From: Clostridia bacterium
GTDB lineage: Bacteria; Bacillota; Clostridia; UMGS1883; UMGS1540
Length of the DNA: 64,000 nt
Direction of reading: 5' to 3'
Assembly: GCA_045533905.1 (NCBI GenBank)
Contig: JAZSIR010000016.1
Span: forward strand, 56,811-120,810
Under the pieces are notes generated by a model that saw nothing but the letters and a program-made list of their open reading frames with translations, was not told the origin of the DNA and ran no database searches. Of the stretch, positions 1-64,000 are shown in pieces. Made by a program: the position numbers and the translations under genes. The stretch's first letter is position 1. Each line of letters starts with the position of its first letter.

Positions 1-1180
1 ACGTCGCGCAAGCGACTCGGAGCCGTTCTCTGCTTTGGCATTTAAGATTATGACTGACCCGTTTGTAGGTAAGCTTTGCTTCTTCAGAGTTTACTCCGGT
101 ACCCTCAATAAGGGCTCCGCTGTATACAACTCCACGAAGGACAAGACCGAAAGAGTTGGCCGTATTCTCCAGATGCACGCAAATGACAGACAGGATATCG
201 ATATCGTATACTCCGGCGACATTGCCGCAGCCGTTGGTCTTAAGAACACCGGCACAGGCGACACGCTTTGTGACGAATCGAACCCCGTAATCCTGGAATC
301 TATGGAATTCCCGGAACCGGTTATCCGCGTTGCTATCGAGCCGAAGACAAAGGCCGGTCAGGAAAAGATGGGTATTGCGCTTGCTAAGCTTGCTGAAGAA
401 GACCCGACATTCCGTGCATATACAGACGAAGAAACAGGCCAGACCATTATCGCCGGTATGGGCGAGCTGCATCTGGAAATCATTGTTGACCGTCTCCTGC
501 GCGAATTCAAGGTAGAAGCAAACGTAGGTAAGCCGCAGGTATCCTACAAAGAAGCAATCCGTAAGCCTGTTCGTGTGGACCACAAGTATGCACGTCAGTC
601 CGGTGGTAAGGGTCAGTACGGTCACTGCGTACTGGAAATCGAGCCGATGGAAGCAGGCACCGGTTACGAATTTGTTAACAAGATTGTTGGTGGTGCAATT
701 CCGAAGGAATACATCCCCGCTGTTGATGCCGGTATTCAGAGCGCTATGCAGAATGGTGTTCTGGCAGGCTACAACGTTGTGGACGTTCGCGTAACACTTG
801 TTGACGGTTCTTACCACGAGGTTGACTCTTCTGAAATGGCATTTAAGATTGCCGGTTCTATGGCATTCAAAGATGGTTGCCGCAAGGGCGATCCGGTTCT
901 CAAAGAACCCATCATGCAGGTTGACGTTATCGTACCGGAAGAATACATGGGTGATGTTATGGGTGACCTTAACTCTCGCCGTGGTCAGATTCAGGGTATG
1001 GAAGCAAGACCGGGTGCACAGGCCATCGCTGCATTTGTGCCGCTGAGCGAAATGTTCGGTTACGCTACCGACCTTCGTTCCAAAACACAGGGCCGCGGTC
1101 AGTACACCATGCAGCCCAGCCACTATGAAGAAGTTCCGAAGAGCATTATGGAAGCAATCATAGCCGGCAAACAGAAATAA
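1..1180 (+). CDS. fusA: Elongation factor G (5' end outside window)
   Basis: EF-G domain II-V motifs ([39 protein letters not shown]); directly upstream of tuf; frame open from window start. Confidence 0.99.
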
Positions 1181-1203
1181 ATCGCAGTTTTTCTAAAAAA
1201 TAC

Positions 1204-1232
1204 TTGATTTTTTCGTGATTTTATAGTATTAT
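1204..1232 (+). promoter_or_regulatory. Putative sigma-A promoter of tuf
   Basis: TTGATT-17bp-TATTAT in the fusA-tuf gap. Confidence 0.5.
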
Positions 1233-1275
1233 AGCTATAAGCGACAAAAAAGTTAATTAAAGGAGGATTTTCCAA

Positions 1276-2478
1276 ATGGCAAAGGAAAAATTTGAAAGAA
1301 GTAAACCCCATGTAAACATTGGTACCATTGGTCACGTTGACCACGGCAAGACATCCTTGACCGCTGCTATCACAAAGGTTCTTGCTTTCCAGGGCAAGGC
1401 TCAGTACGAAGCATACGACATGATCGATAAGGCTCCGGAAGAAAGAGAAAGAGGTATTACCATTTCCACAGCTCACGTAGAGTACGAAACTGACAACCGT
1501 CACTACGCTCACGTTGACTGCCCGGGCCACGCTGACTATGTTAAGAACATGATCACCGGTGCTGCTCAGATGGACGGCGCTATCCTCGTTGTTTCCGCTG
1601 CAGACGGCCCGATGCCCCAGACAAGAGAACACATCCTTCTCTCCCGTCAGGTAGGCGTTCCCTACATCGTAGTATTCCTCAACAAGAAGGACCAGGTTGA
1701 CGATCCGGAACTTCTTGAACTGGTTGAAATGGAAATTCGCGAACTCCTCAACGAGTACGAATTCCCGGGCGACGATATTCCGATCGTTGCAGGTTCCGCT
1801 CTCCAGGCTCTCGAATGCGATTCCAACGATGTAAGCGCTCCGGAATACGCTCCGATCCTCGAACTCATGGAAGCTGTTGACAGCTACATTCCGACTCCGG
1901 AAAGAAAGACAGACCTTCCGTTCCTTATGCCGGTTGAAGACGTATTCTCCATCACAGGCCGTGGTACAGTTGCTACAGGCCGTGTAGAGAGAGGTGCTCT
2001 TAAGGTTTCCGACGAAGTTGAAATCGTTGGTCTTACCGACGAAGCTCGCAAGGTTGTTGTTACCGGTATCGAAATGTTCCGCAAGCTCCTCGATCAGGCA
2101 GAAGCTGGCGATAACATCGGTGCTCTTCTCCGCGGTGTTCAGAGAAACGAAATCGAACGCGGCCAGGTTCTTGCAAAGCCGGGTTCCATCAATCCGCACA
2201 CTGCATTCAAGGGCGAAGTTTACGTTCTGACCAAGGATGAAGGCGGCCGTCACACACCGTTCTTCAACAACTACAGACCGCAGTTCTACTTCAGAACAAC
2301 TGACGTTACAGGTGTTGTTCAGCTGCCGGAAGGCGTTGAAATGTGCATGCCTGGCGATAACGTATCCATCTCCGTTGAGCTGATCACTCCGATCGCTATC
2401 GAAGAAGGTCTCCGCTTCGCTATCCGCGAAGGTGGCAGAACAGTTGGTTCCGGTGTTGTAAGCGCAATCAACAAATAA
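1276..2478 (+). CDS. tuf: Elongation factor Tu
   Basis: [20 protein letters not shown] motifs; AGGAGG RBS. Confidence 0.99.
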
Positions 2479-2489
2479 GACATCTTTCC

Positions 2490-2518
2490 AAAGGGCTGCC
2501 CTATGGCAGCCCTTTGTT
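2490..2518 (+). terminator. Intrinsic terminator after tuf
   Basis: AAGGGCTGCC-ctat-GGCAGCCCTT followed by TGTT. Confidence 0.8.
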
Positions 2519-2551
2519 GCTCTTTAGAAAAATGCAGGAGGGTGGATACAC

Positions 2552-3022
2552 TTGGAAAGAAGAGATAAATACAATTACTACTTGGATATTGCAGAAACCG
2601 TTATCGGCCGCGGCACATGCCTGCGCCGAAACTACGGTGCTATTATCGTAAAGAATGATGAAATCATCTCGAGCGGCTATACCGGCGCGCCGCGCGGTCG
2701 CCAAAATTGTATTGACCGTGGCACTTGTCGCAGGGAGGAGCTTTCCATCCCGAGCGGTCAGCGCTATGAGCTTTGCCGCAGTGTACATGCGGAAGCAAAC
2801 GCCATAATAAGCGCATCCCGCCGCGATATGATCGGCGCGGTTTTGTACCTCGCCGGAAAAGATGCAAAAACGGGCGAACTTGTTGAAAATGCTACTTCCT
2901 GCGCCATGTGCCGCCGCATGATTATCAATGCCGGTATTGAGCTTGTGGTGGTACGGCAGACAAAAGATAAGTACGAAATTGTAAACGTGCAGGACTGGGT
3001 GACGAATGACGAGTCCCTGTAA
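2552..3022 (+). CDS. dCMP deaminase / ComEB family zinc deaminase
   Basis: HAEANA and CAMC zinc motifs; N-terminal TCLRR..GAIIVK. Confidence 0.9.
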   Translation: MERRDKYNYYLDIAETVIGRGTCLRRNYGAIIVKNDEIISSGYTGAPRGRQNCIDRGTCRREELSIPSGQRYELCRSVHAEANAIISASRRDMIGAVLYLAGKDAKTGELVENATSCAMCRRMIINAGIELVVVRQTKDKYEIVNVQDWVTNDESL

Positions 3023-3046
3023 CCTGTACGAATTTTCAAAAAAAGC

Positions 3047-3075
3047 TTGACTTTATCATGATAAAGTGCTACTAT
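3047..3075 (+). promoter_or_regulatory. Sigma-A promoter with perfect 18-bp palindromic operator
   Basis: TTGACT-17bp-TACTAT; ACTTTATCATGATAAAGT (3050-3067) is its own reverse complement. Confidence 0.75.
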
Positions 3076-3102
3076 AAAGAAGCACAATAAAGTAAAGGAG
3101 TA

Positions 3103-3936
3103 ATGAAAATGAAAAAATGGATTGCACTCGCACTTGCCCTTTGTGTAGTATTCACATTTGCGGCATGCACAAAAACAGACGTAGAAACCCCGGCTCCCTC
3201 CGCACCGGTAGCTGAAGATGCTTCCTGGGATTACATCCAGGCAAACGGAAAGCTGATTGTCGGTCTTGACGACACATTTGCTCCCATGGGCTTCCGCACA
3301 GAAGATGGTGAACTCGTTGGCTTTGATATCGACCTTGCAAATGCAGTTGGCGAAGAGCTCGGCGTTGCAGTAGAATTCAAGCCCATCGTTTGGGATGCTA
3401 AGGAAATGGAACTCGACGGCAAGAAGATTGACGTTATCTGGAACGGTATGAGCAAAACACCGGAACGCGTTGAAAAGATGAATCTTTCCAAAGCGTACTT
3501 CAATAACTCTATCGTTATTATGACAATGGCAGATAAGCCCATCGACAAGAAGGCAGACCTCGCCGGCAAGAACATCGGCACACAGGCCGCTTCTGCTGCT
3601 CTTGAAATGATTCAGGCTGACGCCATTTACGGTGACATTGCTGACGGTCTTGCAGAATATGATACCTATGATGAAGCTGTTATGGACCTTGAAGCAGGCA
3701 GACTTGATGCCGTTATCATCGACAAGGTTGCCGGTATGTACAAGGCAAACCTCAAAGCTGGTACTTTCGCATTCGCAAGTGAAGACTTCGGCGAAGACCT
3801 TTATGTAATCGGTATGCGCAAGGGCGAAGATGCTCTTACCGCAAAAATTGATGCCGCCCTCGATGCAGTAATTGCAAACGGCAAGGCAAGCGAAATCTCC
3901 ACCGAATGGTTTGGTGAGGACTTAGTTCTTCGATAA
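3103..3936 (+). CDS. Polar amino acid ABC transporter substrate-binding lipoprotein
   Basis: Lipobox FAAC; GLDDTFAPMGF..GFDIDLA (SBP_bac_3). Confidence 0.93.
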   Translation: MKMKKWIALALALCVVFTFAACTKTDVETPAPSAPVAEDASWDYIQANGKLIVGLDDTFAPMGFRTEDGELVGFDIDLANAVGEELGVAVEFKPIVWDAKEMELDGKKIDVIWNGMSKTPERVEKMNLSKAYFNNSIVIMTMADKPIDKKADLAGKNIGTQAASAALEMIQADAIYGDIADGLAEYDTYDEAVMDLEAGRLDAVIIDKVAGMYKANLKAGTFAFASEDFGEDLYVIGMRKGEDALTAKIDAALDAVIANGKASEISTEWFGEDLVLR

Positions 3937-3947
3937 ACAAAAGCGAG

Positions 3948-3984
3948 AGAAGGGCTGGTCGCAGAGATGCGGTCAGCCCTCTTT
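3948..3984 (+). terminator. Intercistronic stem-loop after SBP gene
   Basis: AGGGCTGGTCGCA...TGCGGTCAGCCCT followed by CTTT. Confidence 0.6.
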
Positions 3985-4031
3985 ACTGAAAAGAAAAGGA
4001 GACGTACGCGTTTTCGGAAAAGGATTATAGA

Positions 4032-4727
4032 ATGGATTTTATTGCTGAAAACTGGGCCAATGTGGTAGAATGGTTTACATATTCGGGCAGAATTTTGCCG
4101 GCACTTTTGCGCGGTGGACGGATTACACTTTTAGTCTTTACGCTTACGCTTGTGCTGTCGCTTCCGCTCGGTCTTATTTTTGGGCTTATGCGCATTTCGA
4201 AAGTGGCACCGCTTCGGTGGTTCTCGTCGGCGTACATCTGGGTACTTCGCGGAACGCCTCTTTTGTTGCAGCTTTATTTTGTATATTACGGCCTTCCCAA
4301 TATGGGTATTACCTTCAATGGCGTAACGGCGGCCGTTGTTGCCTTTACGCTGAATTATGCCGCATATTTTGCAGAAATTTACCGCGGCGGCATCGAATCG
4401 ATTGACCGCGGCCAGTATGAGGCCGCAAAGGCACTCGGCTTTACAAGCAGTCAGACGATGCGGAAGATTATTATTCCGCAGACCTTAAGCCGCATCATTC
4501 CGCCCATTACAAATGAAACCATCACGCTCGTAAAAGATACGGCCCTTATTACCGCGATTAGCGTTTCGGAATTACTTCGTGCTGCCAAAGGCGCCGTAAA
4601 CCGCGACCTCGATACCACGGCATTTTTGCTTGCGGCCCTTTTATATCTGTTCTTTACATTGATTCTGACCGTACTGTTCAAATCTACGGAAAAACGGTGC
4701 TCGCGTCACTTGAGGAGGGATAACTGA
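4032..4727 (+). CDS. Amino acid ABC transporter permease
   Basis: RGTPLLLQL and AEIYRGG..GQYEAA EAA loop. Confidence 0.95.
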   Translation: MDFIAENWANVVEWFTYSGRILPALLRGGRITLLVFTLTLVLSLPLGLIFGLMRISKVAPLRWFSSAYIWVLRGTPLLLQLYFVYYGLPNMGITFNGVTAAVVAFTLNYAAYFAEIYRGGIESIDRGQYEAAKALGFTSSQTMRKIIIPQTLSRIIPPITNETITLVKDTALITAISVSELLRAAKGAVNRDLDTTAFLLAALLYLFFTLILTVLFKSTEKRCSRHLRRDN

Positions 4728-5488
4728 TGGCTATTTTGGAAGTAGAAGGTCTCAAAAAGAATTTCGGTAGCCTGAAAGTTTTAAAGGGCATTGACTTCAA
4801 AACAGAAAAAGGACAGGTCACAGCCATTTTAGGTCCTTCCGGCAGCGGCAAGAGCACATTTATCCGTTGCCTTAACCGTCTTGAAAAAATATCTGCCGGT
4901 ACCATTCGTATTGACGGCGAAACGCTTGCGGAAACGGTGGATGATAAAGTTATCTATGTACCGGAAAAGGAAGCGAGACGTATTTGCGGCAAAACGGGGA
5001 TGGTGTTTCAAAACTTTAACCTGTTTCCGCATATGACGGTGCTCGATAATATCACCGCGGCACCGATTACCGTGCAAAAGCGCGATGCGGAAGAAGTAAG
5101 AGAGACGGCTATTTCGCTTCTCAGCCGCGTGGGCCTTTCTGAAAAGGCAAATCAGTATCCTTCTGCACTGTCCGGCGGGCAGCAGCAGCGCGTGGCGATT
5201 GCCCGTGCCCTTGCCTTAAAACCGGAGATTCTTTTCTTCGATGAGCCTACAAGCGCACTTGACCCCGAGCTTACGGGGGAAGTACTGCATGTTATCCGTG
5301 ACCTTGCCGCCGAGCATATGACGATGCTGATTGTAACGCACGAAATTGAATTTGCGCTCGGTGTTGCCGATCACGTTGTTTTTATGGACGGTGGCTACAT
5401 CGTGGAAGAAGGCACGGCGGACGCACTGATCAATCATCCGCAGAACGAGCGCACGAGAGCGTTTTTAAATCGAATGAATGAGGTGTAA
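4727..5488 (+). CDS. Amino acid ABC transporter ATP-binding protein
   Basis: GPSGSGKS, LSGGQQQRV, DEPTSALDPE. Confidence 0.96.
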   Translation: MAILEVEGLKKNFGSLKVLKGIDFKTEKGQVTAILGPSGSGKSTFIRCLNRLEKISAGTIRIDGETLAETVDDKVIYVPEKEARRICGKTGMVFQNFNLFPHMTVLDNITAAPITVQKRDAEEVRETAISLLSRVGLSEKANQYPSALSGGQQQRVAIARALALKPEILFFDEPTSALDPELTGEVLHVIRDLAAEHMTMLIVTHEIEFALGVADHVVFMDGGYIVEEGTADALINHPQNERTRAFLNRMNEV

Positions 5489-5491
5489 ACT

Positions 5492-6610
5492 ATGCACGCT
5501 TTAGGCATTGTGGCCGAATACAATCCGTTTCATACGGGGCATGCATATCATATAGAAAAAGCAAAACAAGAGACCGCGGCAGAGGGCGTTGTTGCCGTTA
5601 TGAGCGGGAACTTTGTGCAGCGGGGAGAGCCTGCGATCCTGGATAAATGGACGCGGGCTTTTCGTGCTATTTCCGGTGGCGTGGATCTGGTGCTGGAGTT
5701 GCCCACCGTTTACGCGCTTTCCTCCGCAGAGGGCTTTGCCCGCGGTGCGGTGGAGACGCTTCGCAGCACCGGCGTTGTGGATACACTTTCTTTCGGTAGC
5801 GAATGCGGCGATATAGCCCTTCTTAAAAGGGCAGCCAACATCTTAGAAGAGGAGCCGCCGCACTTTCGGGAGGTCCTTCAAAAAGAGCTTCGGGAGGGTA
5901 GGTCCTATGCCGCTGCCCGCATGGTGGCACTCGCCGCGATAGATGCAGAAGCCGCAAAACTTCTTTTAGAGCCGAATAACATTTTAGGCGTTCATTATTT
6001 GCGCTTTGCAAAGGATTTGGCGGTGCATACCGTAAAAAGGGAGGGGAGCGGATATCTTGCCGAGGAGATTGAAGAAGGTTTTCCTTCTGCGATGGCGCTT
6101 CGGCAAAAACTCCTTTCGGGAGAACCTGTGGATGTATACCTAAAAAAACCAATAGATAGAGAGGAACTCCATTCGCTCGAGGACTATGCCGATCTTATTT
6201 TATATGCCGTAAAGGCTACAAACTGGCAAGCCTTTGAAACGATTCCGGACGCGGTCAAAAAACGTATTGCCTCGGCAGATACATCGAGCCTTTCTGCACT
6301 TTTAGAAAGCGCAAAAACGCGGCATATACCGATGGCAACCCTAAAACGTGCTCTTTTGCAGATTCTCCTTCAAAACACGCGCACAGCCGAAGAAAAGCCG
6401 CAGTACATCCGCGTACTAGGCTTTACTGACCGCGGACAGGAAATTTTGAAAGAAATGAAGAAGACGGCGAGCCTTCCGATTATCACAAGACCTGCCGCGT
6501 TTTCAGAGCCTTCACCAATTTGGGAACTCGAAAACCGCGCAACCGATATATATTTTTTAGGAGCGCGTCGCGTGGGCGAAAACATCCGCCGCGCACCTGT
6601 AAAGGCCTAG
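5492..6610 (+). CDS. tmcAL: tRNA(Met) cytidine acetate ligase (YlbM family)
   Basis: AEYNPFHTGH HIGH-like motif, MSGNFVQRGEPA, PNNILG. Confidence 0.88.
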   Translation: MHALGIVAEYNPFHTGHAYHIEKAKQETAAEGVVAVMSGNFVQRGEPAILDKWTRAFRAISGGVDLVLELPTVYALSSAEGFARGAVETLRSTGVVDTLSFGSECGDIALLKRAANILEEEPPHFREVLQKELREGRSYAAARMVALAAIDAEAAKLLLEPNNILGVHYLRFAKDLAVHTVKREGSGYLAEEIEEGFPSAMALRQKLLSGEPVDVYLKKPIDREELHSLEDYADLILYAVKATNWQAFETIPDAVKKRIASADTSSLSALLESAKTRHIPMATLKRALLQILLQNTRTAEEKPQYIRVLGFTDRGQEILKEMKKTASLPIITRPAAFSEPSPIWELENRATDIYFLGARRVGENIRRAPVKA

Positions 6611-6620
6611 AAAAAAATAA

Positions 6621-6649
6621 TTGCAATTTATGCAAAAATATGCTATACT
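6621..6649 (+). promoter_or_regulatory. Sigma-A promoter (extended -10) of metY
   Basis: TTGCAA-17bp-TATACT preceded by TG. Confidence 0.65.
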
Positions 6650-6686
6650 GTAAAAGAATTTTACCTTATACTGTGGAGGGATAAAC

Positions 6687-7949
6687 ATGAAAGATGAAAC
6701 AAAATGCCTGCATGCAGGGTACACCCCGAAAAACGCGGAACCGCGTGTGGTACCGATTGTGCAGAGCACAACATATGTATATGATTCTACCGCGGACGTG
6801 GCGGCTGTATTTGATGACCCGACAAAGTCCCTCATCTATTCCCGCTTTGCAAACCCCACCGTTATGGCAGTAGAAGAAAAAATTGCGGCGCTGGAGGGCG
6901 GCGTAGGTGCAATGTGCACCTCGTCCGGTCAGGCGGCCACACTTCTTTCTATCCTCAATATTTGTCAGGCAGGCGATAGCTTTATAAGCCTTTCTGAGGT
7001 GTACGGCGGCACAGTAAACCTCTTTGCCGTAACACTCAAGAAACTCGGCATTGAGTGCATTTTTGTGGATAAGAACGCTACCGACGAAGAACTCGAGAAC
7101 GCTTTTAAAGAAAATACGAAGGCCGTTTTCGGCGAAACGATTGCAAACCCCGCACTTTCTGTTTTGGATATCGAGCGCTTTGCAAAGTTTGCCCATGCAC
7201 ACGGCGTGCCGCTGATTGTCGACAACACCTTCGCAACGCCGGTTCTTTGTAAACCGATCGATTTCGGCGCGGATATCGTTATTCATTCCACTTCTAAATA
7301 TATGGACGGCCACGCCGTGCAGGTAGGCGGTGTTATTGTCGATAGCGGCCGCTTTGACTGGACGAACGGCAAGTTCCCCGAACTTGTAGAGCCGGACGAA
7401 TCGTACCACGGTTTATCGTACACCAAGACATACGGCAAAATGGCCTATATCTTAAAGGCCCGTATGCAGCTGATGCGCGACTTTGGTGTATATCCGGCTG
7501 CACATTCTGCATTTCTTTTAAATCTCGGCCTTGAAACGCTCGCTGTTCGTATGCAGCGCTACTGCGAAAATGCGAAGGTTGTAGCAGGATATCTCGCAAA
7601 ATCGGATAAAATTGAAAGTATTACATATCCCGGACTTCCCGGTGATGCAAGCTACGCTCTTTCCGAGAAATACTTAAAAGGTGCAAGCGGCGTTATTTCG
7701 TTTGTGATCCGTGGCGGCAAGGAAGCGGCTATGCGCTTTATGGATTCTCTGGAGCTTGCTTCGAATGAAGTGCACGTTGCAGATATCCGCACATGCGTTC
7801 TGCATCCCGCAAGTGAAACACACCGTCAGCTTACAGACGAACAGCTCGTAGCCGCAGGTATTCAGCCCGGTATGGTGCGCTTCTCTGTAGGGCTTGAGAA
7901 TGTAGAAGACATCTTAAAAGACATCGAAAAGGCGCTTGCCGCCGTTTGA
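6687..7949 (+). CDS. metY: O-acetylhomoserine aminocarboxypropyltransferase (sulfhydrylase)
   Basis: YSRFANPT, VDNTFAT, HSTSKY PLP lysine, HPASETHRQL. Confidence 0.88.
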   Translation: MKDETKCLHAGYTPKNAEPRVVPIVQSTTYVYDSTADVAAVFDDPTKSLIYSRFANPTVMAVEEKIAALEGGVGAMCTSSGQAATLLSILNICQAGDSFISLSEVYGGTVNLFAVTLKKLGIECIFVDKNATDEELENAFKENTKAVFGETIANPALSVLDIERFAKFAHAHGVPLIVDNTFATPVLCKPIDFGADIVIHSTSKYMDGHAVQVGGVIVDSGRFDWTNGKFPELVEPDESYHGLSYTKTYGKMAYILKARMQLMRDFGVYPAAHSAFLLNLGLETLAVRMQRYCENAKVVAGYLAKSDKIESITYPGLPGDASYALSEKYLKGASGVISFVIRGGKEAAMRFMDSLELASNEVHVADIRTCVLHPASETHRQLTDEQLVAAGIQPGMVRFSVGLENVEDILKDIEKALAAV

Positions 7950-8044
7950 CGAGACGACAAAAAGGAGCCGCACTATACTGGTGCTGCCCCTTTTTGTGGG
8001 TATAGACTTCTTTACACTTTATAAAAAAGAAAAAGAGGAAACGT

Positions 8045-9217
8045 ATGAAGAAAACAGTGGCCGGCATATTGCTCTTTTGCCTTATGGTGATGGCAATGCC
8101 GGTAGGAAGCGCCAGTGTTACGATGTACGCGGCCGACGGGCGCACAACCCTTGTGCCGGAGAAAGACGTGGAAGCGTACACAAAAGTAGGCTGGTACAGA
8201 ACATATGAAGAAACTGTCACCACGGTGTATGCAATGGATGGCCGCACACTTGTCATTCCCAAGGCGTATTTCGGGGACTATCTGAACGTCGGCTGGTATG
8301 CCACACGGGAGGAAACGGTGGCAACCGTGTATGCTATGGACGGTCGTACCCTCGAGGTGCCGCGCGCACATCTGGAGGAATATCTGCGCGTGGGCTGGTA
8401 TGCCACACGCGAGGAAACGGTTGCAACCGTGTACGCGATGGATGGCCGAAGTCTCGAGATCCCAAGGGATTTCCTTGCGGACTATCTGAAGGTGGGCTGG
8501 TATGCCACGGAAGCGGAAACGAGGCAGAATGTGTATGCGCCCGATGGGCGGGTGCTGCGCATATTAAAGCCGGAGCTTTCGGCATATCTTGCCGTTGGCT
8601 GGAGCGCGATACCGTTTTCTTCACCGCGCGTAGCCCTCACATTTGATGACGGGCCGCATGGTACACACACAGATGCTGTTTTGAACACACTCGCAAAATA
8701 CGGCGTAAAAGCCACGTTCTTCATGCTCGGTACACAGGTGGATAAGTATCCGGCCGTGGCCGCGCGTGTGGCGGAAGCGGGCCATGAAATCGGAAGCCAC
8801 ACCTATATCCATCCGAACCTTTCCAAAAGCAGCGCATCGCGCATCCAGAGTGAGGTTTCCAAAACGAGGAATTCTATTCTGCGCGCCACCGGAAAGGAGC
8901 CCTCGCTCCTTCGCCCGCCGTACGGAAATCATACGGCCACAGTGCGCCGCCTTGCAGGTGTACCGACGGTTTTATGGAATGTAGATACAGAGGACTGGAG
9001 GGGAAAAAGCGCCGACGCGATTGCACAGCACATTTTGTCGCACGCGTGGGACGGCGCGGTAATCCTTATGCACGATATCTACGAAAATACCGCAGAGGCG
9101 ATTGAAAAAGCCGTGCCAGCACTTCTTGCGCGCGGTGTGCGCCTTGTAACGGTGAGCGAGCTTGCCGCCGCAAAGGGGCAGACGCTTTCCGCGGGAACGG
9201 CTTATTATGGGTTTTAG
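8045..9217 (+). CDS. Secreted NodB/CE4 polysaccharide deacetylase with five N-terminal 34-aa repeats
   Basis: Signal peptide; TFDDGP, HTYIHP, RPPYG, DTEDW, LMHD CE4 motifs. Confidence 0.9.
   Translation: MKKTVAGILLFCLMVMAMPVGSASVTMYAADGRTTLVPEKDVEAYTKVGWYRTYEETVTTVYAMDGRTLVIPKAYFGDYLNVGWYATREETVATVYAMDGRTLEVPRAHLEEYLRVGWYATREETVATVYAMDGRSLEIPRDFLADYLKVGWYATEAETRQNVYAPDGRVLRILKPELSAYLAVGWSAIPFSSPRVALTFDDGPHGTHTDAVLNTLAKYGVKATFFMLGTQVDKYPAVAARVAEAGHEIGSHTYIHPNLSKSSASRIQSEVSKTRNSILRATGKEPSLLRPPYGNHTATVRRLAGVPTVLWNVDTEDWRGKSADAIAQHILSHAWDGAVILMHDIYENTAEAIEKAVPALLARGVRLVTVSELAAAKGQTLSAGTAYYGF
8120..8605 (+). repeat. Five tandem 102-bp coding repeats (TVYAxDGRTLxxPxxxxxxYLxVGWY)
   Basis: Visible in protein and DNA (ggctggtatgccac, gatggccg recurring every 102 bp). 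Confidence 0.95.
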
Positions 9218-9232
9218 AAAGGAAATCTTGGT

Positions 9233-11584
9233 ATGACACTCAGAGAACTTACAATCGGACAGCGTGCCACCATTACCGAGGTAGGTGGGGAAGGAAACCT
9301 TCGACGCCACTTCCTAAATATGGGAGTCATTCCGGGTGCGGAAGTGCGGGTGCAGAAGTATGCCCCGATGGGTGACCCGATCGAACTGGAAATTCACGGG
9401 TACACGCTCACGCTTCGTCTTGCGGATGCCGAAAAAATCCGTGTCCGCATTGAAACGGAGGCGATTACGCGCGCAGAGACCAAACCGTGCGAAAGGCGTG
9501 CGGCACATCCCGGCCTTGGTGAAAGCGGAAAGTACCATGTAAAAACGGACGGGGACCCGCTTCCGAAAGGTAAAACAATCACTTTTGCGCTGGCAGGAAA
9601 CCAGAACTCCGGCAAAACCACACTTTTTAATCAGCTGACGGGTGCAAACCAGCACGTCGGTAATTTTCCGGGCATTACAGTGGACAGAAAAACGGGAAAC
9701 ATCCGAGGCCAAAACGGGGCAGAGGTTACGGATCTTCCCGGTATCTATTCGCTGTCTCCCTTCAGCCGCGAAGAAATTGTTTCCCGTGAATTTATTTTGA
9801 AGGAAAAGCCGGAAGGCATTATCAATATTGTCGATGCTACGAACATCGAACGAAATCTCTACCTCACGATGCAGCTTATGGAACTCGATGTGCCGATGGT
9901 GCTCGCACTCAATATGATGGATGAGGTGCGTGGGAACGGCGGCACCATCCACATTAATGAAATGGAAGAAATCCTCGGCATACCGGTTGTTCCGATTTCT
10001 GCCGCGAAAAACGAAGGCGTTGAGGAGCTTATAAAGCATGCGATGCACGTGGCACGGTACAGGGAAAAACCTGGCCGGAATGACTTTTGTGATAAGGATA
10101 AAAACGGCGGCGCCGTGCACAGATGCCTCCACGGCATTATGCATCTTATAGAGGACCATGCGAAAGAAGCCGACATTCCGCTTCGCTTTGCCGCGGCCAA
10201 GCTTGTGGAAGGGGATAGCCTTGTAATGGAGGCGCTCGCCCTTTCCGGAAATGAAAAAGAAATGATAGAGCATATTATCACACAGATGGAAGAGGAACGC
10301 GGACTCGACCGCGCCGCCGCCATTGCCGATATGCGCTTTTCGTTCATACATAAGCTTTGCGAAAAAACAGTTTCGCGTCCTCACGAAAGTCGCGAGCATG
10401 TGCGAAGTCAGAAAGTTGATAAAATTCTCACGGGGAAATATACGGCCATTCCGTCATTCATCCTCATTATGGCGGCGATCTTCTGGCTGACCTTCAGCGT
10501 TATCGGCGCCTATTTGCAGGGCCTTCTGGAAGGTGGCATCGAAGCGCTCGGCAGTGTCCTTGACTTATGGCTTACAAAAGCGGACGTCAACCCCGCACTC
10601 CATTCTTTGGTCATTGACGGCATATTCAGCGGTGTGGGAAGCGTTTTAAGCTTCATTCCCGTCATCATTGTCCTTTTCTTCTTCTTATCCATTTTGGAGG
10701 ATAGCGGCTATATGGCACGTATTGCCTTTGTGATGGATAAGCTGCTGCGGAAAATCGGGCTCTCCGGCAGAAGCATCGTGCCGATGCTTATCGGCTTCGG
10801 GTGCACCGTGCCGGGCGTTATGGCCAGCCGCACGCTTCCTTCGGCGCGTGACAGAAAGCTTACGATTATTCTGACGCCTTTTATGAGCTGCACGGCAAAG
10901 CTTCCGATTTACGGCTTCTTTGCAAATGCATTCTTCCCACAGTACGCCGGGCTTATTATGATAAGCCTGTATCTTCTCGGTATTCTGGTCGGCATTCTGA
11001 CGGCATACATATCCAAAGGCACCGCGTTTCGCGGTGAGGCCGTTCCGTTTGTAATGGAGCTTCCAAATTACCGTTTGCCTGCCGTAAGGAACGTCATTCA
11101 GCTTTTGTGGGATAAAGCGAAGGACTTTCTCCAGAGAGCCTTCACCGTCATTTTCGTCGCTTCTATGGCCGTGTGGTTTTTGCAGAGCTTCGATTTTGGC
11201 TTAAATCTTGCCCAAAGTGCGGAAGAAAGTATTCTGGCGCGTATTTCCGGCGTGGTAGCGCCTGTTTTTGCGCCCTTGGGGTTTGGTGATTGGCGCCTTG
11301 TAACGGCGCTTGTAGCAGGTTTTATGGCAAAGGAAAGCGTAGTTTCCACTTTATCCGTTCTTTTGGGTGACGGGGCAGGCATCCTTTCGCTTCTGACGCC
11401 GATGGCGGCGGCCGCATTTTTGGTATTCTGTCTTTTGTACACACCGTGCGTAGCGGCAGTTGCGGCTATTCGCCGCGAGCTTGGCGGCAGATGGGCCGCG
11501 GGCATTGTACTCGGCCAATGCATTGTGGCGTGGCTGTGTGCACTCCTTGTGCGCGGCGCCTGGATTTTGATTTCTATTCTTTAA
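9233..11584 (+). CDS. feoB: Ferrous iron transporter FeoB with N-terminal FeoA domain
   Basis: N-terminal FeoA (APMGDPI..LTLR); GNQNSGKT, DLPG; PCVA gate motif. Confidence 0.95.
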   Translation: MTLRELTIGQRATITEVGGEGNLRRHFLNMGVIPGAEVRVQKYAPMGDPIELEIHGYTLTLRLADAEKIRVRIETEAITRAETKPCERRAAHPGLGESGKYHVKTDGDPLPKGKTITFALAGNQNSGKTTLFNQLTGANQHVGNFPGITVDRKTGNIRGQNGAEVTDLPGIYSLSPFSREEIVSREFILKEKPEGIINIVDATNIERNLYLTMQLMELDVPMVLALNMMDEVRGNGGTIHINEMEEILGIPVVPISAAKNEGVEELIKHAMHVARYREKPGRNDFCDKDKNGGAVHRCLHGIMHLIEDHAKEADIPLRFAAAKLVEGDSLVMEALALSGNEKEMIEHIITQMEEERGLDRAAAIADMRFSFIHKLCEKTVSRPHESREHVRSQKVDKILTGKYTAIPSFILIMAAIFWLTFSVIGAYLQGLLEGGIEALGSVLDLWLTKADVNPALHSLVIDGIFSGVGSVLSFIPVIIVLFFFLSILEDSGYMARIAFVMDKLLRKIGLSGRSIVPMLIGFGCTVPGVMASRTLPSARDRKLTIILTPFMSCTAKLPIYGFFANAFFPQYAGLIMISLYLLGILVGILTAYISKGTAFRGEAVPFVMELPNYRLPAVRNVIQLLWDKAKDFLQRAFTVIFVASMAVWFLQSFDFGLNLAQSAEESILARISGVVAPVFAPLGFGDWRLVTALVAGFMAKESVVSTLSVLLGDGAGILSLLTPMAAAAFLVFCLLYTPCVAAVAAIRRELGGRWAAGIVLGQCIVAWLCALLVRGAWILISIL

Positions 11585-11586
11585 TA

Positions 11587-11621
11587 TAAAAAGCAGTTCC
11601 TATGGACTGCTTTTTTGTTTT
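11587..11621 (+). terminator. Intrinsic terminator after feoB
   Basis: AAAAAGCAGTTC-ctat-GGACTGCTTTTTT. Confidence 0.75.
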
Positions 11622-11717
11622 GACGGAAAATGTCGAACAAAAGAACATTTCCGGAAGGTCGGCATATAGTGTACTGAGGCGGTTTTTTATTTTTACGCCT
11701 CAGATAGGAGAGGAGCA

Positions 11718-11939
11718 ATGCTTTTACAAGTTGCGTCGATGACAGATGCCGTGCGAATGAAAAAGAAGCTCCGCCAAATGGGGATGCCGTCTGAAGTGGT
11801 ACAGACGCCACCCCGCGCCCGCCGCGGCGGATGCGGCTATTCCGTAAGAATCCAGGAAAAGGCACTTCAGCCGGCGGAGACGGCAGCAAGGGAGATCGGG
11901 GTGCGAATTCTCGGCGTATTGAAGGGTGAGCCCTTATGA
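11718..11939 (+). CDS. DUF3343-family small protein
   Basis: Small size, TP...GCGYS motif, overlaps the downstream desulfurase start; strong RBS. Confidence 0.7.
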   Translation: MLLQVASMTDAVRMKKKLRQMGMPSEVVQTPPRARRGGCGYSVRIQEKALQPAETAAREIGVRILGVLKGEPL

Positions 11940-13075
11940 TTTACCTCGATAACGGCGCCACCTCTTTTCCAAAGCCCCGAAGCGTACACGCCGAAATGGC
12001 TGGGTGTATGGAAAATTACGCGGCGAATGCAGGGCGCGGTGCACATAAAATGAGCGTGCAGGCCGCCGAGAAAATATGGGAAACGCGTGTGCTTTTAGCA
12101 AAGCTTTTCCATATCCCTTCGCCCGAGAGAATCGTTTTTACCCAAAACTGCACAGATAGCATAAATATTGCCCTTGGCGGCATACCGGAAAGCGGCGATG
12201 ACCTTATTATTTCCGATATGGAGCATAACAGCGTATACCGGCCGAGCCTTGCGCTTTCGAAAGAAGGTGTGCGCACGCTCTTTGCCCGCGCCGGGGAGGA
12301 TGGCACGGTAAGTCCCGAGGCTGTCCTTCGTGAAATCACGCCGCGCACGCGGATGATTTGCCTGCAGCACGCTTCCAATGTGGGTGGTGGTATCAATCCC
12401 ATCCGGGAGATTGGCCGCCTCGCGCGGGAGCGCGGGATTCTCTTTATGGTTGACGCCGCGCAGACAGCAGGGTGCACTTCTATTGATGTTGAGCGCGACA
12501 GTATCGACATTCTCGCATTTCCCGGGCATAAAGGACTTTTGGGACCGCAGGGCGTGGGCGGTCTCTATATCCGCGAGGGCATTGCTATCCGCCCTATGCG
12601 TGCGGGCGGAACGGGAAGCCTTTCGGAAAGTGCAGAAATGCCGCCGTTTCTGCCGGATAGGTTGGAGGCAGGGACGGTGAATTTGCCGGGGATTGCAGGC
12701 CTTTCGGGCGGCGTGCGCTTCGTACTTTCGAAGGGTGTCGACAGAATAGAGAAATACGAAAGAAGGCTTTGTGAAAATTTTATCCGTGCGGTAGAGACAA
12801 TTCCCGGAGTCCGCGTTCTCGGACCGGAGGAGCACGCCCGTCGCGTGGGCGTAGTGTCTCTCGCATTGGAAGAACGCGATGTGGGCGAAATTGCCGCAGT
12901 ATTAGATGAAAAATACGGTATTGCCACGCGGGCGGGGCTCCATTGTGCGCCGCTTGCGGCCGCGCGTTTCGGCATTTTGGATAAAGGAAGTATCCGTTTT
13001 TCCCCCGGCGTTTTTACAACGCCACGGGAAATGACATATGCGGCACGGGCGATGCGCGAAATTCTTTCCCGATAG
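11936..13075 (+). CDS. Cysteine desulfurase family aminotransferase class V
   Basis: IYLDNGATS, DAAQ, GHKG, RAGLHCAP. Confidence 0.92.
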   Translation: MIYLDNGATSFPKPRSVHAEMAGCMENYAANAGRGAHKMSVQAAEKIWETRVLLAKLFHIPSPERIVFTQNCTDSINIALGGIPESGDDLIISDMEHNSVYRPSLALSKEGVRTLFARAGEDGTVSPEAVLREITPRTRMICLQHASNVGGGINPIREIGRLARERGILFMVDAAQTAGCTSIDVERDSIDILAFPGHKGLLGPQGVGGLYIREGIAIRPMRAGGTGSLSESAEMPPFLPDRLEAGTVNLPGIAGLSGGVRFVLSKGVDRIEKYERRLCENFIRAVETIPGVRVLGPEEHARRVGVVSLALEERDVGEIAAVLDEKYGIATRAGLHCAPLAAARFGILDKGSIRFSPGVFTTPREMTYAARAMREILSR

Positions 13076-13142
13076 CATAAAACAGAAAAAGTGCACATAG
13101 GCTATAAAAAGCGTATGTGCACTTTTACATTTGGGAGGGACT

Positions 13143-13385
13143 ATGCGAATTTATGATTTTCGCCAGAAAGAAGTAATTAACCTTGTGGACGGCGCAAGGC
13201 TCGGATATGTGTTTGATGCGGAAATTGACCCGGAAAGCGGCAGGATTGAAGCGCTGATTATACCGGGGCAGAGTAAGGTGCTTGGCATTTTCGGAAAAGA
13301 AAATGAATTTGTTATCCCTTGGGGAAGCATCCGGAGAATCGGGGATGATATCGTGCTTATCGAGATGGGAAAAGTCTCCTCTTAG
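13143..13385 (+). CDS. YlmC/YmxH family sporulation PRC-barrel protein
   Basis: KEVIN..DG.RLG...IPW..I..IGDDIVLI; GGGAGG RBS before ATG 13143. Confidence 0.9.
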   Translation: MRIYDFRQKEVINLVDGARLGYVFDAEIDPESGRIEALIIPGQSKVLGIFGKENEFVIPWGSIRRIGDDIVLIEMGKVSS

Positions 13386-13954
13386 CGATAGGCGTCACAC
13401 CACGCGCGATATTCCTGCGGTGTCATCAGCGCATTCACAGCCGCGAGCAGTGCTTTTTGCGAAAGCTGCGGCGGCAGGTGCAGAAAAGCGGCAAGTGCGG
13501 CCCGCTTTTCACGGCTGCCGGCGGTGCCTAAAAGGCCGTCTTCATAAAAATGCAGATGCGTGATTTTCTCCGTCACTTCTTCTTTGGGTGTGGAAACCGC
13601 CAAAAGCAAGGAAAGAAGCGTGTCGCAGGGAACGCCCTCTACACCGAGCGTGCCTTCAGCCGAGGCGCGCGTTTTTCTTTTTTCCTTTCCCGGAAGCGCG
13701 GGGATATACGCGTCAAGCACCCGTCCTTCGGTGATATGCTCGTGCAAAAACGACCGTATCTTAAAGCCGGCGCTGTCCGAATCCATCAGAATAATAATGC
13801 CGTTTTTTTTGGCAAGCGCCTGTATATACGAAAGGCGCTCGGTATCCGTAAAAACGGAGAATCCGAATGTGGGCACTATGAGTGCATCGACGATGGAATT
13901 GAGATGCATTTTATCATATGTACCTTCTACTATGATGGCTTCCTGTATCTGCAT
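13382..13954 (-). CDS. rnmV: Ribonuclease M5-like Toprim/DUF4093 protein
   Basis: IIVEG..D and DSD.AG.KIR Toprim motifs; GVEG. Confidence 0.75.
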   Translation of the reverse strand: MQIQEAIIVEGTYDKMHLNSIVDALIVPTFGFSVFTDTERLSYIQALAKKNGIIILMDSDSAGFKIRSFLHEHITEGRVLDAYIPALPGKEKRKTRASAEGTLGVEGVPCDTLLSLLLAVSTPKEEVTEKITHLHFYEDGLLGTAGSREKRAALAAFLHLPPQLSQKALLAAVNALMTPQEYRAWCDAYR

Positions 13955-13958
13955 ATGG

Positions 13959-14597
13959 TTACACCGATGTCGGGAGCGCGGTTATATACTCTCCCAGAAA
14001 GTCATTTTTGCCGTAGAAAAGGACTTCAAACTCACCGTTTTCTTTGTAAATAACCTTGGAAGCTGCTGCATTGCCGGCGTAGGGTAAATCCTTTGCCGCC
14101 GAAATCGGAAGGCCCAGCCAGGCTGTTTGCAGAAGGCGAAGAGGGGTGGCGTGTGTGGAAACCAGAACCGTTTCACCACGGTGCCTTGCGGCAATTTCTT
14201 GTGTTGCCGTGAGCACGCGTTCGAGAAGTTCCGCCGTGCTTTCTCCGCCCTCGGGATGCGCAAGACCAATATCTCGGAGCCATAGCTTAAAATCGTCCCG
14301 GTCTGTAAGTTCGCTGTATTGCTTTCCTTGCCAGACACCGGCGTTGATTTCACGAAGGCGGGGGTCGGTAATCAGCGGAATTCCTTTCCGCACGGCCGTT
14401 ATCTCCGCCGTATGAAAGGCACGCGAAAGGTCGCTCGTATAGGCGACGGTGATAGGAAAGGCATCCAGAAATGCCGCGAGCGCTTCTGCCTGGTTTTTTC
14501 CAAGCTCCGTAAGAGACGGGTTCAGATGGCCGGCAAAAATATTCAGAGGGTTTGTTTCACTTTGTCCGTGTCGTACAATAAGAAGTGTTGTATCCAT
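13959..14597 (-). CDS. Histidine phosphatase family protein
   Basis: VRHGQS, SDL.RA, LRE..G.W.G motifs. Confidence 0.9.
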   Translation of the reverse strand: MDTTLLIVRHGQSETNPLNIFAGHLNPSLTELGKNQAEALAAFLDAFPITVAYTSDLSRAFHTAEITAVRKGIPLITDPRLREINAGVWQGKQYSELTDRDDFKLWLRDIGLAHPEGGESTAELLERVLTATQEIAARHRGETVLVSTHATPLRLLQTAWLGLPISAAKDLPYAGNAAASKVIYKENGEFEVLFYGKNDFLGEYITALPTSV

Positions 14598-14602
14598 TTT
14601 CT

Positions 14603-15769
14603 CTACTCCAAAACACGGCCGCCATCGCCGGCGTCCGTTACATAAAATGTGGGGGCATAGCCGATTTTTTCGGTATATGCCTTTTCTACATTCTGCATAA
14701 ATTCTTCAACACAGTCGTTTTCTACAAGGCTTACCGTACAGCCACCAAAGCCGGCACCGGTCATACGGGAGCCGAGGCAGCCGCGCTGTGCCTGCGCCGC
14801 ATCTACGAGCGTATCCAGTTCGTCACCCGTAACCTCATAAAGGTCACGAAGTGAAGCGTGCGAGGCATCCATAAGCTTACCGAAGCGGGCAATATCGTCA
14901 TTTTTCAAAGCTTCTACCGACTGTTTTACGCGGTCACATTCCATAACTACGTGCAGGGCACGCTTTTTTGCAATGGGGTTCTGAATGACAGAAGCGTTTT
15001 CCTCAAACTCGGCAGGCGAGAGGCAACCGAGGTGTACAAGATTCGGCAAAACGGTCTGTAAATCTGCGAGCGCGGCTTCACATTCGGCGCGGCGCTCGTT
15101 ATATTTGCTTGTTACAAGACTGCGCTTTTTATTCGTGTTTGCAATTACGATGCGCACAGAACCGAGCGCGAGGGGGACAAGCTCATAGGAAAGGTCCTTG
15201 CAATCCAGGAAAATCGCGTGGCCTGCCTTGCCCATAGCGGAAGCAAACTGGTCCATAATGCCGCAGGCAACGCCGATGTAGTTGTGCTCAGCTCTCTGGC
15301 CGATAATCGCCATCTGGCACATGTCAGGCGTTTTGCCGGTAGAAAGGTGATAAAGACAAAGCGCCGTAGCCACTTCAATCGCCGCCGAGGAGGAAAGTCC
15401 GCCACCGTGCGGGGTGGTATCGTGGAAAAGAAGGTCGCAGCCGGTGACCGTGATGCCGTCTTTTATAAGCTCTGCCGCAACACCAATCTGGTAGTTGCCC
15501 CAGGAAAGTGTTTTGTAGTCATCAATCTTCGAAAGGTCTGCCTCTACTACAATGTTAAGATCGGTCGCGCGCATACGGATGATGTTATCTTCTCGTTTGC
15601 GGGCGATAATTGTGGTGCCAAGCGTGATGGCCGCGGGGAATACGTAGCCGCCGTTATAGTCAGTGTGTTCACCGATAAGATTTACGCGGCCGGGCGAAGC
15701 GTAAACATAAAGTTCGCCGCCTTCGCCAAAATATTTGCAAAATTCGTTTTTTAGTGTCTGTACATCCAT
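14603..15769 (-). CDS. galK: Galactokinase
   Basis: PGRVNLIGEHTDYN, GGLSSSAA, GSRMTGAGFGG; start adjusted to ATG after GGAGG. Confidence 0.96.
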   Translation of the reverse strand: MDVQTLKNEFCKYFGEGGELYVYASPGRVNLIGEHTDYNGGYVFPAAITLGTTIIARKREDNIIRMRATDLNIVVEADLSKIDDYKTLSWGNYQIGVAAELIKDGITVTGCDLLFHDTTPHGGGLSSSAAIEVATALCLYHLSTGKTPDMCQMAIIGQRAEHNYIGVACGIMDQFASAMGKAGHAIFLDCKDLSYELVPLALGSVRIVIANTNKKRSLVTSKYNERRAECEAALADLQTVLPNLVHLGCLSPAEFEENASVIQNPIAKKRALHVVMECDRVKQSVEALKNDDIARFGKLMDASHASLRDLYEVTGDELDTLVDAAQAQRGCLGSRMTGAGFGGCTVSLVENDCVEEFMQNVEKAYTEKIGYAPTFYVTDAGDGGRVLE

Positions 15770-15771
15770 TC

Positions 15772-16746
15772 TTATGCCTCCTCCTTCGCAATAAACTTCT
15801 GATATGCGGCACGAAGCTCTTCTGCACGTTCTTCCGGTGCCGTGGGATTGCAATGTGCCCAGGCGCCTGTTTCGCTGGAAGCGTTGAACTTCTGCTTGTC
15901 CTTCGACCGCATCGGCGGGAAGAATTCAATATGGAAGTGGAAGTTTTCGCTGCCTTCAAGATTTACGGGCGCGTTGTGCATACACATCATATAGGGGAAG
16001 GCATAGTCAAAGAGACAGTCGAGCGTGCCCGCCGTTCTCTTGATGGCTTGCCCTAAAAGAAAGCGTTCTTCTTCCGTGAAATCGGTGATATACCGAACAC
16101 AGCGCTTCGGGGCAATGTACATACCGTACGGATATTCGCAGAAGAAGGGGAGAAAGACCGTGAAGGCTTCGTTCTCAAAGATAATACGTTTTTCAAATTT
16201 CTTTTCTTCCTCGAGCATATCGCAAAGGAGGCAAGCTCCGGTTTCATCCTTATGCATCTTAAAGGATTCTGCTTCCAGTGCCAGCTTTTTGGGAAGGAAA
16301 GAGTAGCCGTAAATCTGGCCGTGCGGGTGGGGCATAGAAACGCCGACCACTTCGCCGCGGTTTTCGAAAATAAAGACGTACTTGATTTTTTCATCTTTCG
16401 AAAGCGCCTCAAACCGTTCGCACCAAAGGTCCACAAGCTCCTTTACATGGGTGTCGCAAAGTTCAGGGAGCGTTTCCGTATGGTTTTTGGAATAGAGAAT
16501 AACCTCACATTTTCCGTATGCTTCTGCCGTTTTGTAAACGCCGCCTGCTACATCGTCGGGCACGGGCGGGTCCTGGCGGAGCGCCGGGAAATCATTATCA
16601 TATTTGTATACCGTAAAGTCATCCGGCACTTTGCCGCTGCCGGGGCAAAACGGGCACCAGTCCTTCGGCATATTCGGGCGTGCCTGTCTGTGCGAGGCTA
16701 TCATCACCCAGTCGCGTGTTAAAGGGTTAAAACGTAATTCAGCCAT
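15772..16746 (-). CDS. galT: Galactose-1-phosphate uridylyltransferase (type I)
   Basis: CPFCPG, NDFPAL, FENRG...HPHGQ. Confidence 0.95.
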   Translation of the reverse strand: MAELRFNPLTRDWVMIASHRQARPNMPKDWCPFCPGSGKVPDDFTVYKYDNDFPALRQDPPVPDDVAGGVYKTAEAYGKCEVILYSKNHTETLPELCDTHVKELVDLWCERFEALSKDEKIKYVFIFENRGEVVGVSMPHPHGQIYGYSFLPKKLALEAESFKMHKDETGACLLCDMLEEEKKFEKRIIFENEAFTVFLPFFCEYPYGMYIAPKRCVRYITDFTEEERFLLGQAIKRTAGTLDCLFDYAFPYMMCMHNAPVNLEGSENFHFHIEFFPPMRSKDKQKFNASSETGAWAHCNPTAPEERAEELRAAYQKFIAKEEA

Positions 16747-16793
16747 AGTATCACCTTTCTTTTTCTCTTATTTGAAAGTCAATGTATAAAACA

Positions 16794-18206
16794 TTACTTT
16801 TGTTCACGGATTTTATAAAATTCTTCTTTCCGGCGGAGCACCTCGTCGAATTCGCGGGTGTATCCGTCATCATGCTTGAAATTGAAAACGCGGACCACTT
16901 TGTCCGGGAGAAGCAGGCGGCTTACGCCTCCGGCACCAAGCGCAAAAATGTGCGCACAGTCGGTCATGGTAGCCGTGTTATAGAAAGACGCTGTGCCGGG
17001 AAGGGAGTAGCCCACATTTTCGAGATTTCCTGCCGTGGCCTTCTGGCGGTACATATAGTAGGGTCGGTAGCCATCCTCGCGCACGGTCTTATACGTATAG
17101 GCGAGCATATCGGCAACATCAGGGGCTTCGGTCACACCTTCGCCGCTCTGTCGGATGGCCGAGGCGCGCTTCAGATATAAAGTATGTACGGTAAGACTTT
17201 CCGGACGGAGCGCGCGCACTGTATCGAGAGAATAGCGGTACATCGCAAAATCCTCGCCGGGAAGCCCTGCGATAAGGTCTGTGTTGATATTCGTAAAACC
17301 GGCTTCCCTTGCCATTTCAAATGCAGAAAGAAATTCTGCGGTCGTGTGGCGCCTGCCGATGCGGCGAAGTGTTTCGTTGTGCAAGGTCTGCGGATTTATG
17401 CTGATACGGTTTGTGCCGAGTGTTTTTAAAACAGAAAGCTTTTCGGGCGTTATCGTATCAGGCCGTCCGGCTTCGGTTGTAAATTCCATATTTTCAGAAA
17501 CGGGAAGAAAATTGCGGATCCCTTCGAGAAGGAGCGAAAGCTGCGGCGTGTCAAGGCTTGTGGGCGTGCCGCCGCCGATATACACGGCGCGAAGGCGAAG
17601 GGAAAGATTGCGGATAATTTCCCCTGTCCTTTCTATTTCCCGGAGAAGAAGCCGCACATATTCCTCTTTTGTGGCAACGGCACCCGTGCCGGAAATAAAA
17701 GAGCAATAGCTGCAGCGTGTGGGGCAGAAGGGGATGCCGATGTATACGCAAACCTCCTCGCGGTTTTGCGGGTGCTTGGCCTCTTCAAGTGCTACACTTA
17801 CGGCAAGATCAATCTTGTCCTCCTCTACGAGATAGGTTTCGCGGAGAATACGGCGCACAGCCGCTTCATCGTTTCCTTCTTCAAAGAGTATGCGCACAAG
17901 CTTTGCCGGGCGCACACCCGTCAGAATCCCCCAAGGGGTAGGCATGGAAGAAATTCGGCGGAGTGCAAAATAGGCACTTCGTTTTATAAGATTTCCGAGT
18001 TCGCGCTTCGTTTCGGGCGCCTCTAAAGAAGTCTCCGTGTGCACTGCACTTTGCCCCGAAAAGGAGGCTTCGCTTAAAACGGACGTCCTGCCGCCTGCGG
18101 TGCTGAGCGTCGTTTTTAGCGTTACACCCTCGTGCTCGGGAAAGAAGAGCAGGACCATCTGCTCCGCTTCATATTCCATCGTATGTCCATAGGAAAGTAA
18201 GTTCAA
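16794..18206 (-). CDS. hemZ: Radical SAM HemZ-like protein
   Basis: PWGILTGVRP, CPTRCSYC, GGGTPT, YYMYRQK; usual position after relA/MBL. Confidence 0.88.
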   Translation of the reverse strand: MNLLSYGHTMEYEAEQMVLLFFPEHEGVTLKTTLSTAGGRTSVLSEASFSGQSAVHTETSLEAPETKRELGNLIKRSAYFALRRISSMPTPWGILTGVRPAKLVRILFEEGNDEAAVRRILRETYLVEEDKIDLAVSVALEEAKHPQNREEVCVYIGIPFCPTRCSYCSFISGTGAVATKEEYVRLLLREIERTGEIIRNLSLRLRAVYIGGGTPTSLDTPQLSLLLEGIRNFLPVSENMEFTTEAGRPDTITPEKLSVLKTLGTNRISINPQTLHNETLRRIGRRHTTAEFLSAFEMAREAGFTNINTDLIAGLPGEDFAMYRYSLDTVRALRPESLTVHTLYLKRASAIRQSGEGVTEAPDVADMLAYTYKTVREDGYRPYYMYRQKATAGNLENVGYSLPGTASFYNTATMTDCAHIFALGAGGVSRLLLPDKVVRVFNFKHDDGYTREFDEVLRRKEEFYKIREQK

Positions 18207-18824
18207 TTATTCCCACTCCCAGTTGAAATTTGCAAAGGGGTTTTGCAGCTTTTCCCGGGCAATCGTTGTTTCTCCCTCGTGCCCGGGGAGAACAAACGTG
18301 TCTTCCGGAAGCGCCAGAAGGCGGCGGATGCTCTTTTGCATCAGAGCCTTGTTTTCACGCGCAAAAATGCCGACGGAGCCGCGGAAAAGCGTATCGCCCG
18401 CAAAGAGAACATCCCCGGCCAAAAAGCAGCAGCTTCCGTCCGTGTGCCCGGGCGTGTGCAATACCGAAAAGTCGGTGCCGCCAATCGAAAGGGTATCGCT
18501 CTCTTCAAAGAGAATATCCGGCGAAAACCCTTCAAAAGGAAAGCCGAAGCGCGCGGCGTGGCTTGTGACCGCATCCCGGAGCATACCGGCGTCCTCTTTG
18601 TGAATATAAATCGGCACCGAAAAGTGCGCGCGTAGTGCGGCTGCAGCCCCTACGTGGTCAAAATGGCCGTGTGTGAGGAAGATGCCGGAAGGTTTTTTAT
18701 CCCCGACTGCGGCAATAATCGCTTCCGCATCCTCGCCGGGGTCGATAATGCCCAGATCCTGTCCGTTTCCCGCGAGAAAACAGTTTACGGAAAGCGGGCC
18801 TACGCGTAAAACAGAAATTTCCAT
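18207..18824 (-). CDS. MBL-fold metallo-hydrolase
   Basis: THGHFDH, HTPGH, GDTLF, PGH. Confidence 0.92.
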   Translation of the reverse strand: MEISVLRVGPLSVNCFLAGNGQDLGIIDPGEDAEAIIAAVGDKKPSGIFLTHGHFDHVGAAAALRAHFSVPIYIHKEDAGMLRDAVTSHAARFGFPFEGFSPDILFEESDTLSIGGTDFSVLHTPGHTDGSCCFLAGDVLFAGDTLFRGSVGIFARENKALMQKSIRRLLALPEDTFVLPGHEGETTIAREKLQNPFANFNWEWE

Positions 18825-18832
18825 AGTCGCTC

Positions 18833-21013
18833 CTACTGGTGCAGGCGGATGATGTTAAATACACCCGGAATCGTATACAGCCGCTTAATGATGGAGTTGA
18901 GCTGCTCTGCGTTTTCGATTTCCACGGTAAGGTTAATCATCGCCATCTTATTTTTGAGGGAACGGGAACTCATTGCCGTAATGGCAATCTTGCCGTCCGA
19001 AACTGCATTCGTAATATCTGCAAGAAGACCTTTTCTGTCGGTCGATTCAATCTGAATATCCGAAAGGTAAGCGCCCTGCTGATTTTCAGTCCAGTAGCAG
19101 GAAATGAGGCGGCTGCGATCCTCTTCGGAAAGCGTGTCGGCGTGTACGTTCACACAGTCTGCACGGTGCACGGAAACGCCGCGTCCCTTTGTGATATAGC
19201 CCACAATGTCATCGCCGGGAATCGGCATACAGCACTTGGAAATGCGGACAAGACAGTTGTCGATACCGTGCACGGTGATGTTCGAGGCGCCGCTTGTGCG
19301 CTTAACAGGTGCAAGCGCCGTCTTGATTTCCGCTTCCTTTGCCACTTCGCGGCTGAAGTCCTTAAGGCGCGTGATAATTTTCGGCGGTGTGATGCTGCCG
19401 TAGCCGATGGCGGCATACATATCGTCAATATTGGAAAAGCTGTAGCGGCGAAGGCACGGCTCCAGATATTCCTTCTTAAAGAGCTGTGCAAAGGTAAAGC
19501 CCTGACGGCGAAGCTCGCGTTCAATTGCTTCCTTGCCCTTCGTAATATTCTCCTCGCGCATCTCCTTTTTGAGCCACGCGTTGATTTTGCTTCGTGCCTG
19601 GTTCGTCTTGCAGATTTTGAGCCAGTCGCGGCTGGGACCGTGGACGGACGAGGAAGTCAGAATTTCTACAATGTCGCCCGTTTCCAGCTGATAGTCAAGC
19701 GGTACAATTTTGGAGTTTACCTTCGCACCCATCATCTTACTGCCTACGGCACTGTGGATGGCAAAGGCAAAGTCAATCGGTGTGGAGCCGGCAGGGAGGT
19801 TTATAACGTCCCCGCGCGGTGTAAAGGTAAAGACCTCGTCAGCAAAAAGGTCGATTTTGAGGGTGCGCATAAATTCCTCTTCATCCGTAAGGTCCTGTTG
19901 AATGTCAAGAAGCTGGCGTACCCAGGCAAACTTTGCATCTGCAGAGTCGCGGCTTTTTTCATCTGTCGCACCTTCTTTGTATTTCCAGTGCGCCGCAATG
20001 CCGTGCTCGGCGGTGCGGTGCATTTCAAACGTGCGGATCTGAATTTCGCAGGGGCTTCCTTCGGGACCCATAACCGTGGTGTGCAGGGACTGATACATAT
20101 TGGGCTTCGGCATTGCGATGTAGTCCTTGAATCGCCCCGGAAGCGGCATAAACAATTCGTGCACCATACCAAGCACCGTATAGCAGTCGCTCACGGTGTC
20201 CACGATGATGCGCACGGCAAAAAGGTCATAGATTTCGTCAATAGACTTGTTCTGTGTGTACATCTTTTTGAAGATGCTGTAAAAGCTCTTGGCACGGCCT
20301 TCGAGCTTATAGGAAAGCCCGAGTGCCTCCAGACGTTCTGCAAGCGTTTTCTTAATCGCTTCAATATAGGCATCGCGTTCGTTTTTCTTTTTGTTGATGC
20401 TTTCCACAATTTCATAATACGCCACAGAATCAAGATGGCGAAGCGCAAGGTCTTCAAGTTCCCACTTGATCTTCGAAATACCGAGACGGTGGGCGAGCGG
20501 TGCATATACCTCAAGCGTTTCGCGCGCCTTTATAAGCCTTTTGTGCGGCGGCATATTCTTGAGCGTGCGCATATTATGGAGGCGGTCGGCCAGCTTGATT
20601 AAAATAACGCGGATGTCCTTTGCCATAGCAAGAAACATCTTACGGAGGCTTTCAATCTGCTGTTCTTCCTTGTCATTAAACTGAATCTTGTCAAGCTTTG
20701 TAACGCCTTCTACTAAAAGCGCCAGATCCTCGCCGAATTCTCTCGCGATATCCTCAAAAGTGACAGGTGTATCTTCAATAACATCGTGCAAAAGCCCTGC
20801 GGCAATGGCTTCCGTATCGAGTTCCATATCCGCGAGAATCCCGGCAACCGCCAAAGGATGCACAATGTACGGCTCGCCTGATTCACGCCACTGGTTTTTG
20901 TGCATATCGGTTGCGAGCGCATATGCTTTATCCAGAAGCGAAAAGTCCGCCTCCGGCTGATATTTCCATATTTTTTCTTTTATTTCCTGATAGGTAGTAT
21001 GCGTGTTTTGCAT
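18833..21013 (-). CDS. relA: Bifunctional (p)ppGpp synthetase/hydrolase
   Basis: LLHDVIEDT HD domain, YQSLHT, EIQIRT, TGS and ACT domains. Confidence 0.98.
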   Translation of the reverse strand: MQNTHTTYQEIKEKIWKYQPEADFSLLDKAYALATDMHKNQWRESGEPYIVHPLAVAGILADMELDTEAIAAGLLHDVIEDTPVTFEDIAREFGEDLALLVEGVTKLDKIQFNDKEEQQIESLRKMFLAMAKDIRVILIKLADRLHNMRTLKNMPPHKRLIKARETLEVYAPLAHRLGISKIKWELEDLALRHLDSVAYYEIVESINKKKNERDAYIEAIKKTLAERLEALGLSYKLEGRAKSFYSIFKKMYTQNKSIDEIYDLFAVRIIVDTVSDCYTVLGMVHELFMPLPGRFKDYIAMPKPNMYQSLHTTVMGPEGSPCEIQIRTFEMHRTAEHGIAAHWKYKEGATDEKSRDSADAKFAWVRQLLDIQQDLTDEEEFMRTLKIDLFADEVFTFTPRGDVINLPAGSTPIDFAFAIHSAVGSKMMGAKVNSKIVPLDYQLETGDIVEILTSSSVHGPSRDWLKICKTNQARSKINAWLKKEMREENITKGKEAIERELRRQGFTFAQLFKKEYLEPCLRRYSFSNIDDMYAAIGYGSITPPKIITRLKDFSREVAKEAEIKTALAPVKRTSGASNITVHGIDNCLVRISKCCMPIPGDDIVGYITKGRGVSVHRADCVNVHADTLSEEDRSRLISCYWTENQQGAYLSDIQIESTDRKGLLADITNAVSDGKIAITAMSSRSLKNKMAMINLTVEIENAEQLNSIIKRLYTIPGVFNIIRLHQ

Positions 21014-21031
21014 AGTGTAGGCTCCCTTATC

Positions 21032-22723
21032 CTATTGTTTCGTGCGGATATCCTGCAGAATGATTTGCGGCGTTTCCGTGCCGCCGTATGTATTGATACT
21101 GAGTTCTCCTAAAATGTCAACCACTTCGCCGCGCGTAAGCGTCTCGGCGAGTGCACCTTGCCCAAAGGCAATGCAGTCCACCGCGGCACCTTTTTTGAAA
21201 AGGCGGAGGAAGAGGTGCTTGTGATCCTTCGAAGTGCGAGCAGAGGATATTGTCACATCCGAAAGGAGAAATACGGGCCTTGCATTTCCGGCACCGAAGG
21301 GCTCAAGGCGCATAACCTGTTTTGCCACTTCAAGAAGCGGAAGTGAAATATCAAGCGGTGCATCCACATCAATGGTTGGCACGGTTTCTTCTTCGCAAAG
21401 CATTTTATCGGCATAGCGGTTCAGAGCTTCCGAAAGCGCCGTTACGTTCTTTGCGGGAAGCGTAAGGCCTGCCGCAAGCGCGTGCCCGCCATAGCGATCC
21501 AGAAGCGGTTCGGCCGAGGAAAGCGCATCAAACAAATTCATGCCGGGTACGGCGCGGCCGCTGCCCTTGCCGGTTTCCCCGTCCGTGGAAATCAGAATGG
21601 TCGTCTTGTAAAATTTTTCGGAGAGCTTTGAGGCAATAATCCCGATAATGCCATGGTGCCAGCCTTCGTGCGCGAGAACCATTACCTTTTTGTCTGCATA
21701 GTCGCCCTTTTCTATCATTTCGAGGGCTTCATCCATAATGGCATTGCTTGCATTCTTGCGCGCATCGTTCTGGGCATTCAGCATATCGGCAAGCGCAGAA
21801 GCTTCCGCCTCGGAATCCGTCAGAAGAAGACGGACAGCAGGAAGGCAGCTTCCCATACGGCCTGCGGCGTTGAGCCGCGGTGCCGCGTAAAAACTAATCT
21901 GGTATGCCGTCAGAGCATCGGGCGTGATGGCGGCTTTTCCAAAGAGCGCCGCAAGACCCACAGAGGGCATCTTGCGCATTTTGCGAAGTCCGAGGTCTGA
22001 AATGGCACGATTCTCATCGGTGAGTGAGACAACATCCGCAATTGTGGCGAGCGCGGCAATGTCAGCATATTCCGTTACCATCCGTTTTGTGTCGCCCGAA
22101 AGGGCACAAATCAACTTAAAGGCCACACCTGCCCCCGCAAGTGCCTTGAAGGGATAGGGGCAATCCGGTCTTTTGGGATTTATCACAGCTACGGCGTCGG
22201 GAAGCGTTTCGCCTACCGAGTGGTGGTCCGTTACAATCACATCAACGCCGAGGCTTTTGGCAAGCGCTGTTTCCGCGCACGCGGTAATCCCTGTGTCCAC
22301 CGTGATGATAAGCTTTGTGCCGTCTGCCGATATGCGGCGGATGGCCGCCTCGCCGAGACCGTAGCCCTCCGTCTCGCGGTCAGGAATGTAGAAGGCGCAG
22401 TCGGCCCCTTCGTTTTGGAGATAGGAGTAGAGAAGCGCAACGGAAGAGATGCCGTCCACATCATAGTCCCCGTACACCGTAATTTTTTCTTTGTTTGTAA
22501 TTGCATTTCGGATGCGCGCGGTCGCCTTTTCCATATCCTTCAGAAGGAACGGGTCGTGCAGCGCCGCAAGACCGCCTGTGAGAAACCCGGGCGCACTTTC
22601 CGCCGTAAGCCCTCGCACCGCTAAAAGAAGCGCTATCAGAGGGGAGACGGAAGCCGATTTCGCAATCGCCGCCGTGGTTTTCGGATCCACATTCTTATAC
22701 AGTATATTCCATCTTTTTTTCAA
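21032..22723 (-). CDS. recJ: ssDNA exonuclease RecJ
   Basis: GDYDVDG, TDHH, PRLNAAGR, GGH..AAG. Confidence 0.97.
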   Translation of the reverse strand: MKKRWNILYKNVDPKTTAAIAKSASVSPLIALLLAVRGLTAESAPGFLTGGLAALHDPFLLKDMEKATARIRNAITNKEKITVYGDYDVDGISSVALLYSYLQNEGADCAFYIPDRETEGYGLGEAAIRRISADGTKLIITVDTGITACAETALAKSLGVDVIVTDHHSVGETLPDAVAVINPKRPDCPYPFKALAGAGVAFKLICALSGDTKRMVTEYADIAALATIADVVSLTDENRAISDLGLRKMRKMPSVGLAALFGKAAITPDALTAYQISFYAAPRLNAAGRMGSCLPAVRLLLTDSEAEASALADMLNAQNDARKNASNAIMDEALEMIEKGDYADKKVMVLAHEGWHHGIIGIIASKLSEKFYKTTILISTDGETGKGSGRAVPGMNLFDALSSAEPLLDRYGGHALAAGLTLPAKNVTALSEALNRYADKMLCEEETVPTIDVDAPLDISLPLLEVAKQVMRLEPFGAGNARPVFLLSDVTISSARTSKDHKHLFLRLFKKGAAVDCIAFGQGALAETLTRGEVVDILGELSINTYGGTETPQIILQDIRTKQ

Positions 22724-22966
22724 AATCGCACCTCAATAATGGTCTTTCCAATTATTGTACCACATCCGCATAAAAAAAACAACATTTTTATGCAAATTTC
22801 CTGCCAAAATCTTACAAAATCCGGCAGAAGAAAAACAGCATTTTACAAAGGCCAGCGCCGCACGCGGAAATTACGGTTTTCTGCCTTTTAAAATCGAAGT
22901 TTTTCTTTACAAAACGCGGGAAATATGGTATACTATTACAAAGTATTTTTTTGGGAGGACAAAGGA

Positions 22967-23893
22967 ATGCCGATTCGAATTCCCGATGCACTGCCGGCGG
23001 CAGGCATTTTGCAGAGAGAAAATATATTTGTAATGACGGAAAAGAGAGCGGAAGGGCAGGATATCCGTCCGCTTCGTATTGCTGTTTTTAACTTGATGCC
23101 TACAAAAATTGCCACAGAAACACAGCTGATCCGTTCGCTTTCAAACTCTCCCTTGCAGGTGGAGCTCGTGCTTTTGCACACAGAAACCCACCAGTCCAAA
23201 AACACGCCGGAGGAGCATCTTTCCTCCTTCTATAAAACCTTTTCCGATGTAAAGCATAAGAAGTTTGACGGGCTTATTATTACAGGCGCCCCTGTGGAGC
23301 TTATGGATTTTGAAGATGTGGACTACTGGGAAGAAATCTGCGCTGTGATGGAATGGTCGAAAACAAATGTCACGAGCACACTGCACATCTGCTGGGCGGC
23401 ACAGGCAGGCCTTTATTATCATTACGGCATCAAAAAACACGAGCTTTCCGAAAAAATGTTCGGCGTGTTCCGTCACGATGTTGTATCTCCGAAAGCGCCT
23501 TTAATGCGCGGGTTTGACGATGTTTTCTACGCGCCGCACTCCCGCCATACCGAGATTTTGCAAAAAGACATTGAAGCCGTGCCGGAACTTGAAATTCTGG
23601 CGGTGAGTGAGGATGCAGGTGTGTATCTCGCCGTCTCGCGAGATGGCAAGAATGTGTTTGTAACGGGTCATTCGGAATACGATGCGGACACACTTCATAA
23701 TGAGTATGTGCGAGATGTAAACCGCGGGCTTCCCATCGCAGTGCCCAGAAACTATTATCCCGACGATGATCCCAAGAAAGCACCTGTGGTACGTTGGCGC
23801 TCGCATTCCAACCTTCTGTTTGTAAACTGGCTCAATTACCATGTATATCAGATTACGCCGTATGACTGGGATGCGGAGGATGAAGCGGAATGA
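22967..23893 (+). CDS. metA: Homoserine O-acyltransferase MetA family (probably acetyltransferase)
   Basis: NLMP.K..TE.Q, TGAPVE, ICWAAQA, PHSRH; start adjusted to ATG after GGAGG. Confidence 0.95.
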
Positions 23894-24393
23894 AAATCTC
23901 GCCGAAATACATATACCGGTATGCATACGGGCTTTTAGAAAATGTAACGCCGATGCACACCGATTGCGGCGCACTTTGCGGTGCGGCGTGCTGTGCGGAT
24001 AACGATGTCGGCACGGGGATGTATCTGTATCCGGGTGAGGAATGTATGCTCTCGCCTTGTCCTCTGTGGGCCGAGATTGAGGATTCCGGCTTCTTTTTTG
24101 AAGGCTATGAAGCCAAAATTTTATCCTGTCCGTCTCGGTGCGAAAGAAATCTCCGCCCGCTTGCCTGCCGTATTTTTCCGCTTGTTCCGTATAAAAAGGC
24201 GGGGGAGCGGATGAAAATCATATATGACCCGCGCGCGGCGCTTCTTTGCCCATTAGAGCCCTCTGCGCTTTCGGAAGAATTCTGCATAGCTGTCACCCGC
24301 GCCATGCGCGCCGTGTGCAAACTGCGCGAGGGGCGCGCTTTTATCGAAGCACAGTCGAAACTTGTGGACGAATATGTTCGTCTGCACCTTTGA
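23890..24393 (+). CDS. Cys-rich hypothetical protein (CxxCxxCC/YkgJ-like metal-binding)
   Basis: [14 protein letters not shown]....RP..CR.FP; ATGA overlap with metA. Confidence 0.7.
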
Positions 24394-24403
24394 AGGAGAA
24401 ACT

Positions 24404-24979
24404 ATGTATCTGATTGTAGGCCTCGGAAACCCCGGGAAACAGTATGAAGACACGCGCCACAATGTAGGCTTCAAAACGATTGACTATCTTTCTGCAAAAT
24501 GGGATATTCCCGTTAAAAAGATTCGCTTTCGTGCGCTTTTGGGCGAAGGTCTTGTAAACGGAGAAAAGGTGATTTTGGCAAAGCCCTCCACCTTTATGAA
24601 TGCCAGCGGCGAAAGCGTTGGTGAAATTGTGCGCTATTATAATCTGCCGCCTGAAAATGTAATCGTTGTGCAGGATGATGTGGCCCTTTCCGTGGGAAGA
24701 CTCCGCATCCGCCATTCGGGAAGTGACGGCGGCCATAACGGTATCAAGTCCATTTTGTATCATTTGCAAAGTGACGCGTTTGTGCGCCTTAAAATCGGCG
24801 TCGGTAGTGCAGCACACGATATGGTTTCCCACGTCCTCGGCACGTTTTCGAAGGAGGACGGCGTGGCCGTCACTCGTTGCATCCGCGTTTCGGATGACAT
24901 TATGGAAACGATTATGGCGAAAGGCGCCGGCGAAGCGATGAATCGCTATAACAGTTTTGGCAAAACGGAGGCAGAATGA
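24404..24979 (+). CDS. pth: Peptidyl-tRNA hydrolase
   Basis: LIVGLGNPG..Y..TRHNVGF, GGHNG. Confidence 0.96.
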   Translation: MYLIVGLGNPGKQYEDTRHNVGFKTIDYLSAKWDIPVKKIRFRALLGEGLVNGEKVILAKPSTFMNASGESVGEIVRYYNLPPENVIVVQDDVALSVGRLRIRHSGSDGGHNGIKSILYHLQSDAFVRLKIGVGSAAHDMVSHVLGTFSKEDGVAVTRCIRVSDDIMETIMAKGAGEAMNRYNSFGKTEAE

Positions 24980-27900
24980 AGAAGTTTTTTGCGCCTATGG
25001 GCGCACATTCGGAATTTGCGGCACTTTGTGAGGCCATCCGCGAGAAAAAGGGGGCCGTGCACGTTATCGGTGCGGCTGAAACCCAAAAAGCACATCTTTT
25101 GGCGGCATGCCTTTCGGAAACAGGGAAGAGAGCCATTGTCGTTTCTTGGAGCGAGAGCGCCGCACGGCAAATGGCGGAAGAGCTCTCGTTTTTTTCGGAC
25201 CGCATAACCTTTCTGCCGCAGGGTGACTTTATCGAGCGCTTCGCTGAGAGTAGCGGCTATGCTCTGTCGCATACCCGTGCGGCGGCGCTGTATCGTATAT
25301 TAGAAGGCGATACGGCAGTTGTAAGTGTGGGATGCCTTCTCGATTTTATCCTGCCGCCCAAACAGTATAAGACGGCGAAACTCGAGGTGGGGATGCAGTT
25401 TCCCGATCTTGCCGAGTTTCTGGCCGAAATCGGGTACCGCCGCGTTCCTATGATCGAGGGGGAAGGACAGTTCAGCGTCCGCGGCGGCATTTTAGATGTA
25501 TTTCCGCCTTCCTCGGAAACGCCGGTCCGTATCGAATTTTTTGATACGGAGATAGACGGCATCCGTGCATTTGACCTTTCTACGCAGGAGTCAACCGCAC
25601 CGCTTCCGTTTGTGGAGATTATCCCTGCCGCGGCTGACAGTGAGGATGGCGATATTCTCGATTATTTCGGGGAAGATGCCGTGTTTGTTTTTGACGAACC
25701 GCAGAAGGTGTCGGAAGGCGCGGCCGCCTATAAAAAAAGTATGGAAGAGCGCATTGCCGCGCTCGTATTAAAGGGCAGTATCGAAAAGCCGAAAGCCGCC
25801 TATATCCGTGACTATGCAGTGTCTCTTTCCAAAATGGAAAAAGGGCAGATTGTCGGCTTTTCTGCTATGAGCGCCGTCTGCCCCGACTATAAACCGAAGG
25901 TTACGCTTCGCACCCACGGCGTTACACTTCCGTCATACGCGGGGAAGATGTCTCTCCTTGCGGAGGACGTGGAAAGATGGAAGGAAAACGGGTACTACAT
26001 CTCCATTTTAGCAGGGGGCGGCGCTCGCGCCCGCGGCATTATGGAAGCACTTTCGGAAGCCGGCATATCTGCGCAGATGCCCGAGGAGAATGAGGTGTCT
26101 CGCGGCACAGTGGCCATTTATGAAGAGCCGCTTTCAAAAGGCTTTATTTATTCTGACATCAAGACAGTTTTTATAAGCGGCGGCGATGTGTTCGCCCCCA
26201 AAAACAGAAAAAAACGGACGGCTGTAGGCGGCGCGAAGGCGCTCCGCAGCTTTGATGAGCTTACAATCGGGGATTATGTTGTACATCGTACACACGGCAT
26301 CGGTCAGTTTGTGGCAATGGAGAAAATTGAAACGGACGGCGTCGTGCGGGACTATCTGAAGCTCGCCTATAAAAACAATGACTTTTTGTATGTTCCTGTC
26401 ACCCAGCTGAATCTTCTATATAAATATTCCCACGCGGGCGCGGAAGCGGTCACGCCGAAAGTCAGCCGCCTCGGCGGGGGAGACTGGCAGAAAACGAAGC
26501 AGACTGTAAAGCAAAGTGTCAGGGAGCTTGCAATAAAGCTCATTGACCTTTATGCTGCCCGCAGTCAGATGGCGGGGCACGCCTTTTTGAAGGATACGCC
26601 GTGGCAGGCGGATTTTGAAGGCGAATTTCCGTATGAGGAAACGCCCGACCAGCTCGCGTGTATTGCGGAGGTCAAAAAGGATATGGAAAATCCGAAGCCG
26701 ATGGACCGCCTTTTGTGCGGGGATGTGGGCTACGGAAAAACGGAGGTGGCCATCCGTGCCGCTTTCAAGTGCATTATGGAAGGTCTGCAGTGTGCATACC
26801 TTGTGCCGACCACCATTTTGGCGGCACAGCATTATAACCATTTCGTAAAGCGTATGGAAAATTTCCCCGTGCGCGTGGAAATGCTCTCACGCTTTCGCAC
26901 CGTGGCCCAGCAAAAGAAAATTATAGAAGGGCTCCGCACGGGCGAGGTGGACGTTGTTATCGGCACACACCGCCTTTTAGGGGAGGATGTGACCTATAAG
27001 AATCTCGGCCTTCTCATTATCGACGAAGAACAGCGCTTCGGCGTCGGCCATAAAGAAAAAATCAAGGATATGAAAAACGGAATCGATGTCTTAACCCTGA
27101 CCGCAACGCCGATTCCGCGTACCCTCAATATGGCGATGACGGGCATCCGCGATATGAGTGTCCTTGCCAATCCGCCCGAGGATCGTCAGCCGATTCAGAC
27201 GTATGTATTCGAATATGACGAAGGCGTTTTGCAGGATGCCATCGAGCGCGAAATCGGGCGCGGCGGGCAGGTATACTATGTGTATAACCGCATACAGGGC
27301 ATCTATCGCGTGGCGGAATCCATCCGGAAAATGGTGCCCGGGGCGCGCATCGCCGTAGCACACGGCCGTATGAACGAAGAGGAACTTGAAAAGGTTATGA
27401 CCGGGATGGTGGAGAAGGAGTATGACATCCTTGTCAGCACCACCATTATAGAATCGGGTATTGATATTCCGAATGTAAATACTCTCATCGTTGAAAATGC
27501 CGACCATATGGGGCTTGCACAGCTGTATCAGCTTCGCGGCCGCGTCGGAAGGTCGGAGAGGGTGGCGTATGCATACCTTACTTTCAAAAGAGACAAAGCC
27601 CTTTCGGAAATTGCAGAGAAGAGGCTTCTGGCCATCAAGGAATTTACAGAACTCGGCTCCGGCTTCAAAATTGCCATGCGCGATCTTGAAATCCGCGGCG
27701 CGGGCAATCTCCTCGGTCCCGAGCAGCACGGGTTTATGGCAAGCGTCGGGTACGATATGTACGTCCGCCTTTTAGAAGAAGCTGTTTCAGAAATGCGCGG
27801 CGAAGAAGGGAAAACGGAAGCGATTATTGACCTTGTTCTTGATGCCGGTATTACCGACAGCTATATCGAAGATCCGCGCCAGCGTCTTGAGGCATACAGG

Positions 27901-28251
27901 CTTGTGGCCGATATTGCGGGCGAAGAGGATGCTGACGCTGTGATTGCGGCGTTTATTGACCGCTACGGCGATCCGCCCCCACGTGTTTTGCGCCTTGTGG
28001 ACGTTGCACTTTTGCGTACGTACGCGGAAGAGGCAGGTGTTGGTGAGGTTACGGAAAGCGGCGGAAGAATCCTTTTATACTTCGATAAAAAGCCGGATAT
28101 GGAGTGTGTCAGCCGTGTGATGGAAGAAAATCGCGGAAAACTTCTTTTCAATGCGGGCGAGCGGCCGTATCTTGCTATCCGCGAAGGGTTTTTGCGGAAT
28201 AAAAATGACACGGAAAAATTAAAAAAATTACTAAAAGACTTGAAAAAGTAG
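24976..28251 (+). CDS. mfd: Transcription-repair coupling factor
   Basis: CarD-like RID (VVH..HGIG), [27 protein letters not shown] domain. Confidence 0.98.
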
Positions 28252-28312
28252 CCTGTTTGTAGTATGATATGTAAGTATGTAAATCTTTTACAAAGAAAAG
28301 GAGAGTACGATT

Positions 28313-29413
28313 ATGAAACGAATGAAGCTGATTGCACTGGCTATAAGCCTTGTTATGCTTCTCTCTGCATGCAATGCTGTGAATGTAACAGAAGTAGCCA
28401 CTGTGGGCGAGGATGCTATGTTCAAACCCGAATTTATGTATTATCTGCAGGGCGCAAAGAGCGAGGCTATGCAGGAAGCACAGGCAAAAGGCCTTTCCAT
28501 CACAACGGATAAAGACTGGAACACCGTGATGCTTGGCGATAAAACAGCCGCACAGTTTGCCAAGGACAGAGCACTGGAAAGCGTCAAGGCCATTATGGTA
28601 ATGGAAGCGAAGGGCAAGGAAGCCGGTTTTGTTCTTTCCGAAACAGATGCTTTAAGCATTTCCTCCCAGAAAGAACAGATTATCACCCAGCTCGGCGGCC
28701 GCTATGCCTATGAACAGGCACTTTCTGAGATGGGTATCACGCTTGATGCACTCGATACCATCGTGGAAAGAAGCGTATATGCAAATGCATATATGACGAA
28801 ATATTCCGCAGAAGATACAAGCCTTACACCGACCGAGGAAGAAATCAAAGCAAAGTATGAAAGTGATTACGTATTCGTACGTCACATCTTAATTTCCAAC
28901 CAGCCGCCGATGGATGTCACACTTGACGGCGCGGGTATTCTCGAGGAAGAAGGCCCGGCAACAGAAGTGGAACAGGCAGACCCCGAAGAGTACGCCAAGG
29001 AAGCACGCGCTAAGGCAGAAGCTATTTTGGCAGAACTTGAAGGCGGCGCTGACTTCATCGCCCTTATGAATGAAAATTCCGAGGATGGCCGCGATGATGC
29101 CGGCAATCTCACAAGCGACGGGTATGTTATGACCGATAACGGCCAGATGGTTCGCGAGTTTGAAGAAGCCGCAATGAACCTTGAAGTGGGTGCGTACACC
29201 AAGGAACTGGTAGAAACCGACTACGGCTACCACATCATTATGCGCTACGAGCTGCCCACTGCAGGCCAGCAGTACGAGTCTGCAATCGCATCTGCAGAAT
29301 CTGCGCTTGCAAGCGATAAGCTTACAGAAAAAGTCAATGCATGGGCTGAAGAAATCGGCTTCTCTGCAAACGAAAGATACTTTGAAAAACTGAAAGTTAA
29401 AATGGAGGGATAA
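28313..29413 (+). CDS. prsA: PrsA-like parvulin peptidyl-prolyl isomerase lipoprotein
   Basis: Lipobox LSAC; VRHILI, MV.EFE.AA, YGYHII; follows mfd. Confidence 0.85.
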   Translation: MKRMKLIALAISLVMLLSACNAVNVTEVATVGEDAMFKPEFMYYLQGAKSEAMQEAQAKGLSITTDKDWNTVMLGDKTAAQFAKDRALESVKAIMVMEAKGKEAGFVLSETDALSISSQKEQIITQLGGRYAYEQALSEMGITLDALDTIVERSVYANAYMTKYSAEDTSLTPTEEEIKAKYESDYVFVRHILISNQPPMDVTLDGAGILEEEGPATEVEQADPEEYAKEARAKAEAILAELEGGADFIALMNENSEDGRDDAGNLTSDGYVMTDNGQMVREFEEAAMNLEVGAYTKELVETDYGYHIIMRYELPTAGQQYESAIASAESALASDKLTEKVNAWAEEIGFSANERYFEKLKVKMEG

Positions 29414-29416
29414 TCC

Positions 29417-30154
29417 GTGTCCGGACATTCTAAATGGAGCAACATCAAGCATAAAAAAGAAAAAAGTGACGCCCAGCGCGCCAAAATCTTTACGAAAATC
29501 GGCAGAGAAATTTCTGTTATCGTAAAGGCAGGCGGCCCGGATCCGGAAGTCAATGCAAAGCTTAAGGACGTTATTGCAAAGGCACGTTCGAACAATATGC
29601 CGAACGATAATATCCAGCGCTGCATTAAAAAGGCGGCCGGTGAACAGGGGGCAGATAACTACGAAGAAATCGTATACGAAGGCTATGGCCCGAGTGGCGT
29701 AGCCGTCATCGTGGAAACCCTTACAGATAACCGCAACCGTACCGCCGCAGAAATGCGCCACTACTTTGATAAGTACGGCGGAAACCTCGGTCAGTCCGGC
29801 TGTGTTACGTTTATGTTTGACACACGCGGCGTTATCATCGTAGAGGCCGAAGGTGCTGATGAAGAAACTCTTATGATGGAAGCGCTGGAAGCTGGTGCAG
29901 ATGATTTTTCTGCCGAGGATGATTTCTTTGAAATCGTGACTGCACCCGAAGCTTTCGGCGCAGTACGTGAGGCCATTGAGGCAGGCGGCTACAAGATCGC
30001 TTCCGCAGAAATTGCACGCCTTCCGCAAACGACCGTAACGCTTACGGATGCCGATGATCTGAAGAACATGAACAAGCTCATCGAAATGCTTGAGGATAAT
30101 GACGATGTGCAGAATGTATTCCACAACTGCGATTTACCGGAAGAAGAGGAATAA
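29417..30154 (+). CDS. yebC: YebC/PmpR family protein
   Basis: [26 protein letters not shown]. Confidence 0.96.
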
Positions 30155-30165
30155 ACGAAGAAAAT

Positions 30166-30196
30166 TAAAAGAGCTGTCAAATTGACAGCTCTTTTT
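30166..30196. terminator. Bidirectional terminator
   Basis: AAAAGAGCTGTCAA-a-TTGACAGCTCTTTT between convergent genes. Confidence 0.85.
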
Positions 30197-30199
30197 GTA

Positions 30200-30604
30200 T
30201 TATAATTCTTTTATCGCTTGGATCGCTTTTTGTATCAGGTCTGTAAGCGAAAGTGTTCCCGTACCGACCACGGTGGTATTACAGCCATGGAACGGAATTA
30301 AAATACGTGCGGCATCACTTTGTGCCACCGCCGCGGCCATGCGTGGCGTAACTTCGCCTACAAGGGCATCGGCAAGCACAATCCCCATAGGACCTACAAT
30401 CACGTCTGCTTTTCTTGCCGCCACAATCACGGCGTTTTCGCCGGTGGCCGCAAAATCGGCGCCCGCGCGCATCATGCTTTGTGTGGCGAGGCTATTGGTG
30501 CCGACTGCCGTGATTTCTGCAGTTTCCGGCAGCTCTTTTTTTATGCCCTCTATAAGGGCGCGGCCGATTTTGCCGCCTTGCCCGTCTATAACTAAAATTT
30601 TCAT
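30200..30604 (-). CDS. DUF3842 family protein
   Basis: VIDGQGG.IG, VGTNS.AT..M..AGA...ATGEN, GEVTP. Confidence 0.85.
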   Translation of the reverse strand: MKILVIDGQGGKIGRALIEGIKKELPETAEITAVGTNSLATQSMMRAGADFAATGENAVIVAARKADVIVGPMGIVLADALVGEVTPRMAAAVAQSDAARILIPFHGCNTTVVGTGTLSLTDLIQKAIQAIKEL

Positions 30605-30616
30605 TATGTTCTCCTT

Positions 30617-31795
30617 TTATCCGAGGTTTTGCGCGGCCACAAAAGCACTACTCCACGCCCACTGGAGGTTAAACCCGCCGCAGTCGCCGTCAATATCGAG
30701 CACTTCGCCCGCAAGGTACAGCCCTGATGCGAGGCGAGACTCCATCGTTTTCGGATTCACTTCGCTCGTAGCAATACCGCCGGCCGTAACCTGCGCTGCC
30801 GAGAAGGGCATAACGCCCGTCACTTTCAGGGGGAGCGCATGGAGAAGATGTGCCATCTCGCGGTCGTTTTTAGAAATCTTCAGAATTTCACGCCCTAAAA
30901 GTTTCGGCAAAAGTCCATAGAGGAAGCTTTCGCCCGTAAGATGCGGAAGTGCCGCACGGCGAGAGCGGAGCATTTCCAAAACTTCTTCTTCTGAAAGCGT
31001 GGGGAAGAGATTTAAAGTAACTTCCACGCGCTTTTCGCGTGCCACCCCATCCGATGCAAACCGCGAAAGGTTAAAAATGGGCGGACCGGAAACGCCGTAA
31101 TCGGTAAAGAGAAGCTCGCCCTCGGTCTCGCGCATTTTCTTGCCATCTACAAATATGGAGGCAGCGCCTTTGTGTTTTACACCCTTTAAGGCACGCATCG
31201 GTTTATCTACTTTCAGCTGTACAAGGGAGGGGAGCGGCTTTATAAGCGTGTGCCCGAATTTTTCTAAAAGTGCATAGCCTGCGCCGTCTGTTCCCATAGA
31301 GGGCGCGGCGCGGCCTCCTGTTGTAACCAAAACCGTTTTGGCGGTAAAATGCCGTCCGTCCTCACTCTTTAAATAAAAAACGCCGTCTTTTTTGGAAAGA
31401 GAGGTGATAAAACAGTCCACCGTTTCCGAAACGCCAAGCCGCGCTATCTCAAGGCGCATAAGATCAAGCACGGAGCCTGCCTGCAGGCTCTGTGGATATA
31501 GCTTCCCGTTTTCGCCTTCTATAAGCGGAAGCCCGAGCCCCTCGAAAAAGTTCTTTGTGTCCTCTGCGGAAAAAGCAGAAAGTGCAGACAGCGCAAAGGC
31601 GGCATTCTGCCCGTGATAGTTTTCGGGGCGAATATTCACGTTTGAAATATTACAGCGGCCGTTGCCGGTAGACAAAATCTTTTTGCCTACTCGTGGAAGA
31701 CGTTCACATAATAGAACGGTTTTCCCACGCCTTGCAAGAAAGATGGAGGCGGCAAGACCTGCGGCACCACCGCCGATAATCGCGACGTTGTACAT
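30617..31795 (-). CDS. HI0933/BaiN-like NAD(P)/FAD-dependent oxidoreductase
   Basis: GGGAAG, GKKILSTGNGRCN, GGFNLQWAWSS. Confidence 0.92.
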   Translation of the reverse strand: MYNVAIIGGGAAGLAASIFLARRGKTVLLCERLPRVGKKILSTGNGRCNISNVNIRPENYHGQNAAFALSALSAFSAEDTKNFFEGLGLPLIEGENGKLYPQSLQAGSVLDLMRLEIARLGVSETVDCFITSLSKKDGVFYLKSEDGRHFTAKTVLVTTGGRAAPSMGTDGAGYALLEKFGHTLIKPLPSLVQLKVDKPMRALKGVKHKGAASIFVDGKKMRETEGELLFTDYGVSGPPIFNLSRFASDGVAREKRVEVTLNLFPTLSEEEVLEMLRSRRAALPHLTGESFLYGLLPKLLGREILKISKNDREMAHLLHALPLKVTGVMPFSAAQVTAGGIATSEVNPKTMESRLASGLYLAGEVLDIDGDCGGFNLQWAWSSAFVAAQNLG

Positions 31796-31869
31796 CCTCT
31801 GGCTCCTTTACAATCGTTTGTTTCATTCTATCATATTTTCGTTAAAAAGGCAATAAAAAAGAAAAATAT

Positions 31870-31900
31870 GTTGACACAGCCGTTTTCTTCATGGTAATAT
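31870..31900 (+). promoter_or_regulatory. Sigma-A promoter upstream of lysine riboswitch
   Basis: TTGACA...TGGTAATAT with ~17-bp spacing. Confidence 0.6.
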
Positions 31901-31925
31901 GTATGTAAGTGCATAAAGTATGAAT

Positions 31926-32092
31926 ATATGGTAGAGGTGCGGAAATCATCAGTACCCTCTCTTTTTGGGACAAGCCGGGGAGGAGAAAGGGGTTTTTGCC
32001 GAAGTAAAAAGGCATCCTTGTCCGAAGCTTTTTTGCTGGTTTGCCGCAAAATATGCGTCAGACTGTCACAGAACGTGGAGCGCTATCAAATT
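31926..32092 (+). ncRNA. Lysine riboswitch (L-box)
   Basis: TAGAGGTGCG...AGTA...GAAAGGG...GCCGAA...CTGG...AATA...CTGTCA...TGGAGCGCTA in canonical order; followed by terminator AAAGCATGAGAGCGT...ACGCTTTCATGCTTTT. Confidence 0.92.
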
Positions 32093-32175
32093 TTACAGAC
32101 GAAGTGAAAGCATGAGAGCGTGACTACGCTTTCATGCTTTTTATATTCAAAAGAAAAATTGAAGGAGGGTTTTTT

Positions 32176-33798
32176 ATGAAAAAGGGGATCCTTGGTAAAG
32201 CTATTGCCATCATTTGCGTTTTGGCAATTGTAATCGCAGGGGCGGTTTTCGTAAAAACAAATGCAACGGGCGACGATGTAGTAAGTCGCTATTATTCCAC
32301 CATCATGGCGCTCTGTCCGCCGCTTCTGGCGATTGCGCTGGCACTGATCACGAAGGAAGTATATTCTTCTCTATTTATCGGTATTCTTCTTGGCGGTCTT
32401 CTTTCCGCAAACTGGAAGCCGATTGCGGCAATGGATAACCTCTTAAATGAAGGTTTAATCGCCGCTGTATCGGGAACAGCCGGTATCTTTATCTTCCTCG
32501 TAATCCTCGGCGCTATGGTTGCACTTGTAAACCATGCCGGTGGCTCTGCGGCATTTGGCAGATGGGCCGAAACCCATATTAAAAGCCGCGCAGGCGCTTC
32601 GATTGCCACCTTTATCCTCGGCGTTCTCATCTTTATTGATGACTATTTCAACTGCCTTACCGTAGGTAGCGTTATGCGTCCCGTAACGGATAGACACAAG
32701 ATTTCCCGCGCAAAGCTTGCATTTATTATTGATGCTACAGCCGCACCGATTTGCATGATTGCGCCTGTTTCTTCCTGGGCAGCTGCTGTATCGGAGTTTA
32801 CAAAGGGTACAGGGTATTCCGGCATTGAGCTTTTCATTCGTGCAATTCCCTATAACTTCTATTCGCTTCTTACACTCGTGTTCGTAGTGGCACTTGCCGT
32901 TATGAAGTTTGACTTTGGCTCCATGCGCCTGCATGAGTACAATGCCATGCATAATAACGACCTTTACACCTCGGGCGAACGTGCAGAAGCTGTAGAAACG
33001 GAGAAGGAAAATCCGCGCGGCCGTGTTATTGACCTCGTATTCCCCGTATTGGTTCTCGTTACCATCTGCGTATTTGGTCTTATCTACGTGGGCGGCTTCT
33101 TCGATGGCGCAAGCTTCATTGATGCCTTTGGTAACACCGATGCAACTGTAGGTCTTCCCTGGGGCGCACTTGTAGCTCTTGTAGTTACCATTATCTATTT
33201 GATGGCAAGACGTCTCATCACCTTCAAAGAAGCTATGGATTGCGTACCGAAGGGCTTTATCGCAATGGTACCTGCCATTTTGATTCTCACCTTCGCAACC
33301 GCTCTTAAGAATATGACAGGCCTTCTTGGCGCTGCAGACTTTGTTGGCGGCGTGATGGATTCGGCAGCTGCAGGCCTTGCAAACTTCCTGCCGGCTATCA
33401 TCTTCCTCGTGGCCTGTGTGCTCGCTTTTGCAACCGGTACATCTTGGGGTACCTTCGGCATCTTAATCCCGATTGTAACGGCTATTTTCGAGCCGGGAAG
33501 CGAATTCCTCATTATCGGTATGTCGGCATGTCTCGCCGGTGCTGTTTGTGGTGACCATTGCTCGCCCATCTCGGATACGACCATTATGTCCTCCGCAGGT
33601 GCACAGTGTAACCACTTAAATCACGTATCCACACAGATGCCGTACGCTATCACAATAGCCGCGATATCGTTTGTGATGTATGTGATTGCTGCCTTCGTTC
33701 AGAATGCGGCCATTCTCCTCGCGGTCGGCGCACTTCTCACAATTGCTACGCTCTTTGTTATCCGCGCAGTTGTGAATAAAAAGCCGATTAAGGCATAA
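32176..33798 (+). CDS. NhaC-family transporter, probable lysine importer (LysW-like)
   Basis: IFIDDYFNCL, ATGTSWGTF, GDHCSPISDTT; downstream of lysine riboswitch. Confidence 0.88.
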   Translation: MKKGILGKAIAIICVLAIVIAGAVFVKTNATGDDVVSRYYSTIMALCPPLLAIALALITKEVYSSLFIGILLGGLLSANWKPIAAMDNLLNEGLIAAVSGTAGIFIFLVILGAMVALVNHAGGSAAFGRWAETHIKSRAGASIATFILGVLIFIDDYFNCLTVGSVMRPVTDRHKISRAKLAFIIDATAAPICMIAPVSSWAAAVSEFTKGTGYSGIELFIRAIPYNFYSLLTLVFVVALAVMKFDFGSMRLHEYNAMHNNDLYTSGERAEAVETEKENPRGRVIDLVFPVLVLVTICVFGLIYVGGFFDGASFIDAFGNTDATVGLPWGALVALVVTIIYLMARRLITFKEAMDCVPKGFIAMVPAILILTFATALKNMTGLLGAADFVGGVMDSAAAGLANFLPAIIFLVACVLAFATGTSWGTFGILIPIVTAIFEPGSEFLIIGMSACLAGAVCGDHCSPISDTTIMSSAGAQCNHLNHVSTQMPYAITIAAISFVMYVIAAFVQNAAILLAVGALLTIATLFVIRAVVNKKPIKA

Positions 33799-33809
33799 TA
33801 GAGAATAAC

Positions 33810-33842
33810 AAATATCCCTCCGCAAAGCGGAGGGATATTTTA
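33810..33842 (+). terminator. Intrinsic terminator
   Basis: AAATATCCCTCCGC-aaa-GCGGAGGGATATTT. Confidence 0.85.
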
Positions 33843-33968
33843 TTTATAGGAAAGTACTACCGTCCGAAAATCTTCGCTGCACGCGCGTTTTTTGCGCGAT
33901 GGCGTAATAACCGCAATAAGAAAGGCGCCGCCCTTTTGGGCGACGCCTTCTTTATCGTCTTTTTAGAA

Positions 33969-36443
33969 TCAGACACCTTCGCGATTTCTGCGGAGCTGTT
34001 CGCCTTCGGTGAAGTTTTCACCGGCAACGTAGCCCGGAATCGGCATAATCTTTTCGTGGATTGCATCGATAATCCAGCTCGGCTGCGGGAAGAATGCATC
34101 TTCGAGTTCGTGGCACGGTGTGATCCAGTTGCGTGCGCCAACAACCACCGGCGGAGCATCGAGGTAATCAAATGCCATTTCGCTGATGTTCTGTGCAATA
34201 TCCTTAAGGTGAGAACCGCGTTCGCAGGCATCACTTGCAAGAACAATGCGGCCTGTCTTCTTAACGGATTCAAGCACCTTTTCGTAGTTGAACGGAACGA
34301 GGGAGCGAGCATCGATAACTTCTGCAGAGATGCCGTATTTTTCTTCGAGTTCCTTTGCAGCATCGAGTGCGCGGTAGAGGGTAGCACCAACGGTGAGGAT
34401 GGTGATATCGGAACCTACGCGCTTAATGTCCGGTTCGCCGATCGGAATTTCGTAGTATTCTTCCGGAACGCCGCCTTCGTGGAACTGTTCGCCGATGTCG
34501 TAAATTCTCTGGCTTTCAAAGAATACAACCGGGTCAGTGCCGGAGAGGGCGCTTGCCATAAGACCTTTAGCATCGTACGGTGTTACCGGGAATACAACCT
34601 TAAGGCCCGGAATGTGCGATACGATAGCTGTCCAGTCCTGCGAGTGCTGTGCGCCGTACTTCGAACCTACGGATACACGGAGAACAACCGGCATCTTGAT
34701 AATGCCTGCACTCATAGACTGCCATTTTGCGAGCTGATTTAAAACTTCGTCGCCTGCACGGCCGAGGAAGTCGCAGTACATAAGCTCTGCAATAACTCTA
34801 CCGCCGCTCATAGCGTAACCTACTGCGCTACCTACGATAGCAGCTTCGGAAATCGGGGAGTTGAAGAAGCGGTGATAGGGGAGAGCTTCGGTAAGACCAC
34901 GGTATACAGCGAATGCGCCGCCCCAGTCACGGTTGTCTTCACCGTAGGCAATGAGGGTCGGGTCTTTGTAGAAGCGGTCGATAATAGCTTCGAAGATACC
35001 GTCACGCAGCTGATATACCTGGTTCTTTGTGTAGGGCTTGCCGTTTTCGTCGAAAGCGAAGCGCTTGCGGCGTGCAATCTGCTGTACGCGCGGGTTTTCT
35101 TCCATCGGCATGAGAACGTCGGGTTCTCTGTCTTCCATCTTTTCGATCTTCTGGTTCGAGAACATAATGCCTTCGAGATCCATCGGATTTGTGTGGAGAT
35201 TCATGCGCGGAGAAACTTCCTCGTCGATAGCGAGCTTGTAAATCTTTGTCATGCGCTCCACGATTTCTTCTTCGATTGCATCGAATTCTTCCTTCTTTGC
35301 AACACGAGCAGAAACGAGTTTTGCCTTGTAAGCATCGAGAACGTCGTGCTTTGCCCAGGCTTCCTTTTCTTCCTTCGTTCTGTAGCTGTCGGAGTCGGAC
35401 GGGGAGTGACCGGCCATACGATATGTAAGCGTATCGAGAAGAACCGGACCGCGGCCTTCCTTGATGATAGCAATCTTGCGGCGCATTGCATCGATAACGG
35501 CGAGCGGATCGTAACCGTCTACGCGTTCTGCATGCATCTGTTCCGGGTTTACGCCGGCGCCAACTCTGGCGAGCGTCTGGTAAGCCATCGTTTCACCGAT
35601 AGTCTGACCGCCCATGCCGTAGAGGTTGTTGAAGAAGTTAAAGATAATCGGGAGACCCTGGTTAAAGCCTTCTTCCCAAAGTGTGCGAATCTGGTCCATA
35701 GAACCCATGTTAAGAGCTTCCCAAACCGGACCGCAGCCCATAGAAGCGTCACCGATGTTCGAAATTACGATACCGTCTTTCTTGTTTACGCGCTTGTAAA
35801 GAGCGCCACCCATAGCAACCGTTGCCGAACCGCCTACGATAGCGTTGTTCGGGTAGATGCCGAAGGGAGTGAAGAAAGCGTGCATGGAGCCGCCGAGACC
35901 TTTGTTAAAGCCTGTTTCTCTTGCAAAGATTTCAGCCAAAGCGCCGTAGAGGAGGAAGTCCATAGCTGCTTCCTTAACGTTTGCCTTGTCCTTCTGCTTG
36001 CCTTCGATTACGCGGTAGGTGCGGCCATCGAAGAAGCCTGTCATATCGTCCATGAGCTCTTTATCTTCGAGCTTGTGGATGGCGGAAAGACCTTTTGCAA
36101 GGATTTCGCCGTGGCTACGGTGAGAACCGAAGATGCAGTCTTCCTTATTGAGGAGATATGCCTGACCAACAGCGGAAGCTTCCTGACCCATGGAAAGGTG
36201 AGCGGGGCCCGGGTTATTGTAGGCGATTTCGTTGTATGCGCCGGTGGTTTTTACGAGGTAGAGCATCGTTTCAAACTCACGGATGATGCGCATGTCGCGG
36301 AAGATGCGAAGGAAATCTTCTTTGGAGTAGTTTTCCTTTTCTTCCTTAATGGTTTTGTTGTACTGGTTCACCGGAATGTCGGTGAAGGTAACGTGACCCG
36401 GCTTACGCAGCTCGTTCGGGTCCATAAACAGGGACTTTGTCAT
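33969..36443 (-). CDS. TPP-dependent 2-oxoacid/acetoin dehydrogenase E1, fused alpha+beta
   Basis: [15 protein letters not shown] motif, NNLYG, GHS; beta part [15 protein letters not shown]. Confidence 0.9.
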
Positions 36444-36456
36444 GGTAAATTCCTCC

Positions 36457-37827
36457 TTAACATTTTACTTGAAAGAGTGCTTCGCGCATAATTTCGCAAA
36501 CGGTGGGATGCGGGAATACAAACTCTTTAATATCGTCAATTTTCCATTGCGATTCAATCATCATAACAGCGGCAATGATGAACTCGGAAGCGTAGTTCGA
36601 AAGAACGTGACAGCCGAGCACGCGGCGGTACTTCTTGTCAACAACCAGCTTAATAATGCCGTTGCCGCCTTCGTTTTCCGCTACATAGCGGCCGCTGTAT
36701 GCCATGGGAAGCTTTACAACTTCGATGTCGTAGCCCTTTTCACGTGCGGTACGCTCTGTTTCGCCGCAGCTGCCAACTTCGGGGTTGGTGTAGATAACTG
36801 CAGGAATTGCATCGTAGCGCATAATGTCCTTTTTGCCGATAATGTTGTTTATGGCAACTTCGGCTTCGCGGTAGGCCGTATGTGCAAGCATGGACTTTCC
36901 GTTTACGTCACCGGCGGCATATACGCCCGGTACGTTTGTTTTCATGTGGCGGTCTGTTACAATCGCGCCGCGATTTACTTCCACGCCAATCGCTTCAAGG
37001 CCGATATCCTGCGAAACGGCACGTCTGCCGATAGAAAGGAGAACTTTGTCAGCAGGCACGCTTTCCGTTTTGCCGTCCTTTTCAAAGACAACCGCGTCCT
37101 TCTTCACTTCCGTTACTTTTGCGCCAAGGTGGAAGGTGATGCCCTTCGCCTTGTAGTTCTTGAGAAGAATTTCGCTGATTTCTTCGTCCGTGGGACCTGC
37201 AATCTTCGGCATCATTTCGATAACCGTTACGTTTGCGCCTACGGAGTTATAGTAGGAAGCCATTTCAAGACCGATAACGCCGCCGCCTACAACTACGAGG
37301 TTCTTCGGAATTTCTGTAAGGTCGAGTACTTCGCGGTTTGTAAGCACGAGCCCGCTTTCCACACCTTCGCGCACACCCGGAATCGGGGGCACAACGGGCG
37401 CAGAGCCGGTGGCGATGATGAGGTGCTTACCTGTGTAAACCTTGCCGTCGGCTTCTACAGTATAGCCTTCCGCGCTGCGGCCTGTGATTTTGCCAACCGC
37501 CTTCACAGTTTCTACCTTGTGAGATTTCAGCGTCATTTCGATGCCGGAAACAAGCGTGTTTACAACCTTGTTCTTTCTTTCGATAACCTTTTTCTGGTCA
37601 ATCGAAGCGCTCTGTACGGTTACGCCGTACTTTTCGCCGTGGTTTGCATAGTCGAAAACCTTAGCGGAGTAGAGGAGCGATTTCGAAGGCACACAGCCTT
37701 CGTTGAGGCATACGCCGCCAAACGCTCTCTTTTCAATTACAAGTGCGGAAAGACCTGCCTGACCGGCACGTTCGCCGGCAAGATATCCGGCAGGGCCGCC
37801 GCCGAGAACTATCAAATCATAAACCAT
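36457..37827 (-). CDS. lpdA: Dihydrolipoyl dehydrogenase (E3)
   Basis: [25 protein letters not shown]; start adjusted. Confidence 0.96.
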
Positions 37828-37840
37828 TTTCTCAATCCTC

Positions 37841-39541
37841 CTATTTCGCAAGCAGAATGCTGAAGTTTTCGAGAACACTCGTCAGCTCCTGGAGGAAGCG
37901 TGCGGCGGGTGCACCGTCTACTGCGCGATGGTCGAAGGTGAGGGAGAGACCCATCTTCTTGTACGGAACAAGCTCGCCACCGACTTCGCGAACACCTGTG
38001 GTAATCGTGTCCACACCCAAAATACCGGTCTGGGGCGGGTTGATTACAGGCGTGAAGGATTCAATGCCCATAGAGCCGAGGTTTGTAATGGTGAAGGTAC
38101 CGCCCGAAAGAAGGTCGGGGCTGATGGTGCCTGCCTGGCAAGCCTTTGCAAGCTCTTTGCTCTTTACGGAGATTTCGTTAAGGCTCATCTTGTCTGCGCC
38201 GAAGAGCGTCGGAACCATAAGACCGCGCGGTGTGTCAACAGCCATACCGAGGTTTACGGTGTTAAAGTAACGCATGGTGTCGCCCATAAAGTGTGCGTTG
38301 AGGTCCTTGTGATTCTTCAGTACGCGCGATGCGGCGTAGAGAATGATATCGTTGAGTGTAATGTTGGCAAGACCGAGTTTTTCCATGTTGTTCTTAACTT
38401 TTGCGCGGTATGCCATAATTTCAGCAGCATCGAAGGAGCTGTTTAATGTAAGCTGTGCCATTTCCGAAAGGGAAGCGTGCATCGAGCGTGCAATCACCTT
38501 GCGGATGTTCGGGAGCTTCACATCTTCGAATTCTGCCACAGGAGCCTTCGGGGCCTCGGGTGCGGCAGCCTTCACTTCTTCTGCTGCCGGTGCGGCTGCA
38601 AGGTCTTCTACGCGAACTCTGCCGCCAATGCCTGTGCCTACCATGCCGGGCTTAAAGTCAGCAGCGGCTGCAGAAAGGAAGCCCTGGCCGCTTTCAATAA
38701 GAGCCTGCACGTCGCGTTCGATAATGCGGCCGTTCGGGCCTGTGGGGGTTGCCATAGAAGCGTCTACACCGCGGCGCTCGGCAAGTCCGCGCGCACGGGG
38801 AGAAATCTTGTTGGCACTGCCGGCTGTGGCAGTAGCAGCTACAGGAGCAGCGGCTACCGGTGCAGCCTTCACGGCTTCAGCAACAGGTGCTGCTGCGGCT
38901 TCGCCAGCGCCGGGGCGAAGTTCTGCCGTTGTATTGCCTTCTTTGCCGATGGCGCATACGTTTGTAAGGCAGGGAACATCGTCACCCTCTTCAAAGAATA
39001 CGTCAAGGAGAATACCTTCCACTTTGGATTCCTCATCAAAGGTGGCCTTGTCGGTTTCATATGTAAATAATGCGTCGCCAACGGCTACTTTGTCGCCCTT
39101 TTTCTTGTGCCACTTTGCGATAATGCAGCTTTCAACGCTCTGGCCCTGCTTCGGCATAATAACGGGTGTAGCCGTATTTTCCGTAATTACAGGTGCTGCC
39201 GCTACAGGAGCTGCGGCGGGCGCAGGTGCGGCTGCAGGTGCAGCTTCCGCAACCGGTGAAGGTGCCGCGGCACCTTCCGGAAGGAATTCTGCCACAGATT
39301 CGCCGGCGTTTCCGATTACACATACATTGGTAAGACAGGGAACATCGTCACCCTCTTCAAAGAATACATCCAAAAGAACGCCGCTACATTTTGCTTCTTC
39401 ATCGAAGGTAGCCTTATCGGTTTCATAGGTGAATAAGAGATCACCTTCGGCAATAGCGTCGCCTTTTTGCTTGTGCCATTTCGCAATGATACAGCTTTCA
39501 ACGCTTTGTCCTTGCTTCGGCATAATAACAGGTGTTGCCAT
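37841..39541 (-). CDS. Dihydrolipoamide acyltransferase (E2) with two lipoyl domains
   Basis: Two near-identical ETDKA lipoyl domains, AP linkers, SPRAR E3-binding domain, DHRAVDG. Confidence 0.94.
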   Translation of the reverse strand: MATPVIMPKQGQSVESCIIAKWHKQKGDAIAEGDLLFTYETDKATFDEEAKCSGVLLDVFFEEGDDVPCLTNVCVIGNAGESVAEFLPEGAAAPSPVAEAAPAAAPAPAAAPVAAAPVITENTATPVIMPKQGQSVESCIIAKWHKKKGDKVAVGDALFTYETDKATFDEESKVEGILLDVFFEEGDDVPCLTNVCAIGKEGNTTAELRPGAGEAAAAPVAEAVKAAPVAAAPVAATATAGSANKISPRARGLAERRGVDASMATPTGPNGRIIERDVQALIESGQGFLSAAAADFKPGMVGTGIGGRVRVEDLAAAPAAEEVKAAAPEAPKAPVAEFEDVKLPNIRKVIARSMHASLSEMAQLTLNSSFDAAEIMAYRAKVKNNMEKLGLANITLNDIILYAASRVLKNHKDLNAHFMGDTMRYFNTVNLGMAVDTPRGLMVPTLFGADKMSLNEISVKSKELAKACQAGTISPDLLSGGTFTITNLGSMGIESFTPVINPPQTGILGVDTITTGVREVGGELVPYKKMGLSLTFDHRAVDGAPAARFLQELTSVLENFSILLAK

Positions 39542-39644
39542 AATTCTGTAATCCTTTCTGCTTACAAACTATCCGCTTGCCGGTGTAAGCGATTCGGCAG
39601 GGGAGACGGGGAGTTAAGCCGCCCGTCGCGGCTTATGCGCGTTG

Positions 39645-40901
39645 TTAGATTGCCTTGGCGTTTGCAAGAAGATACTTTTCAGCTTCTGCATTCCAAAGAC
39701 CGTTGTGGCGCTTGCAGATTTCATCGAGCTTTGCAAACATGGGATCGGTTTCGCCAAGCTTTGCAAAGTCGTCAATCGCTGCAAGTTCCAGTTCGATGCC
39801 GGTGTAAATCAGCTTTTTGCCACCTTTGATTTCAGGGAGGTTCAACGTAGTGGGTACAGCCGCATTTAGCCCGCCGATATGGGTAATCATAGCGGACGGG
39901 TTGATAAGGCCGGCTTCCATCATACGGAGAGATTCCTTCATATCATCTGTGTTGCCGCCACTGGTGCCTACGATGTGGGTGGAAGCATAGTGTACATTAT
40001 AGAAGTTAAACTCTGCCTTGAAGGCGGGATTTGTGGGGCCTGCAAAGAAGTTGAGGCAACCGTCTTTCCCTAAAATCGCATCGCTCATTTCTACAACCGG
40101 TCTTACGGGTGCATAGCAGAATACATCGTCAAAGCCTTTGCCGTCAGTTAAGGCGATGAGATCCTCTGCGGTCTTGTCGGCTGTGTTTATGTACATGAGC
40201 TTTACGCCGTTCTTCGCAGCTTCCTCGGGCGAGAGAATCGAGGCGGCACGAGAGAGGCGTGCATCGTCAATATCGGTAACAACCAGTAAGGAAGGCTTTC
40301 TGTCGCAGTGGATGGCGTAGTCAATTGCACCGAGACCCATCGGGCCGGCACCTGCTAAAAGCGCCATGTTGCCGCCTTCGGTAATGCCCATAGAATGTAC
40401 ATAGCTTCCGGCTGTTGTGTGGTAGTTTGCGTGGAAACCGCCAACGATACAGCTCATCGGTTCTGCGAGGGAGCCGTAGAAGAAGGCATCACCGTCATAG
40501 TGAAGAAGACCTCCAACTTCCATCCATTCCTTGGGGATGATGATATAGGTGGCGTTGCCGCCGATGTGGGGGAAGGAGTAGCCGGGTGCCATTAAAGTGC
40601 CTCTGTAGCCGATAGCCGGCTGAATGGAGAATTTCTGGCCGGGCTTCCATTCCGACTGCCACTTTGCGCCAACCTCTACAATTTCGCCGCAAAATTCGTG
40701 GCCGATAATAACGGGATTTTCCGCTACATCGTTCGGCACACGCTTGTGTTCGCCACCCTGAATGGCCGCCTTATAGGAGGACATGCAGATGGAGTCCGAA
40801 ACAACCTTGGCAAGAATTTCATCTTCCGCGATAGCCGGAAGCTCAAATTCTTCAAGGCGCAGGTCATTTTTGCCGTAGATACGTACTGCTTTTGTTTTCA
40901 T
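39645..40901 (-). CDS. Zinc-binding dehydrogenase, L-sorbose-1-phosphate reductase (SorE)-like
   Basis: DSICMSSYKA, GHE, GAGPMG, GTSGGNTDDM motifs typical of SorE-like MDRs. Confidence 0.78.
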   Translation of the reverse strand: MKTKAVRIYGKNDLRLEEFELPAIAEDEILAKVVSDSICMSSYKAAIQGGEHKRVPNDVAENPVIIGHEFCGEIVEVGAKWQSEWKPGQKFSIQPAIGYRGTLMAPGYSFPHIGGNATYIIIPKEWMEVGGLLHYDGDAFFYGSLAEPMSCIVGGFHANYHTTAGSYVHSMGITEGGNMALLAGAGPMGLGAIDYAIHCDRKPSLLVVTDIDDARLSRAASILSPEEAAKNGVKLMYINTADKTAEDLIALTDGKGFDDVFCYAPVRPVVEMSDAILGKDGCLNFFAGPTNPAFKAEFNFYNVHYASTHIVGTSGGNTDDMKESLRMMEAGLINPSAMITHIGGLNAAVPTTLNLPEIKGGKKLIYTGIELELAAIDDFAKLGETDPMFAKLDEICKRHNGLWNAEAEKYLLANAKAI

Positions 40902-40931
40902 GTTCATTTCCTTTCTATACACTAATATTTT

Positions 40932-41687
40932 TTAATACACACGAACACCCGACCGCGTCAGATGGGATAGGGCAGTGGGGGAAGCGAGGCTGTCCGTCAC
41001 AAAACAGTCGATGTCCGTTTCTGTCGCAAAGGTAAACGGATGGTTTCGGCTAAATTTTTCACTGTCCATTACGAGGATTACACGGCTTGCCGCGGAGATG
41101 ACGGCACGCTTTATGGCGGCTTCCTCGTATGTGCCGCACGTGAAGCCAAGGTCAGGTGAGTAGCCGGAAGAGGCCATCACCGCTGTGCCAATGTTAATGC
41201 CCGAAAGAAAGTCTGCCGCGCCAAGCCCTGTGAGCGAAATATTTCTGCGGCTGAGCTTTCCACCCGTCATCGCCACTTCACAGTTCGGGTTTTTGAGAAG
41301 TTCCATGGCGAGATTCGGGTCGTTTGTGATGGCAAACATCGGTTTTTCGGGAATTTTCTGCACGATGTGCATCATGGTGCTGCCGGCATCAAAATAGATA
41401 CAGCTGTTGTCCACCAACAGAGAAGCCGTTTTTTCTGCAATTTCACGCTTCAGTTCTGCGTTTTCGAGTTCTCTGTGATGATACGCCGCTTCATGGCGAA
41501 GAGAAAGATGCTTAATACTTTTTGCGCCGCCCTTTGTTCGTACCACGTCCCCGCGCGATTCCAAAAACTCCAAATCACGCCGAATAGTCATAGAAGAAAC
41601 ATTGGGGAAAAGCGCCGTAAGATCTGCAATAGAAGCCTCTCCGTGCTCCATGATATAACCAAGTATTTTTTCACGTCTGTCCCACAT
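40932..41687 (-). CDS. DeoR/GlpR family transcriptional regulator
   Basis: VS.MTIRRDL HTH, DAGST, DSEKF. Confidence 0.93.
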   Translation of the reverse strand: MWDRREKILGYIMEHGEASIADLTALFPNVSSMTIRRDLEFLESRGDVVRTKGGAKSIKHLSLRHEAAYHHRELENAELKREIAEKTASLLVDNSCIYFDAGSTMMHIVQKIPEKPMFAITNDPNLAMELLKNPNCEVAMTGGKLSRRNISLTGLGAADFLSGINIGTAVMASSGYSPDLGFTCGTYEEAAIKRAVISAASRVILVMDSEKFSRNHPFTFATETDIDCFVTDSLASPTALSHLTRSGVRVY

Positions 41688-41723
41688 ACGAGTTTGTCAC
41701 CACCTTTCGGTTTTTCACAAAGA

Positions 41724-41778
41724 TGTGAAAATTTTTCACACCAGATAACATTATATATGAAAAAAAGTAACATGTCAA
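41724..41778 (-). promoter_or_regulatory. Consensus sigma-A promoter with downstream palindromic operator
   Basis: Minus strand TTGACA (41778-41773)-17bp-TATAAT (41755-41750); TGTGAAAATTTTTCACA at 41724-41740. Confidence 0.75.
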
Positions 41779-41878
41779 TAGAAAATTCAAAGATTCCTAC
41801 ATTTTTTATATATAAGGAAACTTTTGCTCTGGAAAGGGGATGCTACGAAAAATAATTTTAAGAATTTTCAAAAAAGTG

Positions 41879-41907
41879 TTGACAAAGAGGAAAAGCTATG
41901 CTATACT
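41879..41907 (+). promoter_or_regulatory. Sigma-A promoter of tRNA
   Basis: TTGACA-17bp-TATACT with TG extension. Confidence 0.8.
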
Positions 41908-41925
41908 AATCAGCGTTGAATAAAT

Positions 41926-42009
41926 GCGAGTGTGCTGGAACTGGCAGACAGGCACGTTTGAGGGGCGTGTGCTTATGGCGTACGGGTTCAAGTCCCGTCA
42001 CTCGCACCA
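41926..42009 (+). tRNA. tRNA-Leu(GAG)
   Basis: GCGAGTG/CACTCGC acceptor stem, anticodon loop ttGAGgg, variable arm, GGTTCAAGTCC T-arm, encoded CCA. Confidence 0.96.
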
Positions 42010-42040
42010 AAAATCCCCGTTCGGAAGAACGGGGATTTTT
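42010..42040 (+). terminator. Terminator after tRNA
   Basis: AAAATCCCCGTTC-ggaa-GAACGGGGATTTT. Confidence 0.85.
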
Positions 42041-42068
42041 ACGTATACGGATATACGGAGGAGAAGGC

Positions 42069-43298
42069 ATGGAGAAGAACTTTCGGCGTATTAAGTGCGC
42101 CTGTTATATGACGAATATATGTATGTCCATCATTGCGAATATTTCAGCGGTGCTTCTTTTGCCGTTCCATACGCTCTATGGCATTTCTTTTTCGCTTCTC
42201 GGGCTTTTGGTGCTTATAAATTTTGTAACCCAGCTTTCTGTGGATTTGATTTTTTCTTTCTTTTCGCATAAGTTTAATATTGAAAAAACCGTAAAATTCA
42301 CGCCGCTCTTAACGCTGCTCGGCCTTTTGGTGTATGCGGCCTGGCCTATGGCATTTCCAAACGCGGCATACCCCGGCCTTGTCCTCGGCACAATTATCTT
42401 TGCCGCGGCAGGAGGGCTTGGCGAAGTGCTGATAAGCCCCGTGATTGCCGCCCTCCCCGCAGTGGATACGGAACGGGAGATTAGTAAGCTTCATTCTGTG
42501 TATGCTTGGGGCGTTGTACTTGTCATCGCCATAAGCACTGTGTTTTTGCACTTTTTCGGGGTGGAAAGCTGGCAGAAGCTTATCTTTTTACTGCTTGTAT
42601 TCCCGCTTTTAGCATTGCTACTTTTTTTTGGCACAAAGCTTCCCAAAATGGAAACGCCGGAGAAGGTATCGGGCGCTTTGTCGCTTCTTCGAAATCGTGG
42701 TCTCTGGCTTTGCCTTGCGGCAATGTTTTTGGGTGGCGCGGCAGAGTGCACGATGGGGCAGTGGGCGTCGGGGTATCTCGAAGGCGCACTCGGTATCCCC
42801 AAAGTCTGGGGGGATTTATTCGGGGTGGCGCTTTTCTCCGTCATGCTCGGTCTCGGGCGTTCTCTGTACGGAAAGTACGGCAAAAACCCCGGAAGGATTC
42901 TGTTTTTAGGGAGCCTTGGCACAGCTGTTTGCTACTGTATCTGCGCGGTGGTTTCTGTACCTTTTGTGGCACTTTTGGCGTGCGCCGCTACAGGCTTTTT
43001 TGTTTCCATGCTCTGGCCGGGTAGTCTTATCGTCGCGTCTGACCGATTCCCGAGCGGAGGCGTATTCGTTTTTGCCATGATGGCCGCCGGTGGCGACTGC
43101 GGCGCATCTTTTGGGCCGCAGCTTGTAGGCGTTATCACAGATGCCGCGCTTAAAAATCCTGTGCTTTTGCGCGTGGCCGAATCCTTGCAGCTTATGCCCG
43201 AGGAACTGGGGCTTAAGCTCGGGATGCTTTTGGGCATGCTGTTTCCGCTTTTGGCCGCGCCCGTGTATTTTAAAATATGGAAAAAGGAAAGGGAGTAG
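42069..43298 (+). CDS. MFS transporter
   Basis: About 12 hydrophobic helices; start adjusted to ATG after GGAGG (longer ORF overlaps the tRNA). Confidence 0.85.
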   Translation: MEKNFRRIKCACYMTNICMSIIANISAVLLLPFHTLYGISFSLLGLLVLINFVTQLSVDLIFSFFSHKFNIEKTVKFTPLLTLLGLLVYAAWPMAFPNAAYPGLVLGTIIFAAAGGLGEVLISPVIAALPAVDTEREISKLHSVYAWGVVLVIAISTVFLHFFGVESWQKLIFLLLVFPLLALLLFFGTKLPKMETPEKVSGALSLLRNRGLWLCLAAMFLGGAAECTMGQWASGYLEGALGIPKVWGDLFGVALFSVMLGLGRSLYGKYGKNPGRILFLGSLGTAVCYCICAVVSVPFVALLACAATGFFVSMLWPGSLIVASDRFPSGGVFVFAMMAAGGDCGASFGPQLVGVITDAALKNPVLLRVAESLQLMPEELGLKLGMLLGMLFPLLAAPVYFKIWKKERE

Positions 43299-43299
43299 A

Positions 43300-44175
43300 C
43301 TATTTTTTGCGGATATAGTCATAGGCCGCACCTGTGCTGAACCCTTCGCCCACAACCTCGCGCGCATCGGAAACGATGATAAAGGCCGCGGGGTCTTTTT
43401 GTCTCACAAGATGGAGAAGGGAGGGAAGCTCTTTTGGGCTTACCACGGATAAAAGCATAAGCGTGTTTTCGCCCGTGTACATGCCGCGGCTGTAAATGCC
43501 CGTGATGCCGCGTGCAAATTCCGTTTGAATGCTTTCTGCGATTTTTTCGGTCTTTTCCGAAAGAATGTAAATAGACTTTGCGGCCTCGCCGAAGGCAAGC
43601 ACCGCGTCTGCCGTTTTCATGGCAATAAACAGAACGCCGATGGAATAGATGGTAACAGTAAGGCTTTGAAAGAAGAGCCCGGATATGGCGATGATGGCGC
43701 AGTCAATCCCCATAATAAAAAGGGGGACGGAAATGTGCGGAAAAAGGCGGTGGAGAATAAGCGCCGCAAAATCACTGCCGCCTGTGGAAGCTTCCACGCG
43801 AACGACAAGCCCCGTCCCAACGCCTACCAAAACGCCGCCGGAAAGTGCGGCCGCTACCATATCTTCCCGAAATGGAGAAAGAGTTTCGAAAAAAGTAAGT
43901 GCGAGGGAGAAGGAAAGAATCCCAAGGAGCGTTTTAAAAACCGATTGCCGCCCTAAAAATTTGTAGCCTGCCAGAAACAGAATTCCGTTTATGAAAAGTG
44001 TAGTGACTGACATCGGAACTTTCAAAAAGTATAAAAGAAGCGTGCCGATAGAGCTTACGCCGCCGGCACCCATGCGTGAGGGCGCCAAAAATACGGCGAG
44101 CCCAAAGGCAAGAAAAAAGGAGCCCAGAATAACCACAATATATTCCCTAAATTTGTTTTTTTGTATTGCCGGCAT
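43300..44175 (-). CDS. YitT family membrane protein
   Basis: GGVS, STGGSD, D..AF..V...REV.GEGF (DUF2179). Confidence 0.9.
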   Translation of the reverse strand: MPAIQKNKFREYIVVILGSFFLAFGLAVFLAPSRMGAGGVSSIGTLLLYFLKVPMSVTTLFINGILFLAGYKFLGRQSVFKTLLGILSFSLALTFFETLSPFREDMVAAALSGGVLVGVGTGLVVRVEASTGGSDFAALILHRLFPHISVPLFIMGIDCAIIAISGLFFQSLTVTIYSIGVLFIAMKTADAVLAFGEAAKSIYILSEKTEKIAESIQTEFARGITGIYSRGMYTGENTLMLLSVVSPKELPSLLHLVRQKDPAAFIIVSDAREVVGEGFSTGAAYDYIRKK

Positions 44176-44320
44176 AAACACACCTCCCGTCATTTAGAAG
44201 TATAACGCAAAAAGAGAAGAATTATTAGCAAGTTTTTCAAAGGAAAACCTTGCTATTTTCATGTAACTGTGATATAATACTTCCATTAAATTTTGAAGTA
44301 CACGAGAGGATGAACGGAAT

Positions 44321-45298
44321 ATGAGCAATATGCGACCGGATTCTATGGAAAGAATAACAACAAAAGCATTGGCCGATGCTTTTATTGAAAAAGAAAGCGA
44401 AGCCATCCGCGCACAGGTAGGGGATAAGAAAGTACTTTTGGCGCTTTCTGGCGGGGTGGACTCTTCTGTAGTTGCCGCCCTTCTTCATAAGGTAATCGGC
44501 AAGCAGCTTTACTGCGTGCACGTAAACCACGGCCTTCTCCGCAAGGGCGAGCCGGAACAGGTAGTAGAAGTGTTCCAGAACCAGATGGATGTAAACCTTA
44601 TTTATGTAGATGCAGCCGACCGCTTCCTCGATAAACTCGCAGGCGTAGCAGAACCTGAACAGAAGCGCAAGATTATCGGTGCAGAATTTATCCGCGTATT
44701 TGAAGAAGAAGCCAGAAAGCTCTCCGGCATTTCCTTCCTCGCACAGGGCACCATTTACCCTGATATTTTGGAAAGCGGTCCCGTAAAGGCACACCACAAT
44801 GTGGGCGGTCTTCCGGAAGACTTGCAGTTTGAACTCGTAGAACCCCTTCGCCTTTTGTATAAGGACGAAGTTCGCGTTGTCGGTACCGCTCTCGGTCTTC
44901 CCGAAAGCATGGTATACCGTCAGCCGTTCCCGGGTCCCGGTCTTGGCGTTCGTTGCCTCGGTGCCATCACGCGTGACCGTCTCGAAGCTGTTCGCGAATC
45001 CGATGCAATTTTGCGCGAAGAATTCGCAAAGAATGGCCTTGAAGGCAAGGTATGGCAATACTTCACTGCTGTGCCGGATATTAAATCCGTAGGCGTTTCG
45101 AACGATGCTCGCACCTATGCATACCCCGTAATCATCCGCGCCGTCAACACGGTCGATGCGATGACCGCAGAAATCGAAGAAGTTCCCTTCTCCGTCTTAA
45201 AGCATATCACCGAACGCATCACGCACGAAGTTCCGGGCGTAAACCGCGTTCTCTATGACCTTACACCGAAGCCTACAGGCACCATCGAGTGGGAATGA
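44321..45298 (+). CDS. guaA: GMP synthase, ATP-pyrophosphatase and C-terminal domains only
   Basis: [41 protein letters not shown]; no glutaminase domain. Confidence 0.93.
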
Positions 45299-45375
45299 CA
45301 AATTGCGGAGCAAAAACCGCATAACTACGCCGTTTTCGGGCATTTTCAAATGAAAATGGCAACGATTTGGCAACA
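45286..45375 (+). repeat. attL: core plus arm-type repeat
   Basis: CGAGTGGGAAT core; TGGCAACGATTTGGCAACA at 45357-45375. Confidence 0.8.
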
Positions 45376-45392
45376 TTAAATACTAAAAATTT

Positions 45393-45424
45393 AGAGCTAA
45401 CTGATTTTGATATCAGTTAGCTCT
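45393..45424. terminator. Bidirectional hairpin
   Basis: AGAGCTAACTGAT-6nt-ATCAGTTAGCTCT; second copy at 47773-47804. Confidence 0.8.
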
Positions 45425-45438
45425 TTATTAATGAGACT

Positions 45439-46185
45439 TTAAGGCGTTTTTTTGTTTAGGTTAAATGCTACATTAAGATCAATTCCTATTAAATCCTGAT
45501 TTCTTTTCGCAAAGTTTTCTAATGCGTCATAATGACTTTTTGAATCAGTTAGATCTAATACAACAGAGTACTTGTGTAATGTTTTATCCTGCTTTTGTTT
45601 AAAGTCAAATAATTCTTCATAAATTAAAGCTATCAAGCTGATTGAATTAATAAGTCGCATTTTTGAAATATGGTTTTGAGTTAGGTCTTTAGTGTCAAGT
45701 ACGCCGGTTAAGTTGTTATCCATTTTTAATAGAAGATTTACAGCTTTGTTTAGATAGTATTCGACTTCAATAGCATAAAACTCCGACATAAGTGCTTCTT
45801 GTCTCAAATTAACAGTTGAATAGTTTTTAAGTTTTTTATTAAATGTTTCCGCGGACATAATCATATAACATATTTCGTCATCAAACATTTCTACTAGTTC
45901 TTTTGTGTTTAGAACTCTTCGTGATATCTCCTCAGCTCGCTTGACTTTAATCTTTTCCACAGTAAAAAGAATTATAGGGATGATAATACCACAACTCGCA
46001 ATAACGATCCACAGAACATGAGGCGTTTCTTGTTCGCCAACACTTCTGTCTAAAACAAAGGCAAGTAAAACCAAAAAAACATCGACAACTAAAGACCAAT
46101 TAGCTGCATTGTTGCCAATGACTTTTCTTTTTATATATTTTACATCATTGCGCATCTGAATTATTTTCCAATCGTTAATATTCAA
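45439..46185 (-). CDS. Hypothetical membrane protein (2 TM)
   Basis: Long AT-rich ORF, two hydrophobic helices; AGGAGG RBS before TTG 46185. Confidence 0.75.
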   Translation of the reverse strand: MNINDWKIIQMRNDVKYIKRKVIGNNAANWSLVVDVFLVLLAFVLDRSVGEQETPHVLWIVIASCGIIIPIILFTVEKIKVKRAEEISRRVLNTKELVEMFDDEICYMIMSAETFNKKLKNYSTVNLRQEALMSEFYAIEVEYYLNKAVNLLLKMDNNLTGVLDTKDLTQNHISKMRLINSISLIALIYEELFDFKQKQDKTLHKYSVVLDLTDSKSHYDALENFAKRNQDLIGIDLNVAFNLNKKTP

Positions 46186-46224
46186 ATATACCACCTCCTA
46201 ATAGTTTATGTAAAATCCGTTAAT

Positions 46225-46761
46225 TTAATGATATTTAGCAAATTCTTGTATTTTCTTAGTACATTTTTTAAGGTCTTTAATATCTGTATTATTATAGTTT
46301 TGTGAAATCAGTAACTTTTCATCTTTGATTACATCATAATACGGGGTCCCTGCAGCTTCAGCACCTGAGCTAAGCTCATAATTTTTGCATATTTCATCAA
46401 AAAGCTTTAGCACTTCATTGTTTTTGTACTTTTTGAGTAAAGAATGTATAACAGAAAAAACTTTTTTTGCCTTACGTCTATGTATCTTCCATAAAGGTTT
46501 AACTGTTTTTTGATCATAATTAAAATAATATTTTTTACTAACTGCTGTAACTAGATTATTAATCGTTGTTTTATGCCATTTATGGAGCTTCGAATTTATT
46601 AGTTTCTTTCCTCGTTTGTAAGCGTCTTTGGTGGATAATTCGTGCTCTTCGGAATAAGATTTTTCCCCAATAAAAGTGATAATGTCATATAGTCCTTTGT
46701 TTTTGAAATTAGACTTTTTGCCATCCATATATACGGAAATATATTGACCCATATAATTCAT
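46225..46761 (-). CDS. Hypothetical basic protein
   Basis: 178-aa ORF with GAGGAG RBS; no recognisable motif. Confidence 0.65.
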   Translation of the reverse strand: MNYMGQYISVYMDGKKSNFKNKGLYDIITFIGEKSYSEEHELSTKDAYKRGKKLINSKLHKWHKTTINNLVTAVSKKYYFNYDQKTVKPLWKIHRRKAKKVFSVIHSLLKKYKNNEVLKLFDEICKNYELSSGAEAAGTPYYDVIKDEKLLISQNYNNTDIKDLKKCTKKIQEFAKYH

Positions 46762-46926
46762 CTCCTCGTAATTTTCCTTATCAATAATATTTTACAACAA
46801 ATATTCAAAAAAATAAAGAGTTTTTGTCAAATTCAGTAGTTTGTTCTTAAAAATTATTGAAAATTGTAGTATAAAGGTGTATAATAGTGTGTATTAGTAA
46901 CGGGAATATTCGAAAGGAGTCGGGAT

Positions 46927-47640
46927 ATGGGGATATTTCAAAACTCATGGTTTATTGGTATAGCAACAGGAATTATTAGTGGTGTTCTTGTGTTTTTTAT
47001 TACTAAGTTTTTTATGAATAAAAAGGACAAGACTGAGTATTATCAAAATGTTAAGAATGCTAACGACAGAGTTATTGCTGCGTTGAAACCTTATATAGCA
47101 GATAAAGGGCTACCTGTGCCCGAAGTGTTTGATTCATTGATAAAATCTACAGCCAGAACATATCAAGTCCAACAAGAAGATATGTTTTCTATTGAAAATT
47201 ATTGCGAAGAACTCATAAGAGAGATAATCAGTGACGTGTATGTTTCAAACGATAAGAAAGAACAATATACAAATTCACTTGCTGATTATAAGAGTGAGAG
47301 TTTGAAAACAAAAATAGATGTCAAATCGGAAAAGGCGATTAGCGATATTAAATTAAGTGAAATGAAATCAAAGTACAACAGTCGTTTAAGTTTGTATTTA
47401 TCAATGTTTGTGGCTTTGTTTGGAAGTTTTGCAACGTCAATAATACTGATGTCTGATATGTTCGACAGTTTCAGCATTTCGTCTAATTATTTATTTTTAA
47501 TTCCTATATTGATTTTAGCATTTGTCATGGTGGTTTTAGTGATGTTTAGATTTACGGAAGTTGTTTTTCGAAGGGTGAAAGAAAGAAATGCTGATGACGA
47601 GAACAATAATATTAACGATTTAAGTGATAAAAGCAATTAA
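46927..47640 (+). CDS. Hypothetical membrane protein (N-terminal TM and two C-terminal TM)
   Basis: AAGGAG RBS, upstream TTG..TATAAT promoter, hydrophobic helices. Confidence 0.75.
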   Translation: MGIFQNSWFIGIATGIISGVLVFFITKFFMNKKDKTEYYQNVKNANDRVIAALKPYIADKGLPVPEVFDSLIKSTARTYQVQQEDMFSIENYCEELIREIISDVYVSNDKKEQYTNSLADYKSESLKTKIDVKSEKAISDIKLSEMKSKYNSRLSLYLSMFVALFGSFATSIILMSDMFDSFSISSNYLFLIPILILAFVMVVLVMFRFTEVVFRRVKERNADDENNNINDLSDKSN

Positions 47641-47663
47641 ATTGGTTTAAACTGATTATTTTG

Positions 47664-47804
47664 TGGCAACACAGTTATAACATTTATAGAAGTAAAGACC
47701 GCATATAAAAATCGCTTGTAGCACTTTTGGAAGTTGAATGACAACAAATTGGAAACATTTGAATAGAAAAAAAGAGCTAACTGATTATATAATCAGTTAG
47801 CTCT
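47664..47804 (+). repeat. Degenerate internal att site (copy of attL flank)
   Basis: ACCGCATA, TGACAAC..TGGAAACA and the hairpin are colinear with 45316-45424 (offset ~2382). Confidence 0.75.
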
Positions 47805-47813
47805 TTTTTGTGT

Positions 47814-48137
47814 TTATTTTAATTTCAGATATGAAGAATTTAATCTGTCTAAAAATTTTGTTTCCCTCTCTTCGTTTATACTCAACACAGTTAAATCGAC
47901 AGGAAGTTCAAATTCTTTTTCCAATACAGAAGATATTGCAATTAAATCCTGCTGTATTTTATAACTATACTCCGAATAAATTAAAAGAATATCAATGTCA
48001 TTTGGGATAGTGTTATTATTTAACATAGAACCAAACAAATAAACATTATCGAAAGATTTAAATAAGAATATATTTCTTTTAATATACTCGGTTAGATTGT
48101 TAATTCTTGATCTCGTTGATGTATCCATAAAAAGCAT
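47814..48137 (-). CDS. Minimal nucleotidyltransferase (MNT, Pol beta-like)
   Basis: VYLFGS...NDIDILLIY and VDL motifs, ~105 aa. Confidence 0.85.
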   Translation of the reverse strand: MLFMDTSTRSRINNLTEYIKRNIFLFKSFDNVYLFGSMLNNNTIPNDIDILLIYSEYSYKIQQDLIAISSVLEKEFELPVDLTVLSINEERETKFLDRLNSSYLKLK

Positions 48138-49245
48138 CCATGTCCAATAGTTTTACATTAATTTCGTCAGAAAACTCATAAGCTTCTTTCGAAATACTAA
48201 GGTGTCCGTTCCAATTATGTAAATTAACAATGATACAGTTTTCTGATGGCGCTAATTGTGATAGAAAAGCTTTGCTTAGACAGTATTCATAAACAAAAAT
48301 CATATCTGTATTGTTAATGCGAATAGTCCTTAAGTTATTAACATCTAAAAAATTATATTTAATTCTTTTTGATTTAATATATTTTAGGGCGAAATTCAAG
48401 CTATCTAATCGGACATTCCATTTTCTAAAACATTTATAGTCAAAATACATTTGTCTTAGTCTTGGTGTATCACTTAAATAGACTTTTTCTGATGTGCCGG
48501 ATTCATTGATCTTAATATATGGATTATCTATTCCAATAACTATGTTTTCAAATTTACCAGTTTCAGTTAATGTTTCTATCAAAGCCTCTAAAGACTCTGT
48601 AAACGGCAATAGTGAATCATTTACAGGAGATATTCCAAATATTGAATTTATTTCTTCGGGAAAAAGGACATATCGATTTTTTTCTTCATCAAGCCTAGTT
48701 GCTTCAAATTCGTCTATATGCATAATAAAAGTTTGGATATAATGTAAATTTGAATACGATTTTTCAGTATGGCTTTGAAATAAATTCAGGTTGTTTTCCA
48801 ATAATTTTTTTAACTTTTTATTATTAATTAAAATTTTTATTTCAAATTTATTCCAAAGCTCTTTTTGCTCATTTAAATAATAGTTTTCGAATATAGATTT
48901 ATTTTCTAAAAGCAGAGGAAAAACCTCATTTTTTAGTTCTTCAAAAGAGGCAAACTTTTTGCTGAAAAACTTATCTAATTCTTCTTTTCTAACTTGTTTC
49001 CAACTTAAAACTTCCTCTGGAGTAAATTCGTGCAGTTTGTCAAATTTTGTATGACAATTAGGACATAGAACTACCAAATTTTCAAATGTATTATCTGCCG
49101 TTTCACAATAAGGGTCAATATGAGCCTTTTCAATTATATCACCATTGTATTGAAACAATTCAACTTGACATTTGGGATTCATACATCTACCCATTGACTC
49201 AGCATATAATTTTCTTTTTACATTCTCTGTTATTTCTCTACTCAT
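48100..49245 (-). CDS. HNH endonuclease with C-terminal domain of unknown function
   Basis: RCMNPKC..AHI...NLVVLCPNCH zinc-HNH motif. Confidence 0.85.
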   Translation of the reverse strand: MSREITENVKRKLYAESMGRCMNPKCQVELFQYNGDIIEKAHIDPYCETADNTFENLVVLCPNCHTKFDKLHEFTPEEVLSWKQVRKEELDKFFSKKFASFEELKNEVFPLLLENKSIFENYYLNEQKELWNKFEIKILINNKKLKKLLENNLNLFQSHTEKSYSNLHYIQTFIMHIDEFEATRLDEEKNRYVLFPEEINSIFGISPVNDSLLPFTESLEALIETLTETGKFENIVIGIDNPYIKINESGTSEKVYLSDTPRLRQMYFDYKCFRKWNVRLDSLNFALKYIKSKRIKYNFLDVNNLRTIRINNTDMIFVYEYCLSKAFLSQLAPSENCIIVNLHNWNGHLSISKEAYEFSDEINVKLLDMDAFYGYINEIKN

Positions 49246-49266
49246 TTAGGCATCTCCGTTTGTTAG

Positions 49267-49716
49267 TTATTTTGTAGTGCTTTCCGGATAATTATATCTC
49301 CAACTATCGTATTCCTCTTTTGTTATTTCACCATTTCTATATTTACGGGCAACCTTATTCCATGCACGAAGCATATCGTACATAGCAAAATAAGACGAGT
49401 TTTCTCTGTCAAGTGTAAGACAGAATTCATCGTCAAGCATATTAATAGTTAATCCGTATATATCTTCTATCGCAAAAAGGGTATGCAGTACAGCGTTGTA
49501 ATTATCAAGGTCAGGCAGTTTAATTGCTTGCGGTGATACGCCGAATATTTCTGCAATATCCTTAATCATTTCATCTTTAGGTGTTCTTGCACCAATTTCG
49601 TACTGACCTACACGAGTTTCAGCGGTCTTCTCACTAAAACCGAGTTTTAATCCAAGCCATTTTTGCGTAGCTCCATGTAAGTTTCTTATAAATCTTATTC
49701 TTTCTCCAATTGCCAT
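49267..49716 (-). CDS. XRE family repressor
   Basis: IGERI...R....TQ..L.....RVGQYE.G.R.P; divergent from xis-int. Confidence 0.9.
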   Translation of the reverse strand: MAIGERIRFIRNLHGATQKWLGLKLGFSEKTAETRVGQYEIGARTPKDEMIKDIAEIFGVSPQAIKLPDLDNYNAVLHTLFAIEDIYGLTINMLDDEFCLTLDRENSSYFAMYDMLRAWNKVARKYRNGEITKEEYDSWRYNYPESTTK

Positions 49717-49818
49717 TTTATTAGCTCCATTCTTTCTATTGTCGCACTTATTATAACATATTCGTTTGAGTTAGTCAATTACTTCTAATCAATTTGATAA
49801 TAAAATTCCGAAAAACAC

Positions 49819-49877
49819 TTGACATTATCCAAAGAATAATGTATAATGACCTTGACATTAACAAATAAGATAATGTT
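49819..49877 (+). promoter_or_regulatory. xis-int promoter with tandem operator palindromes
   Basis: TTGACA-17bp-TATAAT; ACATTA..TAATGT palindromes occur twice. Confidence 0.7.
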
Positions 49878-50000
49878 ATCACATCAACACAAACCTAATT
49901 AAAGGCGATTAGATATGAAAAAATAATGATAAACAAAATAGGAGCATACAAAATTGTCGAAATGGTTTGGTTGAAATTTATTAAGATTAGGAGGAGAAAC

Positions 50001-50192
50001 ATGGAAAATTTATTTCTAACGGTTGATGAAGTACGGCAAATGCTTGGTGTTTCTAAATCCTATGCTTACAAGGTTATCCGAAAAATGAACTCGGAACTAA
50101 GGCAACAAGGATACCACACAATTGCAGGCAGAGTCAGCAAAACATACTTTCTTGAGAAAGTAAAATATCAAAAATTAGAAAGGAGTAAATAA
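50001..50192 (+). CDS. Excisionase-like HTH protein
   Basis: LTVDEV..MLGVSKS.AY..IR..N.EL; directly upstream of integrase; AGGAGG RBS. Confidence 0.8.
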   Translation: MENLFLTVDEVRQMLGVSKSYAYKVIRKMNSELRQQGYHTIAGRVSKTYFLEKVKYQKLERSK

Positions 50193-50193
50193 T

Positions 50194-51270
50194 ATGGCTA
50201 TTTACAAAGACGGTGAAAATTGGAGAGCGGTGTATCGTTACACTGACTGGACAGGAGAAAGAAAACAGACACAAAAACGAGGATTTAAAACCAAGCGTGA
50301 AGCTCAGGCTTGGGAGCGTGAACAGCTTATCAAAGCGAAAGCAGATATTGATATGACTTTCAGTAGCTTTGTTGAGCTTTACAGAACAGATTTGGGCATG
50401 CGTATTAAAGAACACACTTGGAAAACAAAGGACAGCATTATTGAAAAGAAACTGCTCCCTTATTTCGGGAAGAAAAGGTTATCGGAAATTCAGCCAAAGG
50501 ATATTATTGCTTGGCAGAATGAGATGATAAATTACCGTGATGAAAACGGAAAACCTTTTTCTCCGGTGTATCTTAAAACACTTCATAATCAGCTTAGTGC
50601 AATCCTAAATCATGCAGTAAGATTTTATGGGCTTTCGTGTAACCCTGCCGCCAAAGTCGGCAATATGGGAAAGGCAAAAAGCAAGGAAAAGCCGTTTTGG
50701 ACAAAAGAGGAGTATTTCAAATTCATTGATGAAATGATGGATAAACCATTATCATATTATGCCTTTGAAACTCTTTATTGGACAGGCATAAGACTTGGCG
50801 AATTGTTAGCATTAACACCATCGGATTTTGATTTTGAAAAGAAAACATTATCTGTATCGAAGTCATATCAAAGATTCGGTGGCAAAGATGTGGTAACTCC
50901 TCCCAAGACGGAAAACAGTATCAGAGTGATAAATATTCCTGATTTTCTCTGCGAAGAAATTCAAGAGTATTTAGATAGCTTATATGGTATTAAACCCAAC
51001 GACAGAATGTTTGTTGTAACAAAAAGCTATTTGCATCACGAAATGAACAGAGGTTCAAAAGCTGCAGGAGTAAAACGAATACCTATTCATTCCTTAAGGC
51101 ATAGCCACATTTCACATCTTATCGAATTGGGATTCTCGGCGGTAGCAATTGCCAAAAGAGTGGGACACCAGAGCATAGATATTACATATAATTATGCGCA
51201 TATGTTCCCATCTACTCAGGTTGAAATGGCAAATAAATTGGAAAATGAAAGAGGTGAATTACTTGGATAA
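50194..51270 (+). CDS. int: Tyrosine integrase (Tn916/ICEBs1-like)
   Basis: Arm-binding N-terminus (KRGFKTKREA); TGIRLGE, K, HSLRH, GH, Y catalytic set. Confidence 0.96.
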   Translation: MAIYKDGENWRAVYRYTDWTGERKQTQKRGFKTKREAQAWEREQLIKAKADIDMTFSSFVELYRTDLGMRIKEHTWKTKDSIIEKKLLPYFGKKRLSEIQPKDIIAWQNEMINYRDENGKPFSPVYLKTLHNQLSAILNHAVRFYGLSCNPAAKVGNMGKAKSKEKPFWTKEEYFKFIDEMMDKPLSYYAFETLYWTGIRLGELLALTPSDFDFEKKTLSVSKSYQRFGGKDVVTPPKTENSIRVINIPDFLCEEIQEYLDSLYGIKPNDRMFVVTKSYLHHEMNRGSKAAGVKRIPIHSLRHSHISHLIELGFSAVAIAKRVGHQSIDITYNYAHMFPSTQVEMANKLENERGELLG

Positions 51271-51589
51271 GAAATTGGATGCAAAAGGCAGATGGCGAAA
51301 CAAGGCTTCATCGTTTATGATGTCACCTGAAGAATGGAAAGATTTAGACACTCGTGTAAGATTATCAGGGCTTACAAAACAGGAATATATGATAAGACGT
51401 TTACTTGAACGTGATGTAGTTGTTCAGCCAAACACACGAGTGTTTAAGGCACTTAGGAACCAAATGACCGAAATCTTAACTGAACTCAGGCGTATTGAAA
51501 ACGGTGCAAATGTTGATGATGAACTTCTTGCTACAATAAAAACTGTTGCAGAAACATACAACGGTCTTGAAGAAAAGAAAAAGTCCTAA
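51263..51589 (+). CDS. MobC-like ribbon-helix-helix protein
   Basis: F.MSPEE...L..RV.LSGLTKQEY; TTG start after GAGGTG. Confidence 0.7.
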   Translation: MDKKLDAKGRWRNKASSFMMSPEEWKDLDTRVRLSGLTKQEYMIRRLLERDVVVQPNTRVFKALRNQMTEILTELRRIENGANVDDELLATIKTVAETYNGLEEKKKS

Positions 51590-51694
51590 AGTATCGGCAA
51601 ATACCTTAGGACAAGGAATGTGGTAAGAACCACACACCCAACAATGGTATTTTACCACATTCCTATTGATTTTTCAATAGGGAGGTGACGAAAA

Positions 51695-52642
51695 ATGTCG
51701 AATTTGAAGCTGATAAATATGGAAGATGTCGAAGTTGAAGAAGTGAAATGGCTGATTTATCCCTTCATTCCATACGGAAAGATAACAATAATTCAGGGCG
51801 ATCCCGGTGAAGGTAAGACAACTCTTGTGCTTCAGATTATCGCAAGACTCACTAAAGGTGAAAGCATTGTAAATGAAGAAGCGAAAGAGCCGATAAATGT
51901 TATCTATCAAACGGCAGAAGATGGATTGGCGGATACAATCAAACCTCGTCTGTTATCGGCTGATGCAGATTGTTCAAAGGTGCTTGTAATTGATGATAAA
52001 GACACACCGCTTACAATGCGTGATGTAAGACTCGAACAAGCTATTATTGAAACAAATGCAAAGCTTGTTGTTTTAGATCCCATTCAGGGATTTTTGGGTG
52101 CTGATGTTGATATGCACAGAGCTAATGAAATCAGACCTGTTATGAAACATATTGCCGAACTTGCAGAGAAATATAAATGTGCAATTATCTTAATCGGGCA
52201 TATGAATAAAAGCAGTATGGGTAAATCGGCATACAGAGGTTTGGGTTCCATTGACTTTCAGGCGGCAGCAAGAAGCGTGCTGATTGTTGGCAGAATTAAA
52301 GATGAGCCTGAAATTAGAGTTGTATGTCAAACTAAAAGTTCACTTGCACCCGAAGCAAAATCTCTTGCTTTCAGACTAAGCGAGGAAAATGGCTTTGAGT
52401 GGATAGGTGAATATGATGTTACCGCAGATGAATTACTTTCGGGAACTGCTAAAGGTGCGAAGAAACAAGTAGCGATAGAGTTCCTTGAAAATATTCTTGC
52501 TAACGGACCGATGCCACATACAGAGATTACAGAACTTGCAAAGCAAAAAGGTATTGCAGATAGAACCTTAAGGAATGCCAAAGATGAATTAGGGGTTAAA
52601 TCGAAACGAGCAAATAATCAATGGTATTGGAGCCTTGATTAA
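51695..52642 (+). CDS. AAA_25 / RecA-like ATPase (IME replication protein)
   Basis: WL..P.IP.GK, GDPGEGKT, LDPIQ, GS.DF.AAARS; C-terminal wHTH. Confidence 0.85.
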   Translation: MSNLKLINMEDVEVEEVKWLIYPFIPYGKITIIQGDPGEGKTTLVLQIIARLTKGESIVNEEAKEPINVIYQTAEDGLADTIKPRLLSADADCSKVLVIDDKDTPLTMRDVRLEQAIIETNAKLVVLDPIQGFLGADVDMHRANEIRPVMKHIAELAEKYKCAIILIGHMNKSSMGKSAYRGLGSIDFQAAARSVLIVGRIKDEPEIRVVCQTKSSLAPEAKSLAFRLSEENGFEWIGEYDVTADELLSGTAKGAKKQVAIEFLENILANGPMPHTEITELAKQKGIADRTLRNAKDELGVKSKRANNQWYWSLD

Positions 52643-52712
52643 AAGTAAGTTGGCAAGATGACCTAATCTATAGAAAGGGGCATCTTGCCAACTTGAAAGG
52701 ATGTGATAGGAT

Positions 52713-52970
52713 ATGAAGAAAATTCAAATCGAGCAAGAACTATTTATTCAAATAGTGAAATACTTTTATAGCGATGAATTTGGTTTTGATGATGACGATG
52801 TATGTGAGTTATATCACGACATTAAAAAAGGAATTGATAAAAAACTTGATGCCGTTTCAAGGCGAAGTTATTACACTCAATATAAAACTGCAGACACACC
52901 AGAGGAACGTGAAAAAGCAAGGCTGAAGTATCTTGATGCGGTAGGAATGCACGAAGATTTCAGATTTTAA
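52713..52970 (+). CDS. Conserved small IME hypothetical protein
   Basis: RBS; YTQYKTA.T.EERE.AR..YLD..G motif recurrent in such elements. Confidence 0.7.
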   Translation: MKKIQIEQELFIQIVKYFYSDEFGFDDDDVCELYHDIKKGIDKKLDAVSRRSYYTQYKTADTPEEREKARLKYLDAVGMHEDFRF

Positions 52971-53043
52971 TTTTACCTTAATTGCATAAACGGGAATGTG
53001 CCACATTCCCGTCAAGGTTACTAAAGGAAAGGAGATTTTTACA

Positions 53044-53400
53044 ATGAAAGAAAGATTTATGGAAAACGGAATTGAGTATGTAAGATGCGGAAATTATTAC
53101 ATACCAAACTTGACGGTGCCGGAGTGTAAGCGCGAAATAGGCAAGTACGGAAGGTTAAGAAGAAAGCATTTGAAATCAAGCAAACCTTGTCAGTATAGCA
53201 CACTTTTGATGACCGGAAAACTGTTTGAGCATCTGCACGAAATTGACATTCAGGCGCAAGAAATCTTAGACCAATTTATCAAAAAGGCTGAGAAAACTGC
53301 TCCTGATAAAGCGACTCAGCAGATGGCGTGGGTTGGTCATATGAACAACGCAAAGGCGTGTGCAGAGGAAATTATCTTAAGCGAGATAATTTATATTTAA
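53044..53400 (+). CDS. tnpV: TnpV family protein
   Basis: G..Y...G.YYIPNL......IGKYGR.R..L; W...MNN....AEEI. Confidence 0.85.
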   Translation: MKERFMENGIEYVRCGNYYIPNLTVPECKREIGKYGRLRRKHLKSSKPCQYSTLLMTGKLFEHLHEIDIQAQEILDQFIKKAEKTAPDKATQQMAWVGHMNNAKACAEEIILSEIIYI

Positions 53401-53486
53401 TGTTGTAACAAGCACTGAATTTGGCATTACAAATTCGATTTTTAAGGGATACCCCTAACACCCCAAACCCGAAAGGAGGCGGCAAG

Positions 53487-53855
53487 ATGCGCAACAGAAC
53501 AAAGACTTTTTCTGCAAGGCTAAGTGAGCAGGAATATGAAACCTTGAACAAGTCAATAGCAAAAACAGGTCTTACAAAATCGGCTTTTATACGAACCGTT
53601 GCAAGAGGATATTTACCCAAACCACGACCACCAAACGGCTATGATGAAATGATGTCAGAGCTTACCGAAATCGGCACTAATCTTTATGATATTTGTAGGG
53701 TGGCATCTGATACGAACAAAATTGACACCACTCTGCTTAAGGAACAAGCAGAGAAATTGGATAAGGTGATTTTACAAATCAATACCTTCTATACTGTTCC
53801 CGACAAAATCAAAGGAGGCGATATAAAATGGCAACAACAAAAATATGGGACATAA
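53487..53855 (+). CDS. mobC: Relaxosome accessory protein MobC
   Basis: RLSEQE...L......GL..S..IR; L..IG.NL..I; overlaps relaxase. Confidence 0.85.
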   Translation: MRNRTKTFSARLSEQEYETLNKSIAKTGLTKSAFIRTVARGYLPKPRPPNGYDEMMSELTEIGTNLYDICRVASDTNKIDTTLLKEQAEKLDKVILQINTFYTVPDKIKGGDIKWQQQKYGT

Positions 53856-55159
53856 AAGGCAGAATTGATAGCCTGATAAACTATGCTGCCAATCCCGAAA
53901 AAACGGACGGAAATAAATATAGTGAAAAGCAAATACAAGCTCTCCACGATGTTATGGACTATGCCTCCGATGATTATAAGACAGAGCGAAGCTTATATGT
54001 ATCGGGTGTTAATACAACGCCCGATACGGCAAAGCAAAAGATGCACCAAACAAAGCTCCGTTATGGTAAGACGGATGGAATTGTAGCATTTCACGCCATA
54101 CAGAGTTTCAAACCGGGAGAGGTTACACCTGAAATAGCTCATGAAATCGGGAAAAGACTTGCAAAAGAAATGTGGGGCGATAGCTTTGAGGTAGTAATTG
54201 CAACACACCTGAATAAAAAACACCTGCATAATCACTTTGTAATTAACTCTGTATCATTTGCAGACGGCAAGAAATATTATGACAATACCGCAAATTATAA
54301 CCTCATTAAAAAGATTTCTGATAGGCTATGTGAGGAATATAATCTGTCAGTAATACGAAATCCTAAAAGCAAGGGTAAGCATTATGCCGAGTGGTACGCT
54401 GAGAAAAGCGGCTATCCAACGATACGAGGTCAGATAAGGGATGAGATTGATACCATTATTCAATGTTCATATACTTATCAAAGCTTTTGGACGGAACTCA
54501 AACGCAGAGGATATGAGGTTAAGGATACAGGAAAATACATAGCATTAAAACCAACATTCTCTGAAAAATATATCCGCCTTAAATCTCTAGGTGAAAATTA
54601 TAGTCCTGAAGCAATTAAAGAGCGTATTATTAGGGCAAGAAACGGTATTAGAGATTTGTCTGTACCTAAACCTGACTACAATGCTTGGCTCAAAAAATAT
54701 GAACCAATAAAGCTCAAAGGCTTCAAGGCTCTGTACTATCACTACTTATATCTGTTTGGGAAGATACGTAAAAAGGAACCACCGCAAAGAGTATGCTTTT
54801 ATTTGAGAGAAGAACTTATAAAATTCGAGCGATACCAAAAGCAGTTTCATTTTCTTTACGACAATGATATTGAAACCTCTTTTCAACTTCTTGAAATAAA
54901 GCAATCAGCCGAAGATAGAATTTCCGAACTGACATTAGAACGGTCAAGATTATACCACAAGCCTGATGCTAAAGGCGAAATCGCAGATATAAATACCGTG
55001 CTGAAGGAACTGCGAGCGAAGGTAAGAATGTGCAACAATATTTTGATTGATTCGGAGCGTATCAACAAAAAGTATAACGAAGCACAAAGACTTGAACAAG
55101 AAGCTGTGACACCCCAAAAACACAAGAAAAAAGATAAAGATGAAGAAATTACACGATAG
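53828..55159 (+). CDS. Relaxase (MOBP family)
   Basis: MATTKIW, Y..NP.KT, H..QSF.PGEVTPE.AH.IG, THL...HLHNH..INSVS. Confidence 0.93.
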   Translation: MATTKIWDIKGRIDSLINYAANPEKTDGNKYSEKQIQALHDVMDYASDDYKTERSLYVSGVNTTPDTAKQKMHQTKLRYGKTDGIVAFHAIQSFKPGEVTPEIAHEIGKRLAKEMWGDSFEVVIATHLNKKHLHNHFVINSVSFADGKKYYDNTANYNLIKKISDRLCEEYNLSVIRNPKSKGKHYAEWYAEKSGYPTIRGQIRDEIDTIIQCSYTYQSFWTELKRRGYEVKDTGKYIALKPTFSEKYIRLKSLGENYSPEAIKERIIRARNGIRDLSVPKPDYNAWLKKYEPIKLKGFKALYYHYLYLFGKIRKKEPPQRVCFYLREELIKFERYQKQFHFLYDNDIETSFQLLEIKQSAEDRISELTLERSRLYHKPDAKGEIADINTVLKELRAKVRMCNNILIDSERINKKYNEAQRLEQEAVTPQKHKKKDKDEEITR

Positions 55160-55202
55160 GATGTTATTTGCGATATGAACTTATGATTCGAATCTTGATT
55201 GC

Positions 55203-55392
55203 AGAATCGTGAAAATCACGATTCAAGAAATGTGAAAATCACATTCAAAGAATTTTCTTATTCGCAGTTCAAACGAAGTAACTATCGCTAAGAAAGTGAT
55301 TTTGGACTCACGAATCAAGAAGTGTGAAAATCACATTTTAAGAATAGTGAAAATCACTATTCAGGACAAGTGAATTTAACGAATCAAGAATC
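55203..55392. repeat. 23-bp-period palindromic array (consensus AGAAnnGTGAAAATCACnnTTCA)
   Basis: GTGAAAATCAC at 55209, 55232, 55324 and 55347, with degenerate units in phase at 55255, 55278, 55301 and 55370. Confidence 0.85.
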
Positions 55393-55415
55393 TCAAAAGA
55401 TATTAGGAGGAATTT

Positions 55416-55973
55416 ATGAAAACTATAAAAGCTATTATAATCTTAACTTTTGTAAGTGTTTTTACCACAACCACATATGCAGCAGAGGTGCCGAGAGAAT
55501 CGGCACCATGCAATGCCACAAATGAAGCGATAGTCGTTGTCGAAAGCTTTATAGGCGATATTTTGAACGAAGTACAGAGCGGATTAGGATATGCCGATGC
55601 AAGAGCAAAATCAAACCGCATATTCTTCAATGCTTGGCTCAACGGACAGACAAACGGTTACAGTTACGGGGAACTTGTAGATATAGCCAATAATGCAATA
55701 TGGCAATATCGGGATATGTACCTTCGACCTGATTTTTACGCAAATAATCTTGAAAAAGTCAGAGTAATAATTGCTCCTGTAATTGAAGATTATAAATCCG
55801 GCAAAATCTCTTATGCAGAAGCGGAATTCAATGCCCGAAATAGGATTTATCAATCCGTCAAACCTGACTTTAATCCCGATGTGGAATATATGAAAGATCC
55901 TCTCTCTAGGGATATTCCACCGGTGGATAACAGCTTGTTTATACTTGCAAGAAAACTGATATTAGGGCTATGA
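55416..55973 (+). CDS. Secreted hypothetical protein
   Basis: AGGAGG RBS, signal peptide ending TYA-A, followed by terminator. Confidence 0.8.
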   Translation: MKTIKAIIILTFVSVFTTTTYAAEVPRESAPCNATNEAIVVVESFIGDILNEVQSGLGYADARAKSNRIFFNAWLNGQTNGYSYGELVDIANNAIWQYRDMYLRPDFYANNLEKVRVIIAPVIEDYKSGKISYAEAEFNARNRIYQSVKPDFNPDVEYMKDPLSRDIPPVDNSLFILARKLILGL

Positions 55974-55982
55974 AAAATTACA

Positions 55983-56013
55983 GAAGGCGTGACTGCGGTC
56001 ACGCCTTCGTTTT
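55983..56013. terminator. Bidirectional hairpin
   Basis: GAAGGCGTGAC-tgcg-GTCACGCCTTC. Confidence 0.75.
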
Positions 56014-56037
56014 GTGTGCGATATAAATACTTGGTAG

Positions 56038-56917
56038 TTACTTTTCGTTTACTGCAATCCAAATTTCACAAGTATAATCAGGATCATCTACTTTGTCCGA
56101 GGGATATACCTCTAATTCTACTCCGTGTGCATATTCATACTTGTCGCTCTGAGGGAAAAATTCCGAACAGATTTTCTTATAGGTTTCAACGAATGCTTCC
56201 GGCATTTTGCCCTTACAGGTAAAAACTGCAAATGTATGAGCAGGGATTTCGATTATATCAAGTTCAGAATCAACATTTTCCTGACCTTCATATTCAAAAC
56301 CTATACCATAAGGAAAATGATTGTCAGCTAAACTGCTTGTAAAGCATATTCCTAAAAGTCCGCCAAAAGCAGAGTTTTGAGGCATATATTTCATTATTTT
56401 TGCCATTGAACCATTTTGTCCGCACTCAGCCCAAAACTCTCTTATATCTGTAGCTGCAACATCACTACCCGGTTTTTCTACTTGTTTTCTTTTGCATACA
56501 ACCTTGAATGCATCTTTTTTCTCAATTCTGTAATTCATAAGATTACCTCCAGATAAAATTAGTTTTACGGAAAGCCTCGAAAATGCTGTGATTGTAGCAC
56601 CGCTTCGCACTTCTGTAGGAGTAACCCCGTGGAATTTAGAAAATGCACGGGTAAAACTTTCGGGACTGTCATACCCATAATCAAGAGCGATATCAATTAT
56701 TTTTTTTATCGGTATTCATAATTTCCTGAGCCGCAAGGGTGAGCCTTCTCATGCGGATATAATCTCCTAGAGTTATACCGCACATAATTCCAAAAATTCT
56801 TTGAAAATGAAATGCAGACGAACAGGCCTCCTTCGCTACCTTTTCATAATCAATTTTTTCGGTTATGTGCTCCTCAACATAGTCAATAGCTTTTTGCAAG
56901 CTGCTAATCCAATTCAT
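56038..56917 (-). pseudogene. AraC/Rob-like regulator with GyrI-like domain, frameshifted in an A8 run
   Basis: MNW...IDYVEEH start and GYDSPESFTRAF join in frame if one A is removed at 56700-56707. Confidence 0.88.
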
Positions 56918-57194
56918 ATTCTCTGCCTCCTTCCGATGATACTACTTTATCAGAAATTAATACATTAATCTTGATGCTATATGCTTTTGGGTGTTAAGGA
57001 TAAAAGAAAAAGCCTCAGAAATCGCTTAGTTGCTAGGGCTTGATGGTTTGGTAAAATTATAACACATATTGCTCGAAATTACAATGTAAAGTGACTTTCC
57101 GCAGTAGTAAGGCTTCTTTTTAGGCTAGTTTCTTGAAAAATACACTTTTTTATGGTAAAATAACTCTATAAATAAGAATTTGACGGAGCATATA

Positions 57195-57755
57195 ATGGGA
57201 AAGAAATTATCAGAAATGAGTTTAGAAGAACTTTGGTTGTTGTTTCCAATCTTCTTAGAAGAACATAAAGATTGTTGGAAAGAATGGTATTGTGAAGAAG
57301 AATGTCTATTGAAAAATGTATTTTCTTTAGGTGAAAGAATCAGCCATATTGGAAGCACCGCTATTCCTTATATTTGGGCAAAACCCATTGTAGATATTCT
57401 TGTGGAGATTCCAAAGGGGAGAAATTTGCTTGATTACAAAGCGGAGATAATAAATTGCGGTTATATTTGTATGTCGCAAAGTGAGAACGGTATGTCTTTT
57501 AATAAAGGATATACAGAGAATGGATTTGCTGAGAGAGTGTTCCATTTGCATTTGAGATGTGCGGGCGATAACGATGAATTGTACTTTAGGGATTACCTCA
57601 TTGAGCATCCAAATGTTGCAAAGATATACGAGAAATTGAAATTGGGACTGTGGAAAGAATACGAACATAATAGAGATGGATATACAAATGCCAAAACCGA
57701 ATTCGTACAAAAACACACCCAAAAAGCAAAAATGATATACGGCAACCGATATTAA
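57195..57755 (+). CDS. GrpB family (nucleotidyltransferase-like) protein
   Basis: HIGSTAIP...AKPIVDI, FRDYL..HP, Y..AK..F. Confidence 0.9.
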   Translation: MGKKLSEMSLEELWLLFPIFLEEHKDCWKEWYCEEECLLKNVFSLGERISHIGSTAIPYIWAKPIVDILVEIPKGRNLLDYKAEIINCGYICMSQSENGMSFNKGYTENGFAERVFHLHLRCAGDNDELYFRDYLIEHPNVAKIYEKLKLGLWKEYEHNRDGYTNAKTEFVQKHTQKAKMIYGNRY

Positions 57756-57874
57756 CAAATTCCAAAATATAAAACGAAAAGACCCGTTAAATTATAAATA
57801 AAATTCATAAGACTTTACTTGCTTCATCACCAATGAAACAATACAAATTCATTGAAACAAAGGAGTGATAAAAT

Positions 57875-58297
57875 GTGAAAAAGCTAAAATGGTATGGGGT
57901 TGTTTTTTCATTATTTATATTATTTTTATATATAATGGGGACTTATGATATCTTTATGATGCTATCTCATAATGTGAATTATTATAATAGCAAAGGATAT
58001 GGAGAAATAGTAGTAAATTATTTTACAAATTATCCAGTATATTTACTTGTTTTTTGGATTAGTAACTTGCTATGTGGTTTATTAAGTCCAATAATGTATT
58101 TAGTAAAAAATAAAAATTCATATAAAATTGCAATAATTTCATTTATAAGTGATTTTATATTAATATTATTGGGTGTGATTTTTAGAAACAGAATAAATGC
58201 ATTGGGTTTAAATATATTTTACTTTGACCTATTTATATTAATTATTACATTGTTATTTGGAATATATTTATATTTTTCAAATAAAAACGAGAAATAA
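57875..58297 (+). CDS. Hypothetical membrane protein (4 TM)
   Basis: Very AT-rich hydrophobic ORF with AAGGAG RBS. Confidence 0.75.
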   Translation: MKKLKWYGVVFSLFILFLYIMGTYDIFMMLSHNVNYYNSKGYGEIVVNYFTNYPVYLLVFWISNLLCGLLSPIMYLVKNKNSYKIAIISFISDFILILLGVIFRNRINALGLNIFYFDLFILIITLLFGIYLYFSNKNEK

Positions 58298-58367
58298 ATT
58301 CCAATAAGTCGAACAGTTAGATAAATAAGAATTTATGTGACACGAACCAATATTTTTCAAAAATCTA

Positions 58368-58398
58368 TTGACTCTCACGCTCCGTCATAGTGTATACT
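58368..58398 (+). promoter_or_regulatory. MerR-type promoter (19-bp spacer)
   Basis: TTGACT-19bp-TATACT immediately upstream of the MerR gene. Confidence 0.75.
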
Positions 58399-58424
58399 CT
58401 CCTTGTGAGGTGATAAAATTGAAA

Positions 58425-59147
58425 ATGAAGATTAAAGAATTTGCCGAATTTACGGGTGTAAGTGTGCGCACACTGCATTATTACGATGAAATAGGATTGT
58501 TGACCCCAGCCTTCGTTGACAGGTCTACAGGCTATCGTTTTTACGACGAAAATTCTCTTCTTCGTACGCAAGAGATTCTCTTTTACCGTGAACTTGACTT
58601 TTCCTTAAAAAACATCGAGGAGATTTTGTCATCCCCGAATTATGATAAAAACAAGGCGCTGAAAGAGCAAAAACACCTGCTCACACTCAAAAAAGAGCGG
58701 TTAGAACGGTTAATTTCCGCCATTGACGGTGCCGTGAAAGGAGAAAATGTTATGAAAGCATTTGACAACAGCGAATTTGAAAAGCATAAGGCTGAAGCCA
58801 AAGAAAAATGGGGCAAAACAGACGCATACAAGGAACACGCAGAACGGAGCAAGAATTACTCCAAGCAGAAGTGGAATGACCTTGCCGATGGAATGGACCA
58901 CATCATGGCAGAGTTTGCGGTGTGCATGAGAAAGGTCGAAAGGCCTGATTCCGCCGAGGCACAGAACCTTGTGAAAATGCTGCAAAACCATATTACTGAG
59001 AATTACTATATTTGCACAAACGAAATCCTAGCAGGTCTCGGTCAGATGTATGTTGCAGATGAACGCTTTAAGAACAACATCGACAAGCACGCTGATGGTA
59101 CTGCAACATTTATCTGTGAAGCAATTCAAGTCTACTGCCGCAAGTAA
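58425..59147 (+). CDS. MerR family regulator with TipAS domain (Mta-like)
   Basis: GVSVRTLHYYDEIGLL..GYRFY; LGQMYVADERF. Confidence 0.93.
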   Translation: MKIKEFAEFTGVSVRTLHYYDEIGLLTPAFVDRSTGYRFYDENSLLRTQEILFYRELDFSLKNIEEILSSPNYDKNKALKEQKHLLTLKKERLERLISAIDGAVKGENVMKAFDNSEFEKHKAEAKEKWGKTDAYKEHAERSKNYSKQKWNDLADGMDHIMAEFAVCMRKVERPDSAEAQNLVKMLQNHITENYYICTNEILAGLGQMYVADERFKNNIDKHADGTATFICEAIQVYCRK

Positions 59148-59169
59148 ATTCCAATTTGTAGGTGAACGG

Positions 59170-59667
59170 ATGAAAAAATATATTGCAAATATAATATCAA
59201 GTTGCAGAATTTTATTTAGTTTATGTCTGTTGTTCTGTCCCGCATTTTCAGTTAGTTTTTACAGCATATATATATTATGCGGATTGGCTGATATGGTGGA
59301 CGGGACTGTTGCAAGAAAGACAAGTGCTGTCAGTGAATTTGGAGCAAGGCTCGATACTGTTGCTGATTTTCTTTTCTTTGCAGTATCATCGATTAAATTG
59401 TTGCCTATAATTCATATTCCAAAATGGATATGGGTATGGATAGTTATAATTACAATTATTAAAATCTGTAATATTATATTGGGTTTTATTTATAAGAAAA
59501 AGTTAATCTCTTTGCATACCGTGATGAATAAAATAACGGGATTGTTATTATTCCTTTTGCCGTTGACATTACAGTTTGTGGAAATGAAATACAGTTCCAT
59601 AGCAGTATGCATTGTTGCAATATTCTCGGCAATTCAGGAAGGATATTTGATAATAAAAGAACGCTAA
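59170..59667 (+). CDS. CDP-alcohol phosphatidyltransferase family protein
   Basis: DMVDG.VAR......FGA.LD..AD. Confidence 0.9.
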   Translation: MKKYIANIISSCRILFSLCLLFCPAFSVSFYSIYILCGLADMVDGTVARKTSAVSEFGARLDTVADFLFFAVSSIKLLPIIHIPKWIWVWIVIITIIKICNIILGFIYKKKLISLHTVMNKITGLLLFLLPLTLQFVEMKYSSIAVCIVAIFSAIQEGYLIIKER

Positions 59668-59762
59668 TTTTTTAAAAATTTACAGATAAATTTAATAGCA
59701 ACAACGAGTTGCTTGTTTACTTTGTATTCTCACAGTATAATAAATAGTGAGGTGATAGTTTT

Positions 59763-60527
59763 ATGGAAACAAAAGATATTATAGTGGAATTAAGAACTAA
59801 AAAAGGACTTTCACAGGAAGCACTTGCAGAAAAGATATTTGTAACAAGACAGGCAGTTTCCCGTTGGGAAACGGGAGAAACAGTGCCAAACACCGAAACT
59901 CTCAAATTATTATCAAAACTGTTTGATGTATCTATCAATACACTTCTCGGTTCTCCAAGAGAACTTATTTGTCAATGTTGCGGTATGCCTTTAGAAGATT
60001 CTAACATTAGTAAAGAAACAGACGGATTCTTTAATGAAGAATACTGCAAATGGTGTTATGCGGACGGAGAATATATGTATCACGATATGGATGATTTGAT
60101 TGATGTTTGTGTTAAATATATGGCAAATGAAGAACGTTCGGAGGAAGAAGTGCGTTCCTATTTGAAGGAAACTATTCCAAAACTTGATTATTGGAAAAGA
60201 TATAAAAAACTTGGCGGTGATGGTGCTTTTGAAGAGTTTAAAAAGCTTTTGATTGCGGAAATCAATGAGCTAAACATTGAAGGAATGCCAAAGCTTCAAA
60301 AGCTTAATGCTCTCGTTGGCGGATATGTAAATCTTGAATATAGGCTTCCGAACGGAAAAAGTGTGAAGTTCTTAGATGACGGAGCCACCTATTTAGGCAA
60401 TCAGTTGGAATGTGAGTTCGGAGGAAATAGGTGTTTTGGCATAGTATGTAATATGGATTTTATTCTTGTAACTACTTATGAGGAAAATGGCGAAAATCCC
60501 GAATTGGTTATATACAAAAAGAGATAG
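59763..60527 (+). CDS. XRE regulator with zinc-ribbon and C-terminal domain
   Basis: SQE.LA....VTRQAVSRWE; CQCCGMP...YCKWC; operator AGCAAC-N5-GTTGCT at 59697-59713. Confidence 0.88.
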   Translation: METKDIIVELRTKKGLSQEALAEKIFVTRQAVSRWETGETVPNTETLKLLSKLFDVSINTLLGSPRELICQCCGMPLEDSNISKETDGFFNEEYCKWCYADGEYMYHDMDDLIDVCVKYMANEERSEEEVRSYLKETIPKLDYWKRYKKLGGDGAFEEFKKLLIAEINELNIEGMPKLQKLNALVGGYVNLEYRLPNGKSVKFLDDGATYLGNQLECEFGGNRCFGIVCNMDFILVTTYEENGENPELVIYKKR

Positions 60528-60568
60528 TATTCTATTACAGATAGCAAATACAAGAAAGAGCGTGCATT

Positions 60569-61174
60569 ATGGAATTTAATGAAAAATTACAGGAATTGAG
60601 AAAAAATAAAGGGCTTACTCAGGAAGAACTTGCAGAGGCTCTCTATGTGTCCAGAACAGCAATTTCCAAGTGGGAATCAGGCAGAGGATATCCGAGTATA
60701 GATTCCCTTAAGGAAATAGCAAAGTATTTTTCGGTAACAATAGATGAACTATTGTCAACTGATGAAGTGCTGACTATAGCGGAAAAAGATAATAAGCAAA
60801 AAGAAATGCATTTTAGAAGTATGCTTTTCGGACTTTTGGATATAAGCATTCTGATGTTCTTCTTCCTGCCGTTCTTCGGACAAAAAGCAAATGGTGTCAT
60901 TCAGGAAGTTTCGCTTTTATCCTTAAACGGAATTGAGAATTATTTGAGGACTGTGTACTATGCTATTGTAATCGCAATTATAGTATATGGCATTTTGACA
61001 CTTGCTTTTCAAAATTGTCAAAAGATATTTTGGGTGCAAAACAGAGATAAAATATCGCTTATATTAAATGCAGCAGCGGTACTCTTATTTATTATAAGTT
61101 CTCAGGTCTATGCAGGAGCTTTCCTATTTATATTTCTGACAATAAAGGCGTTAATGCTTATAAAATGGCGATGA
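60569..61174 (+). CDS. XRE regulator with membrane C-terminus
   Basis: TQEELA..LYVSRTAISKWESG plus 4 TM. Confidence 0.88.
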   Translation: MEFNEKLQELRKNKGLTQEELAEALYVSRTAISKWESGRGYPSIDSLKEIAKYFSVTIDELLSTDEVLTIAEKDNKQKEMHFRSMLFGLLDISILMFFFLPFFGQKANGVIQEVSLLSLNGIENYLRTVYYAIVIAIIVYGILTLAFQNCQKIFWVQNRDKISLILNAAAVLLFIISSQVYAGAFLFIFLTIKALMLIKWR

Positions 61175-61272
61175 CACGGAAAGTATCACGGATGTGACGG
61201 TACGATTCTTGAGGTTTTTGACGCCTTCCTATAAAGTGTATTCAGGCGGAAGCTGAATACAAATCAGGAAGG

Positions 61273-62553
61273 TTGATAAAAATGAAAAGAAAAAGTTTTT
61301 ACATTGGGTTAGGGTTACTTGTGTTATTCATTGTTTGGACAGTAGCTCTTCGGTTCGTTGATGTGGGAGCAATCGGACCGCAAGGTTCAAGCGTTGGCTT
61401 TGCATCACTTAACAAAATGATTCACAACATCACAGGAGTGCATATGTCACTCTATACCATTACGGATTGGCTTGGGCTTGTTCCAATTTGCTTTATAATG
61501 GGATTTGGAATACTTGGACTCTGCGAGTGGATTAAAAGAAAAAATCTTTTTAAGGTCGATTACAGCATCCTCACGCTTGGCGGATTTTATATTGTTGTGA
61601 TGGCATTGTACATTTTCTTTGAAATGTTCGTTGTAAATTACAGACCAATACTTATAAACGGAATTTTAGAAGCATCATATCCTTCATCAACGACTATGCT
61701 CGTAATGTGTGTTATGCCAACTGCTATAATGCAGTTTAATGCACGCATCAAAAATAGAGAACTTAAGAAATGTGTGAACATTCTTATGCTTTCATTTATT
61801 GCTTTTATGGTAATAGGCAGACTTATTTCAGGCGTGCATTGGCTTTCGGATATTATCGGCGGTGCAATGCTCAGTAGCGGTCTTGTGCTAATATATCATT
61901 CTATACAATTATCAGGAGAAAAAGAAATGATTAAAGATAACTATATTATTCGATTAGAAAGAAAAGAAGATTACCCTGTGGTAGAAAACTTGATCCGTGA
62001 GGCGTTTTGGAATGTGTACCGTCCTGGATGTCTTGAACACTATCTCATAACGAAGTTAAGAGAGCATCCTGACTTTGTCAAGGAACTTGATTTTGTTATG
62101 GAAAAAGATGGGCAAATCATCGGGCAGAATGTATTTGTGAAAGCAAATATTAAGGCTGATGACGGAAGAAATATTCCAATTCTGACAATGGGACCTATTT
62201 GCATAACCCCTGAACTCAAAAGACAAGGATATGGTAAAATTCTGCTTGATTATTCAATCGAGAAAGCAACAGAATTTGGCTATGGTGCAGTGTGCTTTGA
62301 AGGTAATATTGACTTCTACGGAAAGAGTGGATTCACCTTTGCAAGTGAATTTGGACTTCGTTATCACGGACTACCCGAAGATGTGGATGCATCATTCTTC
62401 TTATGCAAAGAGTTAATACCCGGATATTTAAGCGGTATCACGGGAGAATACGGACCACCCGAAGTATATCTTTTCCCCGAGGAAGAAGCAGAAGAATTTG
62501 ATAAAAAATTCCCTTATAAAGAAAAACTGAAACTTCCGGGACAACTTTTCTAA
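61273..62553 (+). CDS. PAP2 phosphatase - GNAT acetyltransferase fusion
   Basis: RP...SYPSS..GRLISGVHW.SDI (PAP2) then EAFWNVYRPG..EH, GPI.I.P...RQG.G (GNAT). Confidence 0.85.
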   Translation: MIKMKRKSFYIGLGLLVLFIVWTVALRFVDVGAIGPQGSSVGFASLNKMIHNITGVHMSLYTITDWLGLVPICFIMGFGILGLCEWIKRKNLFKVDYSILTLGGFYIVVMALYIFFEMFVVNYRPILINGILEASYPSSTTMLVMCVMPTAIMQFNARIKNRELKKCVNILMLSFIAFMVIGRLISGVHWLSDIIGGAMLSSGLVLIYHSIQLSGEKEMIKDNYIIRLERKEDYPVVENLIREAFWNVYRPGCLEHYLITKLREHPDFVKELDFVMEKDGQIIGQNVFVKANIKADDGRNIPILTMGPICITPELKRQGYGKILLDYSIEKATEFGYGAVCFEGNIDFYGKSGFTFASEFGLRYHGLPEDVDASFFLCKELIPGYLSGITGEYGPPEVYLFPEEEAEEFDKKFPYKEKLKLPGQLF

Positions 62554-62561
62554 ATGCAAAT

Positions 62562-62596
62562 GGGCGGCACTTCGTTTGAGGTGCCGCCTAAAATTT
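62562..62596 (+). terminator. Terminator after cargo run
   Basis: GGCGGCACTTC-gttt-GAGGTGCCGCC. Confidence 0.65.
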
Positions 62597-62809
62597 TGCA
62601 TATAACTAATAAATTGTATATGTGAAAAGATGGTGAAGTTATAAGAGGTAAAGGGTTAAAGCGTTATTAGGGAGTTTTAATGTGTTTTTTATTTGTGTGT
62701 TGGTTTGTATTTTCTTGTACATAAAACAAGAAATTCTTGTAATCTTGTAAAAATATATTGACAAAACGGGAAAAATGTGGTAATATAACTTTTGAAAGGA
62801 GCTGATTGT

Positions 62810-63727
62810 ATGGCTACAAGCTCAAGAATACAAGAAAAAATATTGGAACTCTTATCTGACGAACAGCAACATAGTGTTCAGGATATGAAAAAATACTTAT
62901 CAGATGTCGGACTTGATGATTATACCGAAGGACAATTTGCCGGTTCGGTAAATACAATGGTTAAAAACGGTTCAATCATAAAAGTTGACAGAGGTATATA
63001 CTCTAAAGGGACAAGGGGTGTTAATATGAAAAAATGTTTTGTGGTTTCTCCCATAGGAGAAGAAGGAAGCGATACAAGGAATAATGCGGACAAGCTTTTT
63101 AAGTATATTATTAAGCCTGTATGTGATGAGTGTGATTTTGAAGCAATAAGAGTTGATAAACTCAATGATGCCAACTCTATTACACAAACAATTATTGACC
63201 ATCTCGAAAGCTCAGAATTAGTCATCGCTGATATTAGTGAACATAATCCAAACGTATTTTTTGAGATGGGATATAGAACAAGAACAAAGAAACCCATTAT
63301 ACACTTAAAAGGGAAAGGCGAAAATCTCCCATTTGATGTCACGACAATTCGTACTCTTGAATATGATTTGACCGATTTGGATAGTGTCGAAGAGGTGAAA
63401 AATCGTTTAACCAAAACGATCGAGTCATTTAATTACTCTGAAAGCACAGAAACATCAGTTGCAGAAGAACCGACAGAAAGTGCATCGCCTGCTATTATGC
63501 CAGTTTTGTATCAGATTTTAGATTCTATTAGTGATGTTAAAAATGAAATCAAGAGTATAAATACGGAAACAATCGGTACCGTTATTAAAAGTATGCAGAA
63601 TACTCAACCTCAAATGTCACAAGACACAGCACTTCAGATGCAGCTGATCAGCGGATTAATGCAAAACCCTGATAGCTTTATGAAATTAATAGAGTTTTCT
63701 GAGAAATTACCAAAGGGAAGAAAATAA
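62810..63727 (+). CDS. wHTH + nucleoside 2-deoxyribosyltransferase/TIR-like protein
   Basis: CFVVSPIG...R.D...I...I.....LVIAD.S..NPNVF.E.G......PFDV...RT..Y; N-terminal wHTH ending RGIY; own TTGACA-17bp-TAATAT promoter. Confidence 0.75.
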   Translation: MATSSRIQEKILELLSDEQQHSVQDMKKYLSDVGLDDYTEGQFAGSVNTMVKNGSIIKVDRGIYSKGTRGVNMKKCFVVSPIGEEGSDTRNNADKLFKYIIKPVCDECDFEAIRVDKLNDANSITQTIIDHLESSELVIADISEHNPNVFFEMGYRTRTKKPIIHLKGKGENLPFDVTTIRTLEYDLTDLDSVEEVKNRLTKTIESFNYSESTETSVAEEPTESASPAIMPVLYQILDSISDVKNEIKSINTETIGTVIKSMQNTQPQMSQDTALQMQLISGLMQNPDSFMKLIEFSEKLPKGRK

Positions 63728-63741
63728 TTAGTAGAGAATGT

Positions 63742-63870
63742 TGGCAACAATATGGCAACAAAATATTGAAAAGTCAAAAGAATTATGGTAATATATAGAA
63801 TGTGACCACTACGAAACACGATTTATTAGCTTATTCAGTTGAGGTTATAAAACCATGAGCGAGTGGGAAT
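63742..63870 (+). repeat. attR: arm repeat plus core
   Basis: TGGCAACAATATGGCAACA at 63742-63760; CGAGTGGGAAT followed by AA, regenerating the guaA end. Confidence 0.8.
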
Positions 63871-63919
63871 AAATTTCGCGAAAGACAACCCATACAACTA
63901 AATACATTCACACAAAGTG

Positions 63920-64000
63920 TCGGGTATGCCGCAAGGCTTTGGCAAGGCGTATCCGGTGAAAAGGGAATGGGGTGAGAATCCCCTGCGGTTAAACTGTCGG
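63920..64000 (+). ncRNA. Probable cobalamin riboswitch, 5' part (truncated by window)
   Basis: AAAAGGGAA-TGG-GGTGAGAATCC-CC-TGCGG matches the B12-element core. Confidence 0.5.

Follow-up and report, generated by a model that had tools for sequence, protein, structure and literature searches.

A two-armed, probably dif-like site at the borders of exchangeable gene cassettes in gut Clostridia

Seven co-oriented genes of unrelated predicted function lie in a row within an integrative mobilizable element of a Clostridia genome, and a short palindrome recurs at some of their junctions. Are these genes exchanged as cassettes at this palindrome, and what kind of enzyme would act on it? An earlier note on this DNA, made from the letters alone, had described the palindrome as a possible 14-bp recombination site with a 2-bp centre in a run of seven cassette-like genes. 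We analysed the window, that is, the whole stretch of 64,000 nucleotides, together with related loci. All six strings quoted in the note are present where it placed them, and its seven open reading frames and their Pfam identities are correct. Our preferred explanation, to which we assign a probability of about 0.6, is that a site with two 12-bp arms and a 6-bp spacer bounds exchangeable cassettes, and that it is likely dif-like, with a single XerS/XerH-like tyrosine recombinase acting on it in trans. The features of the locus are as follows.

45299..63760: carrier, a low-GC integrative mobilizable element at the 3' end of guaA (right end approximate), with genes for an integrase (50194-51270), TnpV and a relaxase (53828-55159)
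57161..57190, + strand: L-type site, core 57168-57183, spacer TAAGAA, 16.6 bits
57195..57755, + strand: grpB cassette gene (PF04229)
57755..57770, + strand: R-type site on the grpB stop, spacer TTCCAA, right arm lost, 8.5 bits
57766..57864, + strand: 99 bp in place of 9 bp of the intact junction (near-identical DNA, runs X1 and X3)
57875..58297, + strand: AT-rich orphan cassette gene for a protein with four transmembrane segments (4-TM); stop overlaps an R site
58294..58336, + strand: R site, 11-nt linker and L site (14.7 and 22.5 bits)
58337..59147, + strand: MerR-TipAS cassette (Pfam) with its own promoter/operator; open reading frame 58419-59147
59144..59159, + strand: R-type site common to the MerR stop and the next ribosome site, 23.2 bits
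59170..59667, + strand: CDP-alcohol phosphatidyltransferase gene; left border a site, right border eroded
59763..62553, + strand: multi-gene block of XRE-Zn ribbon, XRE-TM and PAP2-GNAT, without intact internal sites

A two-armed site around four of the seven genes

The 14-mer is the core of a longer site of about 30 bp, (C)AGTT(A/C)GAYAAA-N6-TTTRTC(G/T)AAC. Its arms of about 12 bp around a 6-bp spacer point to a tyrosine (Xer-type) recombinase rather than to an enzyme with a 2-bp core. R-type sites, with the spacer TTCCAA, follow stop codons, and L-type sites, with TAAGAA or xxGGAA, precede starts. Among 73 sites that follow stops, 39 have TTCCAA, and among 48 that precede starts, 23 have TAAGAA. 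Judged from their letters, L and R are one site in inverted orientation. The conserved arm faces outward and the eroded arm is merged with a ribosome site or stop codon. Many inner arms are degenerate. Inner arms score 0.8 on the outer-arm matrix, compared to -5.4 for random sequence, indicating one motif on both sides. Half-and-half spacers were found in none of 442 sites and in none of the 151 in loci fetched by protein or DNA. A blunt central crossover was rejected for this lack of hybrid spacers.

Sites were scored with a matrix trained on 84 sites outside the window. The motif had been expected to stand out from shuffled DNA, and it does: four sites of at least 12 bits lie in 57100-62700 (57168 L, 58294 R, 58321 L and 59144 R), compared to a mean of 0.2 and a maximum of 2 in forty dinucleotide shuffles, with the window scores raised by relatives of the MerR cassette in the training set. 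The matrix scan found no site at or above 10 bits in window positions 1-57100. Later junctions (59.7-62.5 kb), where weak matches had been described earlier, score -9 to -20 bits and hold no site, and the supposed partial motif at 57844 (-2 bits) is not a site. The pair at 58295/58321 is separated by 12 nt between 14-mers, or 11 between 16-bp cores, instead of 9. An Rfam search of 45000-64000 gave no match, and the 4-TM gene had none in Pfam or NCBIfam.

The site-bounded genes here are the first four only (grpB, 4-TM, MerR-TipAS and CDP-alcohol transferase), bounded by four strong sites and one truncated site. The first L site has a -10-like element before it and the grpB ribosome site after it; homology to the grpB cassettes of two other genomes (G013 and G187) begins at this site, and the grpB cassette has other neighbours at loci L093 and L311. 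A site on the grpB stop had been noted before. It is indeed present at 57755, and its score is only 8.5 bits because the right arm has been replaced. In near-identical DNA in public runs X1 and X3, this site is whole and leads into the 4-TM ribosome site; the joint there runs from 57765 to 57865 and has 9 letters in it. The unit at 58294..58336 consists of two back-to-back sites around an empty "outer-arm" mini-module with a 27-bp period; the same R-linker-L unit occurs in 7 of 401 class genomes and in none of the controls. The MerR-TipAS cassette end has 14 different right partners among 15 sites. At locus L094, an R-linker-L pair lies ahead of the same CDP-alcohol transferase gene that here follows the single R site at 59144. 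In relatives, the XRE-Zn, XRE-TM and PAP2-GNAT genes follow one another as they do here, with no intact site separating them, and the left end of their block adjoins R sites there; on this comparison they travel together as a block. The motif does mark exchangeable borders, as first proposed; the view of seven independent units does not hold.

The layout of stop codon, site and ribosome site, together with the types of cargo, resembles integron cassettes, and the R-linker-L unit could be an attC-like single-strand hairpin for an undiscovered integron-type integrase. Some pairs do fold (L018, z -3.3 and -3.9; L021, z -8.7). The pair in the window forms no hairpin (z -1.0 and +0.15), the commonest variant is unfolded (z about +1) and the hairpin is absent from the phage slot described below. 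Lone L and lone R sites bound cassettes, the ends have no GTT/AAC boxes and no IntI was found, the best integron-integrase scores being far below the cut-off (at most 101.5 versus 265 for four of the five G000 tyrosine recombinases, all but the C20 one). These observations make an attC-like hairpin used by such an integrase improbable and agree with the earlier judgement that this is not a classical attC/IntI integron.

Exchange of cassettes among phages, mobile elements and chromosomes

In the loci compared, each cassette has an L site ahead of its start codon and an R site over its stop codon; this L..R layout holds for 62 of the 91 open reading frames flanked on both sides, a few of which are spurious. 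Cassettes have been replaced, inserted and reordered, to judge from these loci, with the change falling inside the sites. Genome G047 carries the same modules in a different order, loci L095 and L098 differ by a clean one-cassette indel, and G013 and G257 have a common platform (TIR/8-bp TSD) with different cassettes. The gut-prophage slot was compared at 80 loci, of which 28 lack it and 52 are filled. The L site lies at a fixed place behind a promoter in 43 of the 52, with 13 different cargos behind it by our reading. L spacers in this slot are alike among themselves, as are R spacers. Prophages, IMEs, ICEs, a small transposon and chromosomes all carry such changes. From sequence comparison, gut Clostridia exchange cassettes, some with antibiotic-resistance genes, between their phages, mobile elements and chromosomes.

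The expectation that homology breaks at the motif was borne out at 60 of 84 homology ends, which lie no more than 12 nt from a site (such positions make up 6.9% of the region), with the caveat that breakpoints on the downstream side fall on stop codons, where a loss of homology is expected in any case. A crossover map by position, in which MerR pairs predominate, resolves no further than the 16-bp core. MerR-TipAS homologues of at least 82% amino acid identity have a site at 19 of 29 ends and at 13 of 21 starts, compared to 2 of 22 ends and 3 of 17 starts below 82%; the sites mark the mobile lineage of MerR-TipAS. Circular cassette junctions had been suggested as a further sign, and none was found at sites among the matches listed in the contigs of eight runs. 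In run X7 one joint goes back from 59125 to 58297; it is what a MerR end with R-mini-L behind it would give and does not speak for a circle. The joints 57765>59170 are weak, with one side of 20 letters.

One alternative interpretation takes the sites for short linkers that are merely conserved. Phage annealing proteins or RecA would then swap the cassettes through short homology, and the palindrome would be kept for another reason such as protein binding. In the prophage slot the cassette-side arms are degenerate while TTCC and GGAATTT are kept, some junction deletions arose via linker microhomology (L311 versus L094) and no enzyme is linked to the arrays, all of which would fit. However, this leaves unexplained the two inverted, spacer-coded site classes, the fixed 27-bp empty module, the solo two-site cassettes in unrelated places and the likeness to xer-linked palindromes, and we consider it unlikely. 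Far less probable is a role of the sites as terminal inverted repeats, by which a transposase in trans would move miniature transposons. The inverted L and R sites on either side of each gene and the existence of solo cassettes are as this would predict, but there is no target duplication beside the sites, adjacent genes use one common site, both arms of each site follow one consensus and a transposon frame, if present at all, lies outside the sites.

Cargo falls into 54 families in this small sample, including catA and aac(6'). R-mini-L arrays occur in six other families and in none of 12 f13 or 14 f9 genomes, the families that hold the best-matching Xer clade, which counts against our preferred explanation. 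PLSDB contained no plasmid holding the region, and plasmid and phage collections yielded single-gene fragments only. A strict head-to-head pattern matched 29 GTDB loci, about five of them chance matches outside Bacillota, and no viral loci. In viral contigs, the exact two-arm consensus had three matches, none clearly a cassette site. Two-arm patterns in general matched controls about as often as real sequence. The lone 14-mer was only modestly above control in 301 class genomes; unrelated repeats account for the high counts in G214 and G135, and an association with REP/RAYT was present in one genome only.

A candidate link to single-Xer recombination

Of 88 Clostridial xer-family genes, 59 have an upstream 13-6-13 palindrome of the form AAA-N6-TTT, which occurs in none of 520 control windows. 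The cassette site has the same frame. An Xer enzyme is likely the mover because the site resembles this palindrome adjoining xer genes in these bacteria. The difSL site likewise lies beside xerS (as described in parts of PMC1914069 and PMC5357621), and the left arm of difH as given in a part of PMC5357621, AGTTATGAAAA, matches the L arms found here. The 28-bp consensus had two matches in 301 phylum genomes, one of them a palindrome 25 bp upstream of an xer gene. Five genomes of family f13 each have one palindrome with cassette arms and one XerS-like gene; no such palindrome was found in a search of five further f13 genomes. It lies 71 bp from the cumulative GC-skew maximum in G236, on a contig with a second skew switch, and about 10 kb from the skew extreme in G449 and G283. 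By sequence, the cassette site best matches this candidate dif near the skew switch in f13, a high score that is partly built in since these palindromes were located with the cassette consensus. The chromosomal palindromes, beside xer or at a skew switch, are candidate single-Xer dif sites of the difSL/difH type. All share the frame of the cassette sites, and the f13 and G112 palindromes match them closely.

An Xer of this kind is a candidate for the cognate enzyme. The host's own candidate dif tells against it, since it differs from the cassette sites: its score on the cassette arm matrix is -20, and most C14-type difs score likewise. The best-matching Clostridial Xer clade, in a tree built by a quick method, has its top score on the XerS model at 176.9 bits, below the cut-off of 267. 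As stated earlier for this locus, no dedicated recombinase lies beside the motif, and no chromosomal-type Xer gene was found near an array in the loci scanned. Outside these loci, G126 has a mobile Xer paralogue near cassette-like sites; its upstream palindrome is different, and it was rejected as the cognate enzyme. No f13-type Xer was found in viral contigs, and no array-like sites of at least 14 bits beside xer genes.

Genes for the large serine recombinase of three-recombinase prophages and ICEs often lie 1-5 kb from sites, this genome carries such a triplet on C11 and the crossover is mapped no finer than the 16-bp core, raising the possibility that this enzyme acts at the central dinucleotide. 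We give this a low probability. Sites of at least 10 bits occur within 420 nt after the last triplet gene in 0 of 54 loci, with weak L-like sites at about +110 solely ahead of the mef(A) leader (7 loci). The centres vary, with AG, GG or TG in L sites versus CC in R sites, and junctions keep whole spacers, not central hybrids. The same cassettes also occur in elements with a tyrosine integrase or without a recombinase, and a mef-lnu block lies behind rlmD without a triplet (L022).

For an Xer-type enzyme acting on dif-like sites, by analogy with pdif modules, L would pair with L and R with R via like spacers. A double crossover would then swap the gene behind a fixed promoter with its direction kept. 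Recombination of L with L or R with R would move a gene plus the empty mini-module, producing gene-R-mini-L-gene arrays, and occasional R with L loss of the mini-module would leave two genes separated by one whole spacer, the arrangement found at 59144.

Comparison with known systems

It is possible, at slightly less than even odds, that gut Clostridia run an undescribed, class-wide gene-capture system derived from one-enzyme Xer/dif. In it, two inverted dif-like sites, addressed by their spacers, would make genes into promoter-ready cassettes, and a housekeeping recombinase would load these into phage slots, IMEs, ICEs and transposons. If so, integrons and pdif modules would both have a counterpart in Gram-positive bacteria, and catA, aac(6'), lnu and mef genes would have one way into mobile elements. 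Our literature search found neither a comparable cassette system in gut Clostridia nor a paper on a Clostridial one-enzyme Xer/dif system, to which the cassette pool would be linked. The site could serve as a searchable marker for a large common pool of accessory genes, resistance genes included, and suggests a rule for the turnover of phage moron slots and mobile-element cargo.

Integrons and CALINs have a promoter followed by compact, co-oriented single-gene cassettes with a site on the stop codon, and integron cargo includes GNATs, methyltransferases, NUDIX proteins, CAT and AAC(6'). The Clostridial cassettes share this layout and such cargo types. In contrast to integrons, they have two inverted sites each, and no attC boxes, general hairpin or IntI. 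Unlike the att sites of large serine recombinases, the sites have no shared central dinucleotide and are not tied to the recombinase's element. XerS/difSL and XerH/difH, as described in parts of PMC1914069 and PMC5357621, share with the Clostridial palindromes a site beside its xer gene and A-tract/T-tract arms. The Clostridial palindromes differ in being near-perfect dyads, and difSL and difH are single chromosomal dimer-resolution sites for which those parts note no cassette use.

The closest parallels come from the pdif modules of Acinetobacter Rep_3/OrfX plasmids, as far as they are described in part of PMC13141974. In both, genes lie between inverted, two-armed sites whose spacer is 6 bp long, and module types alternate, one type having no open reading frame. 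Both also show single-module replacement with like spacers on the left and right, eroded sites that lead to fused multi-gene modules, and resistance cargo, and neither has a recombinase of its own. Compared with that account, the cassettes here occur in Gram-positive gut Clostridia, in prophages, IMEs, ICEs, a small transposon and chromosomes rather than in one plasmid family; both arms follow one consensus of the AAA-N6-TTT type rather than XerC and XerD arms; two dominant spacer classes are tied to gene direction; and sites overlap stop codons and ribosome sites, with the enzyme a candidate. By this analogy, the Clostridial cassettes probably work like Acinetobacter pdif modules, probably via a single XerS/XerH-like enzyme.

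Anatomy and distribution of the sites

The motif bordering the cassettes is a real feature. All strings listed in the earlier note were found in the window, and its enrichment over shuffled DNA was borne out, with four sites scoring 12 bits or more between 57100 and 62700 compared to a shuffle mean of 0.2 and a maximum of 2 (40 shuffles). The scoring matrix was trained on 84 sites from protein- or DNA-fetched loci, MerR relatives among them. A matrix scan of the rest of the window gave zero sites of 10 bits, and a scan of the whole source genome gave 17 of at least 12 bits. The four top sites (21.9-23.2 bits) lie in this cargo region and around a solo methyltransferase cassette on contig C11, and most of the remainder look like chance matches. 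The C11 cassette (89208-89898) encodes a 216-aa methyltransferase flanked by one site before the gene start (L) and one on the stop codon (R), and recurs in genomes G013 and G373 and loci L097 and L308.

The site is not the 14-bp element with a 2-bp centre proposed earlier; its core is RYAAA-N6-TTTRT, and its arms, (C)AGTT(A/C)GAYAAA and TTTRTC(G/T)AAC(T), reach approximately 12 bp. The post-stop spacer is mostly TTCCAA (39 of 73 sites), and the pre-start spacer is TAAGAA (23 of 48) or an R-class spacer read in reverse complement. The conserved arm is the one pointing away from the gene. Because the gene-facing arm, which blends into the stop codon or ribosome site, still matches the motif (0.8 versus -5.4 for random sequence), L and R are a single site type in inverted orientation. 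At 58294-58336, two sites stand back to back around an 11-nt linker. Searching for this unit gave 8 matches in 7 of 401 genomes of the class and 0 in controls, and a stricter pattern matched 29 GTDB loci, mostly Bacillota, with a stop on one side and a ribosome site on the other. Within the window, the motif at the grpB stop (57755) is a site, albeit truncated, the "partial" motif at 57844 is rejected by its matrix score, and the later junctions, from the end of the transferase gene onward, previously seen as weak matches, score as non-sites.

The carrier island and its cargo

The source assembly is 1.57 Mb with approximately 50% GC; its cargo and relatives indicate an origin in gut Clostridia. 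GC drops to 27-40% between 45 kb and the window end. The left end of this low-GC island lies at the 3' end of guaA. With genes for a tyrosine integrase, AAA_25, TnpV, a pair of NikA-like proteins and a relaxase, the island is an integrative mobilizable element, and the seven genes under study are its cargo. The last 100 bases of the window resemble what we take to be a cut cobalamin riboswitch; they gave no Rfam match.

Other island features (window coordinates)
45330-45350 and 63740-63762: TGGCAAC repeats close to both island ends, probably integrase arm sites
47814-49245, minus strand: small nucleotidyltransferase gene overlapped by an HNH nuclease, weak PADLOC matches; a possible defence or toxin-antitoxin pair
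56038-56917, minus strand: AraC/GyrI-like regulator broken into two ORFs at a homopolymer run, an assembly slip or pseudogene; intact (292 aa) in L094
61273-62553: PAP2-GNAT fusion, also fused in L109; two separate genes in L095 and L098
62792-63727: winged-helix and nucleoside-deoxyribosyltransferase/TIR-like protein near the right island end (PADLOC TIR effector, E 2.5e-16); a possible defence gene

Across the loci, 91 ORFs in 54 families have sites on both sides, 62 of them as L..R and a few spurious. The 43 flanked ORFs scanned included 10 GNATs, 4 methyltransferases, 2 NUDIX, 2 EamA and 2 CAT proteins; catA (L371) and aac(6') group E (L314) passed the NCBIfam cut-off, and an lnu(D)-like gene (L073) fell slightly below it. 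Nine genomes, ranging from Herbinix to Exiguobacterium and Aerococcus, have an lnu(D)-like gene with an R-L pair after it. In L019, L022, L037 and L042 this gene is the last of a mef(A)-ABC-F-vat block, and in L019, L037 and L042 an L-like site stands at the start of the block.

Loci with the lnu(D)-like gene and R-L pair
L015, L019, L022-L024, L026, L037, L039, L042

Exchange at the sites and the probable recombinase

Homology was expected to break at the motif, and of the 84 distinct homology ends between 57000 and 59700, 60 do lie within 12 nt of a site, but this count is confounded by the stops inside R sites. Unconfounded support for exchange comes from the MerR-TipAS L site, order changes, a prophage slot and a transposon frame. 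The MerR-TipAS L site lies approximately 30 nt upstream of the promoter, and homology extends as far as the site. Among 54 of 80 loci, selected by identity and coverage, relatives with at least 82% identity have sites at 19 of 29 ends and 13 of 21 starts, and those below 82% at 2 of 22 ends and 3 of 17 starts. G047 has the genes in an order unlike that of the window (XRE-Zn, MerR, XRE-TM, PAP2), and its XRE-Zn/MerR joint contains an L site; a single GNAT cassette lying between two sites sets L095 and L098 apart. In a gut prophage family, a slot between two tail genes is missing in 28 of 80 loci; 43 of 52 filled loci (one representative scored per group) have L at a constant position behind a promoter, followed by 13 different cargos by our reading of the loci, and most closed slots terminate in R and a terminator. 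Promoters and terminators are those we presume by eye. The spacers of this prophage slot are TCGGAA-like at L and TTCCAG-like at R throughout. G013 and G257 share a transposon frame with differing cassettes between L and R. The element (L093, G013:C51; L090, G257:C5), presumably IS1595-like, is transposase-less, has terminal repeats and 8-bp target duplications, and carries a promoter, an L/R cassette slot and a terminator. In near-identical DNA from public runs, an intact grpB R site is joined to the 4-TM gene, and a further joint links 58334 with the start of XRE-TM (metagenome contigs whose short sides are weak). The idea that genes are shuffled as cassettes is supported by exchange at sites, but the XRE-Zn to GNAT block keeps its order without internal sites. 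In G074 (L074-L080), a right-hand platform of approximately 130 bp is repeated behind R sites in filled and empty versions, adjoining fragments that we take to be RAYT-like.

Half-and-half spacers were absent from loci partly fetched with these spacers (0 of 442) and from loci fetched otherwise (0 of 151), and gene-gene junctions retain one whole R or one whole L spacer; a staggered 6-bp exchange therefore fits better than a central crossover, whether blunt or 2 bp wide. Some junction pairs are compatible with a central crossover, and the direct crossover map is limited in resolution to the core. Neither the window pair nor the commonest variant folds as a hairpin. The system is not an integron, the earlier note having set it apart from the classical attC/IntI type, and no dedicated recombinase is linked to the sites. 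The recombinase triplet of three-serine-recombinase prophages is an unlikely alternative, with a strong site behind it in 0 of 54 prophage loci.

A near-perfect 13-6-13 palindrome directly upstream of a conserved 323-aa xer gene (source genome C14:26270-26320; L315, L429) reads CAATTAGACAAAA-TAAAAA-TTTTGTCTAATTG in close relatives, with one base different in the source genome, and is a candidate dif conserved across Clostridia. Of 88 xer-family genes, 59 have an AAA-N6-TTT palindrome in front of them, 51 of these palindromes with at least 11 of 13 positions paired, and 0 of 520 control windows contain one; in L467 its spacer is TAAGAA. The layout of difSL-xerS is the same (PMC1914069, PMC5357621). 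Five genomes of family f13, each with one XerS-like gene, have one palindrome each with cassette arms in core DNA, selected using the cassette consensus. It lies 71 bp from the skew maximum in G236 and 10 kb off the skew extreme in G449 and G283. Family f9, of the same Xer clade (100% SH-aLRT, quick tree), has AGATAAA-TAACTA-TTTATCT immediately upstream of xer. The xer-upstream arms differ between lineages. Against an Xer link, the f13 palindromes had been selected by the cassette consensus, the cassette-arm palindrome was not found in five other f13 genomes, a search of f13 and f9 genomes gave no arrays, and the source genome's own palindrome scores -20 on the cassette matrix, with 10 of 11 positions agreeing after a one-base shift. 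Given the results against the link, Xer is the likely enzyme family, and the cognate member could be a host Xer of loose specificity, the Xer of an earlier host, or a still undetected mobile paralogue. A mobile 311-aa Xer paralogue, from a family large in metagenomes, has two copies in G126:C52 (L502), one beside cassette-like sites. In G408 (C1:4367, L559) an integrase gene ends approximately 120 bp from that genome's candidate dif, a possible insertion at dif.

Proposed mechanism and comparison with known systems

In dif modules (PMC13141974), like spacers recombine, module pairs excise, and single modules are replaced via cointegrates. Site anatomy, polarity, exchange at the sites and the lack of a linked enzyme are observed here; the overall mechanism, whose module steps are drawn by analogy from these rules, is somewhat favoured. 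By this analogy, an L x L exchange combined with an R x R exchange would swap the gene while the promoter ahead of it stays fixed. Either exchange by itself would transfer a gene with the empty mini-module enclosed by an R-L pair, extending the array, and a rare R x L event would lose the mini-module, leaving a direct junction such as 59144, where the full pair persists in L094. We put the probability of a class-wide gene-capture system run by a one-enzyme Xer at roughly 0.45.

In the full-text literature, with most subscription journals excluded, neither such cassettes nor a xer-adjacent symmetric dif in Clostridia was found, and the supplements of Kono 2011 may list some of these palindromes. 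That study (PMC3025954) predicted Firmicutes dif with a B. subtilis profile, without success in two Clostridium genomes. The Acinetobacter dif modules have distinct C/D arms and a carrier from which the Clostridial cassettes depart, but the two appear to work alike.
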